A DNA stretch of 64,000 bases from Bdellovibrionota bacterium (GTDB lineage Bacteria; Bdellovibrionota_C; UBA2361; CALJRW01). The DNA lies in contig JBGSMD010000013.1 in assembly GCA_041740355.1 (NCBI GenBank), positions 68,146 through 132,145 on the forward strand, given 5' to 3'. Positions 1-64,000 of this stretch are shown here, in pieces; the stretch's first letter is position 1, and each line of letters begins with the position of its first letter. The notes below the pieces were generated by a model. It was not told the origin of the DNA. It did no database searches and saw nothing but the letters and a program-made list of their open reading frames with translations. The translations under genes and the position numbers were made by a program.

Positions 1-1
1 T

Positions 2-1174
2 CAGATTTTAACTTGGCAAGATGATACTCTTAAGATGCATGAAGGTGGTAAACTTATAACTCAGCCGAAAGTGAAGATTCGTAATAGTGATGAATTATCT
101 AGAGCATATACCCCAGGTGTCGCAAGAGTTTGCCAACTGATCCACGAGTTCCCTGAGCAAGCTTATCAATATACAATTAAGAATGATTGTGTTGCCGTCA
201 TTACAGATGGTACAGCAGTATTAGGGCTTGGTGATATCGGTCCAGCAGCAGCTATGCCAGTGATGGAAGGGAAGGCTGTGCTTTTCAAAGAGTTTGCTGG
301 AGTAAACTCGTTTCCAATTTGTTTGGATACTAAGGATACAGAAGAGATTATTAAAACAGTAATTTATTTGGCACCAACATTTGGAGCTATCAACTTAGAG
401 GATATCTCGGCTCCTCGATGTTTTGAGATTGAGGAAAGACTAATTGAGGCCCTCGATATTCCAGTTTTTCATGATGACCAACATGGAACTGCCGTGGTTG
501 TTCTAGCAGGGGTTTATAATGCATTAAAGGTTTTAGATCGCAAACTTGAAGATTTAAAGATTGTAGTTAATGGATTTGGAGCAGGTGGAGTCGCTTGTAT
601 TAAGATTTTATTAGAAGCTGGTGCTAAGAATATTATAGCATGTGATACCTCAGGAATTGCTTATCGTGGACGTACTAAAGGTATGAACCCGATGAAAGAG
701 GAGTTGGTGAAGGTGACTAACCCAGAAAACATCTCAGGGACGTTGGGGGATGCTTTGGTTGGGGCGGATATGTTCCTAGGGTTATCGCAGCCTGGAGTTG
801 TTACGCGCGAGATGATTAGTACAATGAATAAGAATCCTTTGATATTTACATTGGCTAATCCAGTGCCAGAGATTTTTCCTGATGAAATAGCTGATATTGC
901 AGGTGTTATTGCAACAGGGCGCTCTGATTATCCAAACCAAGTAAATAACGTGCTGTGTTTTCCAGGAATTATTAAGGGTGCGATGCTTTGTCGTGCACGC
1001 AAGATTACCATGGGAATGAAATTAGCGGCAGCGAGAGCCATTGCAGATAGCATTGCACCAGATCAGCTTAATAAGTATTTGATTATTCCAAATGTTTTTA
1101 ATCCGATGGTTGCTAGCAAGGTGACTGAAGCGGTGATGCAACAAGCTAAAATTGATGGAGTATCCAGAATTTAA
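2..1174 (+). CDS. NAD(P)-dependent malic enzyme, 5' end probably outside the window
   Basis: AYTPGVA, GDIGPAAAMPVMEGK, HDDQHGTA and TGRSDYPNQVNN motifs; the frame is open from position 2 upstream of the ATG at 35. Confidence 0.92.
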   Translation, partial: QILTWQDDTLKMHEGGKLITQPKVKIRNSDELSRAYTPGVARVCQLIHEFPEQAYQYTIKNDCVAVITDGTAVLGLGDIGPAAAMPVMEGKAVLFKEFAGVNSFPICLDTKDTEEIIKTVIYLAPTFGAINLEDISAPRCFEIEERLIEALDIPVFHDDQHGTAVVVLAGVYNALKVLDRKLEDLKIVVNGFGAGGVACIKILLEAGAKNIIACDTSGIAYRGRTKGMNPMKEELVKVTNPENISGTLGDALVGADMFLGLSQPGVVTREMISTMNKNPLIFTLANPVPEIFPDEIADIAGVIATGRSDYPNQVNNVLCFPGIIKGAMLCRARKITMGMKLAAARAIADSIAPDQLNKYLIIPNVFNPMVASKVTEAVMQQAKIDGVSRI

Positions 1175-2116
1175 ATGATTATCAGCTTGTGTTGGTTAGC
1201 TTTCGGATTAGTTTTTTTAATTTTAGGTGCTGATTATCTAATTAAGGCTTCCTGTGCAATCGCCCAAAAATTAAACATTTCACCACTTATTGTGGGGTTG
1301 ACCGTAGTTGCATTTGGAACTTCTGCTCCTGAATTATTCGTCTCGGTTGGTTCAGCTCTCAAAGGTAATGCTGATTTCGCTATCGGAAATGTGGTTGGTA
1401 GTAATATTTTCAATATCTTAGGAATCATTGGAATTGCTGTTATTTTAAAACCAATCACATTTAGTAGGCAGTTAGTAAATCGAGAGATTCCAATAATGTT
1501 GTTTGTTTTAGGTTTGTTCTATTGGTTTGCGTCGACTGGATATATGAGCCGAGTTCATGGGTTGATATTATTAGTATTAATTGTGGCATATGTGGCGTAT
1601 TTGATCATAGGTTCAAAACAAAGTCTTGGTGAGGCGCTTGAAGGGCAAAAAAATTGGAGTATCAAAGTCGCTTGTGTTGTAGTTGCAGCAAGTCTTTTAG
1701 TGATGGTAGGTAGCTCCACAGTTATAATTGATAATGCAGTATTAATTGCTCGGAGCATTGGAGTATCGGATTTAGTGATTGGTATAACTATCTTGGCTGT
1801 CGGTACATCTTTACCTGAGCTTGCAGCAACATATTCCTCTACAAAACAAGGGCATCCAGATCTTGCTGTCGGCAATGCTGTGGGTAGTAATATTTTTAAT
1901 GTATTAACTGTAATAGGTCTCACTTGTTTAATTCAACCGTTAGTAATCAATCCAAGTAGTTTAAGGCTTGATTTTCCAATGATGTTTTTTGGATGTTTGG
2001 CATTCTGGTTATTAATTCTTTGGAAAAAAACATTAGGTAAGCGGGAAGGGTTTTATATGCTAGGTCTCTATGCCTTGTACGTTACATTGTCGGTGTTCAA
2101 TGGAGCAGTTTCATGA
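1175..2116 (+). CDS. Calcium/sodium antiporter (YrbG/CaCA family)
   Basis: Two alpha repeats (GTSAPE and GTSLPE), GNVVGSNIFN motifs, multi-pass hydrophobic protein. Confidence 0.92.
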   Translation: MIISLCWLAFGLVFLILGADYLIKASCAIAQKLNISPLIVGLTVVAFGTSAPELFVSVGSALKGNADFAIGNVVGSNIFNILGIIGIAVILKPITFSRQLVNREIPIMLFVLGLFYWFASTGYMSRVHGLILLVLIVAYVAYLIIGSKQSLGEALEGQKNWSIKVACVVVAASLLVMVGSSTVIIDNAVLIARSIGVSDLVIGITILAVGTSLPELAATYSSTKQGHPDLAVGNAVGSNIFNVLTVIGLTCLIQPLVINPSSLRLDFPMMFFGCLAFWLLILWKKTLGKREGFYMLGLYALYVTLSVFNGAVS

Positions 2117-2907
2117 TGTCTGATATTTTCAACGCAGTCATTCTTGGTATCGTTGAAGGATTAACGGAATTCTTACCAATCTCGAGCACAGGACATCTGA
2201 TTTTAGTTGGTAAGTTTCTGGGGTTTGAAGATGAATTTGCCGATACCTTTTCGGTATTTATTCAGTTTGGTGCTATCTTGGCGGTACTTGTACTCTACAA
2301 AGATAAGTTCATGAATTTGTTAAATTTTAAATCAGAATCCAGATTCTCAGGGACCTCGGGGATTATGAAGTTGGGGTTGGCTACTTTTCCCGCGCTGTTT
2401 TTTGGTTTGATAGCATATAAGTTTATCAAGACTCATCTCTTCAATTCGACTACTGTAGCTATTGGCTTAATTTTGGGCGGTATTGTCCTTGTGTTGATCG
2501 AGGGATTGGTTAAAAAGCCAAGCAAAAGTTCAGATGGAGACCTTTCTTATTTAGATTGTATTAAAATTGGATTTTTTCAGTGCTTAGCAATGTGCCCCGG
2601 AGTTTCTCGATCAGGAAGTACCATCGTAGGTGCGATGCTACTTGGCTGTGAAAAAAAGATGGCAGCTGAGTTCTCCTTCTTTCTAGCCGTTCCAACAATG
2701 TTTGCAGCAGTTGGTTATGACCTCTATAAGAGTTGGAGATTTCTCCAACCGGAGCATTTTCCCATTTTAGCGGTTGGCTTTGTCGTCTCATTTATAGTTG
2801 CTATTATTGCAATCAAATTTTTCATTGCGTTATTAAATAGATTTTCCTTGAAGCCTTTTGGGTATTATCGCATAATTATTGGGATTCTAATCTTGTTCCT
2901 GTTCTAA
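2113..2907 (+). CDS. uppP: Undecaprenyl-diphosphate phosphatase
   Basis: VEGLTEFLPISSTGH and PGVSRSGSTI signature motifs. Confidence 0.95.
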   Translation: MMSDIFNAVILGIVEGLTEFLPISSTGHLILVGKFLGFEDEFADTFSVFIQFGAILAVLVLYKDKFMNLLNFKSESRFSGTSGIMKLGLATFPALFFGLIAYKFIKTHLFNSTTVAIGLILGGIVLVLIEGLVKKPSKSSDGDLSYLDCIKIGFFQCLAMCPGVSRSGSTIVGAMLLGCEKKMAAEFSFFLAVPTMFAAVGYDLYKSWRFLQPEHFPILAVGFVVSFIVAIIAIKFFIALLNRFSLKPFGYYRIIIGILILFLF

Positions 2908-3935
2908 TGTCCTTTTTTCGCATTGTTTTTGTAATCTTATTTTTTTTGAGTTCAACGCAACTTTGTGCTGAGCAGAAAGATATCGTTCGTATCGCTATTA
3001 TTACTGATTTAACCGGGGCAGGATCTTTTTGGGGAAGCCAGACTGTCTTAGGGGCAGATCAAGCGGCAAAAGAGATTAATCAAGAACAAGAATTGGTAAA
3101 GTTATTCGTATATGATTCTAAGCTACAACCTAAGGATGCAATCGCGGCAGCTCAGAAGGCTTTGTTTGTTGATCAAGTTGACGCGGTCTTTTCTGATTTT
3201 GCTGCGCCATCAATTGCTATTTCTGAATTAGTTGAACAGCAAGGAAAGATATTATTATATGCAGCAGCCGCTAGATCGATACTGACTACTAATAAGTTTG
3301 CCTTTAAAACTTATCTAAATTATATTGATGGTTGTAAATTATTGTCGGAAAGAGCTTTGGCTAGGGGAGCCAAAAGAATTGCCCATCTAAAACCTATTTC
3401 TGAATTTGGAGATCTTTGTGAGCAGGGAGTTATTCAAGTAATCCCAAAGCATGAGCTAGCTGAATTTAATTATGGCGCGGATGTCCTAACTCAAATTAAA
3501 AAATTCCAATCAAAGAAAGTAGATGCAATTATTTCTATGGCATATGTGCCGGATTTGCATAATTTAGTTAAAGCCTTATCGCAGTATAATTTTAAACCAA
3601 AGATTTTTACATCAACAGAAACTGTTACACCTGAGTTATTAAAGCAGTTCCCAAGTTTTAAAGGTCAGTTCGTTGGTTTTGGGTATCCTAAAACTCCAGA
3701 TCATTTTGTGCAGAAAGTTCGCACTTCATTTCCTAGTCGTGAAATTAATTATGCGCCAACAGTATTGGCTACGTATGTTCATATCAAGCAGCTTTATCAC
3801 GCACTGAGTATTTGCTCTACAAAAGGTATCGAATGTCAGGTGAAGGAGCTAGGGGAGGTGAAGGATTCGGAGTTCGGGATCTTTACTTTCAAAGAGCGCG
3901 AAGCTGATGTGCCGATTGTACTTAGTGAATTTTAA
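2907..3935 (+). CDS. ABC transporter substrate-binding protein (branched-chain amino acid/LivJ-like fold)
   Basis: Signal peptide, IAIITDLTGAGSFWG, AAKEIN and DSKLQP patterns typical of periplasmic binding protein type 1. Confidence 0.7.
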   Translation: MSFFRIVFVILFFLSSTQLCAEQKDIVRIAIITDLTGAGSFWGSQTVLGADQAAKEINQEQELVKLFVYDSKLQPKDAIAAAQKALFVDQVDAVFSDFAAPSIAISELVEQQGKILLYAAAARSILTTNKFAFKTYLNYIDGCKLLSERALARGAKRIAHLKPISEFGDLCEQGVIQVIPKHELAEFNYGADVLTQIKKFQSKKVDAIISMAYVPDLHNLVKALSQYNFKPKIFTSTETVTPELLKQFPSFKGQFVGFGYPKTPDHFVQKVRTSFPSREINYAPTVLATYVHIKQLYHALSICSTKGIECQVKELGEVKDSEFGIFTFKEREADVPIVLSEF

Positions 3936-4244
3936 GTTTTGGCTGAATTTCAGCAGTTTTCTGGACACGGACTCCTAGTGATGAGTTAAATCCCAAGTCT
4001 CTATAATAATACTGGTATGGAACTTAAGTTGTTATTTGATAATGTAAGCCCATCAATCAATGAAAGTTAATAGCTAATCCACCTTTTCGCCGCTCTCTTA
4101 CAAATATTAGAATCAAATTCCTATATTAACTTTCCATTGCAAGACTTAGGAATTCTTAACGACGATTATGATGGTAAAGTAAAATTGCTTGTTGATTTTA
4201 AGTCATGAGTAAAGATTAGCTGACAGCTAAGGAAGGAAAAATAG

Positions 4245-4598
4245 TTAAAATGCACTCATCTTGATTTTTACCCAAATAAATACGAGTAGATACCAAGCAA
4301 CGTAATTACAAAGTGAGGATAAAACTAACGATGTAAAAAAGACGATAACTACATCTTTAAAATATTTAAATGCATTTGTTTGGGTGTGGATTAAGTCTTT
4401 TAAGCTCAGTGGAAAAAGTAAGAACAGCATTGGGCCAAAAAAATTTAAAGGGAAAAAATCCGAAACTTTTTTTATTTGATATGTAATAAAGGAATAATGC
4501 CAAAAAAGAATAATTATCATGGTAGTTATGGCAATTCTCCAACGATAGTGCGGGAGGGGAGTGGTTTCAATTTTAATTTTTACTTCTTGATTATCCAT
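4245..4598 (-). CDS. Hypothetical membrane protein
   Basis: 117-aa ORF with about three hydrophobic segments, co-oriented with 4621..5046. Confidence 0.45.
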   Translation of the reverse strand: MDNQEVKIKIETTPLPHYRWRIAITTMIIILFWHYSFITYQIKKVSDFFPLNFFGPMLFLLFPLSLKDLIHTQTNAFKYFKDVVIVFFTSLVLSSLCNYVAWYLLVFIWVKIKMSAF

Positions 4599-4620
4599 AA
4601 ACTAATTTCAAATCCAAAGT

Positions 4621-5046
4621 TTATTTTTCGGGCCAAAGATGATCTGATTTTTCACTTGGCGAACCAATATTGCTATCCCAGAAGAATACATGTGCTGGCG
4701 CATAAGCTGTTCTAGTCCAAATCATAAATGCATTCTGCTCACCTTTCATCATCACTTCAAGTGAATCTGACTTCTGCATTTTCTTTGTAAGTCGGTTGTA
4801 ACATTCTTGATTGTTACAAGTTAAATAGTTTTGGTGTACTTTAAAATATTCTTCCTGGGCCCAAGCAAAATTTTTTAACTCATATTTTGCAGCAGCAATG
4901 TAGCCTCGATGTGGAGAGGATTCAATTGACTCCCTACCAATCATCGGAGCATTGAGTTGAAATTTATATTTAGTATAACGTAGCAAGGTTAATCCAACTA
5001 TAATTACACTAACTACAAAAATAGTAATTACTAAATTTTTAATCAT
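4621..5046 (-). CDS. Type IV pilin-like protein lacking a canonical prepilin cleavage site
   Basis: N-terminal hydrophobic helix followed by AAKYELKNFAWAQEEYF, resembling the amphipathic helix of delta-type pilins; Cys pair. Confidence 0.5.
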   Translation of the reverse strand: MIKNLVITIFVVSVIIVGLTLLRYTKYKFQLNAPMIGRESIESSPHRGYIAAAKYELKNFAWAQEEYFKVHQNYLTCNNQECYNRLTKKMQKSDSLEVMMKGEQNAFMIWTRTAYAPAHVFFWDSNIGSPSEKSDHLWPEK

Positions 5047-5193
5047 TTTGAAAAGGTGAATAATAAGTTTTTATAGTATCAATAATATAAATTACTGGAT
5101 ATATGGTAATTCCCATCTTCTGGGACGTATTCGATCCTTAAAAACATTGCTTATCGATATATTGAAAACAAATACAGGGTAACTACTATTCCT

Positions 5194-5378
5194 CTTAAGA
5201 TGGAGTGCTTTTGTAGTATGAAATTTGAATCTGTAGCTGAGGTAAAACAAATTGTTGTCGATTTGATTGAGAACTTTTATAATACTAGTTGATGCTATCC
5301 TTCTATCAACTTAATATCACCTGAAAATTAGAGGCTTAGTTGGTATAATAGAGCATCCATTAAATGAATGGACGTCCA
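5194..5378 (+). mobile_element. IS3-family remnant (degenerate transposase C-terminus plus right end)
   Basis: Translation LKMECFCSMKFESVAEVKQIVVDLIENFYNTS*CYPSINLISPEN* matches the IS3 integrase-core C-terminus pattern (LKxE..F...E....YIE.FYN..R.HS.L...SP); followed by an IR-like end finishing in CA. Confidence 0.7.
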
Positions 5379-5516
5379 TAGCTGATTAAAAAGATTTAAT
5401 TTAAAAACTGTTAGCTGAGTTTTTTTAGGTATTATTATTCACATTAGTATTTTAATATCTCCATTAAATTGGAATATCTTGCATGAGATTAGAAATTAAT
5501 TTTCTTTCATTGGCTT

Positions 5517-6380
5517 ATGGTTATATCTAACAAAATTAATTACCAAAGAAATTTAGCTATCTTATTACCTACTGCATACTTAATTATTGTCTTACTAACT
5601 AGTTTCTTATTTTCTCCAGTGGTCAAATTAATCCTAATGACCGTTGGGCTTTATTATATAATTAAAATATCTAGTGTTATTTTAAATCCACCAAGAAAGA
5701 ATTTTTTCAATAATACAAGTAAATTTATATTTTTCTTTTTTATTTGGCCAGGGATTGATACGAATGTGCTGGAACAAAAGGGAGATAAGTTACCCAAAAG
5801 TTATTTATTAAATGGCCTCAGTTGTATGTTACTTGCGCTAGCTATGGTGATTGTCTTCTGTTTTGGAACAATCAATAAAGAGTTACTTGGATGGGTTGGA
5901 ATAATTCCATTCTTTTTGTTTTTCCATTTTGGTCTTTCTCAAGTAATATTTTATTATTCAAGATTAATTGGATTAAATACTAATAATCCTTTTAATAATC
6001 CCTTTTTGGCAAATTCATTAACTGACTTTTGGAGTAAACGTTGGAACCAACCATATGTCGAGATGAATAAACTATACTTTACACCATTACTTTCAAACGC
6101 CATTAGATCAAAGCAAAAAGTATTTATTGTGATCTTTCTTATTTCTGGTGTGCTTCATGAACTCGCGCTATCTTACCCAGTAAACAGTGGATATGGACTA
6201 CCCATGATCTATTTTTTGATTCAACTTATTGTAATTTTGTTACTAAGGAAATTTAATTTTTTACAATATTCTCGAATAACAACTTGGCTAACAATTTTTG
6301 TTCCACTACCGTTGTTGTTTCATGAAGACTTTCGAAATGAGTTTATAATAAAGTTTTATAATTTTTTAACAAACCTATGA
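5517..6380 (+). CDS. Membrane-bound O-acyltransferase (MBOAT-like)
   Basis: PFLANSLTDFWSKRWN and FLISGVLHE (catalytic His) motifs; multi-pass membrane protein. Confidence 0.85.
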   Translation: MVISNKINYQRNLAILLPTAYLIIVLLTSFLFSPVVKLILMTVGLYYIIKISSVILNPPRKNFFNNTSKFIFFFFIWPGIDTNVLEQKGDKLPKSYLLNGLSCMLLALAMVIVFCFGTINKELLGWVGIIPFFLFFHFGLSQVIFYYSRLIGLNTNNPFNNPFLANSLTDFWSKRWNQPYVEMNKLYFTPLLSNAIRSKQKVFIVIFLISGVLHELALSYPVNSGYGLPMIYFLIQLIVILLLRKFNFLQYSRITTWLTIFVPLPLLFHEDFRNEFIIKFYNFLTNL

Positions 6381-6802
6381 GTACGGATTATTTTTTAAAC
6401 TTAATTTTGATTCTAGCTGGATTAGCAAATTTTGCTTGCATTGGTGCTGGAATTCAAATTCCCAAAGTCCTTGATTGGAAAAACGATCTACAAAAGATTC
6501 ACCCTTTCTCCAGAAAAATATTTCTTAACTATTATTTTTATGTTGGCTTAATGATTTTTTCATGGGGAGTAATTTCATTGTTTCTTAGAAAGGAATTATT
6601 AGCTGGAGGTCCTTTAGCTATCGCAATTTTAGTAATTATGCTGTTGTTTTGGTTGATTCGAATTGTTGTCGACTTTTTTTTCTTTGATGCTACAGATTGG
6701 CCTAAGGGTAAGTATTTTCAATTTGGTCATATTATTCTAACAGGAACTTTCTTTTGTTTGGTAGTTGCTTATTCAATTGTGCTTTCCTCGCTTGTTTTTT
6801 AG
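6377..6802 (+). CDS. Four-TM membrane protein coupled to the MBOAT gene
   Basis: ATGA overlap with the MBOAT stop; hydrophobic 141-aa ORF. Confidence 0.7.
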   Translation: MSTDYFLNLILILAGLANFACIGAGIQIPKVLDWKNDLQKIHPFSRKIFLNYYFYVGLMIFSWGVISLFLRKELLAGGPLAIAILVIMLLFWLIRIVVDFFFFDATDWPKGKYFQFGHIILTGTFFCLVVAYSIVLSSLVF

Positions 6803-6812
6803 GAAACATGAT

Positions 6813-7349
6813 ATGAATATTTCAATTATTATCCTCCTTGTATTTATTGGCTTATTGGGGTTTTGGGCGCCCGATACTTTAATTATAACCACACCCGCCT
6901 TCTTAATTATTGTTAGTGTTTTATTTATAAATACGTCATCATCAACAGTGGATAAGATTGGCATGAAGGAAAACGAAGTTATACTAGCCAATCAATATAA
7001 AAGATGGGCTATTCTTAGTTTGTTTTTTGTTCCACCAATTTTATCTTTATTACTCAGCATCGCGAGCGCGGTTACTTCATTTTTGAAATATGGAAAAATT
7101 CCTACTCTTATCGAATTTTTCGTGGGGCCAGTATTCTTATCATTATATCACTTTGCCTGCGCAGAAAAATATATCCAGTTGGTTCTCCTACTTTTATTTT
7201 GGATAGCAATAGTACTTTTTATAAAATGCCTAAAGCATCCTAACCAATCCAATTTTTTAAACTTTATATTTTTATGGATTTTCTTTTTTGTTTTTCCCTT
7301 TTTGCTGATGATAACGGGAATAGGCAGTATCCTTTATTGTGGCCCATAG
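6813..7349 (+). CDS. Hypothetical membrane protein
   Basis: Hydrophobic ORF; ATG at 6813 preferred over 6765, which would overlap the upstream gene. Confidence 0.5.
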   Translation: MNISIIILLVFIGLLGFWAPDTLIITTPAFLIIVSVLFINTSSSTVDKIGMKENEVILANQYKRWAILSLFFVPPILSLLLSIASAVTSFLKYGKIPTLIEFFVGPVFLSLYHFACAEKYIQLVLLLLFWIAIVLFIKCLKHPNQSNFLNFIFLWIFFFVFPFLLMITGIGSILYCGP

Positions 7350-7404
7350 AATTATGAATGATGCCCACTAACGGGGCAGTAGACTGTGCCTTGATAAATG
7401 TAAT

Positions 7405-8853
7405 TTAGTTATATGTCTGATGCCAAGTGCGGATACCATCTCTGATCCAGTTCTCTAAATCACTTTTCTGAGTCCACGTACTATTTTCAGGATGTAGCCC
7501 GTTTTGTGCATTTCCAACAATTGCACCTTTGGAATTATATTCAGTAGTATTTAAAGCTTGATTAGTATCTCGATCAAAAACAGAAACTAAATAGTTTCCC
7601 TGATCATTTTGATTTGCTCTTATTCCTAGATTTCGGTCAGGTATATTTAACTCCAAGTCGATCTGCTTCGTTACTACAGAATTTAAGGCATTTGCAAGGC
7701 TTCGCTCTTTAACAAATTGATTCATCTTTTCTACTTCAGCTTTTCTTTCTTGTTCTGTTTTTTTATCGATCTGTTCCTGCTTCCACTCCTTCATCATTTC
7801 TGGATTACTATATGCACCTATTGGAGGGCGTGGATCGATTGTTGCAGTCTCATTATTAGAAAAGTTATTAGTTGGAGGTATCGTATCTAAATGCGCTACT
7901 ATAATTTTCTCAGTTAGAATTACTGTTCTTTGCTCAACTATTCTACTAGACTGGTTAACTAATTCTGATTCAATTTTGAGTAAATAAGCCTGATATTTAA
8001 CCTCCGTCATTCCGAATTCTAACTCAGCTCGTCTGTTAATAGCTCTAGCCTCAGGATTATCAGAACCATCAGGGTTCAATTCATTAGCAACTTTGGGTTG
8101 GCTTTCTCCATGCCCAACAGCTACCACTCTGTTAGGATTCACACCTAAATCAATTAAGGCATCTCTAAGATCATTTGCTCTTTTTTCCGATAAAACTTGA
8201 TTATACTCTTCGCTGCCAACTGAATCTGTATGTCCAGCAACAGTAAATTTATAGTTTTCTAGCCCCGGTAGACCATCAAGAGATTTAATTGCAACTGCCA
8301 CATTCTCTAAGGCTAGTCTCGCCTTATCGTCCATTAAGGCTTTGTCAAAATGATATTTGATGTCAGTAGAGATGGCTGTTTGGGCAACTTCAAGCTTTTC
8401 ACGAAAATCGCTTAGCTTTTCTCTGATCTGGTGAAAATCAGTCTGAACAAAACGATCGATTTTAATTTGATCCTCTGGTTTAGGAATTATTCTAAAATCG
8501 GGATTTACTCTTCCTAGTGTTAGATTGTTTTCATGTACACTATTTAACTGCGAGTTATGAGCTATACCAGCTTGAGTAGGTTGGATTCCAAAACTACTAT
8601 TTTGTATGATATTTCCAGCTGACGCTTGGTTAGAAGTTGAACTATTCTCAGAGTCTACAGTCTTGCGATTAAATAAATTTCCACCCCCTAACTCCCTTGC
8701 TGCTTCTGCTCTAGGATTTATCGGTGTTAATGTGGCGCTACGTAACTCCTCGATATGATGTTCGAATTGCCTAGTTTCAATAGTTAGTTTGTCGTGTTGT
8801 GTATTTGCTCGATCGTCGACTTTTATAGGGGTTCTATCTAAGACGGGAGGCAT
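7405..8853 (-). CDS. OmpA-like peptidoglycan-binding domain protein
   Basis: VAGHTDSVGSEEYNQVLSEKRA, GHGESQP and RAINRRAE motifs in the middle of the protein. Confidence 0.88.
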   Translation of the reverse strand: MPPVLDRTPIKVDDRANTQHDKLTIETRQFEHHIEELRSATLTPINPRAEAARELGGGNLFNRKTVDSENSSTSNQASAGNIIQNSSFGIQPTQAGIAHNSQLNSVHENNLTLGRVNPDFRIIPKPEDQIKIDRFVQTDFHQIREKLSDFREKLEVAQTAISTDIKYHFDKALMDDKARLALENVAVAIKSLDGLPGLENYKFTVAGHTDSVGSEEYNQVLSEKRANDLRDALIDLGVNPNRVVAVGHGESQPKVANELNPDGSDNPEARAINRRAELEFGMTEVKYQAYLLKIESELVNQSSRIVEQRTVILTEKIIVAHLDTIPPTNNFSNNETATIDPRPPIGAYSNPEMMKEWKQEQIDKKTEQERKAEVEKMNQFVKERSLANALNSVVTKQIDLELNIPDRNLGIRANQNDQGNYLVSVFDRDTNQALNTTEYNSKGAIVGNAQNGLHPENSTWTQKSDLENWIRDGIRTWHQTYN

Positions 8854-9076
8854 ATGTTTTTTAACTACTAAATTATTACCCTATCGATCCTGATCTTAAC
8901 TCTGCTTCAACAAACTTTAATTTTAAGGAATGTGTTAAAATCATCTATAATTGTTATTCCCATCCTCCCTGGAGACAGTCAAAGGCCATTTGGGAATCTC
9001 AAATAGACTCCGCAATGTTAGAGCTTTGTTAAAACAAATTTGGACTGGGCATCATTTGTTCTATAATTAATTCGAC

Positions 9077-9628
9077 TTAAACTCCAAGAATGCGATCTAA
9101 CATAATTGCACAGGCTGATCGGACAGAGAGGTGATTGTAGTCGGTCGGCCCATTAACCGGCTCCAGAAAATAATCAGCACGGCTTAGAAGTTGATCCGAC
9201 ATGCCCCAGCCAGTACCCAGCATTAATAAGTAAGGCTTGTCGTCTTCCATCATTGTTTTCATGTCAGAAAATTTAGTGCGATCGCCGCCTTGGTGTGCCG
9301 ATGTAGAAATTATTTTGGGAAGCTCGCCATGTTCTAGATCTATTAGGTTAATTGCTTCATCCAGATCGTGGACGATTCTTGCTCTTCCTAAAGCTTCCTT
9401 GCGATTTGGATTGTATGTTGCACCAAAGCCAACTTCCCAATGATTTTTTAAAGTTCTGGCTAGTTTTTTGAGCGAAGTTGAGGGGTGGGCAATAAAAAAA
9501 TTATTTACGCCATAGGTGCAACAGCTGCGGCAAATATCATGAAGGTCGATCATTGTTAGTGATGTCGTTACAAGATCACCTTGCTTGTCCATCATTTTAT
9601 CGTGAAGTAAGATTACATTTAAATTCAT
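9077..9628 (-). CDS. SPOUT-class RNA methyltransferase (TrmD-associated family)
   Basis: DLHDICRSCCTYG, LGTGWG and YNHLSVRSACAIMLDR motifs; overlaps the trmD stop. Confidence 0.85.
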   Translation of the reverse strand: MNLNVILLHDKMMDKQGDLVTTSLTMIDLHDICRSCCTYGVNNFFIAHPSTSLKKLARTLKNHWEVGFGATYNPNRKEALGRARIVHDLDEAINLIDLEHGELPKIISTSAHQGGDRTKFSDMKTMMEDDKPYLLMLGTGWGMSDQLLSRADYFLEPVNGPTDYNHLSVRSACAIMLDRILGV

Positions 9629-10335
9629 AAGTCAGGTCTGTTTTTTTTTGTTTTTTTTAATGCCTCAGCCCAACGCCATTTTTTGATATTGGCGTGATTC
9701 CCTGAAAGTAGAACTTCTGGAACACTAAGTCCGGCATATTCAGGTGGGCGAGTATATTGGGGAGATTCTAGTAGTAGTTTGTTTTCGTCCGTAATTGAAA
9801 AGGATTCCTCCAGTAGGGAGTCTGGGTTGCCAATTCCTTCGGTTAGTAGCCGCGTTATTGCTTCAATGATCATCATGGCGGGCACTTCTCCTCCCATACA
9901 GACCACGTCAGCTAAGCAGTATTCTTCGTCAATCTTAAGGTCAATTACGCGTTGATCGACACCTTCATATCTGCCACAAACTATAATCAACTCAGACTCT
10001 TTACTAAGTTCGTTAGCAACTTGTTGCGTAAATTTTTTACCCGACGCGCTTAGTAAGATTTTTTTTGCTTTAGGAAGTTTTACTTCTTCTTCTGAGATCG
10101 CTTGGATTAGAGGTTCAGGTTTAAGTAGCATTCCAGCGCCTCCGCCGTATGTAATATCATCTACTTTAAAGTGGGGAGGTTCTGCAAATCGCCGAAAGTT
10201 AACTAAGTTAATTTCGACGATTTGGTTTTTAATAGCTTTACCGATTAAACTAGCTTCAAGATAACTAGTAAAAAGCTCAGGGAATATTGTTAAGACTGAA
10301 AACTTGTAGGGAACGAGGTTTTTAGTGTCAGACAA
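9625..10335 (-). CDS. trmD: tRNA (guanine-N1)-methyltransferase
   Basis: VDDxxYGGGAGM, CGRYEGVDQRV, GGEVPA and PQYTRP motifs. Confidence 0.96.
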   Translation of the reverse strand: MSDTKNLVPYKFSVLTIFPELFTSYLEASLIGKAIKNQIVEINLVNFRRFAEPPHFKVDDITYGGGAGMLLKPEPLIQAISEEEVKLPKAKKILLSASGKKFTQQVANELSKESELIIVCGRYEGVDQRVIDLKIDEEYCLADVVCMGGEVPAMMIIEAITRLLTEGIGNPDSLLEESFSITDENKLLLESPQYTRPPEYAGLSVPEVLLSGNHANIKKWRWAEALKKTKKNRPDL

Positions 10336-10344
10336 TGTTGTTTA

Positions 10345-10740
10345 CTATTTCTTCTTTTTAGCTTTCTTAACAGCTGGTTTGCTCTTGATTGCTTTTTTAG
10401 CAGAAATTTCCTTTTTTGTTACTGGACCTTGCTTAGCTTTACGAGCATCTCTTTTAGCTTTGATCTTAGCTTTACGAGCGGCAACAATTCCTTTGTAATA
10501 TCCTGGGAAGGATTTTTCTAAAAGATTTGAAACTAACAATGAAGGAATAGCACCTTCAGTAATCCAATGTTTTACTCGTTCTTCTTTGAAAGAAGAAACA
10601 GCAGGGTTTAATAGGGGATTATGATTTCCAACGATTTCAATAAACTTACCATCACGTTTAGTCCCTTTTTGTTTTACAACAATACGATAAAAGGGAAGTT
10701 TCTTTTGACCCTGTCTAGATAGTCCAATAACTACAGCCAC
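10345..10740 (-). CDS. rpsP: 30S ribosomal protein S16 with a Lys/Ala-rich C-terminal tail
   Basis: PFYRIVV, RDGKFIE.VG and W...GA.PS motifs; GTG start; adjacent to trmD. Confidence 0.93.
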   Translation of the reverse strand: MAVVIGLSRQGQKKLPFYRIVVKQKGTKRDGKFIEIVGNHNPLLNPAVSSFKEERVKHWITEGAIPSLLVSNLLEKSFPGYYKGIVAARKAKIKAKRDARKAKQGPVTKKEISAKKAIKSKPAVKKAKKKK

Positions 10741-11013
10741 TTTATAACTCCAAATTTTAAAAAATACGAAGTCGCTTTATAACAAATTTATTTGCTGATA
10801 GCAATTTTGGCCTAATTGAGATTTCGTAGGTTACTTGAATTTTCCGACAGTTTATATCTAACACATAACTACTTAATATTACTACCTATTCATTAGATTG
10901 TGCAAAACTTGCCATATTTCTTTAAATATCTGATCATTCGCAGGTAACAATACATATGAAGCAAAGCATAACACTATTCAGATATGTAGTATGTAAGCTA
11001 TCAGGTTATAAAT

Positions 11014-11334
11014 ATGAAAAAATTACTCGCAGTTATCTTCTTAGTCTCAATGGTCATCGGAAATTTTGCTTTAGCAGATGATGTTATATGTGCGGCGGTA
11101 TATCCTTGTGATGAACAAGGAAATCTCTTAGAAGATTATTCTGATGCCGAGTCACCATGTTTAGATTATTATATTGGTCAGTGCTTGGTAGTTAAATTAC
11201 AAATCTCTAAACATAGTATTCAGTCTTGTGAATTTCAAAAAGCCGATTTAGAAGCAACACTTGATTCATTAGATGCTACGGAACGTAAATATCGCAAATT
11301 AAAAAAGAAGCTTCAGCAGTTACGCGCTAAATAA
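11014..11334 (+). CDS. Secreted Cys-containing hypothetical protein with a C-terminal coiled coil
   Basis: Signal peptide ending in ALA; CAAVYPC motif; 106 aa. Confidence 0.65.
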   Translation: MKKLLAVIFLVSMVIGNFALADDVICAAVYPCDEQGNLLEDYSDAESPCLDYYIGQCLVVKLQISKHSIQSCEFQKADLEATLDSLDATERKYRKLKKKLQQLRAK

Positions 11335-11479
11335 TATTATAATTCCAAAAAACAAACTCAGTTTAAAAACTATTTCTATTAAGGAAATTATTTTTAAGGG
11401 CTAGATATTTCGATCTTCAGACTAGAAATCAACTAAGGTTAAAGGTTTCAGAAACTACTTTTGGGGTTACTATAAAATA

Positions 11480-12841
11480 TTAGAGACCTTTTAACATGCT
11501 CAGTGGATTTTTACCGCCCATCGCTTTCATCATATTTCCCATACCCATTTTATTGAATTGTTTCATCATCTTCTTGAGTTCTAGAAATTGTTTTAATAGT
11601 TGATTAACATCTTGGACTTGAGTTCCAGAGCCATGAGCAATTCTTTTTCTGCGACTACCATTTAAGATATCTGGATTGAGACGTTCTTTTTTAGTCATTG
11701 ATAGAATGATTGCTTCTGTTTTTCGTAGCTCTTTGGCGGCAGCTTCCGGATCGATTTTTTTGGCCATCTTATCCATCCCTGGAATCATTGACATCAGTGA
11801 ACTAATACTACCCATTTTGCTCATCATTCTTAGTTGAGACAGGAAGTCCTCCAAATCGAAACTATTTTTTTGGAATTTTTTTTGAAGCTTTAAAGAATCC
11901 TCCACATTAATTTGTTCAGAGGCTTTTTCAATTAAGCTGAGCATATCGCCCATGCCAAGAATTCGAGAAGCTAAGCGATCGGGATGAAATACTTCTAAGG
12001 CATCAAGTTTTTCACCAAGTCCAATAAATTTGATTGGCTGTCCAGTAACTTTAAGCATGGAAAGAGCAGCTCCACCTCGAGCATCACCATCTAATTTTGT
12101 CAGGATTAAACCTGTCAAAGCTAATTGATCACTAAAGCCTTGCGCAACGTTAACAGCTTCTTGTCCAGTCATCGCATCAGCAACAAGTAATATTTCCTGA
12201 GGTTTAATTGAAGCTTGAATGTCACCTAGCTCTTGCATTAGTTCAGTATCAATTTGTAGGCGACCAGCAGTATCAAGGATCACTACATCATGCCCCATCA
12301 GTCTTGCTTGCTCGACTGCTAATTCAGCGATTTGCAAAGGTTTTTGACCAGCTTGAGTATCATAAACTGGAACGTTAATTTGTTTGCCTAATGTCTTTAA
12401 TTGTTCAATTGCAGCAGGACGATAAATATCAGCTGGGACTAAAAGCGGATTACGCTTTAATTGTTTACGTAAGTAAATTGCTAATTTTCCACAACTTGTA
12501 GTTTTACCAGAACCTTGTAGTCCAACTAACATGATGATTGCCGGAGGAGCTACTTTTAAATTTAAATCGCTGGCGTTGGAGCCCAGCATGATCTTAAGTT
12601 GCTCGTGAACAATTTTAATTATTTGTTGATCTGGTTTTAAGCTTTTTAAAACTTCTTCACCTTGGGCCAGCACAGCGATTTCCGCGCAGAAATCTTTTGC
12701 TACCTTGTAGTTTACATCAGCTTCAAGTAGGGCAAGGCGTACTTCCTTGAGGGTCGCTTCAAGATCTTGCGCTGAAATTACAGTTTTGCCGCGAAGATGT
12801 TTTAATGCTGAAGTAAGTTTATCAGATAAGTTTTGGAACAT
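11480..12841 (-). CDS. ffh: Signal recognition particle protein
   Basis: GLQGSGKTT, DTAGR and TKLDGDARGG motifs; Met-rich M domain. Confidence 0.97.
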   Translation of the reverse strand: MFQNLSDKLTSALKHLRGKTVISAQDLEATLKEVRLALLEADVNYKVAKDFCAEIAVLAQGEEVLKSLKPDQQIIKIVHEQLKIMLGSNASDLNLKVAPPAIIMLVGLQGSGKTTSCGKLAIYLRKQLKRNPLLVPADIYRPAAIEQLKTLGKQINVPVYDTQAGQKPLQIAELAVEQARLMGHDVVILDTAGRLQIDTELMQELGDIQASIKPQEILLVADAMTGQEAVNVAQGFSDQLALTGLILTKLDGDARGGAALSMLKVTGQPIKFIGLGEKLDALEVFHPDRLASRILGMGDMLSLIEKASEQINVEDSLKLQKKFQKNSFDLEDFLSQLRMMSKMGSISSLMSMIPGMDKMAKKIDPEAAAKELRKTEAIILSMTKKERLNPDILNGSRRKRIAHGSGTQVQDVNQLLKQFLELKKMMKQFNKMGMGNMMKAMGGKNPLSMLKGL

Positions 12842-12916
12842 GGATGTAAAAAATTAACAAAAAGACGTTAGATATGAATATCAAGAATACTTAAGCATCG
12901 CAAATTAGCGGATAAA

Positions 12917-13130
12917 CACACTAAAACACATTAGGTTTTTCCTTACGGCTTGGAAAATACAAAGCACATTTTCCGCTCTTTGTGTTTTAGTATATTTGTT
13001 TTTACCAGTAATTAAACTTATTTCATTAGGGTAACTACCCGAGCGACCCCCAAGGCTCACTACAAGTGCTTCGCACTTGATACACAAAGCAATAATTTTG
13101 AAACGGTAATTTTCAATGTCGCTTAGTATA
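12917..13130. repeat. Structured intergenic repeat family A, copy 1
   Basis: Colinear with 38888..39102; shares ACGGCTTGGAAAA, GTTTTAGTATATTTGTTTT, AGCGACCCCC and TACAAGTGCTTCGCACTTGATA. Confidence 0.85.
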
Positions 13131-13234
13131 GATGCTGATTAACAATAATTAACATTGTAAGAGTATCATTAATTGACAAGATACCCAAGTATTTCCTTAG
13201 TGATGCTTAACTTACCAAAAATAATTAATTAATT

Positions 13235-13882
13235 TCAGGCATCAGTAACTTGGTTTTGAAAGAGTTTTAAATCAATCCCAGCTGATAAATAGTTTTGTTG
13301 GCTAGTTTCAATTTTTGTCAGAAATTTTTGTAAATTCTCTAATGAGGCATCAATGGCCAAATTTAATTCATTTACTTTTTGATTCACGTCTCTTACCGAA
13401 TTTTGGTCTTCGGAGAGATTAAGAATTTCCTTACTGCAGGATGGTAGTTGTATTACCAATTCTTGTTGTTGGTACTTAAGATGAATCGGTTCTCCAGATA
13501 AGATTTGGATGCCATTTAGCGATACCGTGTCACAGTGCCTAATAATATCTTTAATAGCTTCTTCAATACTTTCAGGCTTGCTTGGGATGTTTTCCACAGC
13601 TTTATTAATATTTTGAGCCTGATCTTTGGCAACTCTCAAGGATTGTTCAATCATTGACACTTTTTGATGGAATAGTTGCTCTGTGTAGGAGTCCGGTATT
13701 TGCGCAATATTCTTTATCTGAACATCAGCATTCATCCTGCGGACAGGAGTTGAAATTCTTTGCCAAGTATCTTCTTGGGTTCTGTTGTTTAGTAGTTTGT
13801 TTAGTATATTTAATAGCCAATTCATAATCATCTTCCTTGATAATAAGGGATATCGGCAGGAAATAGTGTAGGCTTTAGCCAA
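13235..13882 (-). CDS. Hypothetical coiled-coil protein, weakly flagellin-like
   Basis: Long ORF with LNGIQILSG and helical segments. Confidence 0.55.
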   Translation of the reverse strand: MAKAYTISCRYPLLSRKMIMNWLLNILNKLLNNRTQEDTWQRISTPVRRMNADVQIKNIAQIPDSYTEQLFHQKVSMIEQSLRVAKDQAQNINKAVENIPSKPESIEEAIKDIIRHCDTVSLNGIQILSGEPIHLKYQQQELVIQLPSCSKEILNLSEDQNSVRDVNQKVNELNLAIDASLENLQKFLTKIETSQQNYLSAGIDLKLFQNQVTDA

Positions 13883-13980
13883 ATTTCTGATAGGCTATCT
13901 TTTGGTCATTTTAAAGTGTCAGGGATGTCGGGGAACCGTTTTTTGTGGTTTTAATGGTGTCAGGGAACTTGGGGAGAGGG

Positions 13981-14784
13981 TTATTTGCGGTGTTTTTGGT
14001 AAAGTAGGCGAGCGGCAGGCAGGTTTTTTTCAAGATTAACAATCCGCGCTTCGGAAGTTGGGTGAGTAGAAAGAAAGCTGATTGAAGCCCCTCCAAAATT
14101 AGGATCTTCTTTAACTTTATTCCAGAAATCAACAGCAGCTTGTGGATTGTATCCTGCTTTAGCCATTAAAAATAAACCAACCATATCGGCTTCACTCTCC
14201 ATTCTTTGGGACCCAGGATTAACAATTAAGCCTTGAAGTAGAGCTGAAGTAAGCTGGCCGGCGATGTTGGCAATTCCATAGTATTGACCACTGGCGGCTA
14301 AAACCGAAGAAGCGACTTGTCCCGTGCTACCCGCAATAATTTGGCTTGCAGTTTCACCTGAAGTTGGAGTTGTATGATTGGCAAGTACATGACTAACCTC
14401 GTGGGCTAGGATGGTAGCCAACTGATGATCACTCTCGGTAGTATTTAAAATTCCTGTCCAAACAAAAATATAATTTCCACGTGTAGCGGCAGCATTCTTA
14501 AAATTATCATCTTTAAATACATAAACATGCCAAGGATTCCCTCCACTGGAACCAGAGGCAGCATTTGAAAGCCTAGTAACTATTTTTCTAACTCGTGAAT
14601 TTAAAGCTAGATCTTCCTCGATTGGATACTGAGCCGCTAATTGATTAAAAACTTGTGAGCCAAATTGAATTTCCTGTGGATTTAAATCACCTTGAGGAGG
14701 AATTTCTCCAGCTATGATTGGCTTTCTTTGAGCTCCACAGGAGCAAAGTAAAAGAATCATAAAAAAAGCTATGAAGAGTCTCAT
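13981..14784 (-). CDS. M48 family metallopeptidase lipoprotein
   Basis: Lipobox LCSC, NAAA..G, LAHEVSH, ESEAD..G and FLSTHP motifs. Confidence 0.92.
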   Translation of the reverse strand: MRLFIAFFMILLLCSCGAQRKPIIAGEIPPQGDLNPQEIQFGSQVFNQLAAQYPIEEDLALNSRVRKIVTRLSNAASGSSGGNPWHVYVFKDDNFKNAAATRGNYIFVWTGILNTTESDHQLATILAHEVSHVLANHTTPTSGETASQIIAGSTGQVASSVLAASGQYYGIANIAGQLTSALLQGLIVNPGSQRMESEADMVGLFLMAKAGYNPQAAVDFWNKVKEDPNFGGASISFLSTHPTSEARIVNLEKNLPAARLLYQKHRK

Positions 14785-14792
14785 TCTTATTA

Positions 14793-15185
14793 TTAAGGAA
14801 TAAAGTTAGGGATTCGTGACAAATATCTTAAATAAGATTTGGGTGTTCGACGACAATATACTCTGTGAAATTCACTAGTCTTATCGATAAAGAAGCAGTC
14901 CCAACGCTCTTTGCCGATTTCGTTAAGTTTTTCTTGGTGTTGTGCTGTAGTTTCATCTTTCCCAAGTTCGAAGACATGATATTCAACTGCGTGTAGCTTT
15001 TCAATTTCTGAATTAGCCAAATTACTTAGCTGTTCTTCTTTTTGTTGATACCCCTTAGAGATTGTAGAGTTAATTTCGGATAGATTTTTACTTAGCTCCT
15101 CCTTCATTTCTTGATAGGCAGGTTGTTGTTGACAGGCTGTCAGCGTCAAGTAGCAGGTAATTATTAAGATTTTGAAAATATTCAT
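14793..15185 (-). CDS. Hypothetical lipoprotein
   Basis: Lipobox LTAC; EYHV...LNEIGKERWDC resembles the DUF4177-like pattern. Confidence 0.7.
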   Translation of the reverse strand: MNIFKILIITCYLTLTACQQQPAYQEMKEELSKNLSEINSTISKGYQQKEEQLSNLANSEIEKLHAVEYHVFELGKDETTAQHQEKLNEIGKERWDCFFIDKTSEFHRVYCRRTPKSYLRYLSRIPNFIP

Positions 15186-15212
15186 TTATATAGTAATTTC
15201 TAAACCCAGAGA

Positions 15213-15361
15213 TATAGTTATTCCAAAAAATAAATCATGTATAAATATGATTGGGTATCTTATTTTTTTGCAATAACTATATGATTTTATTATCCCTCAG
15301 GGGGGATAGAAAGCCCCAAACAGTAATTTCCTTACGTAAATTACTTTTTGGACTTTCTATA
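15213..15361. repeat. Structured intergenic repeat family B, copy 1
   Basis: Colinear with 31153..31300; TATAG...CTATA ends and three hairpins. Confidence 0.85.
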
Positions 15362-15374
15362 GTATGTTAGTTTT

Positions 15375-15917
15375 ATGCAAATACCGAATAACTTTAAATT
15401 ACAATACTCTGCTGCTGAAATACAAGCAGTTAATCATAAATTAGGTTTTAAAATCTCTGAATGGATTGAGTCCTTGCAACTTCCGTTAGATCAGCAAGTC
15501 GTAGTTGTGCCAATTTTAAGAGGCTCTATTTTCTTCTTTGCTGATTTAGTTCGGGCGATAGACTGCTCTGTTTCAATTTCACCAGTACGCTGTTGGTCAT
15601 ACAATGCTGAAGACAATAGTCAGCGTGAAGAAGTAAAAGTGGATTCAATGGGTTTTGATGTTAAAGACCAAGTCATTCTTTTAATTGATGATATTTGTGA
15701 TTCGGGAAGGACACTTCATCATATTACTAATAATTTCATTGCCGCCGGTGCTCGCCAAGTAAACTCAGCTGTTTTAGTAAATCGCCACTTACAGGAGCCC
15801 TTATTCAAACCTGATTTTATTGGTTTTAACTTTGATGGTCCAGAATGGTTTGTAGGATATGGTATGAATCACGAGGATTTCTATCGCAATCTCTCTGATA
15901 TTTATATAATTAAATAA
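15375..15917 (+). CDS. hpt: Hypoxanthine phosphoribosyltransferase
   Basis: ILRGSIFFFADL, PRPP-binding LLIDDICDSGRTL and FVGYGM motifs. Confidence 0.85.
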   Translation: MQIPNNFKLQYSAAEIQAVNHKLGFKISEWIESLQLPLDQQVVVVPILRGSIFFFADLVRAIDCSVSISPVRCWSYNAEDNSQREEVKVDSMGFDVKDQVILLIDDICDSGRTLHHITNNFIAAGARQVNSAVLVNRHLQEPLFKPDFIGFNFDGPEWFVGYGMNHEDFYRNLSDIYIIK

Positions 15918-17221
15918 TGAGTATCGTTGATTCAAAACTAGATTACGCGGTAGATATCTTTGAGTTATCTAAGAGTTTCAATCGTAGTGGTAACTTCTCT
16001 GGAAATTATACAACTCTTAAATCTCTAATTACTAAACCTTTTAAAAAAAATAATACTCCTAACATTATTCAAACTACAGCAATAAAAGATTTAACAATCC
16101 GCATTCCTCGAGGATCCTCTGTTGGTATTATAGGTCGAAATGGTTCTGGTAAATCTACTTTATTAAAATTAATTACGGGAATTTATGCCCCTGATCATGG
16201 GCATGTAAAAATTAATGGACAGGTGAGAGCCTTAATTGAGCTTGGAGCAGGTTTCCATCCAGATTTTACCGGACGAGAAAATCTTTACTTAGCAGGTATT
16301 CTCTATGGATTAACTAAGAAGCAGATAAATGAAAAATTTGATCAGATTGTTGAATTTGCCGAGCTAAAAGATTTCATTGATCAACCGGTGCGTACCTACT
16401 CCTCTGGAATGTTTATGCGCTTAGGATTTAGTTTAGCGGTAAATACTGATCCGGATATTTTATTAATTGATGAAGTTTTAGCAGTGGGGGATGCTGGCTT
16501 TGTTCAAAAATGCCAAGAAAAAGTGGCGGAGCTTCGCAGTCAGGAGAAAACGCTTTTTATGGTCAGTCACGATTTAGGTGCAATCGAACGTTGGAGTGAC
16601 GAGGTTATTTGGTTAAATAAAGGTGAAGTTAAAGATCGGGGACATCCACGTCGGGTAATTGATCATTACCGAGAATTCATTGAAAAGGGAATCGAAGATG
16701 AAATTCTGGGGAAATCGCGCGAGGCAACACAAATCAGTGTTAATGCCGAGACTGCCCAACCAGAAGGTCATGAGGAACTAGAAAAATTTGCTTACGAACG
16801 TTGGGGGAGTCGTGAAATTGAAATTACACGCACAACGCTGACTAACTTTAAAGGCGAAGAGAAGGTTTTATTCCACACGGGTGAGCCAAGTGTAGTAAAT
16901 GTTTATTACAAAGTTAATGCACCACAAAAATCTATAGTTTTTGGTTTTGGGATAAATCGAGCTGACGGATTAAATATTATTGGAACTAATACACTTTTAG
17001 AAAGAGTAGAAACTAGTGATTTGTCAACAGAGGGGGTTGTTAGCATTGTAATTCCATCGACCAATCTTTTAACTAATACTTACTATCTTGATTTAGCGGT
17101 TCACCGTGAAGATGGATACGCTTATGATTATCATAAAAACGCCATTAAATTTTCAGTTCAATCTCAGCACGATCAAATTGGAGTGCTTCATTTACAACAT
17201 TCTTGGCAGTTTAATTCATGA
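15917..17221 (+). CDS. wzt: Polysaccharide ABC exporter ATP-binding subunit with C-terminal carbohydrate-binding domain
   Basis: GRNGSGKST, YSSGM and DEVLAVGD motifs; extended C-terminal domain. Confidence 0.92.
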   Translation: MSIVDSKLDYAVDIFELSKSFNRSGNFSGNYTTLKSLITKPFKKNNTPNIIQTTAIKDLTIRIPRGSSVGIIGRNGSGKSTLLKLITGIYAPDHGHVKINGQVRALIELGAGFHPDFTGRENLYLAGILYGLTKKQINEKFDQIVEFAELKDFIDQPVRTYSSGMFMRLGFSLAVNTDPDILLIDEVLAVGDAGFVQKCQEKVAELRSQEKTLFMVSHDLGAIERWSDEVIWLNKGEVKDRGHPRRVIDHYREFIEKGIEDEILGKSREATQISVNAETAQPEGHEELEKFAYERWGSREIEITRTTLTNFKGEEKVLFHTGEPSVVNVYYKVNAPQKSIVFGFGINRADGLNIIGTNTLLERVETSDLSTEGVVSIVIPSTNLLTNTYYLDLAVHREDGYAYDYHKNAIKFSVQSQHDQIGVLHLQHSWQFNS

Positions 17222-17994
17222 ATATTTTTGCAGAACTAATTAAATATCGTGGCTTAATCACAGCACTTGTTGGTCGACAACTAGCGAGTCGTTATCGCGG
17301 ATCGACACTGGGATTCTTATGGTCATTTCTAAATCCACTACTTTTCATGTTGATTTATACTTTGGTGTTTAAATATTATGCGCGCCTAGATTCTCAAGAT
17401 AATTATAGTGTCTATCTTTTTTGCGGATTGCTGCCTTGGATTTGGTTTAATTCTGGTATTATTGAGGCCACAAGTTCGATAAGTTCTAGCGGAAGTTTAA
17501 TTACCAAATCCATGTTTCCTCCTCAGATCTTACCTACAGTCGCAATTATAACTAATTTAGTACATTACATCTTGTCCCTAATTTTGTTATTTATCTTTAT
17601 TTTTATATATAAAATTCCACTAACTGAAAAACTATTGGCTCTTCCTTTAATAATAGTTTTGCAATTGGGATTAATGTACGGCTTGGCACTTTTCTTTGCT
17701 TCTTTAAATGTTTTCTACCGAGATATTCAACATTTATTAGGAAATGTTTTTAACTTACTATTTTTTCTGTGCCCGATTATTTACCCAGTTACTGTAGTTC
17801 CTGAACAATACCGTTTTACTATCGATTTCAATCCAATTGCACTGCTGATTGAGTCATATCATGCTGTTTTATTAGAAGGTAGGTGGCCACCGCTTTGGAA
17901 TATTTCCGTTGTGTTTTTATTCAGTATTTTGATCTATATTTTAGGCAAAAATATATACCAAAAAAATAGAGAAACATTTGCGGAATGCTTATAG
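17218..17994 (+). CDS. wzm: Polysaccharide ABC exporter permease
   Basis: RYRGSTLGFLWSFLNPL, YRDIQH and PIIYP motifs. Confidence 0.92.
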   Translation: MNIFAELIKYRGLITALVGRQLASRYRGSTLGFLWSFLNPLLFMLIYTLVFKYYARLDSQDNYSVYLFCGLLPWIWFNSGIIEATSSISSSGSLITKSMFPPQILPTVAIITNLVHYILSLILLFIFIFIYKIPLTEKLLALPLIIVLQLGLMYGLALFFASLNVFYRDIQHLLGNVFNLLFFLCPIIYPVTVVPEQYRFTIDFNPIALLIESYHAVLLEGRWPPLWNISVVFLFSILIYILGKNIYQKNRETFAECL

Positions 17995-18016
17995 TTAGAT
18001 AGGTTCAGATTATACG

Positions 18017-19081
18017 ATGAGTCAAAAATCAATTCACCAATTAGTACATACTTTAAGTTATGGCGATGCTATCTCGGGCGAAGTTTTAGCCATGCAGCGA
18101 GCATTGACGCAGGCTGGGTGTGACTCTAAAATTTATGCCATTAATGAGCATCCAAAACTAAAAGGCTTAACAATTCCTTACCAACAACTTTCTTCAGATT
18201 ATGATGGTCAAATAATTTTACATTACTCTTTAGGTTCACCATTAAATGATTTGTATCGCTCGCTAACTAAAGCTACTAGAGTCTTAATTTATCATAATCT
18301 CACTCCGGCAAAGTATTATGCCGGTATAAATCCACGAGTAGCAAGTGACATTGAGCAAGGTGCCAAAGAGCTTCCCGAGTTGCTAGGACTTAGTAATAAA
18401 ATTATTGCTGACTCAAAATTCAATGCCGGGGAATTAGCCGAACTAGGCTTTAAGGCCGAAGTTCTTGATCTGCCAATTGACCCAGTACGTTGGGAGATGG
18501 AAACAAATCCAGGAATTGCTAGTTTGTTGAAAAACGATCCAGTTCTACATTTAGTTCATGTTGGTCGCTTTGCGCCCAATAAATGTATCGAAGATATTAT
18601 TAAAGTTGCTTACCTACTGAAGGAAAAATTAAAAATCCCACTAAAACTTTGGCTTCCTGGAATTGATATTGATACTGAAATTTATTCTTTTAGCTTAAAA
18701 CGTTTAGTTTACTTTCTTGGACTTGAAAAAGAAGTTAATTTTGTTGGCTGTTTTGCAGATTCTGAGCTAAAAGCTTTATACGAAAATTCTTCAGTCTATC
18801 TTTGTATGAGTGAGCATGAGGGATTTTGTCTGCCAGTTGTAGAGGCGATGCACTTTGGTTTGCCAGTGATTGCTTTTGCCTCTTCAGCATTACCAGATAC
18901 TATTGGAGCAGGGGGTCTACTAGTTAACGAAAAAGATCATTTAAAGATTGCCGCGTTAGTTGAAGAAGTACATAACAATCAAGAGCTTCGTCAAAAATTA
19001 ATTATTGCTGGAAAAGAAAGAGTTCAAAGCTTATCATTTGAGAAATTCCAAAATAATCTTAGTAAGCTACTTCTCTCATGA
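18017..19081 (+). CDS. Glycosyltransferase family 4
   Basis: VGRFAPNK and SEHEGFCLPVVEAM motifs. Confidence 0.92.
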   Translation: MSQKSIHQLVHTLSYGDAISGEVLAMQRALTQAGCDSKIYAINEHPKLKGLTIPYQQLSSDYDGQIILHYSLGSPLNDLYRSLTKATRVLIYHNLTPAKYYAGINPRVASDIEQGAKELPELLGLSNKIIADSKFNAGELAELGFKAEVLDLPIDPVRWEMETNPGIASLLKNDPVLHLVHVGRFAPNKCIEDIIKVAYLLKEKLKIPLKLWLPGIDIDTEIYSFSLKRLVYFLGLEKEVNFVGCFADSELKALYENSSVYLCMSEHEGFCLPVVEAMHFGLPVIAFASSALPDTIGAGGLLVNEKDHLKIAALVEEVHNNQELRQKLIIAGKERVQSLSFEKFQNNLSKLLLS

Positions 19082-20268
19082 TCAAAGAATTTATCGTTGG
19101 AATTGATTTTAGTGCACTTGATCCTACATTTAAAGAGCACAGTACCAGAGGAATTGGTAAGTATGCCGGGGAATTCCAAAAGTACTTAGAAAAAAATACT
19201 CCTTCAGTAAAGAACTATGGATACTTCAATCACAAGGATCTTTTAGCAGACTCCTTTTTGGCCAAATTAATTGATTATGCACCTGCTGGTCGTCAAACTC
19301 TGAAGCAACAACTGCTCTATCCATTTAAGTTATCAGGCTCCAAGTTAAAGCAATTTTCTCATTTGCATTTTCTTGCACAGACTGATGCTCCAACTTGGTG
19401 TGCCAAGCCCTACATCTTAACTGTTATGGATTTGATTCCAATTGTTTGCAAAGATTTATATCAAGCTGATAACCCAACCTGGCGCTATCATTTGGCTCGA
19501 TATTTTGAATTACAAGCCATAAGAAATTCGGCTAAAATTATTACTATTAGTGAGTGTTCCAAAAATGATTTAATTCAGCACTTAAAAATTCCTGCTGAAA
19601 AAATTTCCGTTACCCCACTTGGTGTTGATGCTGTTTATTTTGAGGAGTCAAGTATAAGTATTCGGGAGATACTTGCAAAAAATAATTTAGCAAATGATTT
19701 AAAATTTTTATTGTATGTTGGCGGCATTGATCCCCGTAAGAATTTTTCAGGGTTATTAGAGACATATGCTGAGTTAAAGAAGTTGTATCAGGAAAAAAAT
19801 ATTTTAAATGACCTGCCGAAACTTTTTTTTGTGGGAAGGATTAATCAGGATCGCGAATACCCTAAATTAAAAGCATTAATATCAAAGCTTGGACTAGATG
19901 GAGATGTTTTAGAACTTGGTTTTGTGGCAGAAACGGAATTAATAACTTTATACCGACACTGCGAAGCCATGTGCTTTTTTAGTCTTTATGAAGGGTTTGG
20001 CTTAACACCGCTAGAAGCGATGGCAGCTGGCGCGACAGTTTTTAGTACTAAGTTATCCGCTATGCCAGAAGTACTGGGAAATGTGGCGCATTATCTTAAT
20101 CCTCAAGCTTCAAGTCAGAATGCTAAGGAAATCTTTGATGTTATTCGCAACCCGGAACAGCGTAAGATTGACCAAGAAGCAGGACCATTACAGGCGCAAA
20201 AATTTACTTGGGATCGCACTTGGGATTTAACTTTAAAAGTTTACGAAGATGCAGCACGATCTTATTAA
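19078..20268 (+). CDS. Glycosyltransferase family 4 (mannosyltransferase-like)
   Basis: YVGGIDPRKN and SLYEGFGLTPLEAMAAG motifs. Confidence 0.92.
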   Translation: MIKEFIVGIDFSALDPTFKEHSTRGIGKYAGEFQKYLEKNTPSVKNYGYFNHKDLLADSFLAKLIDYAPAGRQTLKQQLLYPFKLSGSKLKQFSHLHFLAQTDAPTWCAKPYILTVMDLIPIVCKDLYQADNPTWRYHLARYFELQAIRNSAKIITISECSKNDLIQHLKIPAEKISVTPLGVDAVYFEESSISIREILAKNNLANDLKFLLYVGGIDPRKNFSGLLETYAELKKLYQEKNILNDLPKLFFVGRINQDREYPKLKALISKLGLDGDVLELGFVAETELITLYRHCEAMCFFSLYEGFGLTPLEAMAAGATVFSTKLSAMPEVLGNVAHYLNPQASSQNAKEIFDVIRNPEQRKIDQEAGPLQAQKFTWDRTWDLTLKVYEDAARSY

Positions 20269-21121
20269 TGCTTCCATTCGCTTAGTTAAAGATTTATTTG
20301 CCGATGTAAATTGGTCAGTTGATCTGCAAGCTGAGGCAATTCGCATCCACTCTGAGCTACCAATTAGTTTGGAGCAGCATTCTGCACTTGAGCAAGCAGT
20401 TAGTAGTATGATCTCTTGGCGACAAGGCCCTTACAAGTTATTTGATTATGATCTTAACAGTGAATGGCTAAGCAATATTAAGTGGGAAAGACTAAAAGCA
20501 ATCTTGCCTGATCTCACTGGAAAAACAGTTGCTGATGTCGGCTGTAGTAATGGTTACTTCATGTTTAAATTACTAACACTTAACCCAGCATTAGTATGTG
20601 GTTTTGATCCATTTAAAAACTGTCATTATCAGCACCAGTTATTAGCTCATTTTATTCGTGATCCCCGCCTGCGTTATATAACTCAAGGAGTTGAAGATTT
20701 GCCACAATTTCCGGAAGCTTTTGATTTGATTTTAATGATGGGTGTTCTATATCATCGTCGTGAGCCTGTTCAGTCAATTAACAATCTGTATCAGGCATTA
20801 AAGCCAGATGGAAAAGTATTACTGGAAACTATGGTTTTACCAGGGGAACAACTAGAACCTATTTTGATTCCAGATCGTTATTCCAAAATGAAAAACATCT
20901 ATCATTTAACAACAATTCCTGGTTTAGTACGGTGGACGCAACAAGCAGGTTTTTCTAAGCACCGCCTTCTTTCCATTTCTCAAACTAGTTTGGAAGAACA
21001 ACGAGTTAGTCCCTTAGCTCCTTATGAGAGTTTAGCTGAGTTTTTAGATCCAAAAGATTCGGATTTTACGGTGGAAGGTTTGCCAGCTCCAAGGAGAATT
21101 TTACTCGAATTAACAAAATAG
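20249..21121 (+). CDS. cmoB: tRNA 5-carboxymethoxyuridine synthase CmoB-like
   Basis: WRQGPY, EWLSNIKW, DVGCSNGY, MGVLYHRREP, DRYSKMKN and SLAEFLDP..TVEGLPAP motifs. Confidence 0.85.
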   Translation: MQHDLINASIRLVKDLFADVNWSVDLQAEAIRIHSELPISLEQHSALEQAVSSMISWRQGPYKLFDYDLNSEWLSNIKWERLKAILPDLTGKTVADVGCSNGYFMFKLLTLNPALVCGFDPFKNCHYQHQLLAHFIRDPRLRYITQGVEDLPQFPEAFDLILMMGVLYHRREPVQSINNLYQALKPDGKVLLETMVLPGEQLEPILIPDRYSKMKNIYHLTTIPGLVRWTQQAGFSKHRLLSISQTSLEEQRVSPLAPYESLAEFLDPKDSDFTVEGLPAPRRILLELTK

Positions 21122-21138
21122 TTTACTAGAATAGTCTC

Positions 21139-22098
21139 GTGATTAAATATTTAAAATTAATTTTTGCATTAATCATTTTTGGGAGTCTTTTCCTTGTCGT
21201 TGATTTGTCAGAATTAATTGCTGCCTTTAAGAATATAACTTGGGAATTAGCAGGACTTCTGCTCCTAATTTCATTTGTAATGATTTATATCAGTTCGATT
21301 AAGTGGGGAATTTTCCTTGCAGCAACTGGGATTAAGGCAACGATTGGTAAATTATATAAAATTTACTTACTTAGTTATTTTGTCAACTTATTGTTACCAT
21401 CGTTTGTTGGTGGTGACATTGCCCGCACTTTACTAATTACTGATAAGCAGTCGCGCTCTAAAAGTCTAGCCGCCACATTTATGGAGCGACTAAGTGGCTT
21501 CATCGCGATGTTAATCCTTGCTTTACTTGCTATGCCTTTATTGCCAAACCTAGAGCCAAAGATCGCTTTTACACTCCTTACAATCTCCTTGTTACTATCT
21601 GCAGTAATTATTTTTGCCTTAAAATTTAATTTTAAACTCATTTTTCCAAACAAACCTTTTTTTCAAAAGCTAAGTCCAAAGCTTATTAGCTTTCAAGATG
21701 CTGTGAAAATGATGTTTAGAAAGCCAAAGTTATTGGCGGGCACCTTAGGTCTTTCTTTTCTTTTCCATTGCGTTACAGTCTTAAACACTATTGCAGCCGC
21801 TTTAGCGGTCGGGTGGATCGATTTGCCTGTTATGCAATTGTTTGTTGTCCTCCCAATTGTCTTGTTGATTTCAGCAATCCCACTAACTCCTAATGGCCTT
21901 GGATTACAGGAAGGAGCATTCTTTTATTTTCTTACAATGCTTGGAGCAACTCCAGAAGAGGCACTTGGAGTTGGTTTGATACTAAGAGCAAAATCTTATT
22001 TATTAGCTTTAATTGGTGGGTTGGTTTTTCTTAACTTAAAGAAAAACCAACCCACAGTTTTGTCTAGTTCTAGCCCTGAGGAGCCATTGCAGGAGTAG
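21139..22098 (+). CDS. Lysylphosphatidylglycerol synthase TM/flippase-like protein (UPF0104)
   Basis: NLLLPSFVGGDIAR and IPLTPNGLGLQE motifs; multi-pass. Confidence 0.85.
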   Translation: MIKYLKLIFALIIFGSLFLVVDLSELIAAFKNITWELAGLLLLISFVMIYISSIKWGIFLAATGIKATIGKLYKIYLLSYFVNLLLPSFVGGDIARTLLITDKQSRSKSLAATFMERLSGFIAMLILALLAMPLLPNLEPKIAFTLLTISLLLSAVIIFALKFNFKLIFPNKPFFQKLSPKLISFQDAVKMMFRKPKLLAGTLGLSFLFHCVTVLNTIAAALAVGWIDLPVMQLFVVLPIVLLISAIPLTPNGLGLQEGAFFYFLTMLGATPEEALGVGLILRAKSYLLALIGGLVFLNLKKNQPTVLSSSSPEEPLQE

Positions 22099-23794
22099 GA
22101 GCAGATATAGTCTGGACGTTAAATTTAAATTCTAAAATATCATTCTGATAAGAACTATCTCCAAAGACTACTAAGTTCTTTAGCTCTTCTAGTTTTTTAT
22201 AAAAGGAATCAACTTGAGTGCTTTGATCTGGAGGAATAAACATTGCCATCATACTTCTAAAACTTTGTGCAACACGATACAACTTTGCATAGTCTAAATA
22301 GAAGCTAGTAATAGCATTTTTTGGTGCAAACTTTAAGTTTGAATCCAAAGAGCCAAGTAAGGTAGCAGTAGGAGTAATTAACTCTTTTAGTGCAGTTTCA
22401 GATGTTCCAATCCTAACTTGCTCTGGGGTAGTATTTATATACAACCCGATACCAAAGGGTGTAACCATATACTCTACTGGTTGTTCTGCAATCAACTTTT
22501 CTTGCCATTGCATGTTACCCAACCCAGCATTCTTTTGGCTTGTAATCAGGCTTTTTAGTAAGGCTATCTTTTCCGTAGCATTGGTCATTGGTAATGTTAA
22601 CTGTAAGTCTGGAAAACCAGTAATGTTAAAATTAGTTAATGCAATTCCTAACTCTCCACTGGCTGGAATATAATCAGCAACTTCAGTTAAAGTTTTAGTT
22701 TGCATAACGTTTTGTGGATCAGCAATATCTGTTTTAATAAAATTTAAAACATTTTTTACAAACCCCAAATTTAAGTTAAATCCAAAAAATGTACTTGCCG
22801 AAAAAGTTTCCCAAGCTTTGGATGAGCCATTAGCAAATGCACCTTGCAAATTCGTTGGAAGGGAAGCAATTGGTAAATGAAAACTTAGTTTAGTTTCTGG
22901 AACTTGATCGTAATCACTAGTAAATAATGCTTGTCTTGGAATTAAATTAAGCATTTGCTTGTACTTAGGATTTATTAATCCAACACCAGGAATAAGCTGT
23001 AAAATCTTCTCAAAGTTAGCTACTGCAAAAACAATTGGCTGACCAGAAACATGATCTAAAAGCTCTTTAGGTAAGCTTGTTTTTAGATCATATTTATCTT
23101 CTTGTTCAATAAATAATCTGCTAGCAGAAGTTTGTGAAGTACTTAACGCTAAGTAATTATCATTTGCTAGGATGTGCAACTGAGTGCCTGTATCTGGTAC
23201 ATCAAAAGTTTTTACTAGTGAGGCAGTCTTTGAATCAGCATTTACTGTGCTTGGGGTTAGTCCTACTTTTGTAAACTCTTCAGTAATTTTCTCAAAATTA
23301 TTTGAAAAAAACTTCTTTTCTTTGGAATAGGCAAAGGCATTAAAACTAAAGTCTTGAACAGTATTTCCGGCTATAAAAAATAGGTAATTGCTGACGCGAT
23401 CTTCAGACTGTCGATAAAGACTTAGAGGGTTTTGACCAGTTTGGTCTGAAAACTTTGAAAAAATTTCTGTGACCATTTTATCCTTTCCCTGCATCTTAGG
23501 ATTTTTAAGGCTCTTACTTAAGTTTTCCAAGACATTGCCATACTTAGCAAAAGGACTTTTTAAAAAAGTTTGATATTTAGGGTTTTCTAAGTCAACAAAT
23601 CCATAAAGTAGAGTGTTGTTTGGTAACTTAGCTAGCAAAGCTTGGTCCTCGACGGAAGGCTGGAGTAAGTTAACAACTTTATCTTTTAAATTAGAAGAGT
23701 TGTTACTGTCTTCAGTTTTTTTCTTCCCACAAGCATTTAAAGCTAATATAATGAAAATAAGAAGGAAGATTGTCGCAGAATTAAGCCTTTTCAT
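22070..23794 (-). CDS. Large hypothetical lipoprotein
   Basis: Lipobox LNAC; 574-aa ORF. Confidence 0.75.
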   Translation of the reverse strand: MKRLNSATIFLLIFIILALNACGKKKTEDSNNSSNLKDKVVNLLQPSVEDQALLAKLPNNTLLYGFVDLENPKYQTFLKSPFAKYGNVLENLSKSLKNPKMQGKDKMVTEIFSKFSDQTGQNPLSLYRQSEDRVSNYLFFIAGNTVQDFSFNAFAYSKEKKFFSNNFEKITEEFTKVGLTPSTVNADSKTASLVKTFDVPDTGTQLHILANDNYLALSTSQTSASRLFIEQEDKYDLKTSLPKELLDHVSGQPIVFAVANFEKILQLIPGVGLINPKYKQMLNLIPRQALFTSDYDQVPETKLSFHLPIASLPTNLQGAFANGSSKAWETFSASTFFGFNLNLGFVKNVLNFIKTDIADPQNVMQTKTLTEVADYIPASGELGIALTNFNITGFPDLQLTLPMTNATEKIALLKSLITSQKNAGLGNMQWQEKLIAEQPVEYMVTPFGIGLYINTTPEQVRIGTSETALKELITPTATLLGSLDSNLKFAPKNAITSFYLDYAKLYRVAQSFRSMMAMFIPPDQSTQVDSFYKKLEELKNLVVFGDSSYQNDILEFKFNVQTISAPTPAMAPQG

Positions 23795-24014
23795 GAATTT
23801 GTTTAAATAAAATAGTCAGTTGGAAGCATCCTAACTATAATTACTTAGCATTGTCAAAGATAAATAATGTTCGGTAAGAAGGTGGGCGAGCAAAATAATG
23901 GCTCAAGCATTTTTTGCCATGTAAAATGCACTAAACCCTCTTTCTTATATTTGTTATCTTCAAAAATAATAAGTAAAGGCTTTAATTCTCAACAAAGTTA
24001 CAACGAAGTAAATT

Positions 24015-25217
24015 ATGCAACGTCGACCAAGAAATCCTCAAGAGAAAGCAATCTTAAATAAAAAACCCTGGTCAACTAGAGCAGGAGGAATTGGCTTGGT
24101 TCTTTCGGGTGGTGGAAGTCGCGCTGCCTATCAAATTGGAGCTCTTAAAGCGCTGATTCCCTATTTAGAAAATCAAGAACAGAATCCAATTAAAGTTGTG
24201 ATTGGTTCAAGTTTAGGTGCAATTAACGGACTCTTGATCAGTGCCTGCTTAAAAGAAGGTATTGGACATGCAGTTGAAATCACAGAGACGCTCTGGAAGG
24301 AACGCACTTTTCGAAATACTTTTGCTGACAGTCCAACGAAATCTTTTTTTAGGGCAATTAAGGTTGCTTCCATTCAGTACTTAAACCCTGGACCAAACGC
24401 CAATACTGAATCTATTTTTAATCCTCGTCCCTTAATGGAGCGAGTTGATCAAGTTATCAATGACCATGGTGGATTACATCCAGATAATCGTTATTCACAG
24501 TTGGAGTCTGTTGGCGTTATGACTACTATCGAAGGAGAAACAAGACGTCCGCTACTATTTGTGAGTTCACATAAAGAATTAGAAGCACCGGCAATGTTGG
24601 GCGCTAGTTTTGATGTTTGCTATGTTGATTCACTTCAAGCTAAACATGGATTTGCTTCGGCAGCACTTCCCTCAGTGTTACCACCAGTCGAGTTGGATAC
24701 TAAAGATGGCAAGGTTCGTTTAGTAGATGGTGGAATTTCTCAGAATGTCCCTGTTGATCCAGCTGTACGCATGGGAGCAGAGCGAATTATTTCAATTGAT
24801 ATTTCTGGACGTGACTGGTGGCTAGCTCGACAAAATTCTTCATTAGATACTAGACCTTCGTGGGAAGTCGAGGCCCAAGAAAAAACTTTTTGCTTGCGTC
24901 CACCAGAAACATTTGTGCTTAGATGTCGTAAGCCACTTGGGGAGCTTCTTAAAAATGCTGTTGGTTCTTCTACCGGTAAATTTATCAGTGCAGTCGGACC
25001 AATCTGGCCAATCTTTAAAATTCTTAAAAATCGATTAGGTGAAGAGGTAGCCTATGAAACTCTATCCTATGTCGCACTTGATCCAGATTATATTCAAGGT
25101 CTAATTGAGCGAGGCTATAACGAAACTGTTCATCTTCTCAATAATCGAGTTGAGCCAGCTTTCCATCATCCTCAAAGTTATAAGCAGTTATTGGAAGAGG
25201 TTTATTCCGATTCTTAG
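24015..25217 (+). CDS. Patatin-like phospholipase
   Basis: LSGGGSRAAYQIG, GSSLG nucleophile elbow and DGG motifs. Confidence 0.92.
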   Translation: MQRRPRNPQEKAILNKKPWSTRAGGIGLVLSGGGSRAAYQIGALKALIPYLENQEQNPIKVVIGSSLGAINGLLISACLKEGIGHAVEITETLWKERTFRNTFADSPTKSFFRAIKVASIQYLNPGPNANTESIFNPRPLMERVDQVINDHGGLHPDNRYSQLESVGVMTTIEGETRRPLLFVSSHKELEAPAMLGASFDVCYVDSLQAKHGFASAALPSVLPPVELDTKDGKVRLVDGGISQNVPVDPAVRMGAERIISIDISGRDWWLARQNSSLDTRPSWEVEAQEKTFCLRPPETFVLRCRKPLGELLKNAVGSSTGKFISAVGPIWPIFKILKNRLGEEVAYETLSYVALDPDYIQGLIERGYNETVHLLNNRVEPAFHHPQSYKQLLEEVYSDS

Positions 25218-25284
25218 GACCAAATTAGATACTAAAACACAAATCTATTTTTTTATTGACTTTTCACATCCTGGCACCAATGGG

Positions 25285-25354
25285 AAATAATAAATAATAA
25301 ATAATAAATAATAAATAATAAATAATAAATAATAAATAATAAATAATAAATAAT
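25285..25354. repeat. Perfect heptamer tandem repeat (AAATAAT)x10
   Basis: Counted directly: 70 bp, ten units. Confidence 0.97.
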
Positions 25355-25527
25355 TAAAATTAGTAACAATAGATAGTTGTAGAGTTGTTTACATTTTTGT
25401 TGGTATAGCTCAACTAACTGAAATAACAATATGACTAATGTTGACTAGGGGACATGCAGAGTTTAATCTTAGCAAGATGTCGATTGATTAAGTTAGGTGA
25501 CGATAAGTCGATAGCTATAAGTTATCC
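25346..25527 (+). promoter_or_regulatory. Integron promoter/attI platform, copy 1 (no adjacent integrase)
   Basis: Ungapped match to 27696..27875 (23 mismatches in 180 bp by hand count); the similarity stops just after the core site GTTATCC at 25521. Confidence 0.8.
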
Positions 25528-25544
25528 GACTAAATAATATTCCG

Positions 25545-25844
25545 ATGGACAAAGATGAAATCAATTTAATTGTTGAACTGGTAAACGCCATAAAGTCCGC
25601 AATCCAGCAGACTAAACAATTGTCGGATACTTGTCCCGCGTTTCCATTGTGGCCGAGTATTAATGAGCAATTGGAGCTTCTTAATGTACATTTAGAGCAA
25701 GGACTAAAACCTGATATCGAAACCCTTCAACGTATCGACATCGGCTTGATAGCGGCTCGTGAACTTGAATTTGATTTTCCTGACTACGCTGAATTGCTGG
25801 AAAGTATCGATTATGCAGTTTCTCGTTGGGATGAGCTAAAGTAG
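25545..25844 (+). CDS. Integron cassette gene, Tsi6-like immunity protein
   Basis: SI.EQL..L, L..IDIGLIAARELE..PDYA.LL pattern recalls the Tsi6 family; bounded by GTTATCCGAC and its reverse complement GTCGGATAAC. Confidence 0.65.
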   Translation: MDKDEINLIVELVNAIKSAIQQTKQLSDTCPAFPLWPSINEQLELLNVHLEQGLKPDIETLQRIDIGLIAARELEFDFPDYAELLESIDYAVSRWDELK

Positions 25845-25852
25845 GAACTGTC

Positions 25853-25938
25853 GGATAACAAATCGCGCGACTCGGACGCGACGAAGTGATATAATTTAAT
25901 TGAAGTGGATCGGCCCGCCGGTCCGCGAAACGTTATTT
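25853..25938 (+). mobile_element. attC site 1
   Basis: R'' GGATAAC, arms CGCGCGACTCGG and CCGGTCCGCG pairing with unpaired extra bases, R' GTTATTT at 25932. Confidence 0.8.
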
Positions 25939-25946
25939 TTGATATG

Positions 25947-26465
25947 TCAGTTAGTTTCATTTTTAAAGAAACCGATCCGTCGCTTTGTAAGTTCCATAGG
26001 CTTTTCAAGTTCAGAAATTAGAAAACGAATTTCTTTCAATTCTTGCTCGTATTGTGAAAAACCACTAACCAAGCGACGTTCGATATCTTGAAGTCGTCTC
26101 TTCATTTCAGTATGCTCAGAAAAGATTGCCCGCATTTTTATAAATGTTCTTACAAGCAGAATACTGGCATCAATAGCAATTTGACTATTTAAAATATTTG
26201 CTACCATTACGGCTCCATGTTCAGTAAAAGCATAAGGATTCGTTCTTCGCATGCTCCAATTTGCGGTCGCAAATTGCGACCGCAAATTGCTAACCTCCTG
26301 ATCTTCCAGTTGAAACATGAAGTCATCAGGAAACCTTCTCTTGTTTCGCTTAACTTGCTCATTAAGTCTTTTTGGAGAAACTCCATAGAGGGAGGCAAGA
26401 TCAAAATCTAATATGACTCTGCCTCCACGTAAAGTAAATATGATAGTCTCTAGTTCTATTGGCAT
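25947..26465 (-). CDS. ORF6N-domain DNA-binding protein
   Basis: RG.RVILDFDLA.LYGV, LNEQVKRN..RFPDDFMFQL, PYAFTEHG..M and C-terminal RRIGF motifs. Confidence 0.9.
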   Translation of the reverse strand: MPIELETIIFTLRGGRVILDFDLASLYGVSPKRLNEQVKRNKRRFPDDFMFQLEDQEVSNLRSQFATANWSMRRTNPYAFTEHGAVMVANILNSQIAIDASILLVRTFIKMRAIFSEHTEMKRRLQDIERRLVSGFSQYEQELKEIRFLISELEKPMELTKRRIGFFKNETN

Positions 26466-26648
26466 AAAAATTATTTACTCTTTTTATCGAGAATTTCTAT
26501 AATTAATTGCCTAGAAGATTAAATAATTAAATGTTTTTAATGTTTCACAAGCGAGGAAAGTTGCCAGAATTTAAAGTAAATAATTTCTTATCGGCTAGAT
26601 CTTTTTTCAAGCGGAGTCAGGCTGACAGCCATATTATTTGGCCTGTTA

Positions 26649-27638
26649 TCAAATTATATTTAGATCGTTAGCAATTATATCAAGTGGACTTCTAGTGCCC
26701 ACTCCTTTTTCTTTCGTAACATGAGTGTAAATCATAGTAGTCTTAACACTGCTATGACCTAGAAGGACTTGGACTGTTCTGATGTCACTGCCAGATTCCA
26801 ATAAATGAGTAGCAAAAGAATGGCGAAAGGTATGGCAGGTCACTTTTTTGTTAATACCAGCTTCATTTACAGCACGTGATAGTGATTTTTGTAGGATTGA
26901 TGGATATAAGTGCCACCTGCTTATTTTTCCAGTTCTTGGATCTTTAGAGAGATTTTTCGAAGGGAACAAATATTGCCATTTAAATTCTTTACCAGCACTT
27001 GGAGATTTCCGATCTAAAGCATTGGGCAAAGAAATTCGACCATAGCCATTTTTTAAATCAACCTCATGGATCTTTTTAGATCTTAAGACCTGCTCTTGGA
27101 GATGTAACTTTAAAAAAAGGGGGAGGGGAATCGATCGATCTTTATTGCCCTTTCCTTGCCTAACGATAACTAGATTATTATCAAAATCTAAGTCTTTAAT
27201 TCTTAGCTCCAATGCTTCTGCTAATCTCATTCCGGTTCCATATAGCAAGTAGGCAATTAACCATTGTATCCCATTTAGTGCCCCAAGGATCTTTTTAATC
27301 TCTGAAATACTTAACACCACAGGCAAAAATTTAGTTTCCTTTGCTCGTATTAGTCCTTGAAATTCTCCGGGTTCTTTCTCCAGTCCTTTTTTGTATAAGA
27401 AGACCAAAGCGTTAAGCGCTTGGTTTTGCGTTGACGCGGAAACATTTCTATAAGTAGCTAAATAACTTAGAAACTCAGTTATCTCAGACGCACCCATCTG
27501 TCTGGGATGTTTGCCCTGATGAAATTGAATAAATTTTTTTACCCAGTGAACGTAGCTTTTTTCAGTCACATAGCTTAAGTGAAGGAGTCTAGCCCTCTCC
27601 CGCATAACTTGAAGTAAGCCTTTAGGTTTATCATTCAT
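26649..27638 (-). CDS. intI: Integron integrase (tyrosine recombinase)
   Basis: SASTQNQALNALVFLY, YGTGMR, GKGNKDR, the integron-specific insert (LPNALDRK.P.A...WQYLFPS...DPRTG...RWH), HTFRHSFATHLL and LGH...TTMIYTHV. Confidence 0.96.
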   Translation of the reverse strand: MNDKPKGLLQVMRERARLLHLSYVTEKSYVHWVKKFIQFHQGKHPRQMGASEITEFLSYLATYRNVSASTQNQALNALVFLYKKGLEKEPGEFQGLIRAKETKFLPVVLSISEIKKILGALNGIQWLIAYLLYGTGMRLAEALELRIKDLDFDNNLVIVRQGKGNKDRSIPLPLFLKLHLQEQVLRSKKIHEVDLKNGYGRISLPNALDRKSPSAGKEFKWQYLFPSKNLSKDPRTGKISRWHLYPSILQKSLSRAVNEAGINKKVTCHTFRHSFATHLLESGSDIRTVQVLLGHSSVKTTMIYTHVTKEKGVGTRSPLDIIANDLNII

Positions 27639-27695
27639 GCAAATTCATAAATTGCATACTAATCGCTTATTTATATGAGAAGTTTTTTAAAATTT

Positions 27696-27877
27696 ATAAA
27701 TAATTAAAATTAGTCGAGATCGATAAATGTAGAGTTGTCTACATTTTTGACGGCCTAGCTTAACTAACGGAAATGACAATATAATTAATGTTGACTAGGG
27801 GATATGTAGAGTTTAATCTTAAGAAGATGTCGATTGATTAAGTTAGGTGACGATAAGTCGACAGCTATATGTTATAC
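27696..27877 (+). promoter_or_regulatory. Integron promoter/attI platform, copy 2 (adjacent to intI)
   Basis: Canonical position upstream of and divergent from intI; core site GTTATAC at 27871 begins a cassette whose attC starts with the complementary CCGTATAAC. Confidence 0.85.
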
Positions 27878-27887
27878 GGTTATTTAT

Positions 27888-28241
27888 ATGGCAACCAAAG
27901 ATCCATTTTCATATTCGGGGCGATGGGATTCGGTTGGCCTCGATTGCTCAGACTGTACAAACTTCATCGGTCCACAGCAATGGCCTGATGAAAAGAGGGT
28001 ATCCTCGTGTTCACTCCACCGGCTTTCTCTTGTTATTCAAATTGGTGCAAATGGATACAAAGAGGGGGAATGGTTTTGCAAGGATTTTAGAAATGTAGGC
28101 TCCGCAAATCCTGCTGCAATTGAGGAATTGGAATCAATTCGCTCATCTTTGCTTGAACGCACACTTTATGGAGCTTATGGAAAGGACGGTAATTTGAAAG
28201 AAGTTGACTTTACTAAACTTGCTAGTGATACGTCCGTATAA
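27888..28241 (+). CDS. Integron cassette gene, Cys-rich hypothetical protein (117 aa)
   Basis: ATG 17 bp after the attI core; stop codon inside the attC R'' box; CSDC..F, C.LH and WFC motifs. Confidence 0.75.
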   Translation: MATKDPFSYSGRWDSVGLDCSDCTNFIGPQQWPDEKRVSSCSLHRLSLVIQIGANGYKEGEWFCKDFRNVGSANPAAIEELESIRSSLLERTLYGAYGKDGNLKEVDFTKLASDTSV

Positions 28242-28350
28242 CCATGCAGAGCTACGGATTTTCGCCGCACTGTTTTGTTGAAGCTCTGATTCCAGCGTAT
28301 TATTATAGGGTTAATGGAGCGGCGAAAACCGCAGTCTGCAAACGTTATCT
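28236..28350 (+). mobile_element. attC site 2
   Basis: R'' GTATAAC; arms TGCAGA(G)CTACGG(A)TTTTCGCCGC and GCGGCGAAAACCGCAGTCTGCA with two extrahelical bases; R' GTTATCT at 28344. Confidence 0.92.
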
Positions 28351-28360
28351 TTCAAAATTT

Positions 28361-28957
28361 ATGACCCTTCCTACACAAGAACGCCGAGAACTCGATGATA
28401 CAGAAGGGCATTGGCTCGACCGCAATTCTGTCGTACCAAAAATACTAGATTTAATAAGGACCGGAGGGGTGGAACCTGCTGGACTTACCTTACTCGATGT
28501 AGGTTGCGCAGTGGGACGTGACATAGAAGAATTCAACTCTTGCGGCTTAGTTGCGTCAGGATTGGAGATTAATCCCAAATACGTTTCAACTGGACTTCTG
28601 CAGAATCCTAATCTTCGGATACACGAAGGTGATATGGCTAACCTTCCTAGCCCCTTTGTAGAAGGCTCCTTCGATCTCTTGACTTGCTTTAATACGTTAT
28701 TTTACGGCGACACTGCCGCAGTTTTACCACGATTAATTTCTTGTGTCCGACCTGCTGGATTGGTTGTGGTGACGATTGATGAAAAGATATTACGGCAGGA
28801 TACTAATACAATAATTCATCAGTTAGAGGTGCGCGAGTTACTTAGTTCACTACAAGATGTTGATTTGTTACATCAGAGTTACGGTGAACGAGAGGATAAG
28901 GAACCTTGGCCTCACCGCCACCATTTTTACACAGTAGTTCTTAGGCGGAATGAATGA
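28361..28957 (+). CDS. Integron cassette gene, class I SAM-dependent methyltransferase (198 aa)
   Basis: LLDVGCAVG motif I, GLEIN, GDM and SFDL motifs; start reassigned to the ATG after attC2. Confidence 0.85.
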   Translation: MTLPTQERRELDDTEGHWLDRNSVVPKILDLIRTGGVEPAGLTLLDVGCAVGRDIEEFNSCGLVASGLEINPKYVSTGLLQNPNLRIHEGDMANLPSPFVEGSFDLLTCFNTLFYGDTAAVLPRLISCVRPAGLVVVTIDEKILRQDTNTIIHQLEVRELLSSLQDVDLLHQSYGEREDKEPWPHRHHFYTVVLRRNE

Positions 28958-28980
28958 TAACAAATCGATCGACTGGGCGC
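28955..28980 (+). mobile_element. Truncated attC site 3 (left half only)
   Basis: TGATAAC-AAATCGATCGACTGGGCGC resembles the left half of attC1 (GGATAAC-AAATCGCGCGACTCGGACGCG); no complementary right arm or R' box found downstream. Confidence 0.65.
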
Positions 28981-29515
28981 AGAGCCTTGTTTCATCTTGT
29001 GCCAGGCAACTTTTTCCAGTTCTATTTTACTCCGAGTCAATAATTTCTCTAATTTCTTGAGACTCAAGTATTCTTCTTCCATAGTCAGCAAGTTCATAAA
29101 AACGCTTAAATGCCTCAATGTTATAAATAATATGCTGGGCATGCCCATTTTTACAAAGGATATAAGATTGATTTGAAGTTAAGGCTTATTAGCGAAAAGT
29201 GTTTGATACTAAACTTCGAAAGATTGTACGTATTTCTTAATATTTCCATAGATAAATTTCCATAAAATTTAATTATGATTTATCGGAGATCATAATAAAT
29301 ATTCGTTTATGAATCAAAATAACCTGCTTGATAGAATTATTAGGGAAGAAAATTGCCTGGCACCAAAAAGCAACTCTCCCAATTTTTAAACCTTTAAGAT
29401 AATAAATTACGTAAGATAATCTGTTCTATCAGCAGACCACCTGTCAAATGTCTGTGTTATAGATCACACTGGTTCAGTACTAGAAATGGATGGTAAAAGA
29501 TTTTCCTAGTTCAAA

Positions 29516-30025
29516 TTAATGTAGAATATTGTCGAGATCTGACCATACACAAACTTGCCCGGCACAAGGGAGTACAAGCATCTCGCCACCATCTGTATTG
29601 TGAGTTGGATTATTTGGCCCACCAATCACAACAAACTGGTCACCCTTTATATGATAACCACCAGCAGTAATCTGAGGTCGAAGGCCGCCTAGTCTAAATT
29701 GGTCGATATTAATAGAGGCTTCTGTCAGGACATCAGCTGTTGCACTAAATCCATAAGGGCTTAGAGCTTCAGAGCATGTCCCATCAGGAGCAAGTCCTGT
29801 TAATCCAGCATCAGCACATTGCAAGCTACTTTGAACCTTGGAAACAACACGATCAGTTATGTAGGTTTCAATTGCCATTCTAAGGGTATGAACAGATGAC
29901 ACTGCCTTATGGTTAAAAGCTTTCTGCTTAAATTCCTGATATTGAGCAACAGACATTGCGGCTAAAATGCCTAGGATTGCTACAGTCACTAAAAGTTCAA
30001 CAAGTGTAAAACCAGATTTATTCAT
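29516..30025 (-). CDS. Type IV prepilin-like protein
   Basis: G|FTLVELLVTVAILGILAA N-terminal methylation motif. Confidence 0.9.
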   Translation of the reverse strand: MNKSGFTLVELLVTVAILGILAAMSVAQYQEFKQKAFNHKAVSSVHTLRMAIETYITDRVVSKVQSSLQCADAGLTGLAPDGTCSEALSPYGFSATADVLTEASINIDQFRLGGLRPQITAGGYHIKGDQFVVIGGPNNPTHNTDGGEMLVLPCAGQVCVWSDLDNILH

Positions 30026-30253
30026 TTAATTTTCTATCGAATTCATTTTAGAAAAACTTAACTTTTTGATAGGAATTACTAGAAATGTAACTTAAACTTT
30101 ACTCTGTAGGTTAAGTTGGAGATCCTATTAAAAATTTTTCTAAATGAAATGACCAAATTATTAGCGATAGTCGGTGGAGTGACTCTTGATAGCATCGTAC
30201 CAAAAAGTCAGCCACTGTCTCTGCTACTGTAAGTAAAAATTTGTACTTTAAGA

Positions 30254-30886
30254 TTACTGAAGTCCAAAGATGCTACCGCTATTTGTTTTTCTAATCGGCT
30301 CAGGTGGAGCAATAACTGGAGGTTCTGGGCGAACTGGCCTAATCGGATCTACTGGTGGACGAGGATTAATTGGACGTGGTGGTCGATACCAAGGGAAGCG
30401 GTCATAATAAGGATCTCGGTTTTCTACAACAGTTATTGTAATATTTTTATCGGTTGGTTCATTCAAATTTTTAGCATCAGCCTCTTTTTTAGAACTCTCA
30501 CGGCTAACTTTAATATCAGTCATTGATTTAGTAATTGTATCAACTTTCTGATTTGCTTTATCAGTACAATCTTCTAAAGAACTACTTTGATCATTACAAA
30601 TTGCCAAAACATCTGAAACTAAAAATGTTAAACCAGTTTCACGTTCAGCATCAAACTTTAGTGTTTGTAAATCGTGAACAATCATTTGTTTCTGGTCTCT
30701 AGCGATAGCTTCCGCCGATCTGGGAGTTCTTTGCACTTCAGTAATTTTGCCAAGAACTTCTTCGCTACATGGTTTATTCATCCAAGTACCATTGCAATTA
30801 AAAATTTCAGCGCTAGCATAATTAGAAATTACTAAAAGCATAAGTAGCATTTGTTTCATAACTTCAACTATATCATAATGTGTCAT
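30254..30886 (-). CDS. Secreted hypothetical protein with a Pro/Arg-rich tail
   Basis: Signal peptide ASA|EIFNCNG...KPC; PRPINPRPP tail. Confidence 0.7.
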   Translation of the reverse strand: MTHYDIVEVMKQMLLMLLVISNYASAEIFNCNGTWMNKPCSEEVLGKITEVQRTPRSAEAIARDQKQMIVHDLQTLKFDAERETGLTFLVSDVLAICNDQSSSLEDCTDKANQKVDTITKSMTDIKVSRESSKKEADAKNLNEPTDKNITITVVENRDPYYDRFPWYRPPRPINPRPPVDPIRPVRPEPPVIAPPEPIRKTNSGSIFGLQ

Positions 30887-31152
30887 TGAGATCAGGAAGG
30901 AAGTTCTGAAGTATTAATAAAAAATACTTAAATATTGTGATTGGAATAATTAACTAGTAAATTACACTAGTATTTTCAATATGTTAACATGAGTACAGGC
31001 ACAGGCGTTTATAGTTATCATTAAATATTAGGTATCAATAATTATTTTATAACCATAACTTTGATAGCTTTAGGCTTAATCCTTCGAATTGAGAAAACTT
31101 TGCTTTTCCCGTGATCAAGCATTTGTGAAGTGAGAGCTTCTTCAGCAATTTA

Positions 31153-31300
31153 TATAGTGATGACAAAAAATAAATTACGAAAAAATTAAAGAGATAATTT
31201 TGTTTTTTTGTCATAAGTATATGATTTTATTATCCCTCCGGGGGATAGAAAGCCCCAAAAAGTAACTTCCTTAATTTAATTACTTTTTGGACTCTCTATA
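31153..31300. repeat. Structured intergenic repeat family B, copy 2
   Basis: Colinear with 15213..15361; shares TATATGATTTTATTATCCCTC, GGGGATAGAAAGCCCCAAA and AATTACTTTTTGGACT. Confidence 0.85.
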
Positions 31301-31324
31301 TTTAACTTAAAATTCATTTCGATT

Positions 31325-33448
31325 ATGAGCCCTGGAACAGAACCAGAAAAGCCGATAAGAAAGCAGATCAATCAACTATTTGAATTTTGTTCAAATGAAC
31401 TTCGCAAATTAGGTTTTACACCTAAAGAAGATAGTTTGAAGTGGTTAGATCTGGTTTTTCTATCTCCACAATTAAACTGGAAAGATGCCAGTAAGTTAAT
31501 TCTTTTTGCTGTTAGGGAATGTCGTAAGGAATTTGAATCCGGAAAATTTGACGAAAACTTTGATGTAATACTAAGAGACCGCACAGTTGAAAATTTTTAT
31601 TCTATCTACAATAAATCAATGGGAGTTACACAGCAGAGCAAATCTGCGACTTTAACTCCACAGGTATTGAGCGCACTTACAATTGTAATTTTAGTAGATA
31701 ATATAGCTTATAGTTATCTACAATTAGACCTGGAAAAAAAATCTAAAATTATTCAATTATCATTAGATTATTTTGAAGATTTTTTCGATATAGTTTTAAA
31801 GCTCGCTGAGAAGCTACCAGATGATATTAATCAAATCATGTCGGGTCTGAAGAAAGAGTGTATTGAGAAATATCTTTTTGAGGCTGAAACAAATCCAAGT
31901 TTAAAAAATGTAACTAATGGAATTTTTCATGGAATGCTTTTTACTTTAATGGATCACAGTGATTGGAGTGATGACAAAATTGTATATCAGACTATTTGTC
32001 AGGATAAAAAGCCAGCTGAGTTATATTCAGCTTACAAATTACTTGTAAAAGATGAAGCTGCGACTGAATACGAACAGGGAGTTGAACGCTATCAATCATT
32101 ATTAAAATTAGATAATAGAGAAAGGAGTAGAATAATTTCTGTTATTAATATTTCTGGTATTGAAGTTCCAGTAACTTTTGATTTTTTAATTCAGCATCCA
32201 GAATATAGTCAAATTGCTGATCGAATTAAGAAGTCAAATCAGCTTGATCAAGCAGAAGCTTTTAGTTTATTAATAGAATATTCAAATAAAACAGATCCGT
32301 CTGTTGCGAAGTTATTATTAGAGCTTGGAAATTCTACACCTAAATTAAATTTAGTTCTAAATGGCGAATTCTTAACTGCGCTGGAAACTCAAGACCACAA
32401 TAGTTTTGATCAAATACAAAAATTTCTACTTTTAAATAATGATCCCGAATGTCTTCAAGGACTAGTTAAGTCAATTAAAACTGGAGATGTCTTGCAGACT
32501 AAGCTAATCTTGGAAGCACAAGAATTATTATTTAAAGAATCAGAATTAAAGAGAAAGGTTATTTTAAAAATAGTTGCTATGGATGGGGAAGGTTTACCCC
32601 AAGAATTAACTCGAGATATCGTAATTAAATTAACAGCAAAAGATCCTACAAAATCAACTAGCACTCAAATAGCTTCATCAGTATGTGGAAAAAGAGTTGA
32701 CCCAAAATATAATAAACCCGAGCTTAGTGAAGCCAATCAGGTTTTTAGTAAGTATCAATGTGGACGGCTATTTCGAGAAGCGATTGAGAAGTTTGGCGAG
32801 GAGTCCGACATAGTTAAAACTTTATCTCGTCATCTAGAGCTACATTTAAAATCTAGTTTTTATCAAAGCAGTCTTGATAGCCATCGAATGCGTAGAATTT
32901 ATTTTGAAGTTATTTTAAATAACCCTGAGTATCTCTCTGCTTATGAGCAAAGACTTTTGGAACTTAATCAATTAGCAAATAGCAAAGCCCATCAGGAAGT
33001 TGATTTATTTGCCAGTTGGGTCTTAGCAAAAGAGCAAGAGTCCAAGCAGGGTGAACACCTAGCCTCAAGTATAGAGGATGATGAGGGACAGAAAATTGAG
33101 TTAAGTCAGTCTGGAACTTTTAAGTCACCACCGGCCTTTAGAAGTCTTTTGATTGTAATGCCTTTAGAGCGAGTTAATCAGTTAAGACCTGAGTTAATTG
33201 CTGAACTTGCACCGAAAATAAGTGATATTCGATTTGCTGATTCGGAAAAGTTTGCTCCTTTAAAAGATACAGCTAATAATATTCCTAGCGATCGCCTAGT
33301 GCTTTACATGACTGGTTCTGGTTCCCACTCTAATTTTCTCTCTTTTAAAATGGCCTTACCGCGAGATCATCGTGCGCGGAAGCTTTATAGCTACAAAGGA
33401 AATAGAGAGCTAAAAAAAATATTAGAATTCTTTAATAGCGTAATTTAG
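31325..33448 (+). CDS. Large hypothetical helical protein
   Basis: 707-aa ORF with no recognised motif. Confidence 0.75.
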   Translation: MSPGTEPEKPIRKQINQLFEFCSNELRKLGFTPKEDSLKWLDLVFLSPQLNWKDASKLILFAVRECRKEFESGKFDENFDVILRDRTVENFYSIYNKSMGVTQQSKSATLTPQVLSALTIVILVDNIAYSYLQLDLEKKSKIIQLSLDYFEDFFDIVLKLAEKLPDDINQIMSGLKKECIEKYLFEAETNPSLKNVTNGIFHGMLFTLMDHSDWSDDKIVYQTICQDKKPAELYSAYKLLVKDEAATEYEQGVERYQSLLKLDNRERSRIISVINISGIEVPVTFDFLIQHPEYSQIADRIKKSNQLDQAEAFSLLIEYSNKTDPSVAKLLLELGNSTPKLNLVLNGEFLTALETQDHNSFDQIQKFLLLNNDPECLQGLVKSIKTGDVLQTKLILEAQELLFKESELKRKVILKIVAMDGEGLPQELTRDIVIKLTAKDPTKSTSTQIASSVCGKRVDPKYNKPELSEANQVFSKYQCGRLFREAIEKFGEESDIVKTLSRHLELHLKSSFYQSSLDSHRMRRIYFEVILNNPEYLSAYEQRLLELNQLANSKAHQEVDLFASWVLAKEQESKQGEHLASSIEDDEGQKIELSQSGTFKSPPAFRSLLIVMPLERVNQLRPELIAELAPKISDIRFADSEKFAPLKDTANNIPSDRLVLYMTGSGSHSNFLSFKMALPRDHRARKLYSYKGNRELKKILEFFNSVI

Positions 33449-34722
33449 TTTTGGATTGTATCTCGAATCCGATCTAACTCATCTGCCATGGTATTAAGAT
33501 AACACGAATAAAAGCTTTCCATTAACTTAGTTCTGTTTGATCTGAAGTCCGGAGTTTTATGTTTAATGGACAGTTCGAATAGTTCAGTTAAAATCTTCAT
33601 TGTGGGTTTCTTTTCTAGATCGGCTTTTAAGGTAGCAATTTGTGCCGGATAGTGTCCTTGATTATTACCAATCTCTTTTCCAATGAGTTCATTTAAGGGC
33701 GAGCCTCGATGCTCTTGATCATTAATAAACTGATGCAAGGCTTTTTTAATGATTTGAAGATTTAATAGTTGTGCAGAATCTCTGGTAGATTCGGCAATAC
33801 GTAAATCATATATTTGATATTCAAATGATAGACCGCGACTTGATGTTAGAAATTTATAATCTCCGATAAAATGTATTAACTGAGCTTTGCTAAATTCCTT
33901 TTGATCTAATTTAAAGCTTGCTGGAATGTGAGGAGACATATCCACCATGGCATAAGTTGCGATTCTTACGGCTAGGGAGTGCTCAATGATGTTGATCGGG
34001 ATTGCCATTCCTTGGTAAGCAGCCTTAACCTTAGCGGCAACACAGTCCTTAAATATTACAGCTCCTGTTTCATTAGTGAGTGAAAAATCACGCGTTGGAA
34101 GCTGCGAAATCAATGCTTCGTTATCGCGATTTATGGCTACTTCGAAAAAAGGTACAAAAATTTTATGAATGCTTACAGGCAATCTTTTATTATCCGTAAG
34201 AAGTCCTGCTATTTGGTATTCATGAGACTTAACCTCTTCTTGGTAATTTTCAGCTATAGTAACAGGTAATGAGTATAAGACTACATCTTGAGCTTGATCA
34301 AGAATTAGTGATCTAGGAAATAAGATTGTTTTTTTATCTTGAAAGATTGCTTTGACTAATGGCAATGTCAGTTCTTCATATACTTTAGGAGATAGTTTTG
34401 GAAGTTGCTCTGGAACAGGCAAGTTGTATAGCTTTGATAAATCTTTAATAACCTGAACAATTTCAATGTCTCTTTCAGCTAATGATTTTAGTCTGGCAAT
34501 TGGATTAGCAGCTTTAAGTATTTCGAAATTACGGGCCTTAGTAGTAGCTTCAAAGTTTTTAAGAGTGGCAATTGCTTGTTCAGATTTTGCTAAATCCACA
34601 GTAATTGCTAATGATTCTTGAACTTTAGATATATTAGGATCTTTTTCTTCGGCCTGAGCTATTGGCAAACAACAGAGGCTCAAGCTAATTAATTTACTAG
34701 TTAAAAGGGATTGTGCATTCAT
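33445..34722 (-). CDS. Secreted hypothetical protein
   Basis: 425-aa ORF with a signal-peptide-like N-terminus (AQA|EE). Confidence 0.7.
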   Translation of the reverse strand: MNAQSLLTSKLISLSLCCLPIAQAEEKDPNISKVQESLAITVDLAKSEQAIATLKNFEATTKARNFEILKAANPIARLKSLAERDIEIVQVIKDLSKLYNLPVPEQLPKLSPKVYEELTLPLVKAIFQDKKTILFPRSLILDQAQDVVLYSLPVTIAENYQEEVKSHEYQIAGLLTDNKRLPVSIHKIFVPFFEVAINRDNEALISQLPTRDFSLTNETGAVIFKDCVAAKVKAAYQGMAIPINIIEHSLAVRIATYAMVDMSPHIPASFKLDQKEFSKAQLIHFIGDYKFLTSSRGLSFEYQIYDLRIAESTRDSAQLLNLQIIKKALHQFINDQEHRGSPLNELIGKEIGNNQGHYPAQIATLKADLEKKPTMKILTELFELSIKHKTPDFRSNRTKLMESFYSCYLNTMADELDRIRDTIQN

Positions 34723-34728
34723 TTTTAT

Positions 34729-35373
34729 TTAAAAACTAAAAAACTTAAATTTTGAACGATGTCGATTTTTTTCACTTAAATTCTCTTGGCGAAAAGTTAG
34801 AGTTTGAGTAGCCAAATAACTCTTCCGATCAGCAAGCGATAACTTTGGAACTGTAGGCAGATAATCTTGTGCTAAGGAATGATTACTTGGAGTTGGGCTT
34901 ATTGGAGGCTCAATTTGATTACCTTTAATTATTAATTCTGGTAGTAAACGAGATCTGCTTGGTGCTAAATTAACATTTAGAGTTTTATCGTTACTGGGTA
35001 AAGTTTCAATTTCAAGACTTATTAGAGGAGGGGAAAAGCAGTGATCCAGATTGGTAAGTGGCATTTTACTAAAATTAAAGACCAAGCCTTTTCTTGTTTG
35101 GATAAAGACCGTCAATGCCTCTGATACAGCTGTTTCTGGAACTCGGCAATTTCTAGCAGAGTTAATTATTCTTTGGGCAGATGAAAGTAAACCAGCTTGA
35201 CATAAATTTAGACAATCAGGAAAGATAATTAAAATCTTTTCATCAGGTAATAAATTAAAGCTTAGCGCTCTGGCGTAATTAAGGTCAAGGCTAACAGGAT
35301 CTGTGAAATCTAATTTACTTAGCCTTTTAACCAAGTGTAAATCTAATTTAAATTCACAGACTAGTGAAGACAT
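34729..35373 (-). CDS. Hypothetical protein
   Basis: 214-aa ORF co-oriented with, and 6 bp from, the next gene. Confidence 0.55.
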   Translation of the reverse strand: MSSLVCEFKLDLHLVKRLSKLDFTDPVSLDLNYARALSFNLLPDEKILIIFPDCLNLCQAGLLSSAQRIINSARNCRVPETAVSEALTVFIQTRKGLVFNFSKMPLTNLDHCFSPPLISLEIETLPSNDKTLNVNLAPSRSRLLPELIIKGNQIEPPISPTPSNHSLAQDYLPTVPKLSLADRKSYLATQTLTFRQENLSEKNRHRSKFKFFSF

Positions 35374-35712
35374 TTCCAGATGCTATAATAAACTTTGGCA
35401 GGCATCTTAACTTAATTTGATTGTTAAGGAAGAGGAACTAGACCATTAATTTGCAGATATTTTAATAATTATAGGTAGATAGTAAGTAGGGAAGATGTTT
35501 ATGTTGAGTTACTAACATCCAAAGGTATTTTGAGAAAAGGCATCAACCTTCACTTCTTTATTTGCTAAAGCTAAAGTTTAAAAAAACTTTGGTAGAAGTT
35601 AAAATTTTATGGCTTTTTAGTGAGTTTCGGAGCATGGATCAATATTTAAAAAGTATTGCTAAGTAGTCCTTTTGATTTAATACTTAGATCCTAACTTTAA
35701 TTTGCTATTCCA

Positions 35713-36000
35713 ATGTTTAAAAAAATATTATTGACGACACTTTTTTCTATTCCTGTTAATTTTGCTTTTGCCGGAGATGGGGCAACGATTATTACGGAAA
35801 GTGGTGTTCTGATTAAACTAAAAAATGGGTATGCCCAAATAGAGAGTGCGCTTGCTCAAAATGCGAATAATAAAAAACAAATTGTAGCAGTTAAGATTGA
35901 AGGCGAGACGATACAGTTAAATTTAGATCATGTTTCTTTAATTTGTCGCGATGACTGTAAGGTTGCGGAAATTAGTTATCCAAAAAAATCACAAGATTAA
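35713..36000 (+). CDS. Small secreted hypothetical protein
   Basis: Signal peptide AFA|GD; C-terminal CxxxC. Confidence 0.7.
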   Translation: MFKKILLTTLFSIPVNFAFAGDGATIITESGVLIKLKNGYAQIESALAQNANNKKQIVAVKIEGETIQLNLDHVSLICRDDCKVAEISYPKKSQD

Positions 36001-36232
36001 TTATTGTTACCTTTTAATAGTTCAGTAAGGAAAGTATTTAATTAAATATTAATTACGTGAAAAAACCTTTTGGATAATTTTAGTTAGGTTTGATAACTAT
36101 AAATTTCTTATGATTAGCATAGGCTAATCGACAAAGTTAAGACTCCCAATTTTTGGTTTTTAACTTTTTATCATTGATATAGAATAGTGATTCTAGTTTA
36201 GTACAATGCAACTCTGCTTTTAAGAAGACTAA

Positions 36233-36856
36233 ATGACTTATTTCACTAAGCAAATATTTATGTTTTTAGTAATTTTTCAAGCTTCTGATAGTACTATTCT
36301 GCCTAAATACAAACATTTCCTTATGAAAACTAATTTAGTTGTCGACAGAACTCCTATGTTTAAGGGATTTAGTCTTCTTGAGATCTTAGTAACAGTTTCT
36401 GTTATCTCGATTATTGCCGGAATTTCTGTCGCGCAGTATCAGGAATATAAACGCCATGCCAATGATTTAGTTGCGCTCACCTCTTTATATAATGCGCGGA
36501 CAGGTATCGAAGCAATGTATGCCGATAAGACTAATCAGATACAATTTTTTACATTTCGTTATAATGACGACTTAACCTCCCTATCATATCCTAACCAAGA
36601 CAGTGGAATCCCAGGTTATACTCATACGGAGGGTGTTAATCTTGATTCCTGCAGCACAGTAGTGGGAGATTATTTTATAACGGCAGCGCATATTGAAGGT
36701 ACTGCAAAAACTACTCCTCAAGTTGGTAATCGAAGGGCTACAGTTGCGCCAAAAACATATGGTTATGAATCCACAAAACCTGCAATAATCTCCGACTATC
36801 CTGGTTATTTTGGTTTATATAATTATGTATGCAGTGGCCCAGTAGTTCCGCCTTAA
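36233..36856 (+). CDS. Type IV prepilin-like protein (true start probably 36323 or 36356)
   Basis: G|FSLLEILVTVSVISIIAG methylation motif. Confidence 0.88.
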   Translation: MTYFTKQIFMFLVIFQASDSTILPKYKHFLMKTNLVVDRTPMFKGFSLLEILVTVSVISIIAGISVAQYQEYKRHANDLVALTSLYNARTGIEAMYADKTNQIQFFTFRYNDDLTSLSYPNQDSGIPGYTHTEGVNLDSCSTVVGDYFITAAHIEGTAKTTPQVGNRRATVAPKTYGYESTKPAIISDYPGYFGLYNYVCSGPVVPP

Positions 36857-37037
36857 TTTTTTGTTAACTTTATTTGCTTACTGACTAATTGTAAACTTAA
36901 GGTGAAAAGAGCTAGCCTAGTTCTTAGATAAACCATTGAATTTTACATGCTACGAGGGTAGAATTAAGTTGTAAATTTTAATTTCACCTGATACTTCATA
37001 AGCATATCTAAAAATTGAGATTGTCGTTGAATTAAAA

Positions 37038-37577
37038 ATGTATTTAGCTTGTATAAATATTTTAAGTAAAAGAAACATGCAAGGATTTTCCTTAGTTGAG
37101 CTTGTTGTGACAGTTGCAGTTGTAGGAATTTTGGCTGGTTTGGCAGTTAAAAATTATGAAGAGTATCGTGCAAAGGTGAATGATCTTATTGCATTTAATC
37201 AATTATTGATGGCGAGACAGTCGACAGAGGTGGTATTAACAGAGCTTGATAATTTAAAATTACCAATGACCTTTAATTATAATTCTGACGAATCTACGTA
37301 TTTTAGTGTAAATCTAGTAGAGCAGGCTCAAGGGTTACCAGGATATGTTCATGTAAAAGATGTAAGTTTACATGTTTGTGCACGAGATAGCAGTGGAAAT
37401 GGATATACTATTAGCTCCGTACATTCAAATGGGACTTTTGAAATGGAGCAAATTGGTGGTAGAGCAGCTAGACGTGCGAGTTTAAAACATTTCTATTTTT
37501 CAAATTTAGGGGAAACAAGATCCTTAGTGACAATCTCTACCATCTCGTGTCCAAGTCCAATCACCCCTAACCCATAA
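37038..37577 (+). CDS. Type IV prepilin-like protein (start 37038 or 37077)
   Basis: G|FSLVELVVTVAVVGILAG motif; paralogous to the upstream pilin. Confidence 0.88.
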   Translation: MYLACINILSKRNMQGFSLVELVVTVAVVGILAGLAVKNYEEYRAKVNDLIAFNQLLMARQSTEVVLTELDNLKLPMTFNYNSDESTYFSVNLVEQAQGLPGYVHVKDVSLHVCARDSSGNGYTISSVHSNGTFEMEQIGGRAARRASLKHFYFSNLGETRSLVTISTISCPSPITPNP

Positions 37578-37580
37578 TTG

Positions 37581-38834
37581 TTAGCTAGTCTTTTTTGATT
37601 TAGTTTCCACATAATCTAAATCACGATGGAAAGTTTCTTGTATTCCAAACAGTGCTAAAAAACACATTCCAAAGACTATAATCGTAATTAATAACACCGC
37701 ATTGCCGATTCCCATTTGAGGTTTGAGGTAAGCAAAAGACATGGTAAGTAAAATTGAAGTTCCACGAATAATATTAGGCACTGTTGTCGCAACTGTGGCA
37801 CGAATATTTGTACCAAACTGTTCAGCTGAAGTTGTAATTAGACATGCCCAGTAACCGGTGAATAATGCCATTAAGCCAATTAAGATTTTATATTGAAAAA
37901 TTGTACTTGGAACACCAGACGCAACAAGTAATCCTAAGACTGTAGAAAAACTTAAAAAAATTAAAATTGCCTTCTTACGACTTTGTAGATATTGGCTGAG
38001 AATTCCGGCAAATAAATCTCCTACAGTTAATCCAATTGCACCGTAGATCATAATATCAGGGACAATAAATTTTTCGGTAATACCAAATGCTCCAACAATT
38101 TCTGGAGAGAAGGTCACCATCAATCCAAAGCAAAGGTATATTGGGATACCCAAGATTACACAACTAAAATAGCGAATAAATCTGCGGGAATGACCAAAGA
38201 TTAACAGTAGCGATCCGCGTGGAACGTCAGATTTTTCTTTAACTTTATTGTACATTCCAGACTCATGGACAAAGAGCCTGAGCCCCAGCAAAGCAAAGCC
38301 CATAAGCCCACCTACTATATAGGCAGTTTTCCAATCTAAGTATTTACCCGCAAATGCAGCGGCAATAGCACCTGAAACGCCCAAGCAAGTTACAATTGTT
38401 GTTCCAATACCTCTTTTAGCTTTCGGTAATAATTCTACAATTAAAGTAATGCCAGCTCCAATTTCACCCGCCAGTCCTAATCCGCTAACAAAACGTAAGA
38501 TGGCATATTGGGTAACATCGGTCACAAATGCATTTAAAAAAGTTGCCAAAGAATAGATAAAAATTGAACCAAACATCACTTGCATCCGACCCATCTTGTC
38601 ACCCATGATTCCCCAGATGAAGCCTCCTATAAGAAAACCGGCCTGTTGCCAATTAAGTAAGGTAACACCAACATCGGTAATTTCTTCAGGGCTAAGTCCC
38701 AGAGATTGCAGGCTAGCAACACGAAAGTTACCGAAAAGCCACATATCAAAAACATCTACAAAATATCCAAGTGCTGCAACCATTACAGCAATCCAGGCCA
38801 TTTGCTCTGAGCTAAGTTTTTTAAGATTGAACAT
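37581..38834 (-). CDS. MFS transporter
   Basis: GIMGDKMGR motif A, RFVSGLGLAGE and AEQFGTNIRAT motifs; about 12 TM segments. Confidence 0.92.
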   Translation of the reverse strand: MFNLKKLSSEQMAWIAVMVAALGYFVDVFDMWLFGNFRVASLQSLGLSPEEITDVGVTLLNWQQAGFLIGGFIWGIMGDKMGRMQVMFGSIFIYSLATFLNAFVTDVTQYAILRFVSGLGLAGEIGAGITLIVELLPKAKRGIGTTIVTCLGVSGAIAAAFAGKYLDWKTAYIVGGLMGFALLGLRLFVHESGMYNKVKEKSDVPRGSLLLIFGHSRRFIRYFSCVILGIPIYLCFGLMVTFSPEIVGAFGITEKFIVPDIMIYGAIGLTVGDLFAGILSQYLQSRKKAILIFLSFSTVLGLLVASGVPSTIFQYKILIGLMALFTGYWACLITTSAEQFGTNIRATVATTVPNIIRGTSILLTMSFAYLKPQMGIGNAVLLITIIVFGMCFLALFGIQETFHRDLDYVETKSKKTS

Positions 38835-38887
38835 ATAAAATCAAGATGAACTATAAATTTGAGTGTTTAGCGTTATAATAGATTATG

Positions 38888-39102
38888 TATACTAAAACCC
38901 ATAAGTTTTTGACCTGACGGCTTGGAAAAAAGCTAAAGCTTTTTCCGTTTATCGGGTTTTAGTATATTTGTTTTCCCCAGCAGAAATGCTTGTAAAACAA
39001 GCCTCTCTGCCTTAGCGACCCCCTAGGGTCGATACAAGTGCTTCGCACTTGATATACTAGGCGACTGATTTAAACCGGTAATTTTAAATTTTGCCTAGTA
39101 TA
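38888..39102. repeat. Structured intergenic repeat family A, copy 2
   Basis: TATACTA...TAGTATA ends; terminal hairpins TATACTAAAACCC/GGGTTTTAGTATA and TATACTAGGC/GCCTAGTATA; homologous to 12917..13130. Confidence 0.85.
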
Positions 39103-39337
39103 TATAGAACGATTTATAAACCTTTGAAAGTTATTTCGTTTCATTTGATAAAAAGATTGTTTTTTTAGCTTTTGATTGTCAGAGCTTAGTTTCGATGATA
39201 GAATTTTGTTAATTGTTTAGCCTGTAGTAGTCTCTGAAAGAAACATTTTAACCGCTACTTTAGCTTTAAACGATTAGGGATTTTCCAATCTTTCTCGTTA
39301 TGCGATTCCCTTCCAATGACTTTATTAGTAGTTCTTA

Positions 39338-42103
39338 ATGATCCCACACCGTATATTCTGTGACTGGAAATCTCCAGCTCTTGATGGAATCCTTAGGTTC
39401 CTTAGTCAAAATTACACGATCCAAAATGAACTAAACTTAGGGGAATGTTTATTAGTTTTTACGGGTGGAAAAGCGGGGAGAAGATTACAAGAAAAGTTAG
39501 CTCTTTATGCCCAAGAGCAAAATTTAATTTTAACTCCTCCAGTCATTATTACAACAGGATCCTTGCCAGAAAAATTATACATTCCTAAAGTTCCGATAGC
39601 TAGTTCCTTAGAATCTTTATTAGCAAGAATTTCAGCATTAATAGAAATAGAACCTGAAACAGTCAAAAAAATAGCTGGCTTATTACCGGAAAAAAATAAT
39701 TTGAGTGCTTGGGTTGGGATCGCCAAAAACATTACAAATTTGAATTCGGAGCTTGCGGCGGATTTATTAACATTCGAAGTCGCAGGAGAAAAAATTTCTG
39801 AATTGCCTTCTGCTCCTGAAGATTTACGTTGGGAAATTTTAGCCAAAATCCAACAAAATTATTTAGCTGAGTTGGAAAAAGTAAATCTGATCGATCGTCA
39901 TCAAGCACGAATTGAGGCGATTGCCTGTAATCAGATTCAATATCATGGTACCATTATTTTCTGTGCAGTTCGAGAATTAAATCTTGTAACAAGAGAAATG
40001 ATCAAGCAGGTAAATTCTCCAGTCTATGCCTTAATTCATGCACCCGAATCGGAAAGTGAAAGTTTTGATGCTTACGGTACAATTATTACCGAAGCGTGGA
40101 GTCATCGTGATTTAAATATTAATAACGCACTAATCATACCAGCGATTGATGCGAGGGACCAAGGCGTAGCGGCATTAAGTTTTGTTAATAGTTTAAATGG
40201 TAAGTATCACCATAGTGAGATTATTATAGGTCAGACAGATCAAAAGTTATTACCTTACTTAGATAGTGTTTTTATAGAAGCGGGACAAAAACTACACGAT
40301 CCTGCGGGACTTGTTTTAACTGCGACTCGACCCCTTCGCTTATTAAATAAATTACGAGATTATTTACTAAGTAAAAAAATTTCTGATTTTTATGAGTTAC
40401 TTCGATTCCCTGAGATTGAAATTATTATTAGATCAAGACTTTCTTCACAGGGCTTTGCAGAAGTTGACTCCTTAATAGCAAAGTCTGATCGCTTTCAAAC
40501 TAAACATCTACAATCCGAAGTATTAAAAAATCCTTTTAAGTTAGATGCTGAGGATTTATATACTGTCGGAGCTGAGCAGGCCCTAGAAGATATTCTAGCA
40601 CCGTTAAACTTAGGTCAAAAGAACTTGCTTACATGGATTCCGGAACTGCAAAATTTGATTTTAGCGTTTTATCCTGATGCTTTGTATTTACAAGCAGAGA
40701 TTGAAGCAATGGATCAGATCTGGGATTTAATTTTTGAATCCAATGCTTCATTATTACCAACAGTATCTGGAGGGCAGGCTTTGGATATCTTCATTAAATT
40801 AGCTGCTGAGGTTAATATCCCTAAAGAGCGCCAAGCAGCAGAATTAGATACCCTTGGTTGGTTGGAGTTACAATTAGAAGATGCTCCCGTAATCGTAGTT
40901 GCTGGAATGAATGAAGGGTTCGTTCCGGAGTCCGTAAATTCTGATCCATTTTTACCACAAGGAGTTAGAAAACATTTAGGACTTTTAGATAATGAACGCC
41001 GCTATGCTCGTGATGCCTTTGTCATAATGGCATTAATCAATTCAGTTCCAGAGCTTCGCTTTATTTATGCGCATTATGATTCGGAAGGGGGTCCCATCCT
41101 GCCAAGTCGGCTACTTGTTAGTAGTAAACAGGAAGATTTTGTAGCAAAAGTTGCCAGTCTTTATTTGGCTTCAGTACCTAAAAGAGCATTATTTAATAAA
41201 GAAATAGTATTAAGTGAATTAACTAAATGGGAGATCCCACCAAGACCTGAAAAACAATTAGCTCCACTAACCAGTTTATCAGTTACTGCTTTTCGTAATT
41301 ATTTATCCTGTCCATATCGATTCTACCTAGCGAATGTTTTGCGATTAGCAGATGTAAATGATTCATTAATTGAAATGGATGGTCGGTTATTTGGAAACTT
41401 AGGACATGAAGTCCTAGCTAAGTTTATTAGATGTGATCAAGGTGTTTCTAGCAAAGAAGATAATATCAAATCAAAACTAGCAGAAATTTTAGATCAGGTG
41501 TTTTTGGAACAGTTTGGAACTCAGCCATTACCAGCAGTATCCATTCAGAGAGAGCAACTTCGAACACGACTAAATTTATTTGCTTCCTGGCAAGCAGGTT
41601 GGCGAGCAGACGGCTGGATTACTAAAGAAGTTGAATATCCAGAACATTCCAAGGGTACAATTTTAAATGTTGATGGCAAAGATTTTCACGTTTATGGTCG
41701 GATTGATCGTATTGATTATCATCCAATTCAAAAGATCTGGGCGGTCTTTGATTATAAGTTTGGTGAGCAAACACAAGAGCCCGAGAAGACTCATCGCAAG
41801 AACGATGATTGGATCGATTTACAATTACCCCTTTACCAATATATTCTTCGTAATTGTGGTTTTAAAGAAGAGATGCAACTTGGCTATATTCGTCTTGCTC
41901 CCGAAATTCAGTTTGAGAAAATAGCTACTTTTGCAAAGTGGACGGAAGAAGAGTTAAGTTCAGCGGAAGCTGCAGCCTCAGAGGTAATTAGAAAAATTCG
42001 TCGGCAGGAATTCTGGCCTCCAAATGAGCAAAACTATCCAACAGATCCCTTTGCCGCAATTATGGGCGTATCTCAGTTTGTAGAGGAAGTAGCAGATGTC
42101 TAA
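39338..42103 (+). CDS. addB: AddB-like PD-(D/E)XK nuclease subunit
   Basis: GMNEGFVP, SVTAF..YL.CPYRFY, GRIDRID, DYK and QLPLY motifs; overlaps the start of addA. Confidence 0.8.
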   Translation: MIPHRIFCDWKSPALDGILRFLSQNYTIQNELNLGECLLVFTGGKAGRRLQEKLALYAQEQNLILTPPVIITTGSLPEKLYIPKVPIASSLESLLARISALIEIEPETVKKIAGLLPEKNNLSAWVGIAKNITNLNSELAADLLTFEVAGEKISELPSAPEDLRWEILAKIQQNYLAELEKVNLIDRHQARIEAIACNQIQYHGTIIFCAVRELNLVTREMIKQVNSPVYALIHAPESESESFDAYGTIITEAWSHRDLNINNALIIPAIDARDQGVAALSFVNSLNGKYHHSEIIIGQTDQKLLPYLDSVFIEAGQKLHDPAGLVLTATRPLRLLNKLRDYLLSKKISDFYELLRFPEIEIIIRSRLSSQGFAEVDSLIAKSDRFQTKHLQSEVLKNPFKLDAEDLYTVGAEQALEDILAPLNLGQKNLLTWIPELQNLILAFYPDALYLQAEIEAMDQIWDLIFESNASLLPTVSGGQALDIFIKLAAEVNIPKERQAAELDTLGWLELQLEDAPVIVVAGMNEGFVPESVNSDPFLPQGVRKHLGLLDNERRYARDAFVIMALINSVPELRFIYAHYDSEGGPILPSRLLVSSKQEDFVAKVASLYLASVPKRALFNKEIVLSELTKWEIPPRPEKQLAPLTSLSVTAFRNYLSCPYRFYLANVLRLADVNDSLIEMDGRLFGNLGHEVLAKFIRCDQGVSSKEDNIKSKLAEILDQVFLEQFGTQPLPAVSIQREQLRTRLNLFASWQAGWRADGWITKEVEYPEHSKGTILNVDGKDFHVYGRIDRIDYHPIQKIWAVFDYKFGEQTQEPEKTHRKNDDWIDLQLPLYQYILRNCGFKEEMQLGYIRLAPEIQFEKIATFAKWTEEELSSAEAAASEVIRKIRRQEFWPPNEQNYPTDPFAAIMGVSQFVEEVADV

Positions 42104-45100
42104 TTTTGCTAGTTCCATCAGTCTTCCACCAAAGGTAGTACGGGCTAGTGCTGGTACAGGGAAGACCTTTCAACTTTCATCTCGGTATTTACAACTGATT
42201 TTACTGGGGGAACAACCAGATAAGATCTTAGCTACTACTTTTACAAAAAAAGCTGCCGGTGAGATCCGCGAAAGGATTCTACAAAGGTTGGTAACTGCTG
42301 CCAGTAGTAATCAACAAACAAATCAATTAGGAATAGAGTTAGCAATTCCATATTTAAAGTTAGATACAGTGAACACTACTTTAAAAAAATTTATTGCCTT
42401 CCAACATCGTCTTCAAATTTGTACCTTAGATAGTTTTTTTGTAAGTCTGGCGAAGAGTTTTTCTTCGGAGTTAGAGCTTCCCGCGAGTTGGAGGATCTTA
42501 GATCCTTTAGCGAACGTTGAATTTATCGATGAGGCCGTAAAAGATCTTTGTAGTGATCAACAAGTACTTATAGAATTACTAAATTTGCTCCAAAATAATC
42601 ACGGGGCTAGGAAAATTCATGGTGTTTTGGTTGAGCAAGTTACCAAGCTCCAGGAATTAGTTTATCTTAGTAGCCGTGAATCTTGGAATTGTGATTTTCT
42701 GACGAAACCACCAAGGGAATCAGAGTTGGCTGAGGCAATTAAAGCATTGCCAAATTTTCCAATACCACAGAGTAAGTCAGGGAAACCAAATCTGAACTAT
42801 CAAAAAGCTTTACTTAAAATTACAGATTTAATTAACGGCAGTGGTTATTGGGAAGCAAGAGTCTTAAGTGATGGTGGAGCGCTCTTTGATAAAATTATTC
42901 TTGGGGAACCTGCTACTTATTATCAAGCTGATATTCCAGAAGAGCTTTTCGTTCTTTTTAAACCAATCTGCCAACAAGTTCGTTTTAAGATTTTAACTAG
43001 AATTAATCAACAAACTAAAGCTCTCAGAATTTTAATGGACAAACTTGTAGTGCTTTATGAGGCACATCGTAACGCTGCCAGTGCTGTGTCTTTTGATGAT
43101 CTGAAAAGAAAAATTTTTAAAGCTTCAATCGCCAATAACTTGGTGGAAATGTATTTCAGAATTGACACTAAAATTAACCATTTATTATTAGATGAGTTCC
43201 AAGATACGTCTCTTGCTGAGTGGGTATTGCTAGAACCAATTGCCGATGAAGTTTTAGCTCATGCCGATGAAACTCATTCCTTCTTTTGTGTCGGAGATAC
43301 TAAGCAGGCAATTTATGGATTTCGTGGTGGCGTAGCAGAAATTTTTGACCAGTTAGAATCTCGTTGGGCACATTTAGCTACAGAACGCTTAGAAGTTTCT
43401 AGGCGTTCCTCCCAGATTGTCTTAGATTTTATTAATTTAATTTTTGATAATATTAAAGATAATCCAACCCTGGCAAGATTCCCTGAAGCTGGCAAGCGTT
43501 GGCAGCAACGTTTTGATTCACATTCTGCCTATCATCAAGATCTACCTGGTTTTGTATCGTTGGTTGATGTTGGTGAAATTAGTCCAATAAAAATCATGGC
43601 GGAAGAAGTGCTACAACTTTATCAAGCAAATCCTAAAATTACGATTGGAGTCCTTGTACGTGGAGGAAAAGGATTAGCTGAATGTTTATATGAACTTAAA
43701 AAGCTAGGAATACCGGCAAGTGGAGAGGGAGGATCGGCCTTAATAGATTCTCCTGTTGTTGTAACACTACTATCTTTCTTATGGTTGGTGGATCATCCGG
43801 CAGACACAATTGCCCATTTTCATGTAGCTAGTTCTCCTCTCGCTGATATCTTAGGGGTTACAAAGTCTGATTCCCTAGCTCAGCGCGATCTCATTGGAAA
43901 GATTTTTAGAAATAAATTATTAGATCAAAGTTTATCTGAAATCATATCTGATTTAGTTAGCCGCTTAGAATCCGTCAGTAGTCAGAGAGATCGTTCTAAG
44001 TTACAACAATTGGTTAATGCCACAATGAACTTTAATCAAGGACAACAAACACGACTTTCTAAGTTTGTGGAGTATGTGCGAAGATTAAAAGTTCCCGATC
44101 CTGAGCAAAGTCCAGTCAAGGTGATGACCATCCATAAATCTAAAGGTTTAGAATTTGATGCAGTTTTTTTAGCCGACTTAGATTATGAGATCAGTCGGTC
44201 TAGGCCAAAGTCAGTTGTCACGTATCAAGATTCAACTTTCGAAGCACCCAGTCGTGTAATTGTTAATATCAAGGAAAAGTTGCGGATCGTGCATCCCGCT
44301 TTGGAATATCCCTATCAGCAATTAAAAATTGCCGAGGCGGTAGATGCCTTAAGCTTACTTTATGTGGCACTAACGCGTGCTAGGCACGCTTTATATGTTT
44401 TTGTTGATACTAATAATTCCAGAGCTACCGTTGGAAAACTAGTTGCTAATTGTAATCAAAGTATTATTGAAAAAAATGAAACAAAAAAAAAGAAGGATGA
44501 TTCTGAAGTAATCCAAGTTGCCAAGTTGCTTTATTCTGCAGGGGATCAAAACTGGCAACAGTTAGTTAAACAAGAAGCGACTCAGGTTAAACCAGTAGAA
44601 ATTGTTTCACTGGAAATATTCTTTGCTGAAGAACAGGCTCTAGGAAAAAGAAATATTCCTCGAATCACACCATCTAAGACTAAAACTAAGGTGCAATTTC
44701 GAGGGCATAGTCCTGAAGGCCGAAAGGCTAGGGATAAAGGTACGGTGCTACATAAGCTCTTTGAAGGAATTGAGTGGAGTGATACCATTGATTTAAAGAA
44801 CCAACAGAAGTTAGCCGATTTTCAACATTGGTCTACCAGTAATCCATTGATTCCCGAGGCTGAAATTAAGGAAGCAATTCGTTTTTTTCAATATCGGATT
44901 CAAGACCCAAAGATTAAGAATATTTTTGAAAAATCTAATTATGATTGCTGGGAGTCTCAACTGAAATTAGAACGCGAGCGACGCTTCACTGTGATTACGC
45001 CAAAGGGCTTAAATGTTGGGATAATTGATCGTTTAGTCCTTGGCTTGCAAGAAAAAAAAGTAAAGTATGCCGAAATTATTGATTTTAAAAGTGACTTACA

Positions 45101-45242
45101 GCCAGCTAAGCATCAGCAGTTTCATCAGGAACAAATTGAAAGTTATCGTGAAGCAGTTTGTGCCATGTACAATATTCCAGTAAAGCAGGTAAGTTGTAAA
45201 CTTGTTTATTTAGAAACTCTAGAAATTAAAATAATCAGATGA
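42096..45242 (+). CDS. addA: AddA-like UvrD helicase-nuclease
   Basis: ASAGTGKT, TFTKKAAGE, LDEFQDT, VGD.KQAIYGFRG, MTIHKSKGLEF, LYVALTRA and C-terminal G.IDRL...IIDFKSD motifs. Confidence 0.88.
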   Translation: MSNFASSISLPPKVVRASAGTGKTFQLSSRYLQLILLGEQPDKILATTFTKKAAGEIRERILQRLVTAASSNQQTNQLGIELAIPYLKLDTVNTTLKKFIAFQHRLQICTLDSFFVSLAKSFSSELELPASWRILDPLANVEFIDEAVKDLCSDQQVLIELLNLLQNNHGARKIHGVLVEQVTKLQELVYLSSRESWNCDFLTKPPRESELAEAIKALPNFPIPQSKSGKPNLNYQKALLKITDLINGSGYWEARVLSDGGALFDKIILGEPATYYQADIPEELFVLFKPICQQVRFKILTRINQQTKALRILMDKLVVLYEAHRNAASAVSFDDLKRKIFKASIANNLVEMYFRIDTKINHLLLDEFQDTSLAEWVLLEPIADEVLAHADETHSFFCVGDTKQAIYGFRGGVAEIFDQLESRWAHLATERLEVSRRSSQIVLDFINLIFDNIKDNPTLARFPEAGKRWQQRFDSHSAYHQDLPGFVSLVDVGEISPIKIMAEEVLQLYQANPKITIGVLVRGGKGLAECLYELKKLGIPASGEGGSALIDSPVVVTLLSFLWLVDHPADTIAHFHVASSPLADILGVTKSDSLAQRDLIGKIFRNKLLDQSLSEIISDLVSRLESVSSQRDRSKLQQLVNATMNFNQGQQTRLSKFVEYVRRLKVPDPEQSPVKVMTIHKSKGLEFDAVFLADLDYEISRSRPKSVVTYQDSTFEAPSRVIVNIKEKLRIVHPALEYPYQQLKIAEAVDALSLLYVALTRARHALYVFVDTNNSRATVGKLVANCNQSIIEKNETKKKKDDSEVIQVAKLLYSAGDQNWQQLVKQEATQVKPVEIVSLEIFFAEEQALGKRNIPRITPSKTKTKVQFRGHSPEGRKARDKGTVLHKLFEGIEWSDTIDLKNQQKLADFQHWSTSNPLIPEAEIKEAIRFFQYRIQDPKIKNIFEKSNYDCWESQLKLERERRFTVITPKGLNVGIIDRLVLGLQEKKVKYAEIIDFKSDLQPAKHQQFHQEQIESYREAVCAMYNIPVKQVSCKLVYLETLEIKIIR

Positions 45243-45484
45243 GTGAAGAAGCTCCCGTAAATTTAATCGTAATTTCATTTCGAGAACTTTCGGCGGATGC
45301 GCTGCGTGGTGTTATTGAATCTTTTATTCTCAGAGAAGGTACTGATTATGGAGATCAAGATTATTCACTTGATCAAAAAGTTTCACAAGTTGTTCGTCAA
45401 TTAGAAAGAGGTGAGGCCGAAATTGTCTATGACCTGATTGATGAAAGTTGTGATCTGCGGATGAAGTCCAAACGTCAGATTTAA
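45239..45484 (+). CDS. yheU: YheU family protein
   Basis: IESFILREGTDYG signature. Confidence 0.88.
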   Translation: MSEEAPVNLIVISFRELSADALRGVIESFILREGTDYGDQDYSLDQKVSQVVRQLERGEAEIVYDLIDESCDLRMKSKRQI

Positions 45485-45681
45485 ATCCAATTTTCTTATA
45501 TTCTTTTATTACTAATCTAAAATTGTTTTTGTAAATCAAATTATTAGTTAATTTGATCTTTCAGAATAGCTATTCTGCACAATCAGAATTTTCTAGTTTA
45601 TCGTTATAAATTAGAGGATAGTCTTTTCCTAAAGGCCTCATAGTATACTTTAAAACTATCGTTAGCTGAGACTAGAACTAT

Positions 45682-46545
45682 ATGATGTTTGCGTATCAAC
45701 AAGATCTTGAAAGTCCTACTAGTAAATTATTTGATTTGCTGGTTGCTAATTCGATTCATGCTGATCAGCAACATACTGTTTATGGTTTCTCTCAGGAGGG
45801 ACAGCGCTTATTAATGTTAACTCAAATTGGAAATCCAGATTTGCCGACATTAATGATTGTTGCTGGTACACATGGCGACGAGATAGCTGGAATTGATGCC
45901 GCTGCAAAATTTTGGATTAATGAGGCACCTAAATATCTTAATCAAGTTAATTTAATCTATTATCCATGTGTTAACCCAGATGGGTATAATGCTGGTCGAA
46001 GATTAACTGCTAATAATTCCGATATCAATCGTGAGTTTCATTTTGAAACAACTGTTCCTGAAGCCAAGGCCCTGATTTTATCGATGAATCGTTGGGGTAA
46101 AGCTGTTAATTTTTTATTGCATTTACATGAGGATAATCCCGCTCATCCCATGGATTTAGGGGATGCCGATGTGCCAATTGGATCTTATCTTTACTTACAT
46201 GGTAAGCCAAACCATACCTTTCCAATTGCCAATCGAATTATTGATCAGTGGCAGCGATCGGGCTATCCAATTCATCATACCGATAGACTATATGGTTCCG
46301 CAGTAAGTGATGGAGTAATAAATTGTACCACGGATCGACATAATCCAGTGATTTCTGAGGCGGCCTTACTTGATAATTTTGTAACTAGTGGTGAAAAGTG
46401 TATGTCAATCACAGTGGAAACTTTAACAACTGATGATTTTCGAAGAAGAGTAGCAATGCAATATGATGCTATAGAGACAACAATCAGGTTTCTGATTAAA
46501 CGACCGAGGTTAGACCAGTGCTATCTTTATGCAGAATACAACTAG
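45682..46545 (+). CDS. M14-family zinc carboxypeptidase/desuccinylase-like protein
   Basis: AGTHGDE, NPDGY, DINR and LHE motifs. Confidence 0.85.
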   Translation: MMFAYQQDLESPTSKLFDLLVANSIHADQQHTVYGFSQEGQRLLMLTQIGNPDLPTLMIVAGTHGDEIAGIDAAAKFWINEAPKYLNQVNLIYYPCVNPDGYNAGRRLTANNSDINREFHFETTVPEAKALILSMNRWGKAVNFLLHLHEDNPAHPMDLGDADVPIGSYLYLHGKPNHTFPIANRIIDQWQRSGYPIHHTDRLYGSAVSDGVINCTTDRHNPVISEAALLDNFVTSGEKCMSITVETLTTDDFRRRVAMQYDAIETTIRFLIKRPRLDQCYLYAEYN

Positions 46546-46599
46546 CACTGACGTAAGGTAAGGATTATTATCTGACGATATTTATTTTTTATAAAAACA

Positions 46600-47280
46600 A
46601 TGAGAATTCAATTGAGCCTTTTGATTGTTAGTAGTTTGTTCTTTTCTCTGTTAGTTAATTCTGAACAACAAGTAATTGACTGTGAAAGTGTTAAGGTTAA
46701 TTACGAAAAAATAACAACAGAAATTAACCAGTCATGTGAATTAGGAACAAAATGTGCCATTGCTGGTGTTAATTGGGATCCTTGTAGCTCGGCAATTGCC
46801 CATAATGATCAAGAGCATGTGACTCAATTAACTACACATCGAAAGGAACTTCATCAAATCTGTAATTTTAAGGAAGAGAGTTGCGTTGATATCCCAACAG
46901 AAGCATTTTGTTACAATCGTATGTGTAGAACTAGAACAGAGCTTGAAAGCATTGAACCCTTGGATATTAAATTAAAATTAGTATCTGCAGGTACACCCTT
47001 AGCGTCAAAAGTTATTCAAGTTATGATTGATACGGGAATTCGATGTATTTCAGCACCATGTCCTAGCTCTAAAGAAATCCTTAGTTTATTAACAGACGAT
47101 CAAGGAATATTGGTTTTTAATCAAGAATCAATATTTCATGTTTTGGATGAGTTGCGATTTTCACCTGATGGTACGACTCTGAGGATTGATGGTTATGGAT
47201 TTGCAAATCTAAATCTAAAGAGTTTATTAGTAGATGCTACTAAAGTTGTAGAAATTAATTTTGTAAAGCAAGTTCAATAG
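46600..47280 (+). CDS. Secreted Cys-rich hypothetical protein
   Basis: Signal peptide, many Cys residues, GIRCISAPCP motif. Confidence 0.7.
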   Translation: MRIQLSLLIVSSLFFSLLVNSEQQVIDCESVKVNYEKITTEINQSCELGTKCAIAGVNWDPCSSAIAHNDQEHVTQLTTHRKELHQICNFKEESCVDIPTEAFCYNRMCRTRTELESIEPLDIKLKLVSAGTPLASKVIQVMIDTGIRCISAPCPSSKEILSLLTDDQGILVFNQESIFHVLDELRFSPDGTTLRIDGYGFANLNLKSLLVDATKVVEINFVKQVQ

Positions 47281-47389
47281 TAAATTAGCCTGACTATCAG
47301 AATTTTTTGTGCCAAAGAACGATATTTGCTTAGGATACAAAGTTAGTTTAACGTCTAGTATGGATTTTTACTCTGGGTTGTTTAGTTAG

Positions 47390-49222
47390 ATGTTTGTTCG
47401 CGTTATTAGAGACTCAAGTTATATCGAATCTTTAGAACTCCTAAAGGCGTGCAGAGATTTTGAGTGTAAGATCCGTTTTCCAGTTGACTTGATTGCGACT
47501 CAACTACGTGAGGAAGCAATTAATAATATTCGTACTGCGACTCCACCAACAGGAATAATTAATCGTTTTATCAATCTTTGGAGTAGTTTCCCAAACGGAG
47601 AAGACACTATCTCTGCTTGTTACCGTACAGACCCTAAATTAGCCAAGGCATTTATATTACAGGCACTGGAACTAACTTTAATTGCGGCTGATATCAGTCG
47701 CGATACTGATGCTATCCAAAAATCTGTTTACAACATCTGTCGATTTATTGACCTTAGTGATTATTCCCAAGCTCCTGCAGTATCTGAGCCACACTTTGAC
47801 TCCTTTTTTAATGATTATCTCCAAGACTTAGAGTCTGATCTGGCTGGATTTCGAGGGATACTCTGTAAAGTTATAATTAATAATCCTGGTTTGATGCCAA
47901 TATTGGAACAACATACGGATCATTTTCCAGAACTTCAGGCACTTATATATCGCGATTTTTTTACACATTTTGCATATAAAACGACCTTATCTGCAAGTGA
48001 ACTAAAAATAGCTTGTTGTATTCAAGTTGGTGCAGATCGAGTGATCAAGTTAATTGATCAGAAGTACGTGGAGACAGAAGATTATGATGGTCAGTTTGAA
48101 GCCTTAGAAGAATCACATTCTTCGGGACATATTTTTAATGAAAAGTTAGCATTAATCAGGGCATGTTTTAATGCTAGGCATATCTCACAAAGTCATGCAG
48201 CTGACTATTGTTTAATAACTCCTGAGGCGGATCATTGTGCAATCGTTCGAGCTTTCATGCTGAAGTATCAGGATAAATCACCATTTGAACTTGATTCGGC
48301 ACAAGCCTTTATGAGCGAAGCAGACTTCTTAGAAAAAGAAAAAAGTATCGCCTTTCGCACTTTATTTGTTTCAGAGTTGATTGATTTAAGATTGCAACAA
48401 ACGGCCGAGGTCTATTTTGATTATTTAGAAATGAATTCAGAATTACAGAGTTCGCACCAGACCTTTCGACTGACCTTTCTTTGTAAATTAGTTAATGGTT
48501 TCGCTGAAGTTAATTTTTTAAAAGCTAATCACTACTTAGATCAAGTCTGTAATTATCTAGATTTTGGTCGTAATCAAGAGCAAATGTTGAACGAAATCTT
48601 CCAAGCGCTAAAACCTTCCTTTGAGGTGCCATATATTCAAGAACGATTAGTTAAAGAATTTACAAATCGATTCTCTCCAGAAGCATATGACCTAGTGGAT
48701 TTGGAAGTGGTTGATGATTTTTATCAGGGCTTAATTATCTCTAAACGTTTTGATCTACTAGAAAAATATTCTTCTTATTTGGCAAGTTTTTATGATGACA
48801 CTGATTTATTGGTGAATGCCTACTTGGAAGGAGTTGCCAATTTATATGAGCGTAAGGAATTTGATGCGGCGACGCAGGCTTTTGAACTTGCTTGTCAGCA
48901 TGCCGGATTAGACCCTGATCGACCTAAAATCGATTGGCAAATGGTAATTGACGATTTCTGCACTCTAAATCAAACTTTGCACTTTTTTCGCTCGGCCTTG
49001 ATGGTCAGGAGCTATGGCTTTACAAGACATGTATTGAAAGGATTCCAACTTGCTGTTAATAATTGTGAAGAGGTAGAAAAATCTTCGGAAATTGCTCTAA
49101 AAGTGAATCTTGCACTTTCAGAGGAAATGCTCCGAAGAAGTGGTCATTTAGCTCATCCTTTGCTCCATTGTTATTTTGAAAATTATCTAGGGGTCTTAGG
49201 AGTTAAAGGTTTAAATGAATAG
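47390..49222 (+). CDS. Large hypothetical helical protein
   Basis: 610-aa ORF with no recognised motif. Confidence 0.7.
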   Translation: MFVRVIRDSSYIESLELLKACRDFECKIRFPVDLIATQLREEAINNIRTATPPTGIINRFINLWSSFPNGEDTISACYRTDPKLAKAFILQALELTLIAADISRDTDAIQKSVYNICRFIDLSDYSQAPAVSEPHFDSFFNDYLQDLESDLAGFRGILCKVIINNPGLMPILEQHTDHFPELQALIYRDFFTHFAYKTTLSASELKIACCIQVGADRVIKLIDQKYVETEDYDGQFEALEESHSSGHIFNEKLALIRACFNARHISQSHAADYCLITPEADHCAIVRAFMLKYQDKSPFELDSAQAFMSEADFLEKEKSIAFRTLFVSELIDLRLQQTAEVYFDYLEMNSELQSSHQTFRLTFLCKLVNGFAEVNFLKANHYLDQVCNYLDFGRNQEQMLNEIFQALKPSFEVPYIQERLVKEFTNRFSPEAYDLVDLEVVDDFYQGLIISKRFDLLEKYSSYLASFYDDTDLLVNAYLEGVANLYERKEFDAATQAFELACQHAGLDPDRPKIDWQMVIDDFCTLNQTLHFFRSALMVRSYGFTRHVLKGFQLAVNNCEEVEKSSEIALKVNLALSEEMLRRSGHLAHPLLHCYFENYLGVLGVKGLNE

Positions 49223-49247
49223 GAACTATATTTAGGAGAATAGCCTG

Positions 49248-49520
49248 ATGTCAATCCAGCTTGTGCCTACAATACCTAGATTTCTAGAAGAAGATCGACA
49301 TCCTAATACAGTTCCAGCAAAAATTTCTACAAAAACTTCCCAGCAGATAGATTTATCCAAAATTGAGATGTCAGCACCAGTAGATGGTACCGAAAATATT
49401 AATTTTGGTGTAAGGCATTTAATACGGGCATGGTGTTGTCTGCTTGTATTCTCATTTAGTAGTAGCGATGAAGAGTACTACAAAATTTGTGGTTCCAAGT
49501 ATGGTCCGCCTAAAAAATAG
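49248..49520 (+). CDS. Hypothetical protein
   Basis: AGGAG ribosome-binding site upstream; 90 aa. Confidence 0.5.
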   Translation: MSIQLVPTIPRFLEEDRHPNTVPAKISTKTSQQIDLSKIEMSAPVDGTENINFGVRHLIRAWCCLLVFSFSSSDEEYYKICGSKYGPPKK

Positions 49521-49524
49521 TTGC

Positions 49525-49559
49525 CTTAGATCTCAAGCACTAAGCGCATGAGATCTAAG
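49525..49559. terminator. Hairpin, possible terminator
   Basis: Perfect 11-bp inverted repeat CTTAGATCTCA/TGAGATCTAAG just after the stop at 49520; no clear U-tract. Confidence 0.4.
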
Positions 49560-49710
49560 TAAGCTTATAAAATAAAGATAAAGTGAAGTATATAGTAAGC
49601 CCAAGAAGTAATTCCCGAAATTTTGTCTTTATTTTCTAAATTCTTTCAACTAAGTTTGTAGCTAGATTTGTAGTACCGAGATTAAATGTGTCTATTATAA
49701 AAATATCTTT

Positions 49711-50295
49711 ATGAAACATTCCAGTGTCTTCCTTTTTTTAATCATCTTCTTACTTGCATGTGCCACTCAGAAATCAGAGCCAGTTCCGCCAGTGGAATAT
49801 TTTTCTCATACAGTTAAATATCAAGGAGAGACTCTTGGGATTATCGCTGGATGGTACACGGGGAAAAGCTTAAACTGGAAAGTAATTGAAAATGACAATC
49901 CCGGGTTAGATGTTACTAGAATGAAAATTGGAGATACGATTTTAATTCCTAAAAATATACTTCGTCGCAGTGATGCTTTTCCACAAAGTTACATCGTAAA
50001 AATAAATGAAGTTAAAGTTAAGCAAGTAGAGACACCAGCAATTGTTGAAAATGAAGTTGATCCTGATGAGGAGTTAGAAGACGTCTCCAACAGTTCGGTA
50101 AGCCTTGAGAAGACGATACCCCTTGAGATTAAACCAGTTCCGAGTGCAGTAACTGACTTAAATCCGCAAGTCGGCAATCCTGAAGAAGCACCTGCTAAGA
50201 TAGTTGGGCCAGTGCAAACGCCAGATGAAATAGCGGCGAAGAGCTTAGAAGCAATAGACTCCAAAATTAAAGAAGCAACAGTTCCGGCACCATAG
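49711..50295 (+). CDS. LysM-domain lipoprotein
   Basis: Lipobox LLAC; HTVK..GETL..IA.WY...N P.L....MKIGDTILIP. Confidence 0.85.
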   Translation: MKHSSVFLFLIIFLLACATQKSEPVPPVEYFSHTVKYQGETLGIIAGWYTGKSLNWKVIENDNPGLDVTRMKIGDTILIPKNILRRSDAFPQSYIVKINEVKVKQVETPAIVENEVDPDEELEDVSNSSVSLEKTIPLEIKPVPSAVTDLNPQVGNPEEAPAKIVGPVQTPDEIAAKSLEAIDSKIKEATVPAP

Positions 50296-50317
50296 TATTT
50301 TGAAAATAAATAACTTT

Positions 50318-50758
50318 CTAAATGTAGTATAGTAAGTAAATCCAAGGGATTACAGCAACGAGCAGATGTAAAAGACAAATTAAGCCAATCATCTTTTGAA
50401 TCAGATGATGACTTTTAGCAAGATAAATTAAAAAAATTGCTAGAATTAAACTAGTACCTTTTACATAAAGCAAAGCTTTTTCAGAGCCAAAACGAAGCAT
50501 CAGACTTTTCAATAAATTATTTCCTTCGGCTTCAACCCCCCAATAATTAATTCCGGCATTTGTAAGGAATAAGTCTAAGAGAATTAAGTAGATTAGAAAT
50601 ACACCCAAAAATACTTGCTGGTTACTTCCAAAATGATTGGGAATCTTTGGTTTGATTTGCGAACAGGAAAGCTGAGCAAGATGATGTGATGAGAACTCTT
50701 CGGCCATCATGGACCCACTTATAACTTGTTGCTGAATAGCGTGACTAATTGGCATCAC
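50318..50758 (-). CDS. Membrane protein (DUF5658-like)
   Basis: LDLFLT..GI...G..AEGN.L..LM pattern. Confidence 0.6.
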   Translation of the reverse strand: MMPISHAIQQQVISGSMMAEEFSSHHLAQLSCSQIKPKIPNHFGSNQQVFLGVFLIYLILLDLFLTNAGINYWGVEAEGNNLLKSLMLRFGSEKALLYVKGTSLILAIFLIYLAKSHHLIQKMIGLICLLHLLVAVIPWIYLLYYI

Positions 50759-50805
50759 AAAGTCATCGTCTAATCTGGTACTAGACTTAAAACTATGAGA
50801 TCAGT

Positions 50806-51291
50806 TTAACTACAAATTTGAGCTAATGTCTGATTAATAACAGCTTGATATGATTTAATAATATCTAATGTTTCCGTAGAAGTCTTACTTTTAGTAGTGA
50901 TTAATTTATCTTGGCATTGAGAATTACTACTACAATCTTGAGCATTTGCTGTGAGAATTACTTCACTGGTATCAACATTTAGAATTAATTCGTTTATTTG
51001 CAAATTTATTGATTTAGAGCCAGTGCTAGAAATTAATACCTCAGGAAGTAAAATTTGTAATGGAGCTATCCAATAGGCACTACTAACTGATCCAATAGAA
51101 TGTTCACCTTTCTTAAGCATGATTTTTTCTGACAAAAGATGAGAGGGTCCAGAAATTTCCACAGATTTCAAACAACTATTGCTGTTATTATTTAAAGTAA
51201 AATATTGAAGCGGGGCGATTCTTCCGGTGAGGGAACATCCGGACAAGCTGGCAAATCCAAAAACTAAAGTGGCAAGTATTCTAATTTTCAT
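50806..51291 (-). CDS. PqiC-like ABC transport auxiliary lipoprotein
   Basis: Lipobox LSGC, YFTL and W.APL motifs; last gene of the MCE operon. Confidence 0.7.
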   Translation of the reverse strand: MKIRILATLVFGFASLSGCSLTGRIAPLQYFTLNNNSNSCLKSVEISGPSHLLSEKIMLKKGEHSIGSVSSAYWIAPLQILLPEVLISSTGSKSINLQINELILNVDTSEVILTANAQDCSSNSQCQDKLITTKSKTSTETLDIIKSYQAVINQTLAQICS

Positions 51292-51298
51292 AAGTAAA

Positions 51299-52138
51299 TT
51301 ATTTTAAAAGGTTTGCTTCTGTGGGACCCAAGATCGTTTCTTTCCCTTGTTTAATGCTTTGAGCCATGTTGGAAATGGAGTCGCTTGTTTGTTCAAATTT
51401 AGCAGTTGTTTTAGTAATTAAGCGATGAGAATCAGCGGCTATTTTTCCTGTCTGAGCTAGCATTGCTTGCATGGCAACATTTAATTCCTCAGTTAATTTG
51501 GAAAGATTATTAGCCGCTGAGGAAAACGACCTCATCGTAGTTTCGATATCACCAGTTTGTGACGCTAGAGCCGAAGTTACTTTTGCAGAATTTTCTATTA
51601 TTTTGCTAACATTAATAGCATTCTCATTATTTAAAAATTTTTCGCTCTGTGTCAGTAATTTACTGGTTGTTTCTAAAATTTGGGGCAAGGTATTTTGCAA
51701 TTCTTCTAACTTAGTTTTTCCTTCGGGAATGATAAATCTGCCTTTCTGTGCTTCGCCTACCATGTGTAGCAGGGGTGCTTCTTTGGTAGAATCGATCAAA
51801 TCGATATATGATAGGCCTGTCACATAGTTACCGCGTACTGTTGCTGTAGTATCAGTCTTAATTGGAGCATCATTATTTGCTTCAATCTGAACTATTACTC
51901 TTTCTACGTCTGTGGGATGGAATCGAATATCTTGAATTGTTCCAACTTTAATTCCTTTCATCATTACTAGTCCATCTTTTTGTAAGCCAGCAGGAGATTG
52001 CTCTTTCAAATAAACAGCATAGTTAATTTTTTCAGAACCTTGAGTAGAGTTTGAGGCCCAAAGTAAGAATAAAGTTAATCCGGCGATTAGTGTCAGGACA
52101 ATTATTCCAATTAAAAAGTATTTCGGATCTTGATCCAT
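51299..52138 (-). CDS. mlaD: MCE/MlaD family protein
   Basis: N-terminal TM, GL....V...GIKVG.I and TGLSYIDL motifs, helical C-terminus. Confidence 0.88.
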   Translation of the reverse strand: MDQDPKYFLIGIIVLTLIAGLTLFLLWASNSTQGSEKINYAVYLKEQSPAGLQKDGLVMMKGIKVGTIQDIRFHPTDVERVIVQIEANNDAPIKTDTTATVRGNYVTGLSYIDLIDSTKEAPLLHMVGEAQKGRFIIPEGKTKLEELQNTLPQILETTSKLLTQSEKFLNNENAINVSKIIENSAKVTSALASQTGDIETTMRSFSSAANNLSKLTEELNVAMQAMLAQTGKIAADSHRLITKTTAKFEQTSDSISNMAQSIKQGKETILGPTEANLLK

Positions 52139-52141
52139 TTA

Positions 52142-52876
52142 TTATTCTCCAGAACTAAGATATTCAGAAAGCCACGGGTGCGCAACTTTTTTTAATTCGC
52201 TAGCTGTGCCATCAGCTAGAATTTTTCCTTCGGCAAAAGCAATCACTCGATCGGCATAATTTAAAACACTTGCTAAATCATGAGTGACTGTTAACGCCGT
52301 AATCTTAAGTGACTGAGTTAAGGTTAACATTAGTCGATCGAAAGCACGAGCGTTAATTGGATCAAGCCCGGAGGCAGGTTCGTCACAAAGTAAAAGTTTT
52401 GGTTCTAAGGCTAAGGCACGAGCAAGTGCTGCCCGCTTAAGCATCCCTCCTGAAAGCTCACTAGGCATTTTACCCTCAGAGGATAAGGGAAATCCAGCAA
52501 GTCCTAATTTTAAGCGTGCAATTTTTCGGCGCTCAACAAAATCTAACTTGGTGTGTTCTCTTAGTGGCGCTTCCACGTTTTCTAAGACAGAGAGTGAGGA
52601 GAAGAGTGCTCCTTGCTGGAAAAGAATTCCAACAGGATTTTCACGAATTCCCTTTTCTCCAAAAGTATACTCCGGAGTCTTTCCAAAAATTAGAATCTCA
52701 CCAGATATTGGTTTAGTAAGACCAATAATTTGTTTTAGAAGAACACTCTTTCCTGTGCCACTTCCTCCAATTAAAGCAATATAAGCTGGTTCATTAATAG
52801 TAAATGATAATCCATTATGAACTACTTGTGAGCCAAACTGATTATGTAGGTTTTTAACTTCAAGAATTGGACTCAT
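52142..52876 (-). CDS. mlaF: MlaF-like ABC ATP-binding protein
   Basis: GGSGTGKS, FQQGALFSSL, PSELSGGM.KR and DEP.SGLDPI motifs. Confidence 0.9.
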   Translation of the reverse strand: MSPILEVKNLHNQFGSQVVHNGLSFTINEPAYIALIGGSGTGKSVLLKQIIGLTKPISGEILIFGKTPEYTFGEKGIRENPVGILFQQGALFSSLSVLENVEAPLREHTKLDFVERRKIARLKLGLAGFPLSSEGKMPSELSGGMLKRAALARALALEPKLLLCDEPASGLDPINARAFDRLMLTLTQSLKITALTVTHDLASVLNYADRVIAFAEGKILADGTASELKKVAHPWLSEYLSSGE

Positions 52877-52877
52877 G

Positions 52878-54005
52878 CTAAAATCCTAAATTTGCAAAAA
52901 CGACAGTGAAAGCGGCATTCATTAAGATTACAATCACAATACTGCGGACCACGGTTTTAGTTGTAGATAGTCCCACGCTGCGAGCATCCTTTTCTACTTC
53001 CATACCAACACGGCAAGCGATTAGTCCGATTGCTAGTGCGAAAGCTGGTGCTTTTATTAAACCCACAAGAATGTGTTTGAGGGTTAAAACTTGTTCTAAC
53101 CTTTGAAAGAAGGAAGTACTGCTGAGTCCCAAATAATGATCTGTTACCAGCATACCTCCAAATATTCCAATAATATCACCAACAAATACGAGTAATGGTA
53201 AGGCGACAAGTAAAGAAAAGATTCTGGGAAAGATCAAGACATCAAAAGAATTTAATCCAATACTTTTTAGGGCGTCAATTTCTTCTGTTAATTTCATTGC
53301 TCCTAGTTGAGCTGTAAAAGCGGATCCTGATCTACCTGCTAAAATAATTGCTACGAGGATCGGTGACATCTCTCGACATATTGCTAGAGCTACTCCATCT
53401 ACAACAAAAATTGATGCTCCAAACTTTTCAGCTTGCATTGCTAAAAGATAGGCAACAACAGTTCCTATTAAAAAGGTGACTAACATCACAACAGGAATAG
53501 CTTGAACGCCTGTTTGTTCCAATTGTGAAAAAACTTCCCGAAAGCGTATTTTTCTGGGATTGAAAATATAAAAAATTGTAATACTAAGTAAATGACCAAG
53601 GAGGGCCAGATGCGAGGCTATTATTTTTAATAGCTCAATTGAGGAAAAACCAATAAAATTGATAAATCGATAAAGCCGGCTTGTACTTAGATCTGCAGTC
53701 TTTGGGCTAGTCTCTGATCTTTCGTTCACTAAGTTGAAAATATTAGTTTGATCACTTGAAATCTGTTCAAAGATAATTTGTTGGAAATCAAAACCGAGCG
53801 CTTTTAAAGCAAGTAATAAAGCATTAGCACCACTAGTGTCTAGCTGATTAAGCTTAAAGCAATTTAGGATGATCTTTTTTGCAGTGCTATCAAATGTCTT
53901 TGGCGGAGCAATTTGAATCGGAAGTTGACTTAATATTAAATCGCCTGAAATTACCAAGACTAGATCAATTTGATTATCTTGCCAGTTGAAGTCTAATTTT
54001 TTCAT
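52878..54005 (-). CDS. mlaE: MlaE-like ABC permease with an N-terminal STAS-like domain
   Basis: LDTSGA, REMSP...AIILAGRSGSAFTAQLG.MK..EEIDAL motifs. Confidence 0.9.
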   Translation of the reverse strand: MKKLDFNWQDNQIDLVLVISGDLILSQLPIQIAPPKTFDSTAKKIILNCFKLNQLDTSGANALLLALKALGFDFQQIIFEQISSDQTNIFNLVNERSETSPKTADLSTSRLYRFINFIGFSSIELLKIIASHLALLGHLLSITIFYIFNPRKIRFREVFSQLEQTGVQAIPVVMLVTFLIGTVVAYLLAMQAEKFGASIFVVDGVALAICREMSPILVAIILAGRSGSAFTAQLGAMKLTEEIDALKSIGLNSFDVLIFPRIFSLLVALPLLVFVGDIIGIFGGMLVTDHYLGLSSTSFFQRLEQVLTLKHILVGLIKAPAFALAIGLIACRVGMEVEKDARSVGLSTTKTVVRSIVIVILMNAAFTVVFANLGF

Positions 54006-54069
54006 TGGTGCAAGTAGCTCATCTTTTAAAATAATCCAGGACCTTTTGGTTTTAGCGTAATGGAGGTTT

Positions 54070-56022
54070 CTACTTATCTTCTCCCGGAAATAAATCTATG
54101 ACCGAAAGTCCTAAGCCTTTAACAAGAGTTAATGGTAACTTATAAAGTTGTGGTAGAGGGAGGTAAGTACTTCCTCCTACAGGTACTCTAAGTTGAACAC
54201 CAAATATCCACAATCCAAGTTCTAAATTTAAAGATCTATTTTTATAAATACTACCACTAAAATTAGCGCTAGGAACTAAATTGAATACAAAATCTGCTTT
54301 TTGCAAATCAAATGCTTCTTGATTAATAACTACTTGTAAATCAAAATCGTTAATTTTTATTCGTCCCGTATCACTAATGGCATTATCAGCTTTGGAACTT
54401 ACCTCTACGACATTCTCAGGTAAAATTTTAGCAAAGGCCATGGAATTGATGTCCGACACAATTGTGTATGGAAGGAAAAGTATATTAATTGGGGGAACAT
54501 CTTGAAGTTTGGCTGGTAAAAAGACATTATCTCCGCTCATGGTCACAGTGCCAGTCAGTGATTCTCGGAACTTCTCTGTAGTTGTAAGACCTTGAAGTGC
54601 GATTTTAGCATTTGTTATTAATCCTTTGATTGCTTGGCATTGATCTCCACAAAGTGTTGGTAAAATGGTCTCTAAACGTAAATCCTTTAAATCTAGGTAT
54701 AAAGAAAACTGATCATTCTTAAAATTTAATGTCCCTTTGCTCTCGACGCTTGCTTTGGCGCCTTGTTGAAGTTTAAATTGCTCAATTTTTAATGCTTCAT
54801 TTGTGCCAAGACCGATGGAATTAATATTCTTAAAGACCAGTCCTTTTGCCCCAAGCTCAGTTGCTAAAATATTAAATTGATACGATAAATTTCCCGGCAT
54901 CTCCGCTAAATCTGGACGTTGACTTTTCGGCATTAAAAAAGAACCTGTAGCGCTAGCCCCTAATAAAGATTGTTCTCCGTAAACGAAGTTATCAGCATTA
55001 ATTTTATACTGTACTGCTAAATTTAATTTGTTAGTTTTTTTGCTTGTATTTATTTCATCTGGCGCAGGTAATACCTCTGTTTCAGTTTTGACTGATTCAA
55101 AGAAAGACAATAGCTTTTTAAGGTCAATTGATTTGCTCGCCAGATCTAGCTTAAAATCGAAATCATTTTTTTTTAGATTAATTTTTCCTTCGCCATTTAC
55201 TTGAAGCAAATCATGTTCTTGGGGTTGGAGCTTGGCCGAAAACTTGTTTAATTTTAGACCATTAGAATCATAGTTAAAAGTGGAAGAAAAACTGGTACCA
55301 GTCTCTAAAACAAATTTTGGAAATAAATTAGTATTTAATTTCTTTATATTTGATTTTAACTCTCCTTTACAGCTTGCATCTAGCACTGAATACGTTCCGT
55401 TAAACTCCAAATTTCCTTTGCTTGATCCAATTTTAGAATCATCGAGATCAAGATTCTCAAGTTTTGTTTGAATAATAATTGATTTTACTGTTTCTTGATC
55501 AAAGTCCAAGTTCAAATTTAGCTTAGCCGGTCGTTTTAATTTTAAAGTAGGATAGTTTTTTAATGAGATTGTTTGAAACTCGCCAGCTAAATTAGCGTTA
55601 ATTCGTCTGCCTGTGAAACGATAAGTTCCAGAAAGATCTAAGTCGGTTTGAATCATACCAATTTTAGGATCACTTAGTTTTAAACCTGTGATTCTTAAAT
55701 TATTTAATTCGAAAATATCTTCAAATAACTTTTTAAATACAAAACTTAAATTTACTGCTTGAGCTTTAATTTCTAAACCATTTGGTAGGCTCACCTCAAG
55801 ACCCTTGGCTGATATTCCGGAAAATATTTTTAGATTTAATTCTTCAGTTGTAATTTTAATTCCACTACGTTTGCTAATTTCTGGAATAGCAAACTTGGTC
55901 ATAAAGTTTGAGTTAGAAATTAAAAGATAAGTAGTTTCCAGAAATATAATTAGAATCAGGACTAAGCAAATGAAAGCTTTAAAGATTCTTTTAGTATATT
56001 TTATTAATTTTGTGTTCGACAT
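54070..56022 (-). CDS. AsmA-like family protein
   Basis: N-terminal TM anchor then a long beta-rich region; upstream of the MCE operon. Confidence 0.65.
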   Translation of the reverse strand: MSNTKLIKYTKRIFKAFICLVLILIIFLETTYLLISNSNFMTKFAIPEISKRSGIKITTEELNLKIFSGISAKGLEVSLPNGLEIKAQAVNLSFVFKKLFEDIFELNNLRITGLKLSDPKIGMIQTDLDLSGTYRFTGRRINANLAGEFQTISLKNYPTLKLKRPAKLNLNLDFDQETVKSIIIQTKLENLDLDDSKIGSSKGNLEFNGTYSVLDASCKGELKSNIKKLNTNLFPKFVLETGTSFSSTFNYDSNGLKLNKFSAKLQPQEHDLLQVNGEGKINLKKNDFDFKLDLASKSIDLKKLLSFFESVKTETEVLPAPDEINTSKKTNKLNLAVQYKINADNFVYGEQSLLGASATGSFLMPKSQRPDLAEMPGNLSYQFNILATELGAKGLVFKNINSIGLGTNEALKIEQFKLQQGAKASVESKGTLNFKNDQFSLYLDLKDLRLETILPTLCGDQCQAIKGLITNAKIALQGLTTTEKFRESLTGTVTMSGDNVFLPAKLQDVPPINILFLPYTIVSDINSMAFAKILPENVVEVSSKADNAISDTGRIKINDFDLQVVINQEAFDLQKADFVFNLVPSANFSGSIYKNRSLNLELGLWIFGVQLRVPVGGSTYLPLPQLYKLPLTLVKGLGLSVIDLFPGEDK

Positions 56023-56092
56023 TGTAATATTTTTTAGCTGATTTTAAGAAAATAGATAGCATTCAGAATGAATCCTAAGGTAAATGCATTTT

Positions 56093-56941
56093 TTAGGATT
56101 GCTCTTCATTCTCCCAAATCTGATAAAACTCAACTTGTGCCTGATAATTTAGAATTAAAGGCTCGCTCTCTGGTGTTAAACTACTTTTTGGATAACCGGA
56201 ATAAAACTTTTCAATCATAACTTGGTTTTTTTCAATGGAGAAAATTATTCTCCACCCGCCACATCCCATGCGATATTTATTATTAGGCTGTTTCTTAATT
56301 CGACGAGTGCGGTGTGGTGATGGATCAATCGAGAGAAGTTCTGTAGCGCGATCAATAAAATTAATCCCCTGAGATGTAAACCATTTTAATTGCTCAGTGG
56401 CCAATTCCGAATAATGGATCTCGAATTTTGGAGAGTTAGCCAGAGTCGCCTCAACTTGAGCGATCCAACCACTATTGGCAGTCGGGAAGGAGTCGACCTT
56501 AGGTAGATAAGGTTTTAAATCAAGAATCGGAGTTCCATCAACTAAATCATGACTACCAATGTAGATTTTATTTCTTTCGATTTTTAAAAGTTGCACTGCA
56601 GTTAGGCCAATTGGATTTGGGCGATGAGGTGAACGAGTAGCAAAAACCCCGCGACGTTTCTCTGGACCCCGTGGAGGTAAAACTTTGGCTCTCCAATTTT
56701 GATTACGGTGAAACCACCAGACTAACCAAATATGACTAAAGCTTTCAAGGTCGGAAAGTGCTAGTTCCATTCGACTATCATCAATTAACTCTATGACGCT
56801 TACCTCTTTTTCTGATCCACTTGGTTGATGGGGAGCATCAAATTTGGCCTGCATGGTGGTTTTGATATGACCAATAGGTTTTAATACAAGATTAGGGCTT
56901 GGATTAAGATTAGTAGGATTTGGATCAAATATCTTAGGCAT
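56093..56941 (-). CDS. tsaA: tRNA m6t6A37 methyltransferase TrmO
   Basis: PHQP, GVFATRSPHRPNPIGLT and DLVDGTPILDLKPY motifs. Confidence 0.92.
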   Translation of the reverse strand: MPKIFDPNPTNLNPSPNLVLKPIGHIKTTMQAKFDAPHQPSGSEKEVSVIELIDDSRMELALSDLESFSHIWLVWWFHRNQNWRAKVLPPRGPEKRRGVFATRSPHRPNPIGLTAVQLLKIERNKIYIGSHDLVDGTPILDLKPYLPKVDSFPTANSGWIAQVEATLANSPKFEIHYSELATEQLKWFTSQGINFIDRATELLSIDPSPHRTRRIKKQPNNKYRMGCGGWRIIFSIEKNQVMIEKFYSGYPKSSLTPESEPLILNYQAQVEFYQIWENEEQS

Positions 56942-57013
56942 TCTTAAATAATCTAGTGTAAATCTATTATTATTTCAAAAAATTAATATCTTGGTTATTT
57001 TTTAGTAAGGCTT

Positions 57014-57445
57014 ATGATCTTTTTACCAAATGAAAACGAAAAGCGCTTTGTTGCGGTTCTCAATAAGCAAATCGAAATTGGTCGTCTTTTTAACGCACTA
57101 GGTCATATGTCAGCGGGTCTGGTTGCCAGCAAGAATCTTGGAGAGTTTTGCTTTCTTCAGTATCAAGATTTAGGCCAAAGCATTCATCCCAATATTTCTC
57201 ATTATCCCTTTATAGTTTTAAAGGCGGACAACTAGAACAAGATTAGACAATTAAGAAATAATATTATTAGTCAGGGATTACCTTATACTGATTTTGTTTC
57301 CACAATGACTTTAGGAAGTTCATTAGAACAATTATCTGCAACAAGCCAAATTGCCGAGGCAGATTTAGCTTATTATGGCATTTGTTTTTTTGGTGATACT
57401 GAAATTGCTAAGGAGTTAACTAAAAAATTTAGTCTTTTTCAGTAG
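57014..57445 (+). pseudogene. DUF2000-like gene with one in-frame TAG at 57233-57235
   Basis: The frame continues after the TAG as NKIRQLR...YTDFVSTMT...YYGICFFG...LTKKFSLFQ*, completing the family pattern. Confidence 0.8.
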
Positions 57446-57508
57446 TTTTATGCTTGGGCAGCGGATTACGATGTTGTGTATTTTTAAACATAAATATATT
57501 TTATAGAT

Positions 57509-57931
57509 ATGATTAAATCTATCTTTAGCCCCACACCAAATCAAAAACTTTTTAATATATTTTTGTTATTATTTAGACTATGTCTTGGCTGTTTCATGTT
57601 AACTCATGGGGTTGGTAAATTAGACATGCTTATTAATGAGGGACCGGCATCTTTTCCAGATCCCTTAGGAGTTGGTAATTATCTCTCATTAGTTCTAGTA
57701 GTAATTGCCGAGTTTGCTTGCTCTATATTATTAATCTTGGGACTAGCAACGCGTTTGGCAGCCATCCCACTAATTATCACAATGCTTGTCGCTGTTTTTA
57801 TCATTCATGCCAATGATGGATTTGGCAAACAAGAGTTGGGGTTAATGTATTTAGTATCTTACTGTTTAATATTAGTTACCGGGGCAGGTAAATTCTCCCT
57901 TGATTTTCTGATTTATTCAAAAACTAATTAG
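57509..57931 (+). CDS. DoxX family membrane protein
   Basis: LLFR...G.FMLTHG..K, AEF.CS.LLILGL.TR.AA and GAGKFSLD motifs. Confidence 0.92.
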   Translation: MIKSIFSPTPNQKLFNIFLLLFRLCLGCFMLTHGVGKLDMLINEGPASFPDPLGVGNYLSLVLVVIAEFACSILLILGLATRLAAIPLIITMLVAVFIIHANDGFGKQELGLMYLVSYCLILVTGAGKFSLDFLIYSKTN

Positions 57932-58577
57932 TCTTTGTGAGATTTTTTTGGGGGCATTTAACGGGAACATTCTCAAACTCATTAATCAATTCAGAAGCTT
58001 GTAGCTCTGGTTGATCTTTACTAAGTTGAAAATGCCAAGATGTTGGTACTCTTTTAAGCATTAATTGAGATTCCCGCGCGGTATAATGATCCACGTCATT
58101 AGTAGTTAGAATCAGAAGCGGGGAACGAAGTCTTTGTAGAAATGGTTTGCTATCAAAGTTCTTAGTCTTTTGGCGAAGTGGAAGTCCAAGTGGTAAAAAG
58201 TTTTCTAAACGATCAATTATTTTTTGAGCAGCCGTTGGGTTTGGTCTTGTCATCGGATTAATTAGCACTAAGGATCTTGTTAGCTTATTATTAATCAAAC
58301 CAATATGTTGGCAGATACTAGTAGTCGCGGCAAACCCCACAAATGAGGCTTGGCGAATACCCAAGTCTTCCAGTTTTTTTAAAGTTTCTTCTGAGATTAG
58401 AAGCCAGTTATCGTTCGTTACAGTGGGAGTTTCAATTACTAGGATTCGAGAGTTACTCACGAAGGAATTCTCTAGTTTTTCTAAGGAGAAAGTATAAGCT
58501 GATTTTTTTTCCTGTATAAAACAGAATGCTCGACCTTTGCCTTGATCTTTTAAAGTTTTAATCAGACTGTTCATCAC
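57924..58577 (-). CDS. Degenerate alpha/beta-hydrolase-fold-like protein
   Basis: L..LGI..ASFVG, RSLVLINP and L.RLRSPLLIL patterns; no GxSxG. Confidence 0.5.
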   Translation of the reverse strand: MMNSLIKTLKDQGKGRAFCFIQEKKSAYTFSLEKLENSFVSNSRILVIETPTVTNDNWLLISEETLKKLEDLGIRQASFVGFAATTSICQHIGLINNKLTRSLVLINPMTRPNPTAAQKIIDRLENFLPLGLPLRQKTKNFDSKPFLQRLRSPLLILTTNDVDHYTARESQLMLKRVPTSWHFQLSKDQPELQASELINEFENVPVKCPQKNLTKTN

Positions 58578-58781
58578 AACAATCTAAACTAAGTTGGCAG
58601 GTATTAAAAGACCTAGCTAATAAAATTAGCAAACATTTTTGGAAAAACTAAAAAAGCCCACTTGTTATTGTTCTCCAACTCGAACCGCTTAACAGCTCAA
58701 AGTGAAAATGATTAATACCATTAAACTAGGAGCCTGAGTTTTTACTTCATCAAGTTGAAATTATTATTCGTATTCTTTGCT

Positions 58782-60080
58782 TTATTCGATTAGTGTTACC
58801 CCAGTTACACTTTTTCTAGGATATGATTTACATAAAGGATGCCGATTCTTATTGATTCCTACAATCTGCTTAAGCTGTAATAGGTTAGTGGCAAAAATAG
58901 TTTTTATTTTTTCTTGTTTTAACCGTAAAATAAATTCTTTGAGAGTAACCCCAAATTTACTGATATCAACTGCTTCTATAAAATAGATATCTTTTTGCTG
59001 CGGAGACATGGAACTAACATATGGTATACGCAACAAATGTTGATAGTTAAAATAGACAAACTTGCAATCCAAAAAATGTTGATTTGATTGCTTAATAGTT
59101 TTCTCCACAACTTCTCTTGGTAGATGATCTTGTGGAAGTATTATGATGGTATCTATTTCATTTTGTAAGTTAGTTGAAATTAAATAAAAGTAAGCCCGTT
59201 CAATTAAAGTTGGAAATTTTTTCTGTTTAGTATTGAACTCTGAAGGATTTAGTAACTGTTCCTGATTAGATGTTAAGAATTTCTGGTAGGCTTTCCAGAT
59301 AGTAGCTCTATGTTGCAGATACTCTGTTTCCCGATATTTAGAAGGATAACGACTATCAGCGTAAACATAGGGAAGTCCGGCTAGTGGAGCACCATTAATT
59401 TTGGTCCATTTCAAACTCAAACATAGTCTTTGAAGTTGATGTCCCGAGGGAATCTTAAAACCATACGAATGTATTTGCGCTCGTAAAAGCTTTTCAATTG
59501 CTTGATCAAAAATAAACAATGCCCAATCCACAGATTTTTCCCGAACAAAATGAGCAATTTGTAAATCATTTTTGGCATCGGCAATCAGCGATTTGATTTG
59601 AGAATTATTGGGATAAAGGTCTTGTGCTAAATCTTCTAAGCTAATGTTTAAAGCGAAAGGCTCTGCAAACCCCGAGCGAGTATTATCAATTCTTCTCTTG
59701 GATTTCGGGAAATCAACGGTATGTAATAAGGAGGATTTTCTCCAAGATTGGTTTAACTCTCTGGCATTCTGATAAAGTTGTTCAATTTCCTTATTAAGCT
59801 TAGTTTGATTGTTTGGATTGATTCCTAATCGAGAATTTCTAACTAATGAATCAACCCTAGCAAAATAGTGACAATCCAAAACTTCTCCTTTTGCCTGAAG
59901 TTCGAGACAAAGCCTTTCTGTTGAATGGACTAACTGATTTGGATTTGAATATCCTCTGATTAGATATCTTTTTCTTAAACTACGCTCTAAAAATTGTTGA
60001 AGAATAAAGCTGGCCCATTTTTGAGAATAGACTTGAAGGTAAGGTATTGATATAAATCTTTTTCTAGTAAGTCTTGCCAA
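58782..60080 (-). CDS. HEPN-domain-containing protein
   Basis: AKNDLQIA...WALF..DQAIEKLLRA...G..IPSGHQL..L...YADSRYP pattern. Confidence 0.7.
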   Translation of the reverse strand: MARLTRKRFISIPYLQVYSQKWASFILQQFLERSLRKRYLIRGYSNPNQLVHSTERLCLELQAKGEVLDCHYFARVDSLVRNSRLGINPNNQTKLNKEIEQLYQNARELNQSWRKSSLLHTVDFPKSKRRIDNTRSGFAEPFALNISLEDLAQDLYPNNSQIKSLIADAKNDLQIAHFVREKSVDWALFIFDQAIEKLLRAQIHSYGFKIPSGHQLQRLCLSLKWTKINGAPLAGLPYVYADSRYPSKYRETEYLQHRATIWKAYQKFLTSNQEQLLNPSEFNTKQKKFPTLIERAYFYLISTNLQNEIDTIIILPQDHLPREVVEKTIKQSNQHFLDCKFVYFNYQHLLRIPYVSSMSPQQKDIYFIEAVDISKFGVTLKEFILRLKQEKIKTIFATNLLQLKQIVGINKNRHPLCKSYPRKSVTGVTLIE

Positions 60081-60184
60081 GGATCCGTCGAATTACTAGT
60101 CGTTGTAGCAGTAATTTCACTGTTCCTATCCCAACAACTACTCAATGTTAATAATATGGTAATAAGGAGTAGAGCTTTATACAT
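59987..60184 (-). CDS. Possible small lipoprotein
   Basis: Signal peptide with lipobox LSSC; overlaps the next ORF by 94 bp. Confidence 0.35.
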   Translation of the reverse strand: MYKALLLITILLTLSSCWDRNSEITATTTSNSTDPWQDLLEKDLYQYLTFKSILKNGPALFFNNF

Positions 60185-60780
60185 TTAAATTTGCTAAGCG
60201 ACTGGATTGAATTGTTTTGAATAGACCACTAAGGATCTTGCCTTAGAATCTCCACAGACCATCTTTGATCAACCATAGTTTTGTATCTTGCTCCAAAGTT
60301 TAATAAGAATGCTTCAAAGTAATTATCCAGTATCTAACTTATATACAATATTAAACTATCTATAAATAGAAATCTCAATTACTAAAGAGTATTCTTTGAT
60401 AACCATCATAATAAACCTTGATATCGAGTCCACTCCTTAACCCTTTTTGTTACGATAATTCCTGAATGAGAGCCCTCAATCCTAACGGTATTTCCAAAAG
60501 TAATTGTTTTGCAAAACGAACTTAGTTGTCCTTCATTAGATAAGATAGTTTGTCACTCAATTTTTATGGAGACTGAATCTGATCTATATTTATATTGTGA
60601 AATAACCTTAGCTGCGGTGCAAATTTACTGTTTTTCGCCAAAATACAGTCGTCTAAGCCATTTCTGAATGGTTGATTTTTTCTGAAAGAAAAGCAATAAA
60701 TACGGTCGATTTTATTAACTTCTAAAATTTAATTTGTTTATTCTCTGCAATCTTTATAAGGCAGAAAATTCTTTAAATCC

Positions 60781-61491
60781 ATGTCAAATTATATACCTCG
60801 CATCGTTATTACAATTGATGGCCTAGCCGGAAGCGGGAAGACAGCAGTTTCCAGGGAATTAGCAAAGAAATTAAACTACCGTTATCTAAGTTCGGGACTA
60901 CTTTACAGAGCAGTTGGTTATTTAGCGCTTAAAAATCAGATTTCTTTTGAGCATCCGGAGGCCTTATTGCCGATTTTAAAAAATTCAGATATTCGCTTGG
61001 AGCCTACTGAGGACTTAAATAATAAATTAATACTGAATGGTGAGAATGTTACTATTGCTGCATTACAGCCGGAAGTTTCGGAAGCGACTTCCTCTTTAGC
61101 CTTGCACCAAGTGATTCGCGACTATCTGTTAGATATGCAAATAAATGCTTTTGCTGGTGAACCACTTATAGCTGAGGGACGCGATATGGGCACAATAGTT
61201 TTCCCGGAAGCAGAATTAAAGGTCTTTTTAACATGTTCACCTGAAATTCTAGTGGAAAGACGATTGGCTCAAATCTTAAAAAATAATCCAAATGTTGCGG
61301 AAACTGACCCGGAATTGCTAAAAAAACAGCTGCAAATCGAGATTGAAGAGCGAAATCATCGGGATACAACAAGGAATGTGGCCCCCACAATCCCGGCAGT
61401 CGGTGCTTTGATTATTGATAATTCCCAGCAAACGTTGACTGAAGTGGTTGATTTCGTGTATGATTACGCAACTCAAAACCTGTGTAAATAA
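60781..61491 (+). CDS. cmk: Cytidylate kinase
   Basis: IDGLAGSGKT, SG.LYRA and EGRDMGTIVFP.A.LK motifs; upstream of rpsA. Confidence 0.95.
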   Translation: MSNYIPRIVITIDGLAGSGKTAVSRELAKKLNYRYLSSGLLYRAVGYLALKNQISFEHPEALLPILKNSDIRLEPTEDLNNKLILNGENVTIAALQPEVSEATSSLALHQVIRDYLLDMQINAFAGEPLIAEGRDMGTIVFPEAELKVFLTCSPEILVERRLAQILKNNPNVAETDPELLKKQLQIEIEERNHRDTTRNVAPTIPAVGALIIDNSQQTLTEVVDFVYDYATQNLCK

Positions 61492-61654
61492 GATCTTCAC
61501 TGTGCCCAAAAACACCAGTAGGTTTTAGTTTTGAGTTTCTGTTCAAATAGTTTTGTTTTAAATTCAATTAGCGCTTCCTGTTGGTGGCTTTTTTTGTAAT
61601 TTAAAATTGGCATGGAGCAGATTGGCATGTTGCCGTTTTAAACTTTAAAGAAAT

Positions 61655-63361
61655 ATGGAAAATAATTCTAACGCTGCGGGAGCCTCTCGCACATTCGCGG
61701 ATGCTTTTGATAATCAGATATCTAAAGCGATCGAAGCAATTCGCCCTTCAAGAATCGTCATGGGAAAAGTTGTAATGTTGGACAAAGAATTTGTTCACGT
61801 AGACGTCAACTATAAATCAATTGGAGTTGTTCCTAAAGAAGAATTTTACAACTTAGAAGAAAAACTTACTTGCACGATTGGTGACTACGTAGAAGTTTTT
61901 ATTGTTGCTCTAGAGAATGAGCATAATCAAATTATCCTGTCTCATGAAAGAGCCAAGCAAATTCGAATTTGGAAAGATGTCGAAGATAAATTTGAGAACG
62001 GTGGTGTTGTAACAGGACGTGTTCAACATAAAGTTAAGGGTGGGTTACAAGTTGATATCGGAATCCCAGCGTTCTTACCGGGTTCACAAGTAGATATTAA
62101 GCCTCACAAAACTTTAGACCGTTTTATTGGTAATCTTTATGACTTTAAAGTTCTAAAAATTACTAAAGAAAAAGGCAATATCGTAGTATCTCGGCGAACA
62201 TTACTTCTTTCTGAGCGTGAAGAATTAAGAACTGAAACACTTAAAGCCTTAGGTGAAGGTGTTATCTTAGAAGGTACAGTCAAAAATATTACTGATTACG
62301 GCGCGTTCGTAGATTTAGGTGGTATCGATGGCTTGTTACATATCACCGATATTACTTGGTCACACATTGATCATCCGTCTGACAGATTGTCAGTTGGTCA
62401 GAAAGTTGCTGTTGTGGTTGTTTCTTACGATGAAGAGAAAGAAAGAGTTAGTCTTGGTATGAAACAATTAACTGATGATCCATGGGAAAAGGTTGACGGA
62501 ATCTACGCTCAAGGTCAGAAAGTTTCTGGTAAGATCGTTTCTATCGCCGATTTCGGAATTCATGTTGAACTACGTGATGGTATTGATGGGTTCTTACATG
62601 TTGATGATATCAGCTGGACTAAACGTACTAAGTCTTTAGGTAAGTCTTATACTAAAGGACAAGAGATCGAAGCAATGATCACTAATGTTGATATTTCAGA
62701 AAGAAAAATCAGCCTAAGCTTGAAACATCTTGGAACTAACCCTTGGGATACTCTTCATGAAAGATTCCCAGTTGGAACTAAAATTACAGGTAAGGTTCGT
62801 TCAATCACTGACTTTGGATTATTCGTTGGTGTAGAAGAAGGGATTGATGGTCTTGTTCACTTAAGCGACATTTCTTGGTTAGAGAAATTCAAAGATGCTA
62901 ACGATCTGAAGAATACTTTCAAGAAAGGTAAAGACGTAGAAGCAACTATCTTAGACATCAACAAGCAGGACGAAAGATTAAGTCTTGGTATCAAGCAATT
63001 AAGCGAAGATCCATGGCCAAAGATCATTCAGCGATATCCAGTTGGAACTAAAGTCAAAGGTCAGATAGCTGGTGTAGCTGAATACGGTGTTTTCGTTCAG
63101 TTAGAAGAAAGCGTTCAAGGTATGATTCATAAATCAGAACTTGGAATGAGTAAACGTAATGATATCACTGATACTTTTGCAATCGGTAAAGATATTGAGT
63201 GTATGGTAATCAGCGTTGATCAAGATTCTTCTGAAAGAAGAATCGGCTTAAGCATCCGTGCTTCTAAGCAGAAAGATCGTGATGAAGCTTTAGCTAACTT
63301 CAACGATGATATGGCAGGACCTACTCTTGGTGATTTGTTACAACAAAAACTAAGCGAATAG
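61655..63361 (+). CDS. rpsA: 30S ribosomal protein S1
   Basis: Six S1 repeats (AFLPGSQVD, DYGAFVDLGGIDGLLHITD and others). Confidence 0.97.
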   Translation: MENNSNAAGASRTFADAFDNQISKAIEAIRPSRIVMGKVVMLDKEFVHVDVNYKSIGVVPKEEFYNLEEKLTCTIGDYVEVFIVALENEHNQIILSHERAKQIRIWKDVEDKFENGGVVTGRVQHKVKGGLQVDIGIPAFLPGSQVDIKPHKTLDRFIGNLYDFKVLKITKEKGNIVVSRRTLLLSEREELRTETLKALGEGVILEGTVKNITDYGAFVDLGGIDGLLHITDITWSHIDHPSDRLSVGQKVAVVVVSYDEEKERVSLGMKQLTDDPWEKVDGIYAQGQKVSGKIVSIADFGIHVELRDGIDGFLHVDDISWTKRTKSLGKSYTKGQEIEAMITNVDISERKISLSLKHLGTNPWDTLHERFPVGTKITGKVRSITDFGLFVGVEEGIDGLVHLSDISWLEKFKDANDLKNTFKKGKDVEATILDINKQDERLSLGIKQLSEDPWPKIIQRYPVGTKVKGQIAGVAEYGVFVQLEESVQGMIHKSELGMSKRNDITDTFAIGKDIECMVISVDQDSSERRIGLSIRASKQKDRDEALANFNDDMAGPTLGDLLQQKLSE

Positions 63362-63364
63362 TCC

Positions 63365-63644
63365 TAACCCACATAATTCCTCAGTGATTAGAAAGAAATA
63401 AAATTTCTTTCTAATCCCGATGACTTACGAGGGCTTTTGAGGCTTTTAAAATTACAGTGTGTCATCGGAGAAGCACTACTGCGGAAAAGAATTTTGGCTC
63501 CATTTTGAACGAAAAAATGCTCCCGTCTTCGCTAAAGGCTACGACGCGGCAGGCGCGAGACCTCGGTCTCACTGTGCTTTTTTAGTCCAAACTGAAACCA
63601 AACTTCTGCTCCTCGCTACGTGCACTGATGAATAATGCAGGTTA
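63365..63644. mobile_element. Putative MITE or structured element with 22-bp imperfect terminal inverted repeats
   Basis: TAACCCACATAATTCCTCAGTG versus the reverse complement of the right end, TAACCTGCATTATTCATCAGTG; several internal hairpins. Confidence 0.6.
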
Positions 63645-63718
63645 AACTAGTTACTAAATTAAAGATTTAGTTAAGAAATATTTTTCTTTTCCTTGTAAAA
63701 TATGGCATAATATCTCTT

Positions 63719-64000
63719 ATGTCTTCAGATACTTTTAAAACAAAATTAGCGAAACTTATCCAAAAAAGTAGGAAAGCGATTAGGATCTATTCTGCTGTTG
63801 GAAGAGATTCAATTGGACGGCCAAGTAAGCCATACTCCGATATGCAACTTAAGGCATGGTATAATATTAACGAGGAGTTACTATTATTTCTTCAGGAGGT
63901 TACCACTAAGCTTCACTTAAGACAGGTAGCAACAGAAACTTTAAAGTATGCTCAAAAATTATCCAGTCAACTTGCTCCAGAGCAGCAAAAACTTAGTGCC
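63719..64000 (+). CDS. Hypothetical protein, truncated by the window end
   Basis: Open frame MSSDTFKTKLAKLIQKSRKAIRIY... running to the end of the window. Confidence 0.55.
   Translation, partial: MSSDTFKTKLAKLIQKSRKAIRIYSAVGRDSIGRPSKPYSDMQLKAWYNINEELLLFLQEVTTKLHLRQVATETLKYAQKLSSQLAPEQQKLSA

Follow-up and report, generated by a model that had tools for sequence, protein, structure and literature searches.

Two attI-like platforms and an integrase gene enclosed by att sites in a chromosomal integron of an uncultured hot-spring bacterium

Genes and features of the locus

The window (the whole 64,000-nucleotide stretch of DNA analysed) carries an integron on the chromosome of an uncultured hot-spring bacterium, the 3.27-Mb genome of which is a metagenome-type assembly of 74 contigs. 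Its features are listed in Table 1. Their order, as an earlier note on this DNA had described it, is a first attI-like platform, a Tsi6-like cassette with attC1, an ORF6N gene, intI, a second platform and two further cassettes with attC2 and a truncated attC3, respectively; the array is very short, with one cassette on one side of intI and two on the other. The integron occupies a 5-kb island that is absent from a genome of the same genus (G001), in which a patatin gene and a convergent gene for a 210-aa protein lie 6 bp apart, and a 10-nt direct repeat (GACCAAATTA) occurs within the island at 25219 and 30151. Orthologous genes of the host and G001 share only 72–78% DNA identity. The DNA just past the attC3 stub (28991–29367) is similar to other sites in the genome.

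Table 1. Coordinates of the features of the integron locus (positions of the window)
Feature	Position	Strand	Details
Island with integron	25218..30253		Comparison with same-genus genome G001
(AAATAAT)x10 microsatellite	25285..25354		Forms and masks the left end of platform 1
Platform 1 (attI1-like)	25346..25521	+	176 nt; crossover G 25521
Cassette 1	25522..25932	+	Tsi6-like ORF 25545-25844 and attC1
attC1	25853..25938	+	R'' GGATAAC ... R' GTTATTT; crossover G 25932
Module E	25933..27871		1939 bp, attC1 crossover to attI2 crossover; ORF6N, intI and platform 2
ORF6N (anti-repressor-like) gene	25947..26465	-	PF10543; PADLOC PDC-S05
intI	26649..27638	-	Intact integron integrase, 329 aa
Platform 2 (attI2)	27696..27871	+	176 nt; crossover G 27871; 58 nt upstream of intI start
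Cassette 2	27872..28344	+	ORF 27888-28241 (117 aa) and attC2
attC2	28236..28350	+	Fold z -3.5; crossover G 28344
Cassette 3	28345..28985	+	Class I SAM methyltransferase ORF 28361-28957 and attC3 stub
attC3 stub	28955-~28985	+	R''/L'' like attC1; no partner arm, no hairpin found

Between the crossovers at 25932 and 27871 there are only the ORF6N gene, the intact integrase gene and platform 2, a segment referred to here as the module. The intI product matched TIGR02249 at 425.4 bits (cut-off 265) over profile positions 1–313 of 315 and aligned with 2A3V (IntI4; E 1e-83) over query residues 12–320, a stretch that takes in the insertion ahead of the final catalytic block, so that the additional region specific to IntI proteins is present; its catalytic residues presumably correspond to those of IntI4, the alignment having been judged by eye. 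The ORF6N product matched PF10543 (116.7 bits versus 27.8), the PADLOC defence-candidate profile PDC-S05 (165.5 bits) and PHROG anti-repressor families, and the genome encodes three paralogues (53–60% amino acid identity), each at another site and in an unrelated context. Given its anti-repressor likeness, its PDC-S05 match and its membership of a family with four copies here, the gene is most likely a passenger. The Tsi6-like ORF matched PF18660 (38.7 bits, gathering cut-off 26.9; profile positions 3–82 of 83), and profile searches assigned no family to the cassette 2 ORF. The cassettes on either side of the module have G+C contents of 43.1, 43.6 and 44.1%, and intI and ORF6N are host-like (37.5%; genome 36.3%). 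The similar G+C of the cassettes, together with the first ~18 nt that attC1 and the attC3 stub have in common, fits a single cassette pool on both sides of the module.

Recombination sites and the two platforms

At four positions (25521, 25932, 27871 and 28344) a crossover G precedes TTAT. The segment GTTATCCG starting at 25521 is complementary to CGGATAAC (25852–25859), the R'' box of attC1, with which the cassette 1 start TTATCCG pairs; likewise, GTTATACGG from 27871 is complementary to CCGTATAAC (28234–28242), the R'' box of attC2, with which the cassette 2 start TTATACGG pairs. Both platforms have captured genuine cassettes, since the first 7–8 bases of each cassette pair with its attC R'' box, and platform 1 has therefore acted as an attI on at least one occasion. 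Platform 2 has the features of an attI next to intI, judging by its G|TT end and the pairing of the following cassette with its own attC. A complete integron has a single attI and an intI outside the array; here, intI lies between attC1 and attI2, in a position normally taken by a gene cassette.

Both attC1 and attC2 fold into R''/R' and L''/L' stems with bulged bases. The folding energy of attC2 is far beyond chance (z -3.5; 0 of 200 shuffles) and that of attC1 alone is not significant (z -0.5; 61 of 200 shuffles), attC1 being identified from the architecture, the 8-nt complementarity to its own cassette start and the resemblance to the attC3 stub. A crude in-house attC scanner (duplex energy ≤ -16) returned 38 rows over the whole genome, four of which were attC1 and attC2, each on both strands, and these were the only scanner sites within 3 kb of each other; an Rfam search gave no attC match.

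The platforms (25346–25528 and 27696–27878) give a gapless alignment offset by 2350 bp, with 24 differences over 183 positions (86.9% identity, E 1e-57), and a genome-wide search found no copies other than these two. Both terminate exactly at G|TTAT. Up to the crossover G, 21 differences fall in the distal 128 positions versus 2 in the 48 positions proximal to the crossover, and the longest run identical in both is 38 nt (25474–25511). Platform 2 possesses a direct repeat (ATTAGTCGAGATCGATA / ATAAGTCGACAGCTATA) and a palindrome (AAATGTAGA-GTTG-TCTACATTT); the distal repeat and the palindrome are degraded or lost in platform 1. A consensus scan detected no sigma-70-like promoter within either platform; both conserve a TTGACT hexamer, but neither pairs it with a good -10 hexamer. 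The attI regions of relatives likewise finish in TGTTAT or ATGTTC, approximately 230–340 nt from the intI start.

The module opens with TTAT immediately past the attC1 crossover and closes with the attI2 crossover G, the stop codon of ORF6N lying 14 nt past the former. These results bear out the earlier note in its account of two gapless platforms about 87% identical, of core sites complementary to the R'' box of the following attC, and of an ORF6N 3' end directly after the attC1 crossover. Its 1939-bp interval was likewise recovered: attC1 is in direct orientation to attI2, and the ORF6N-intI-attI2 block would formally be excisable as a circle of that length. Three nested excisions are formally possible, namely attI1 x attC1 (411 bp, Tsi6 alone), attC1 x attI2 (1939 bp, the module) and attI1 x attI2 (2350 bp), and either of the latter two would take intI away, so that the remaining array had an attI but lacked an integrase.

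Origin of the arrangement

By whichever route, the architecture was probably made by the integrase, recombination having placed the module between two att crossover points. As to the route, we favour, tentatively, an origin in a related integron lineage, the intI and attI of which would have arrived on a circle or co-integrate that joined a resident attI or attC by attI x attI or attI x attC recombination; the Tsi6 cassette may have been present beforehand or captured later. Direct attI copies are expected to be unstable, yet these have diverged by 13%, which points either to separate origins or to poor recombination between them; the latter would weaken the idea of excision too.

Duplication in place is an unlikely route that produces the identical geometry. 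Unequal IntI-mediated exchange between sister chromosomes, involving attI and a secondary GTT site 14 nt past ORF6N, would have given tandem ORF6N-intI-attI copies, after which the first ORF6N-intI would have been deleted, leaving the microsatellite as a scar, and the platforms would have drifted to 87% identity. The microsatellite at the left end of platform 1 does begin within the motif ATAAATAAT, which is shared with platform 2, and the G+C of intI and ORF6N is compatible with a resident origin. Given the 72–78% DNA identity of same-genus orthologues, a 13% divergence could also have arisen within the lineage, so that the two lineages deduced from it in the earlier note are a reasonable reading, to be set beside an old duplication. 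However, the DNA to the left of platform 1 shows no trace of an earlier copy of intI or ORF6N. Moreover, IntI1 excises attI1-aadB-attI1 at 100%, according to PMC12901181, and direct attI repeats would be expected to be lost fast, which makes their long coexistence under this route hard to explain; the 38-nt identical run permits homologous deletion as well.

The earlier note had proposed an integrase cassette, a dedicated unit in which ORF6N-intI-attI excises itself by attC x attI recombination, reinserts at other attC sites and equips integrase-less arrays. The exact geometry (a unit from TTAT to the attI crossover, with attC1 and attI2 in direct orientation) accords with this proposal, the platform divergence is compatible with arrival from another lineage, and IntI1 excises and reinserts attC-ORF-(delta)attI units, as it does attI-ORF-attI units (PMC12901181, 2026, citing Partridge 2009). 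Formally, and by analogy, laboratory-tested "attI-type" cassettes of class 1 and 2 integrons would be a precedent for an excisable intI-attI module. As an active or recurrent element, however, it was not supported by the comparisons. The Logan contigs of four runs, which drop rare forms, contained neither a circle junction (27871 joined to 25933) nor an empty-site junction. The IntI cluster has one member on one contig among the proteins searched, the closest relative being at 73% identity, and the DNA-level comparison covered relatives at ≤64% IntI identity. A second, direct-orientation copy of the intI-proximal 380 nt beyond intI was found in 0 of 190 other intI loci (109 of them with 2.5 kb or more there), and the ORF6N-intI-attI block was not found in any related genome or contig examined. 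ORF6N adjoins intI in one other genome only (G037), where the ORF6N flank carries a phage-type integrase and the neighbourhood has no attC or second platform. Loss of a unit's own integrase gene on a non-replicating circle would also usually be a dead end. We consider a dedicated unit of this kind quite improbable, and a mobile integron platform, which would travel as a non-replicating circle, enter any attC or attI site and make functional integrons of arrays lacking an integrase, is very doubtful.

Equally doubtful is a duplication without IntI, in which either an ordinary duplication or the decay of an adjacent integron placed a ~180-nt copy of the intI-proximal region past ORF6N, and this copy later captured the Tsi6 cassette; the left end of the module, with the sequence GTTATTTTT behind ORF6N, would then not be a recombination junction. 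Decayed pieces of a second integron beside a complete one do exist (L072 has, 4.4 kb beyond its intI, an inverted 82-nt copy, 78% identical, of the intI-proximal region plus ~30 codons of an intI 5' end), and after cassette capture the DNA behind attC is whatever stood to the right of the attI copy. Against this, the copy would have to stop, on its right, inside the 14 nt that separate the ORF6N stop codon from the crossover G, an unlikely place for a random breakpoint.

An assembly artefact, whereby strain variants or a 2.35-kb circle (platform, Tsi6, attC1, ORF6N, intI) were chained through the 38-nt run or the microsatellite, is highly improbable, notwithstanding the 74-contig metagenome-type assembly, the Logan breaks at both 38-nt copies and at the microsatellite (25285..25354), and a graph that alone permits a swapped pairing, since ordinary reads are longer than either the 38-nt repeat or the 70-nt microsatellite, the attC1-ORF6N-intI link lies inside a single unbranched contig, contig depths are even (4–15 over intI, 10–12 in the flanks) and the swapped pairing, which would leave platform 1 in the chromosome and put intI, attI and a cassette on a circular unit, would be at least as unusual. 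The Logan contigs independently link Tsi6, attC1, ORF6N and the intI 3' end: those of run X1 cover 25482–26673, bridging the left junction of the module, and 27832–30600, with breaks exactly at the 38-nt run, which is what the presence of both platforms would produce, and one of run X3 covers 27727–27909. The microsatellite and distal platform 1 (25285–25481) are bridged by none of the listed contigs.

The locus is a real, intact chromosomal integron, unusual and a single instance. We regard it as a one-off by-product of integrase-catalysed recombination and not as a dedicated mobile element.

Comparison with known integron systems

In textbook integrons, intI and attI form a fixed platform and the cassettes alone move. 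Here the platform itself lies between recombination sites that belong to its own system. If the integrase can act on them, the platform could be moved, or its loss could leave behind an orphan array that retains an attI; this bears on the origin of integrase-less arrays and on the spread of intI between lineages. Were the reading as a mobile platform true, intI would have a route of spread without transposons or plasmids; even as a static product, the locus provides a naturally occurring case, in a chromosomal integron from the environment, in which attI x attI or attI x attC events have involved the platform. In the IntegronFinder classes, excision of the module would leave an array without integrase, comparable to CALIN, and the free intI-attI unit would be an In0; here, in contrast, both states are joined in one locus, and CALIN by definition lack attI.

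As described by Cury et al. 2016 (PMC4889954), sedentary chromosomal integrons share with this locus the region specific to the IntI family, an attI ~230 nt upstream of a divergent intI, and promoterless-looking cassettes that end in attC with a G|TT crossover; the present locus differs in having a second attI-like platform and a cassette beyond the intI 3' end, with intI flanked by att sites. Inverted-integrase integrons (Treponema type; PMC4889954) likewise have attC sites on the 3' side of intI, as do, by the in-house scanner, loci of relatives such as L092 and L107. In that type, however, attI and the array directly follow intI and the cassettes are read in its direction, whereas here ORF6N, attC1, a cassette and attI1 lie beyond it, all the parts there being in the orientation of the main array.

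[quoted passage not shown] Such cassettes, in that paper, carry a resistance gene or ybeA and an attI piece mostly of 14–18 nt, one tested unit having 244 nt of attI2. The module, known from sequence alone, differs in its cargo of intI and ORF6N, its full 176-nt platform and its place on an environmental chromosome, and extends the idea of the (delta)attI-type cassette past the clinical class 1 and 2 integrons.

Platforms, cassettes and attC sites

Re-reading of the sequence, profile searches and folds recovered every element listed in the earlier note at the position where it had been described (see table). Platform 1 and platform 2 align without gaps (25346–25528 against 27696–27878; E 1e-57; 24 mismatches over 183 nt), with 2 differences in the crossover-proximal 48 nt compared with 21 in the distal 128 nt, and a distal repeat and palindrome kept by platform 2 beside intI are lost from platform 1; it might weakly be argued that platform 1 has retained the attI core only. 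No third platform copy was detected in the window genome, and an exact 26-nt platform motif gave no matches in the genome contig collection.

Features of the two-platform integron (window coordinates)
Feature	Coordinates	Strand	Description
Platform 1	25346–25521		attI1-like; end G/TTAT, G at 25521; matches platform 2
Cassette 1			directly 3' of platform 1; 411 bp; Tsi6-like ORF and attC1
attC1	25853–25938		crossover G at 25932
ORF6N-domain gene		as intI	3' of intI; 172 aa
intI	26649–27638	minus	329-aa integron integrase
Platform 2	27696–27871		attI2; 5' of intI; 176 nt; end G/TTAT, G at 27871
Cassette 2			after platform 2; 117-aa ORF without family, and attC2
attC2	28236–28350		clear attC; fold z -3.5, 0 of 200 shuffles
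Cassette 3			after cassette 2; class I SAM methyltransferase; ends in attC3 stub with R''/L'' half only

The cassette 1 ORF matched the Tsi6 family PF18660 at 38.7 bits (cut-off 26.9). The attC1 site folds canonically, with R boxes that pair, spacers that stay open and a bulge in the L stem, at an energy no better than that of shuffled sequences (z -0.5, 61 of 200). It was accepted because its R'' box, CGGATAAC, complements the cassette 1 start (G/TTATCCG) exactly, because the same rule holds in cassette 2 (attC2 R'' CCGTATAAC, exactly complementary to the cassette start G/TTATACGG), and because its first ~18 nt resemble the attC3 stub. A cassette start complementary to its own R'' box is the signature of insertion by attI x attC recombination, so platform 1 has functioned as an attI on at least one occasion. 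Rfam searches at E <= 1 over window positions 20000–36000 returned no attC and no other relevant match. A candidate attC between the ORF6N gene and intI (GTTAT at 26645, beside the intI stop) was rejected, as no R'' box (TAAC) was present in 26480–26600.

Directly behind the attC1 crossover come TTATTTTTGATATG and the ORF6N stop codon, and thus the 1939 bp between the attC1 and attI2 crossover points (25933–27871), which lie in direct orientation as the earlier note had it, carry only ORF6N, intI and platform 2. The cassettes on either side of this module have in common a higher G+C content (43–44%), which, with the likeness of attC1 to attC3, fits a single pool of cassettes into which the module came to lie.

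The intI product matched the integron integrase profile TIGR02249 at 425 bits (cut-off 265; profile positions 1–313 of 315) and aligned to the solved Vibrio IntI4 (2A3V; E 1e-83) over residues 12–320, integron-specific insertion included. The ORF6N protein also matched phage anti-repressor PHROGs and the PADLOC defence-candidate family PDC-S05 (165 bits). It was treated as a passenger, outside the recombination machinery, because three paralogues elsewhere in the genome, in unrelated contexts, are nearer to it (53–60% amino acid identity) than the one ORF6N found near intI in another genome, G037 (44.6%). Within the ORF6N coding sequence lies a near-perfect 33-nt palindrome (26257–26289), around which alone several foreign contigs (loose ends) of the three sequencing runs X1–X3 match.

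Genomic island and origin of the arrangement

The integron is flanked by a patatin gene and, convergent to it, a gene for a 210-aa protein; the distance between the two is 5036 bp in the window (25218–30253) and 6 bp in the same-genus genome G001, and the island between them is therefore specific to the window lineage. It contains the integron, ~530 bp with likeness to further stretches of the genome, and a gene (29516–30025) for a type IV pilin-like protein with an N_methyl motif, which is missing at the G001 site; dozens of pilin-like N-termini occur in the window genome. The DNA just past the attC3 stub (28991–29367) resembles stretches on two other contigs of the genome (C16, 94% over 52 nt; C64, 74–84% over ~330 nt) and is possibly a small repeat element responsible for shortening the array. 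A 10-nt direct repeat, GACCAAATTA, near both island ends (25219–25228 and 30151–30160) may be a target duplication or an island att site, with a chance expectation that is low and not negligible in A+T-rich DNA. Outside the island, weak matches to RAGATH-19, a group I intron and a miRNA hairpin, all below the Rfam threshold, cluster on a hairpin-rich stretch upstream of a 574-aa gene (21902–22135) and are probably chance or a terminator.

Every scenario that we built requires an ancestral arrangement with an attI platform immediately beside the ORF6N side of the module, at the crossover G or no more than 14 nt from it. Because a random duplication breakpoint would rarely land within those 14 nt, an integrase-catalysed event, both routes taken together, is the best explanation and in our judgement a reasonably probable one. 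In the favoured route, a circle or co-integrate with intI and attI from a related lineage would have recombined with a resident attI or attC. In a less probable alternative, the module would have been duplicated where it stood and the first copy of its genes then lost: the G001 orthologues of the window genes are themselves only 72–78% identical, and the G+C content of intI and ORF6N is host-like (37.5% vs 36.3% for the genome). However, direct attI repeats would be expected to be lost before reaching 13% divergence, given that IntI1 excised attI1-aadB-attI1 at 100% and attC-ORF-(delta)attI units at 4–80% (available text of PMC12901181), and arrival from a related lineage is favoured on this ground.

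A mis-join in the 74-contig assembly is very improbable, because the 38-nt run identical in both platforms and the 70-nt microsatellite beside platform 1 are shorter than normal reads. The X1 Logan contigs cover the integron stretch at even depth: a single unbranched contig (25482–26673) spans the platform 1 core, Tsi6, attC1, ORF6N and the intI 3' end, and further contigs cover 27161–27861 and 27832–30600, while one contig of X3, a second run, spans 27727–27909. The X1 contig breaks fall exactly at the 38-nt run, as expected of a k=31 graph when both platforms are present. None of the Logan contigs listed bridges the microsatellite, (AAATAAT)x10 at 25285–25354, or distal platform 1.

Second platforms and ORF6N genes at other intI loci

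Second platforms were sought by blastn of the 380 nt upstream of intI against the rest of each fetched intI locus. The testable loci (85 of 100, 73 of 80 and 32 viral) came to 190, in sets that overlap by a few genomes, and 109 of them (33, 51 and 25) had 2.5 kb or more of sequence past intI. In none of the 190 did the query recur in direct orientation on the far side of the intI 3' end. Apart from that of metagenome locus L072, every distant match fell on the side of the array (L095, L115, L132, L144, L170, L186 and L143), and the remaining blastn rows of the 100-locus set were short repeats and palindromes inside the query stretch. In L072, an inverted 82-nt copy of the intI-proximal region with ~30 codons of an intI 5' end (7858–8039) sits 4.4 kb beyond a complete intI and is a decayed remnant of a second integron. 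The 143-nt direct repeat of L095 (62–204 and 2749–2891, 92%) was rejected as an analogue of the double platform, since its copies lie to either side of a DEAD-box helicase gene directly 5' of intI and do not end in GTT. Our own attC scanner was noisy in G+C-rich loci, giving some match beyond intI in 37 of the 57 loci that continue for 1.5 kb or more on that side; the convincing ones resembled inverted-integrase integrons, and the scanner's matches were kept out of the counts of second platforms.

Among 103 loci checked (including second, larger cuts of four places, the G037 pair being L018 and L034), ORF6N lay beside intI only at the G037 place. One of 80 genome-contig loci (L142) also carried the pair and is probably the same genome, as both loci show the same values. 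None of 56 viral intI loci had ORF6N beside intI, and none of 10 viral ORF6N loci had intI within 4 kb. The G037 ORF6N flank (GTTAT at the stop) was dismissed as a counterpart, having a phage-type integrase, no attC and no repeated platform.

Integron integrases were common in the order, occurring in 27 of 61 related genomes at E <= 1e-40, the window's own counted; none was a near relative. The best relative of the window IntI was 64% identical among 91 genomes of the order, 64% in genome contigs (the nearest named records being Bdellovibrionota assemblies, which makes this the probable phylum of the host) and 55% in metagenome contigs; viral contigs were also searched. The relatives' integrons look ordinary, with an attI region ending in TGTTAT or ATGTTC ~230–340 nt from intI and attC arrays confined to the attI side. 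The closest relative in a single-contig genome (G041, loci L011/L035; 62%) is probably inactivated, as its reading frame contains an in-frame TAA; the array of at least five attC-like sites there is intact.

Mobility and comparison with known integron units

The earlier note proposed that the module is a self-excising integrase cassette. The geometry and feasibility of this proposal stand; its mobility found no support, as neither circle nor empty-site joints were present in the contigs of four runs and no second context for the window IntI was found in the genome, metagenome, viral or protein-cluster collections searched. Contigs drop rare variants, so the missing joints are no evidence against excision. 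The anticipated insertion of the block after different attC sites in relatives was likewise not found in the genomes and contigs searched. The closest IntI among 5.8 billion protein clusters was 73% identical (ENA only), and the window IntI is a singleton cluster on one contig. That the module is a mobile integron platform we regard as unlikely.

The available text of the literature consulted, including PMC4889954, PMC8618304, PMC9176274 and PMC12901181, describes no intI gene as part of a cassette-like unit. In that text, the '(delta)attI-type' cassette comes nearest to the window locus. The locus, seen once, extends this type of cassette to a unit with a full attI and intI as cargo.
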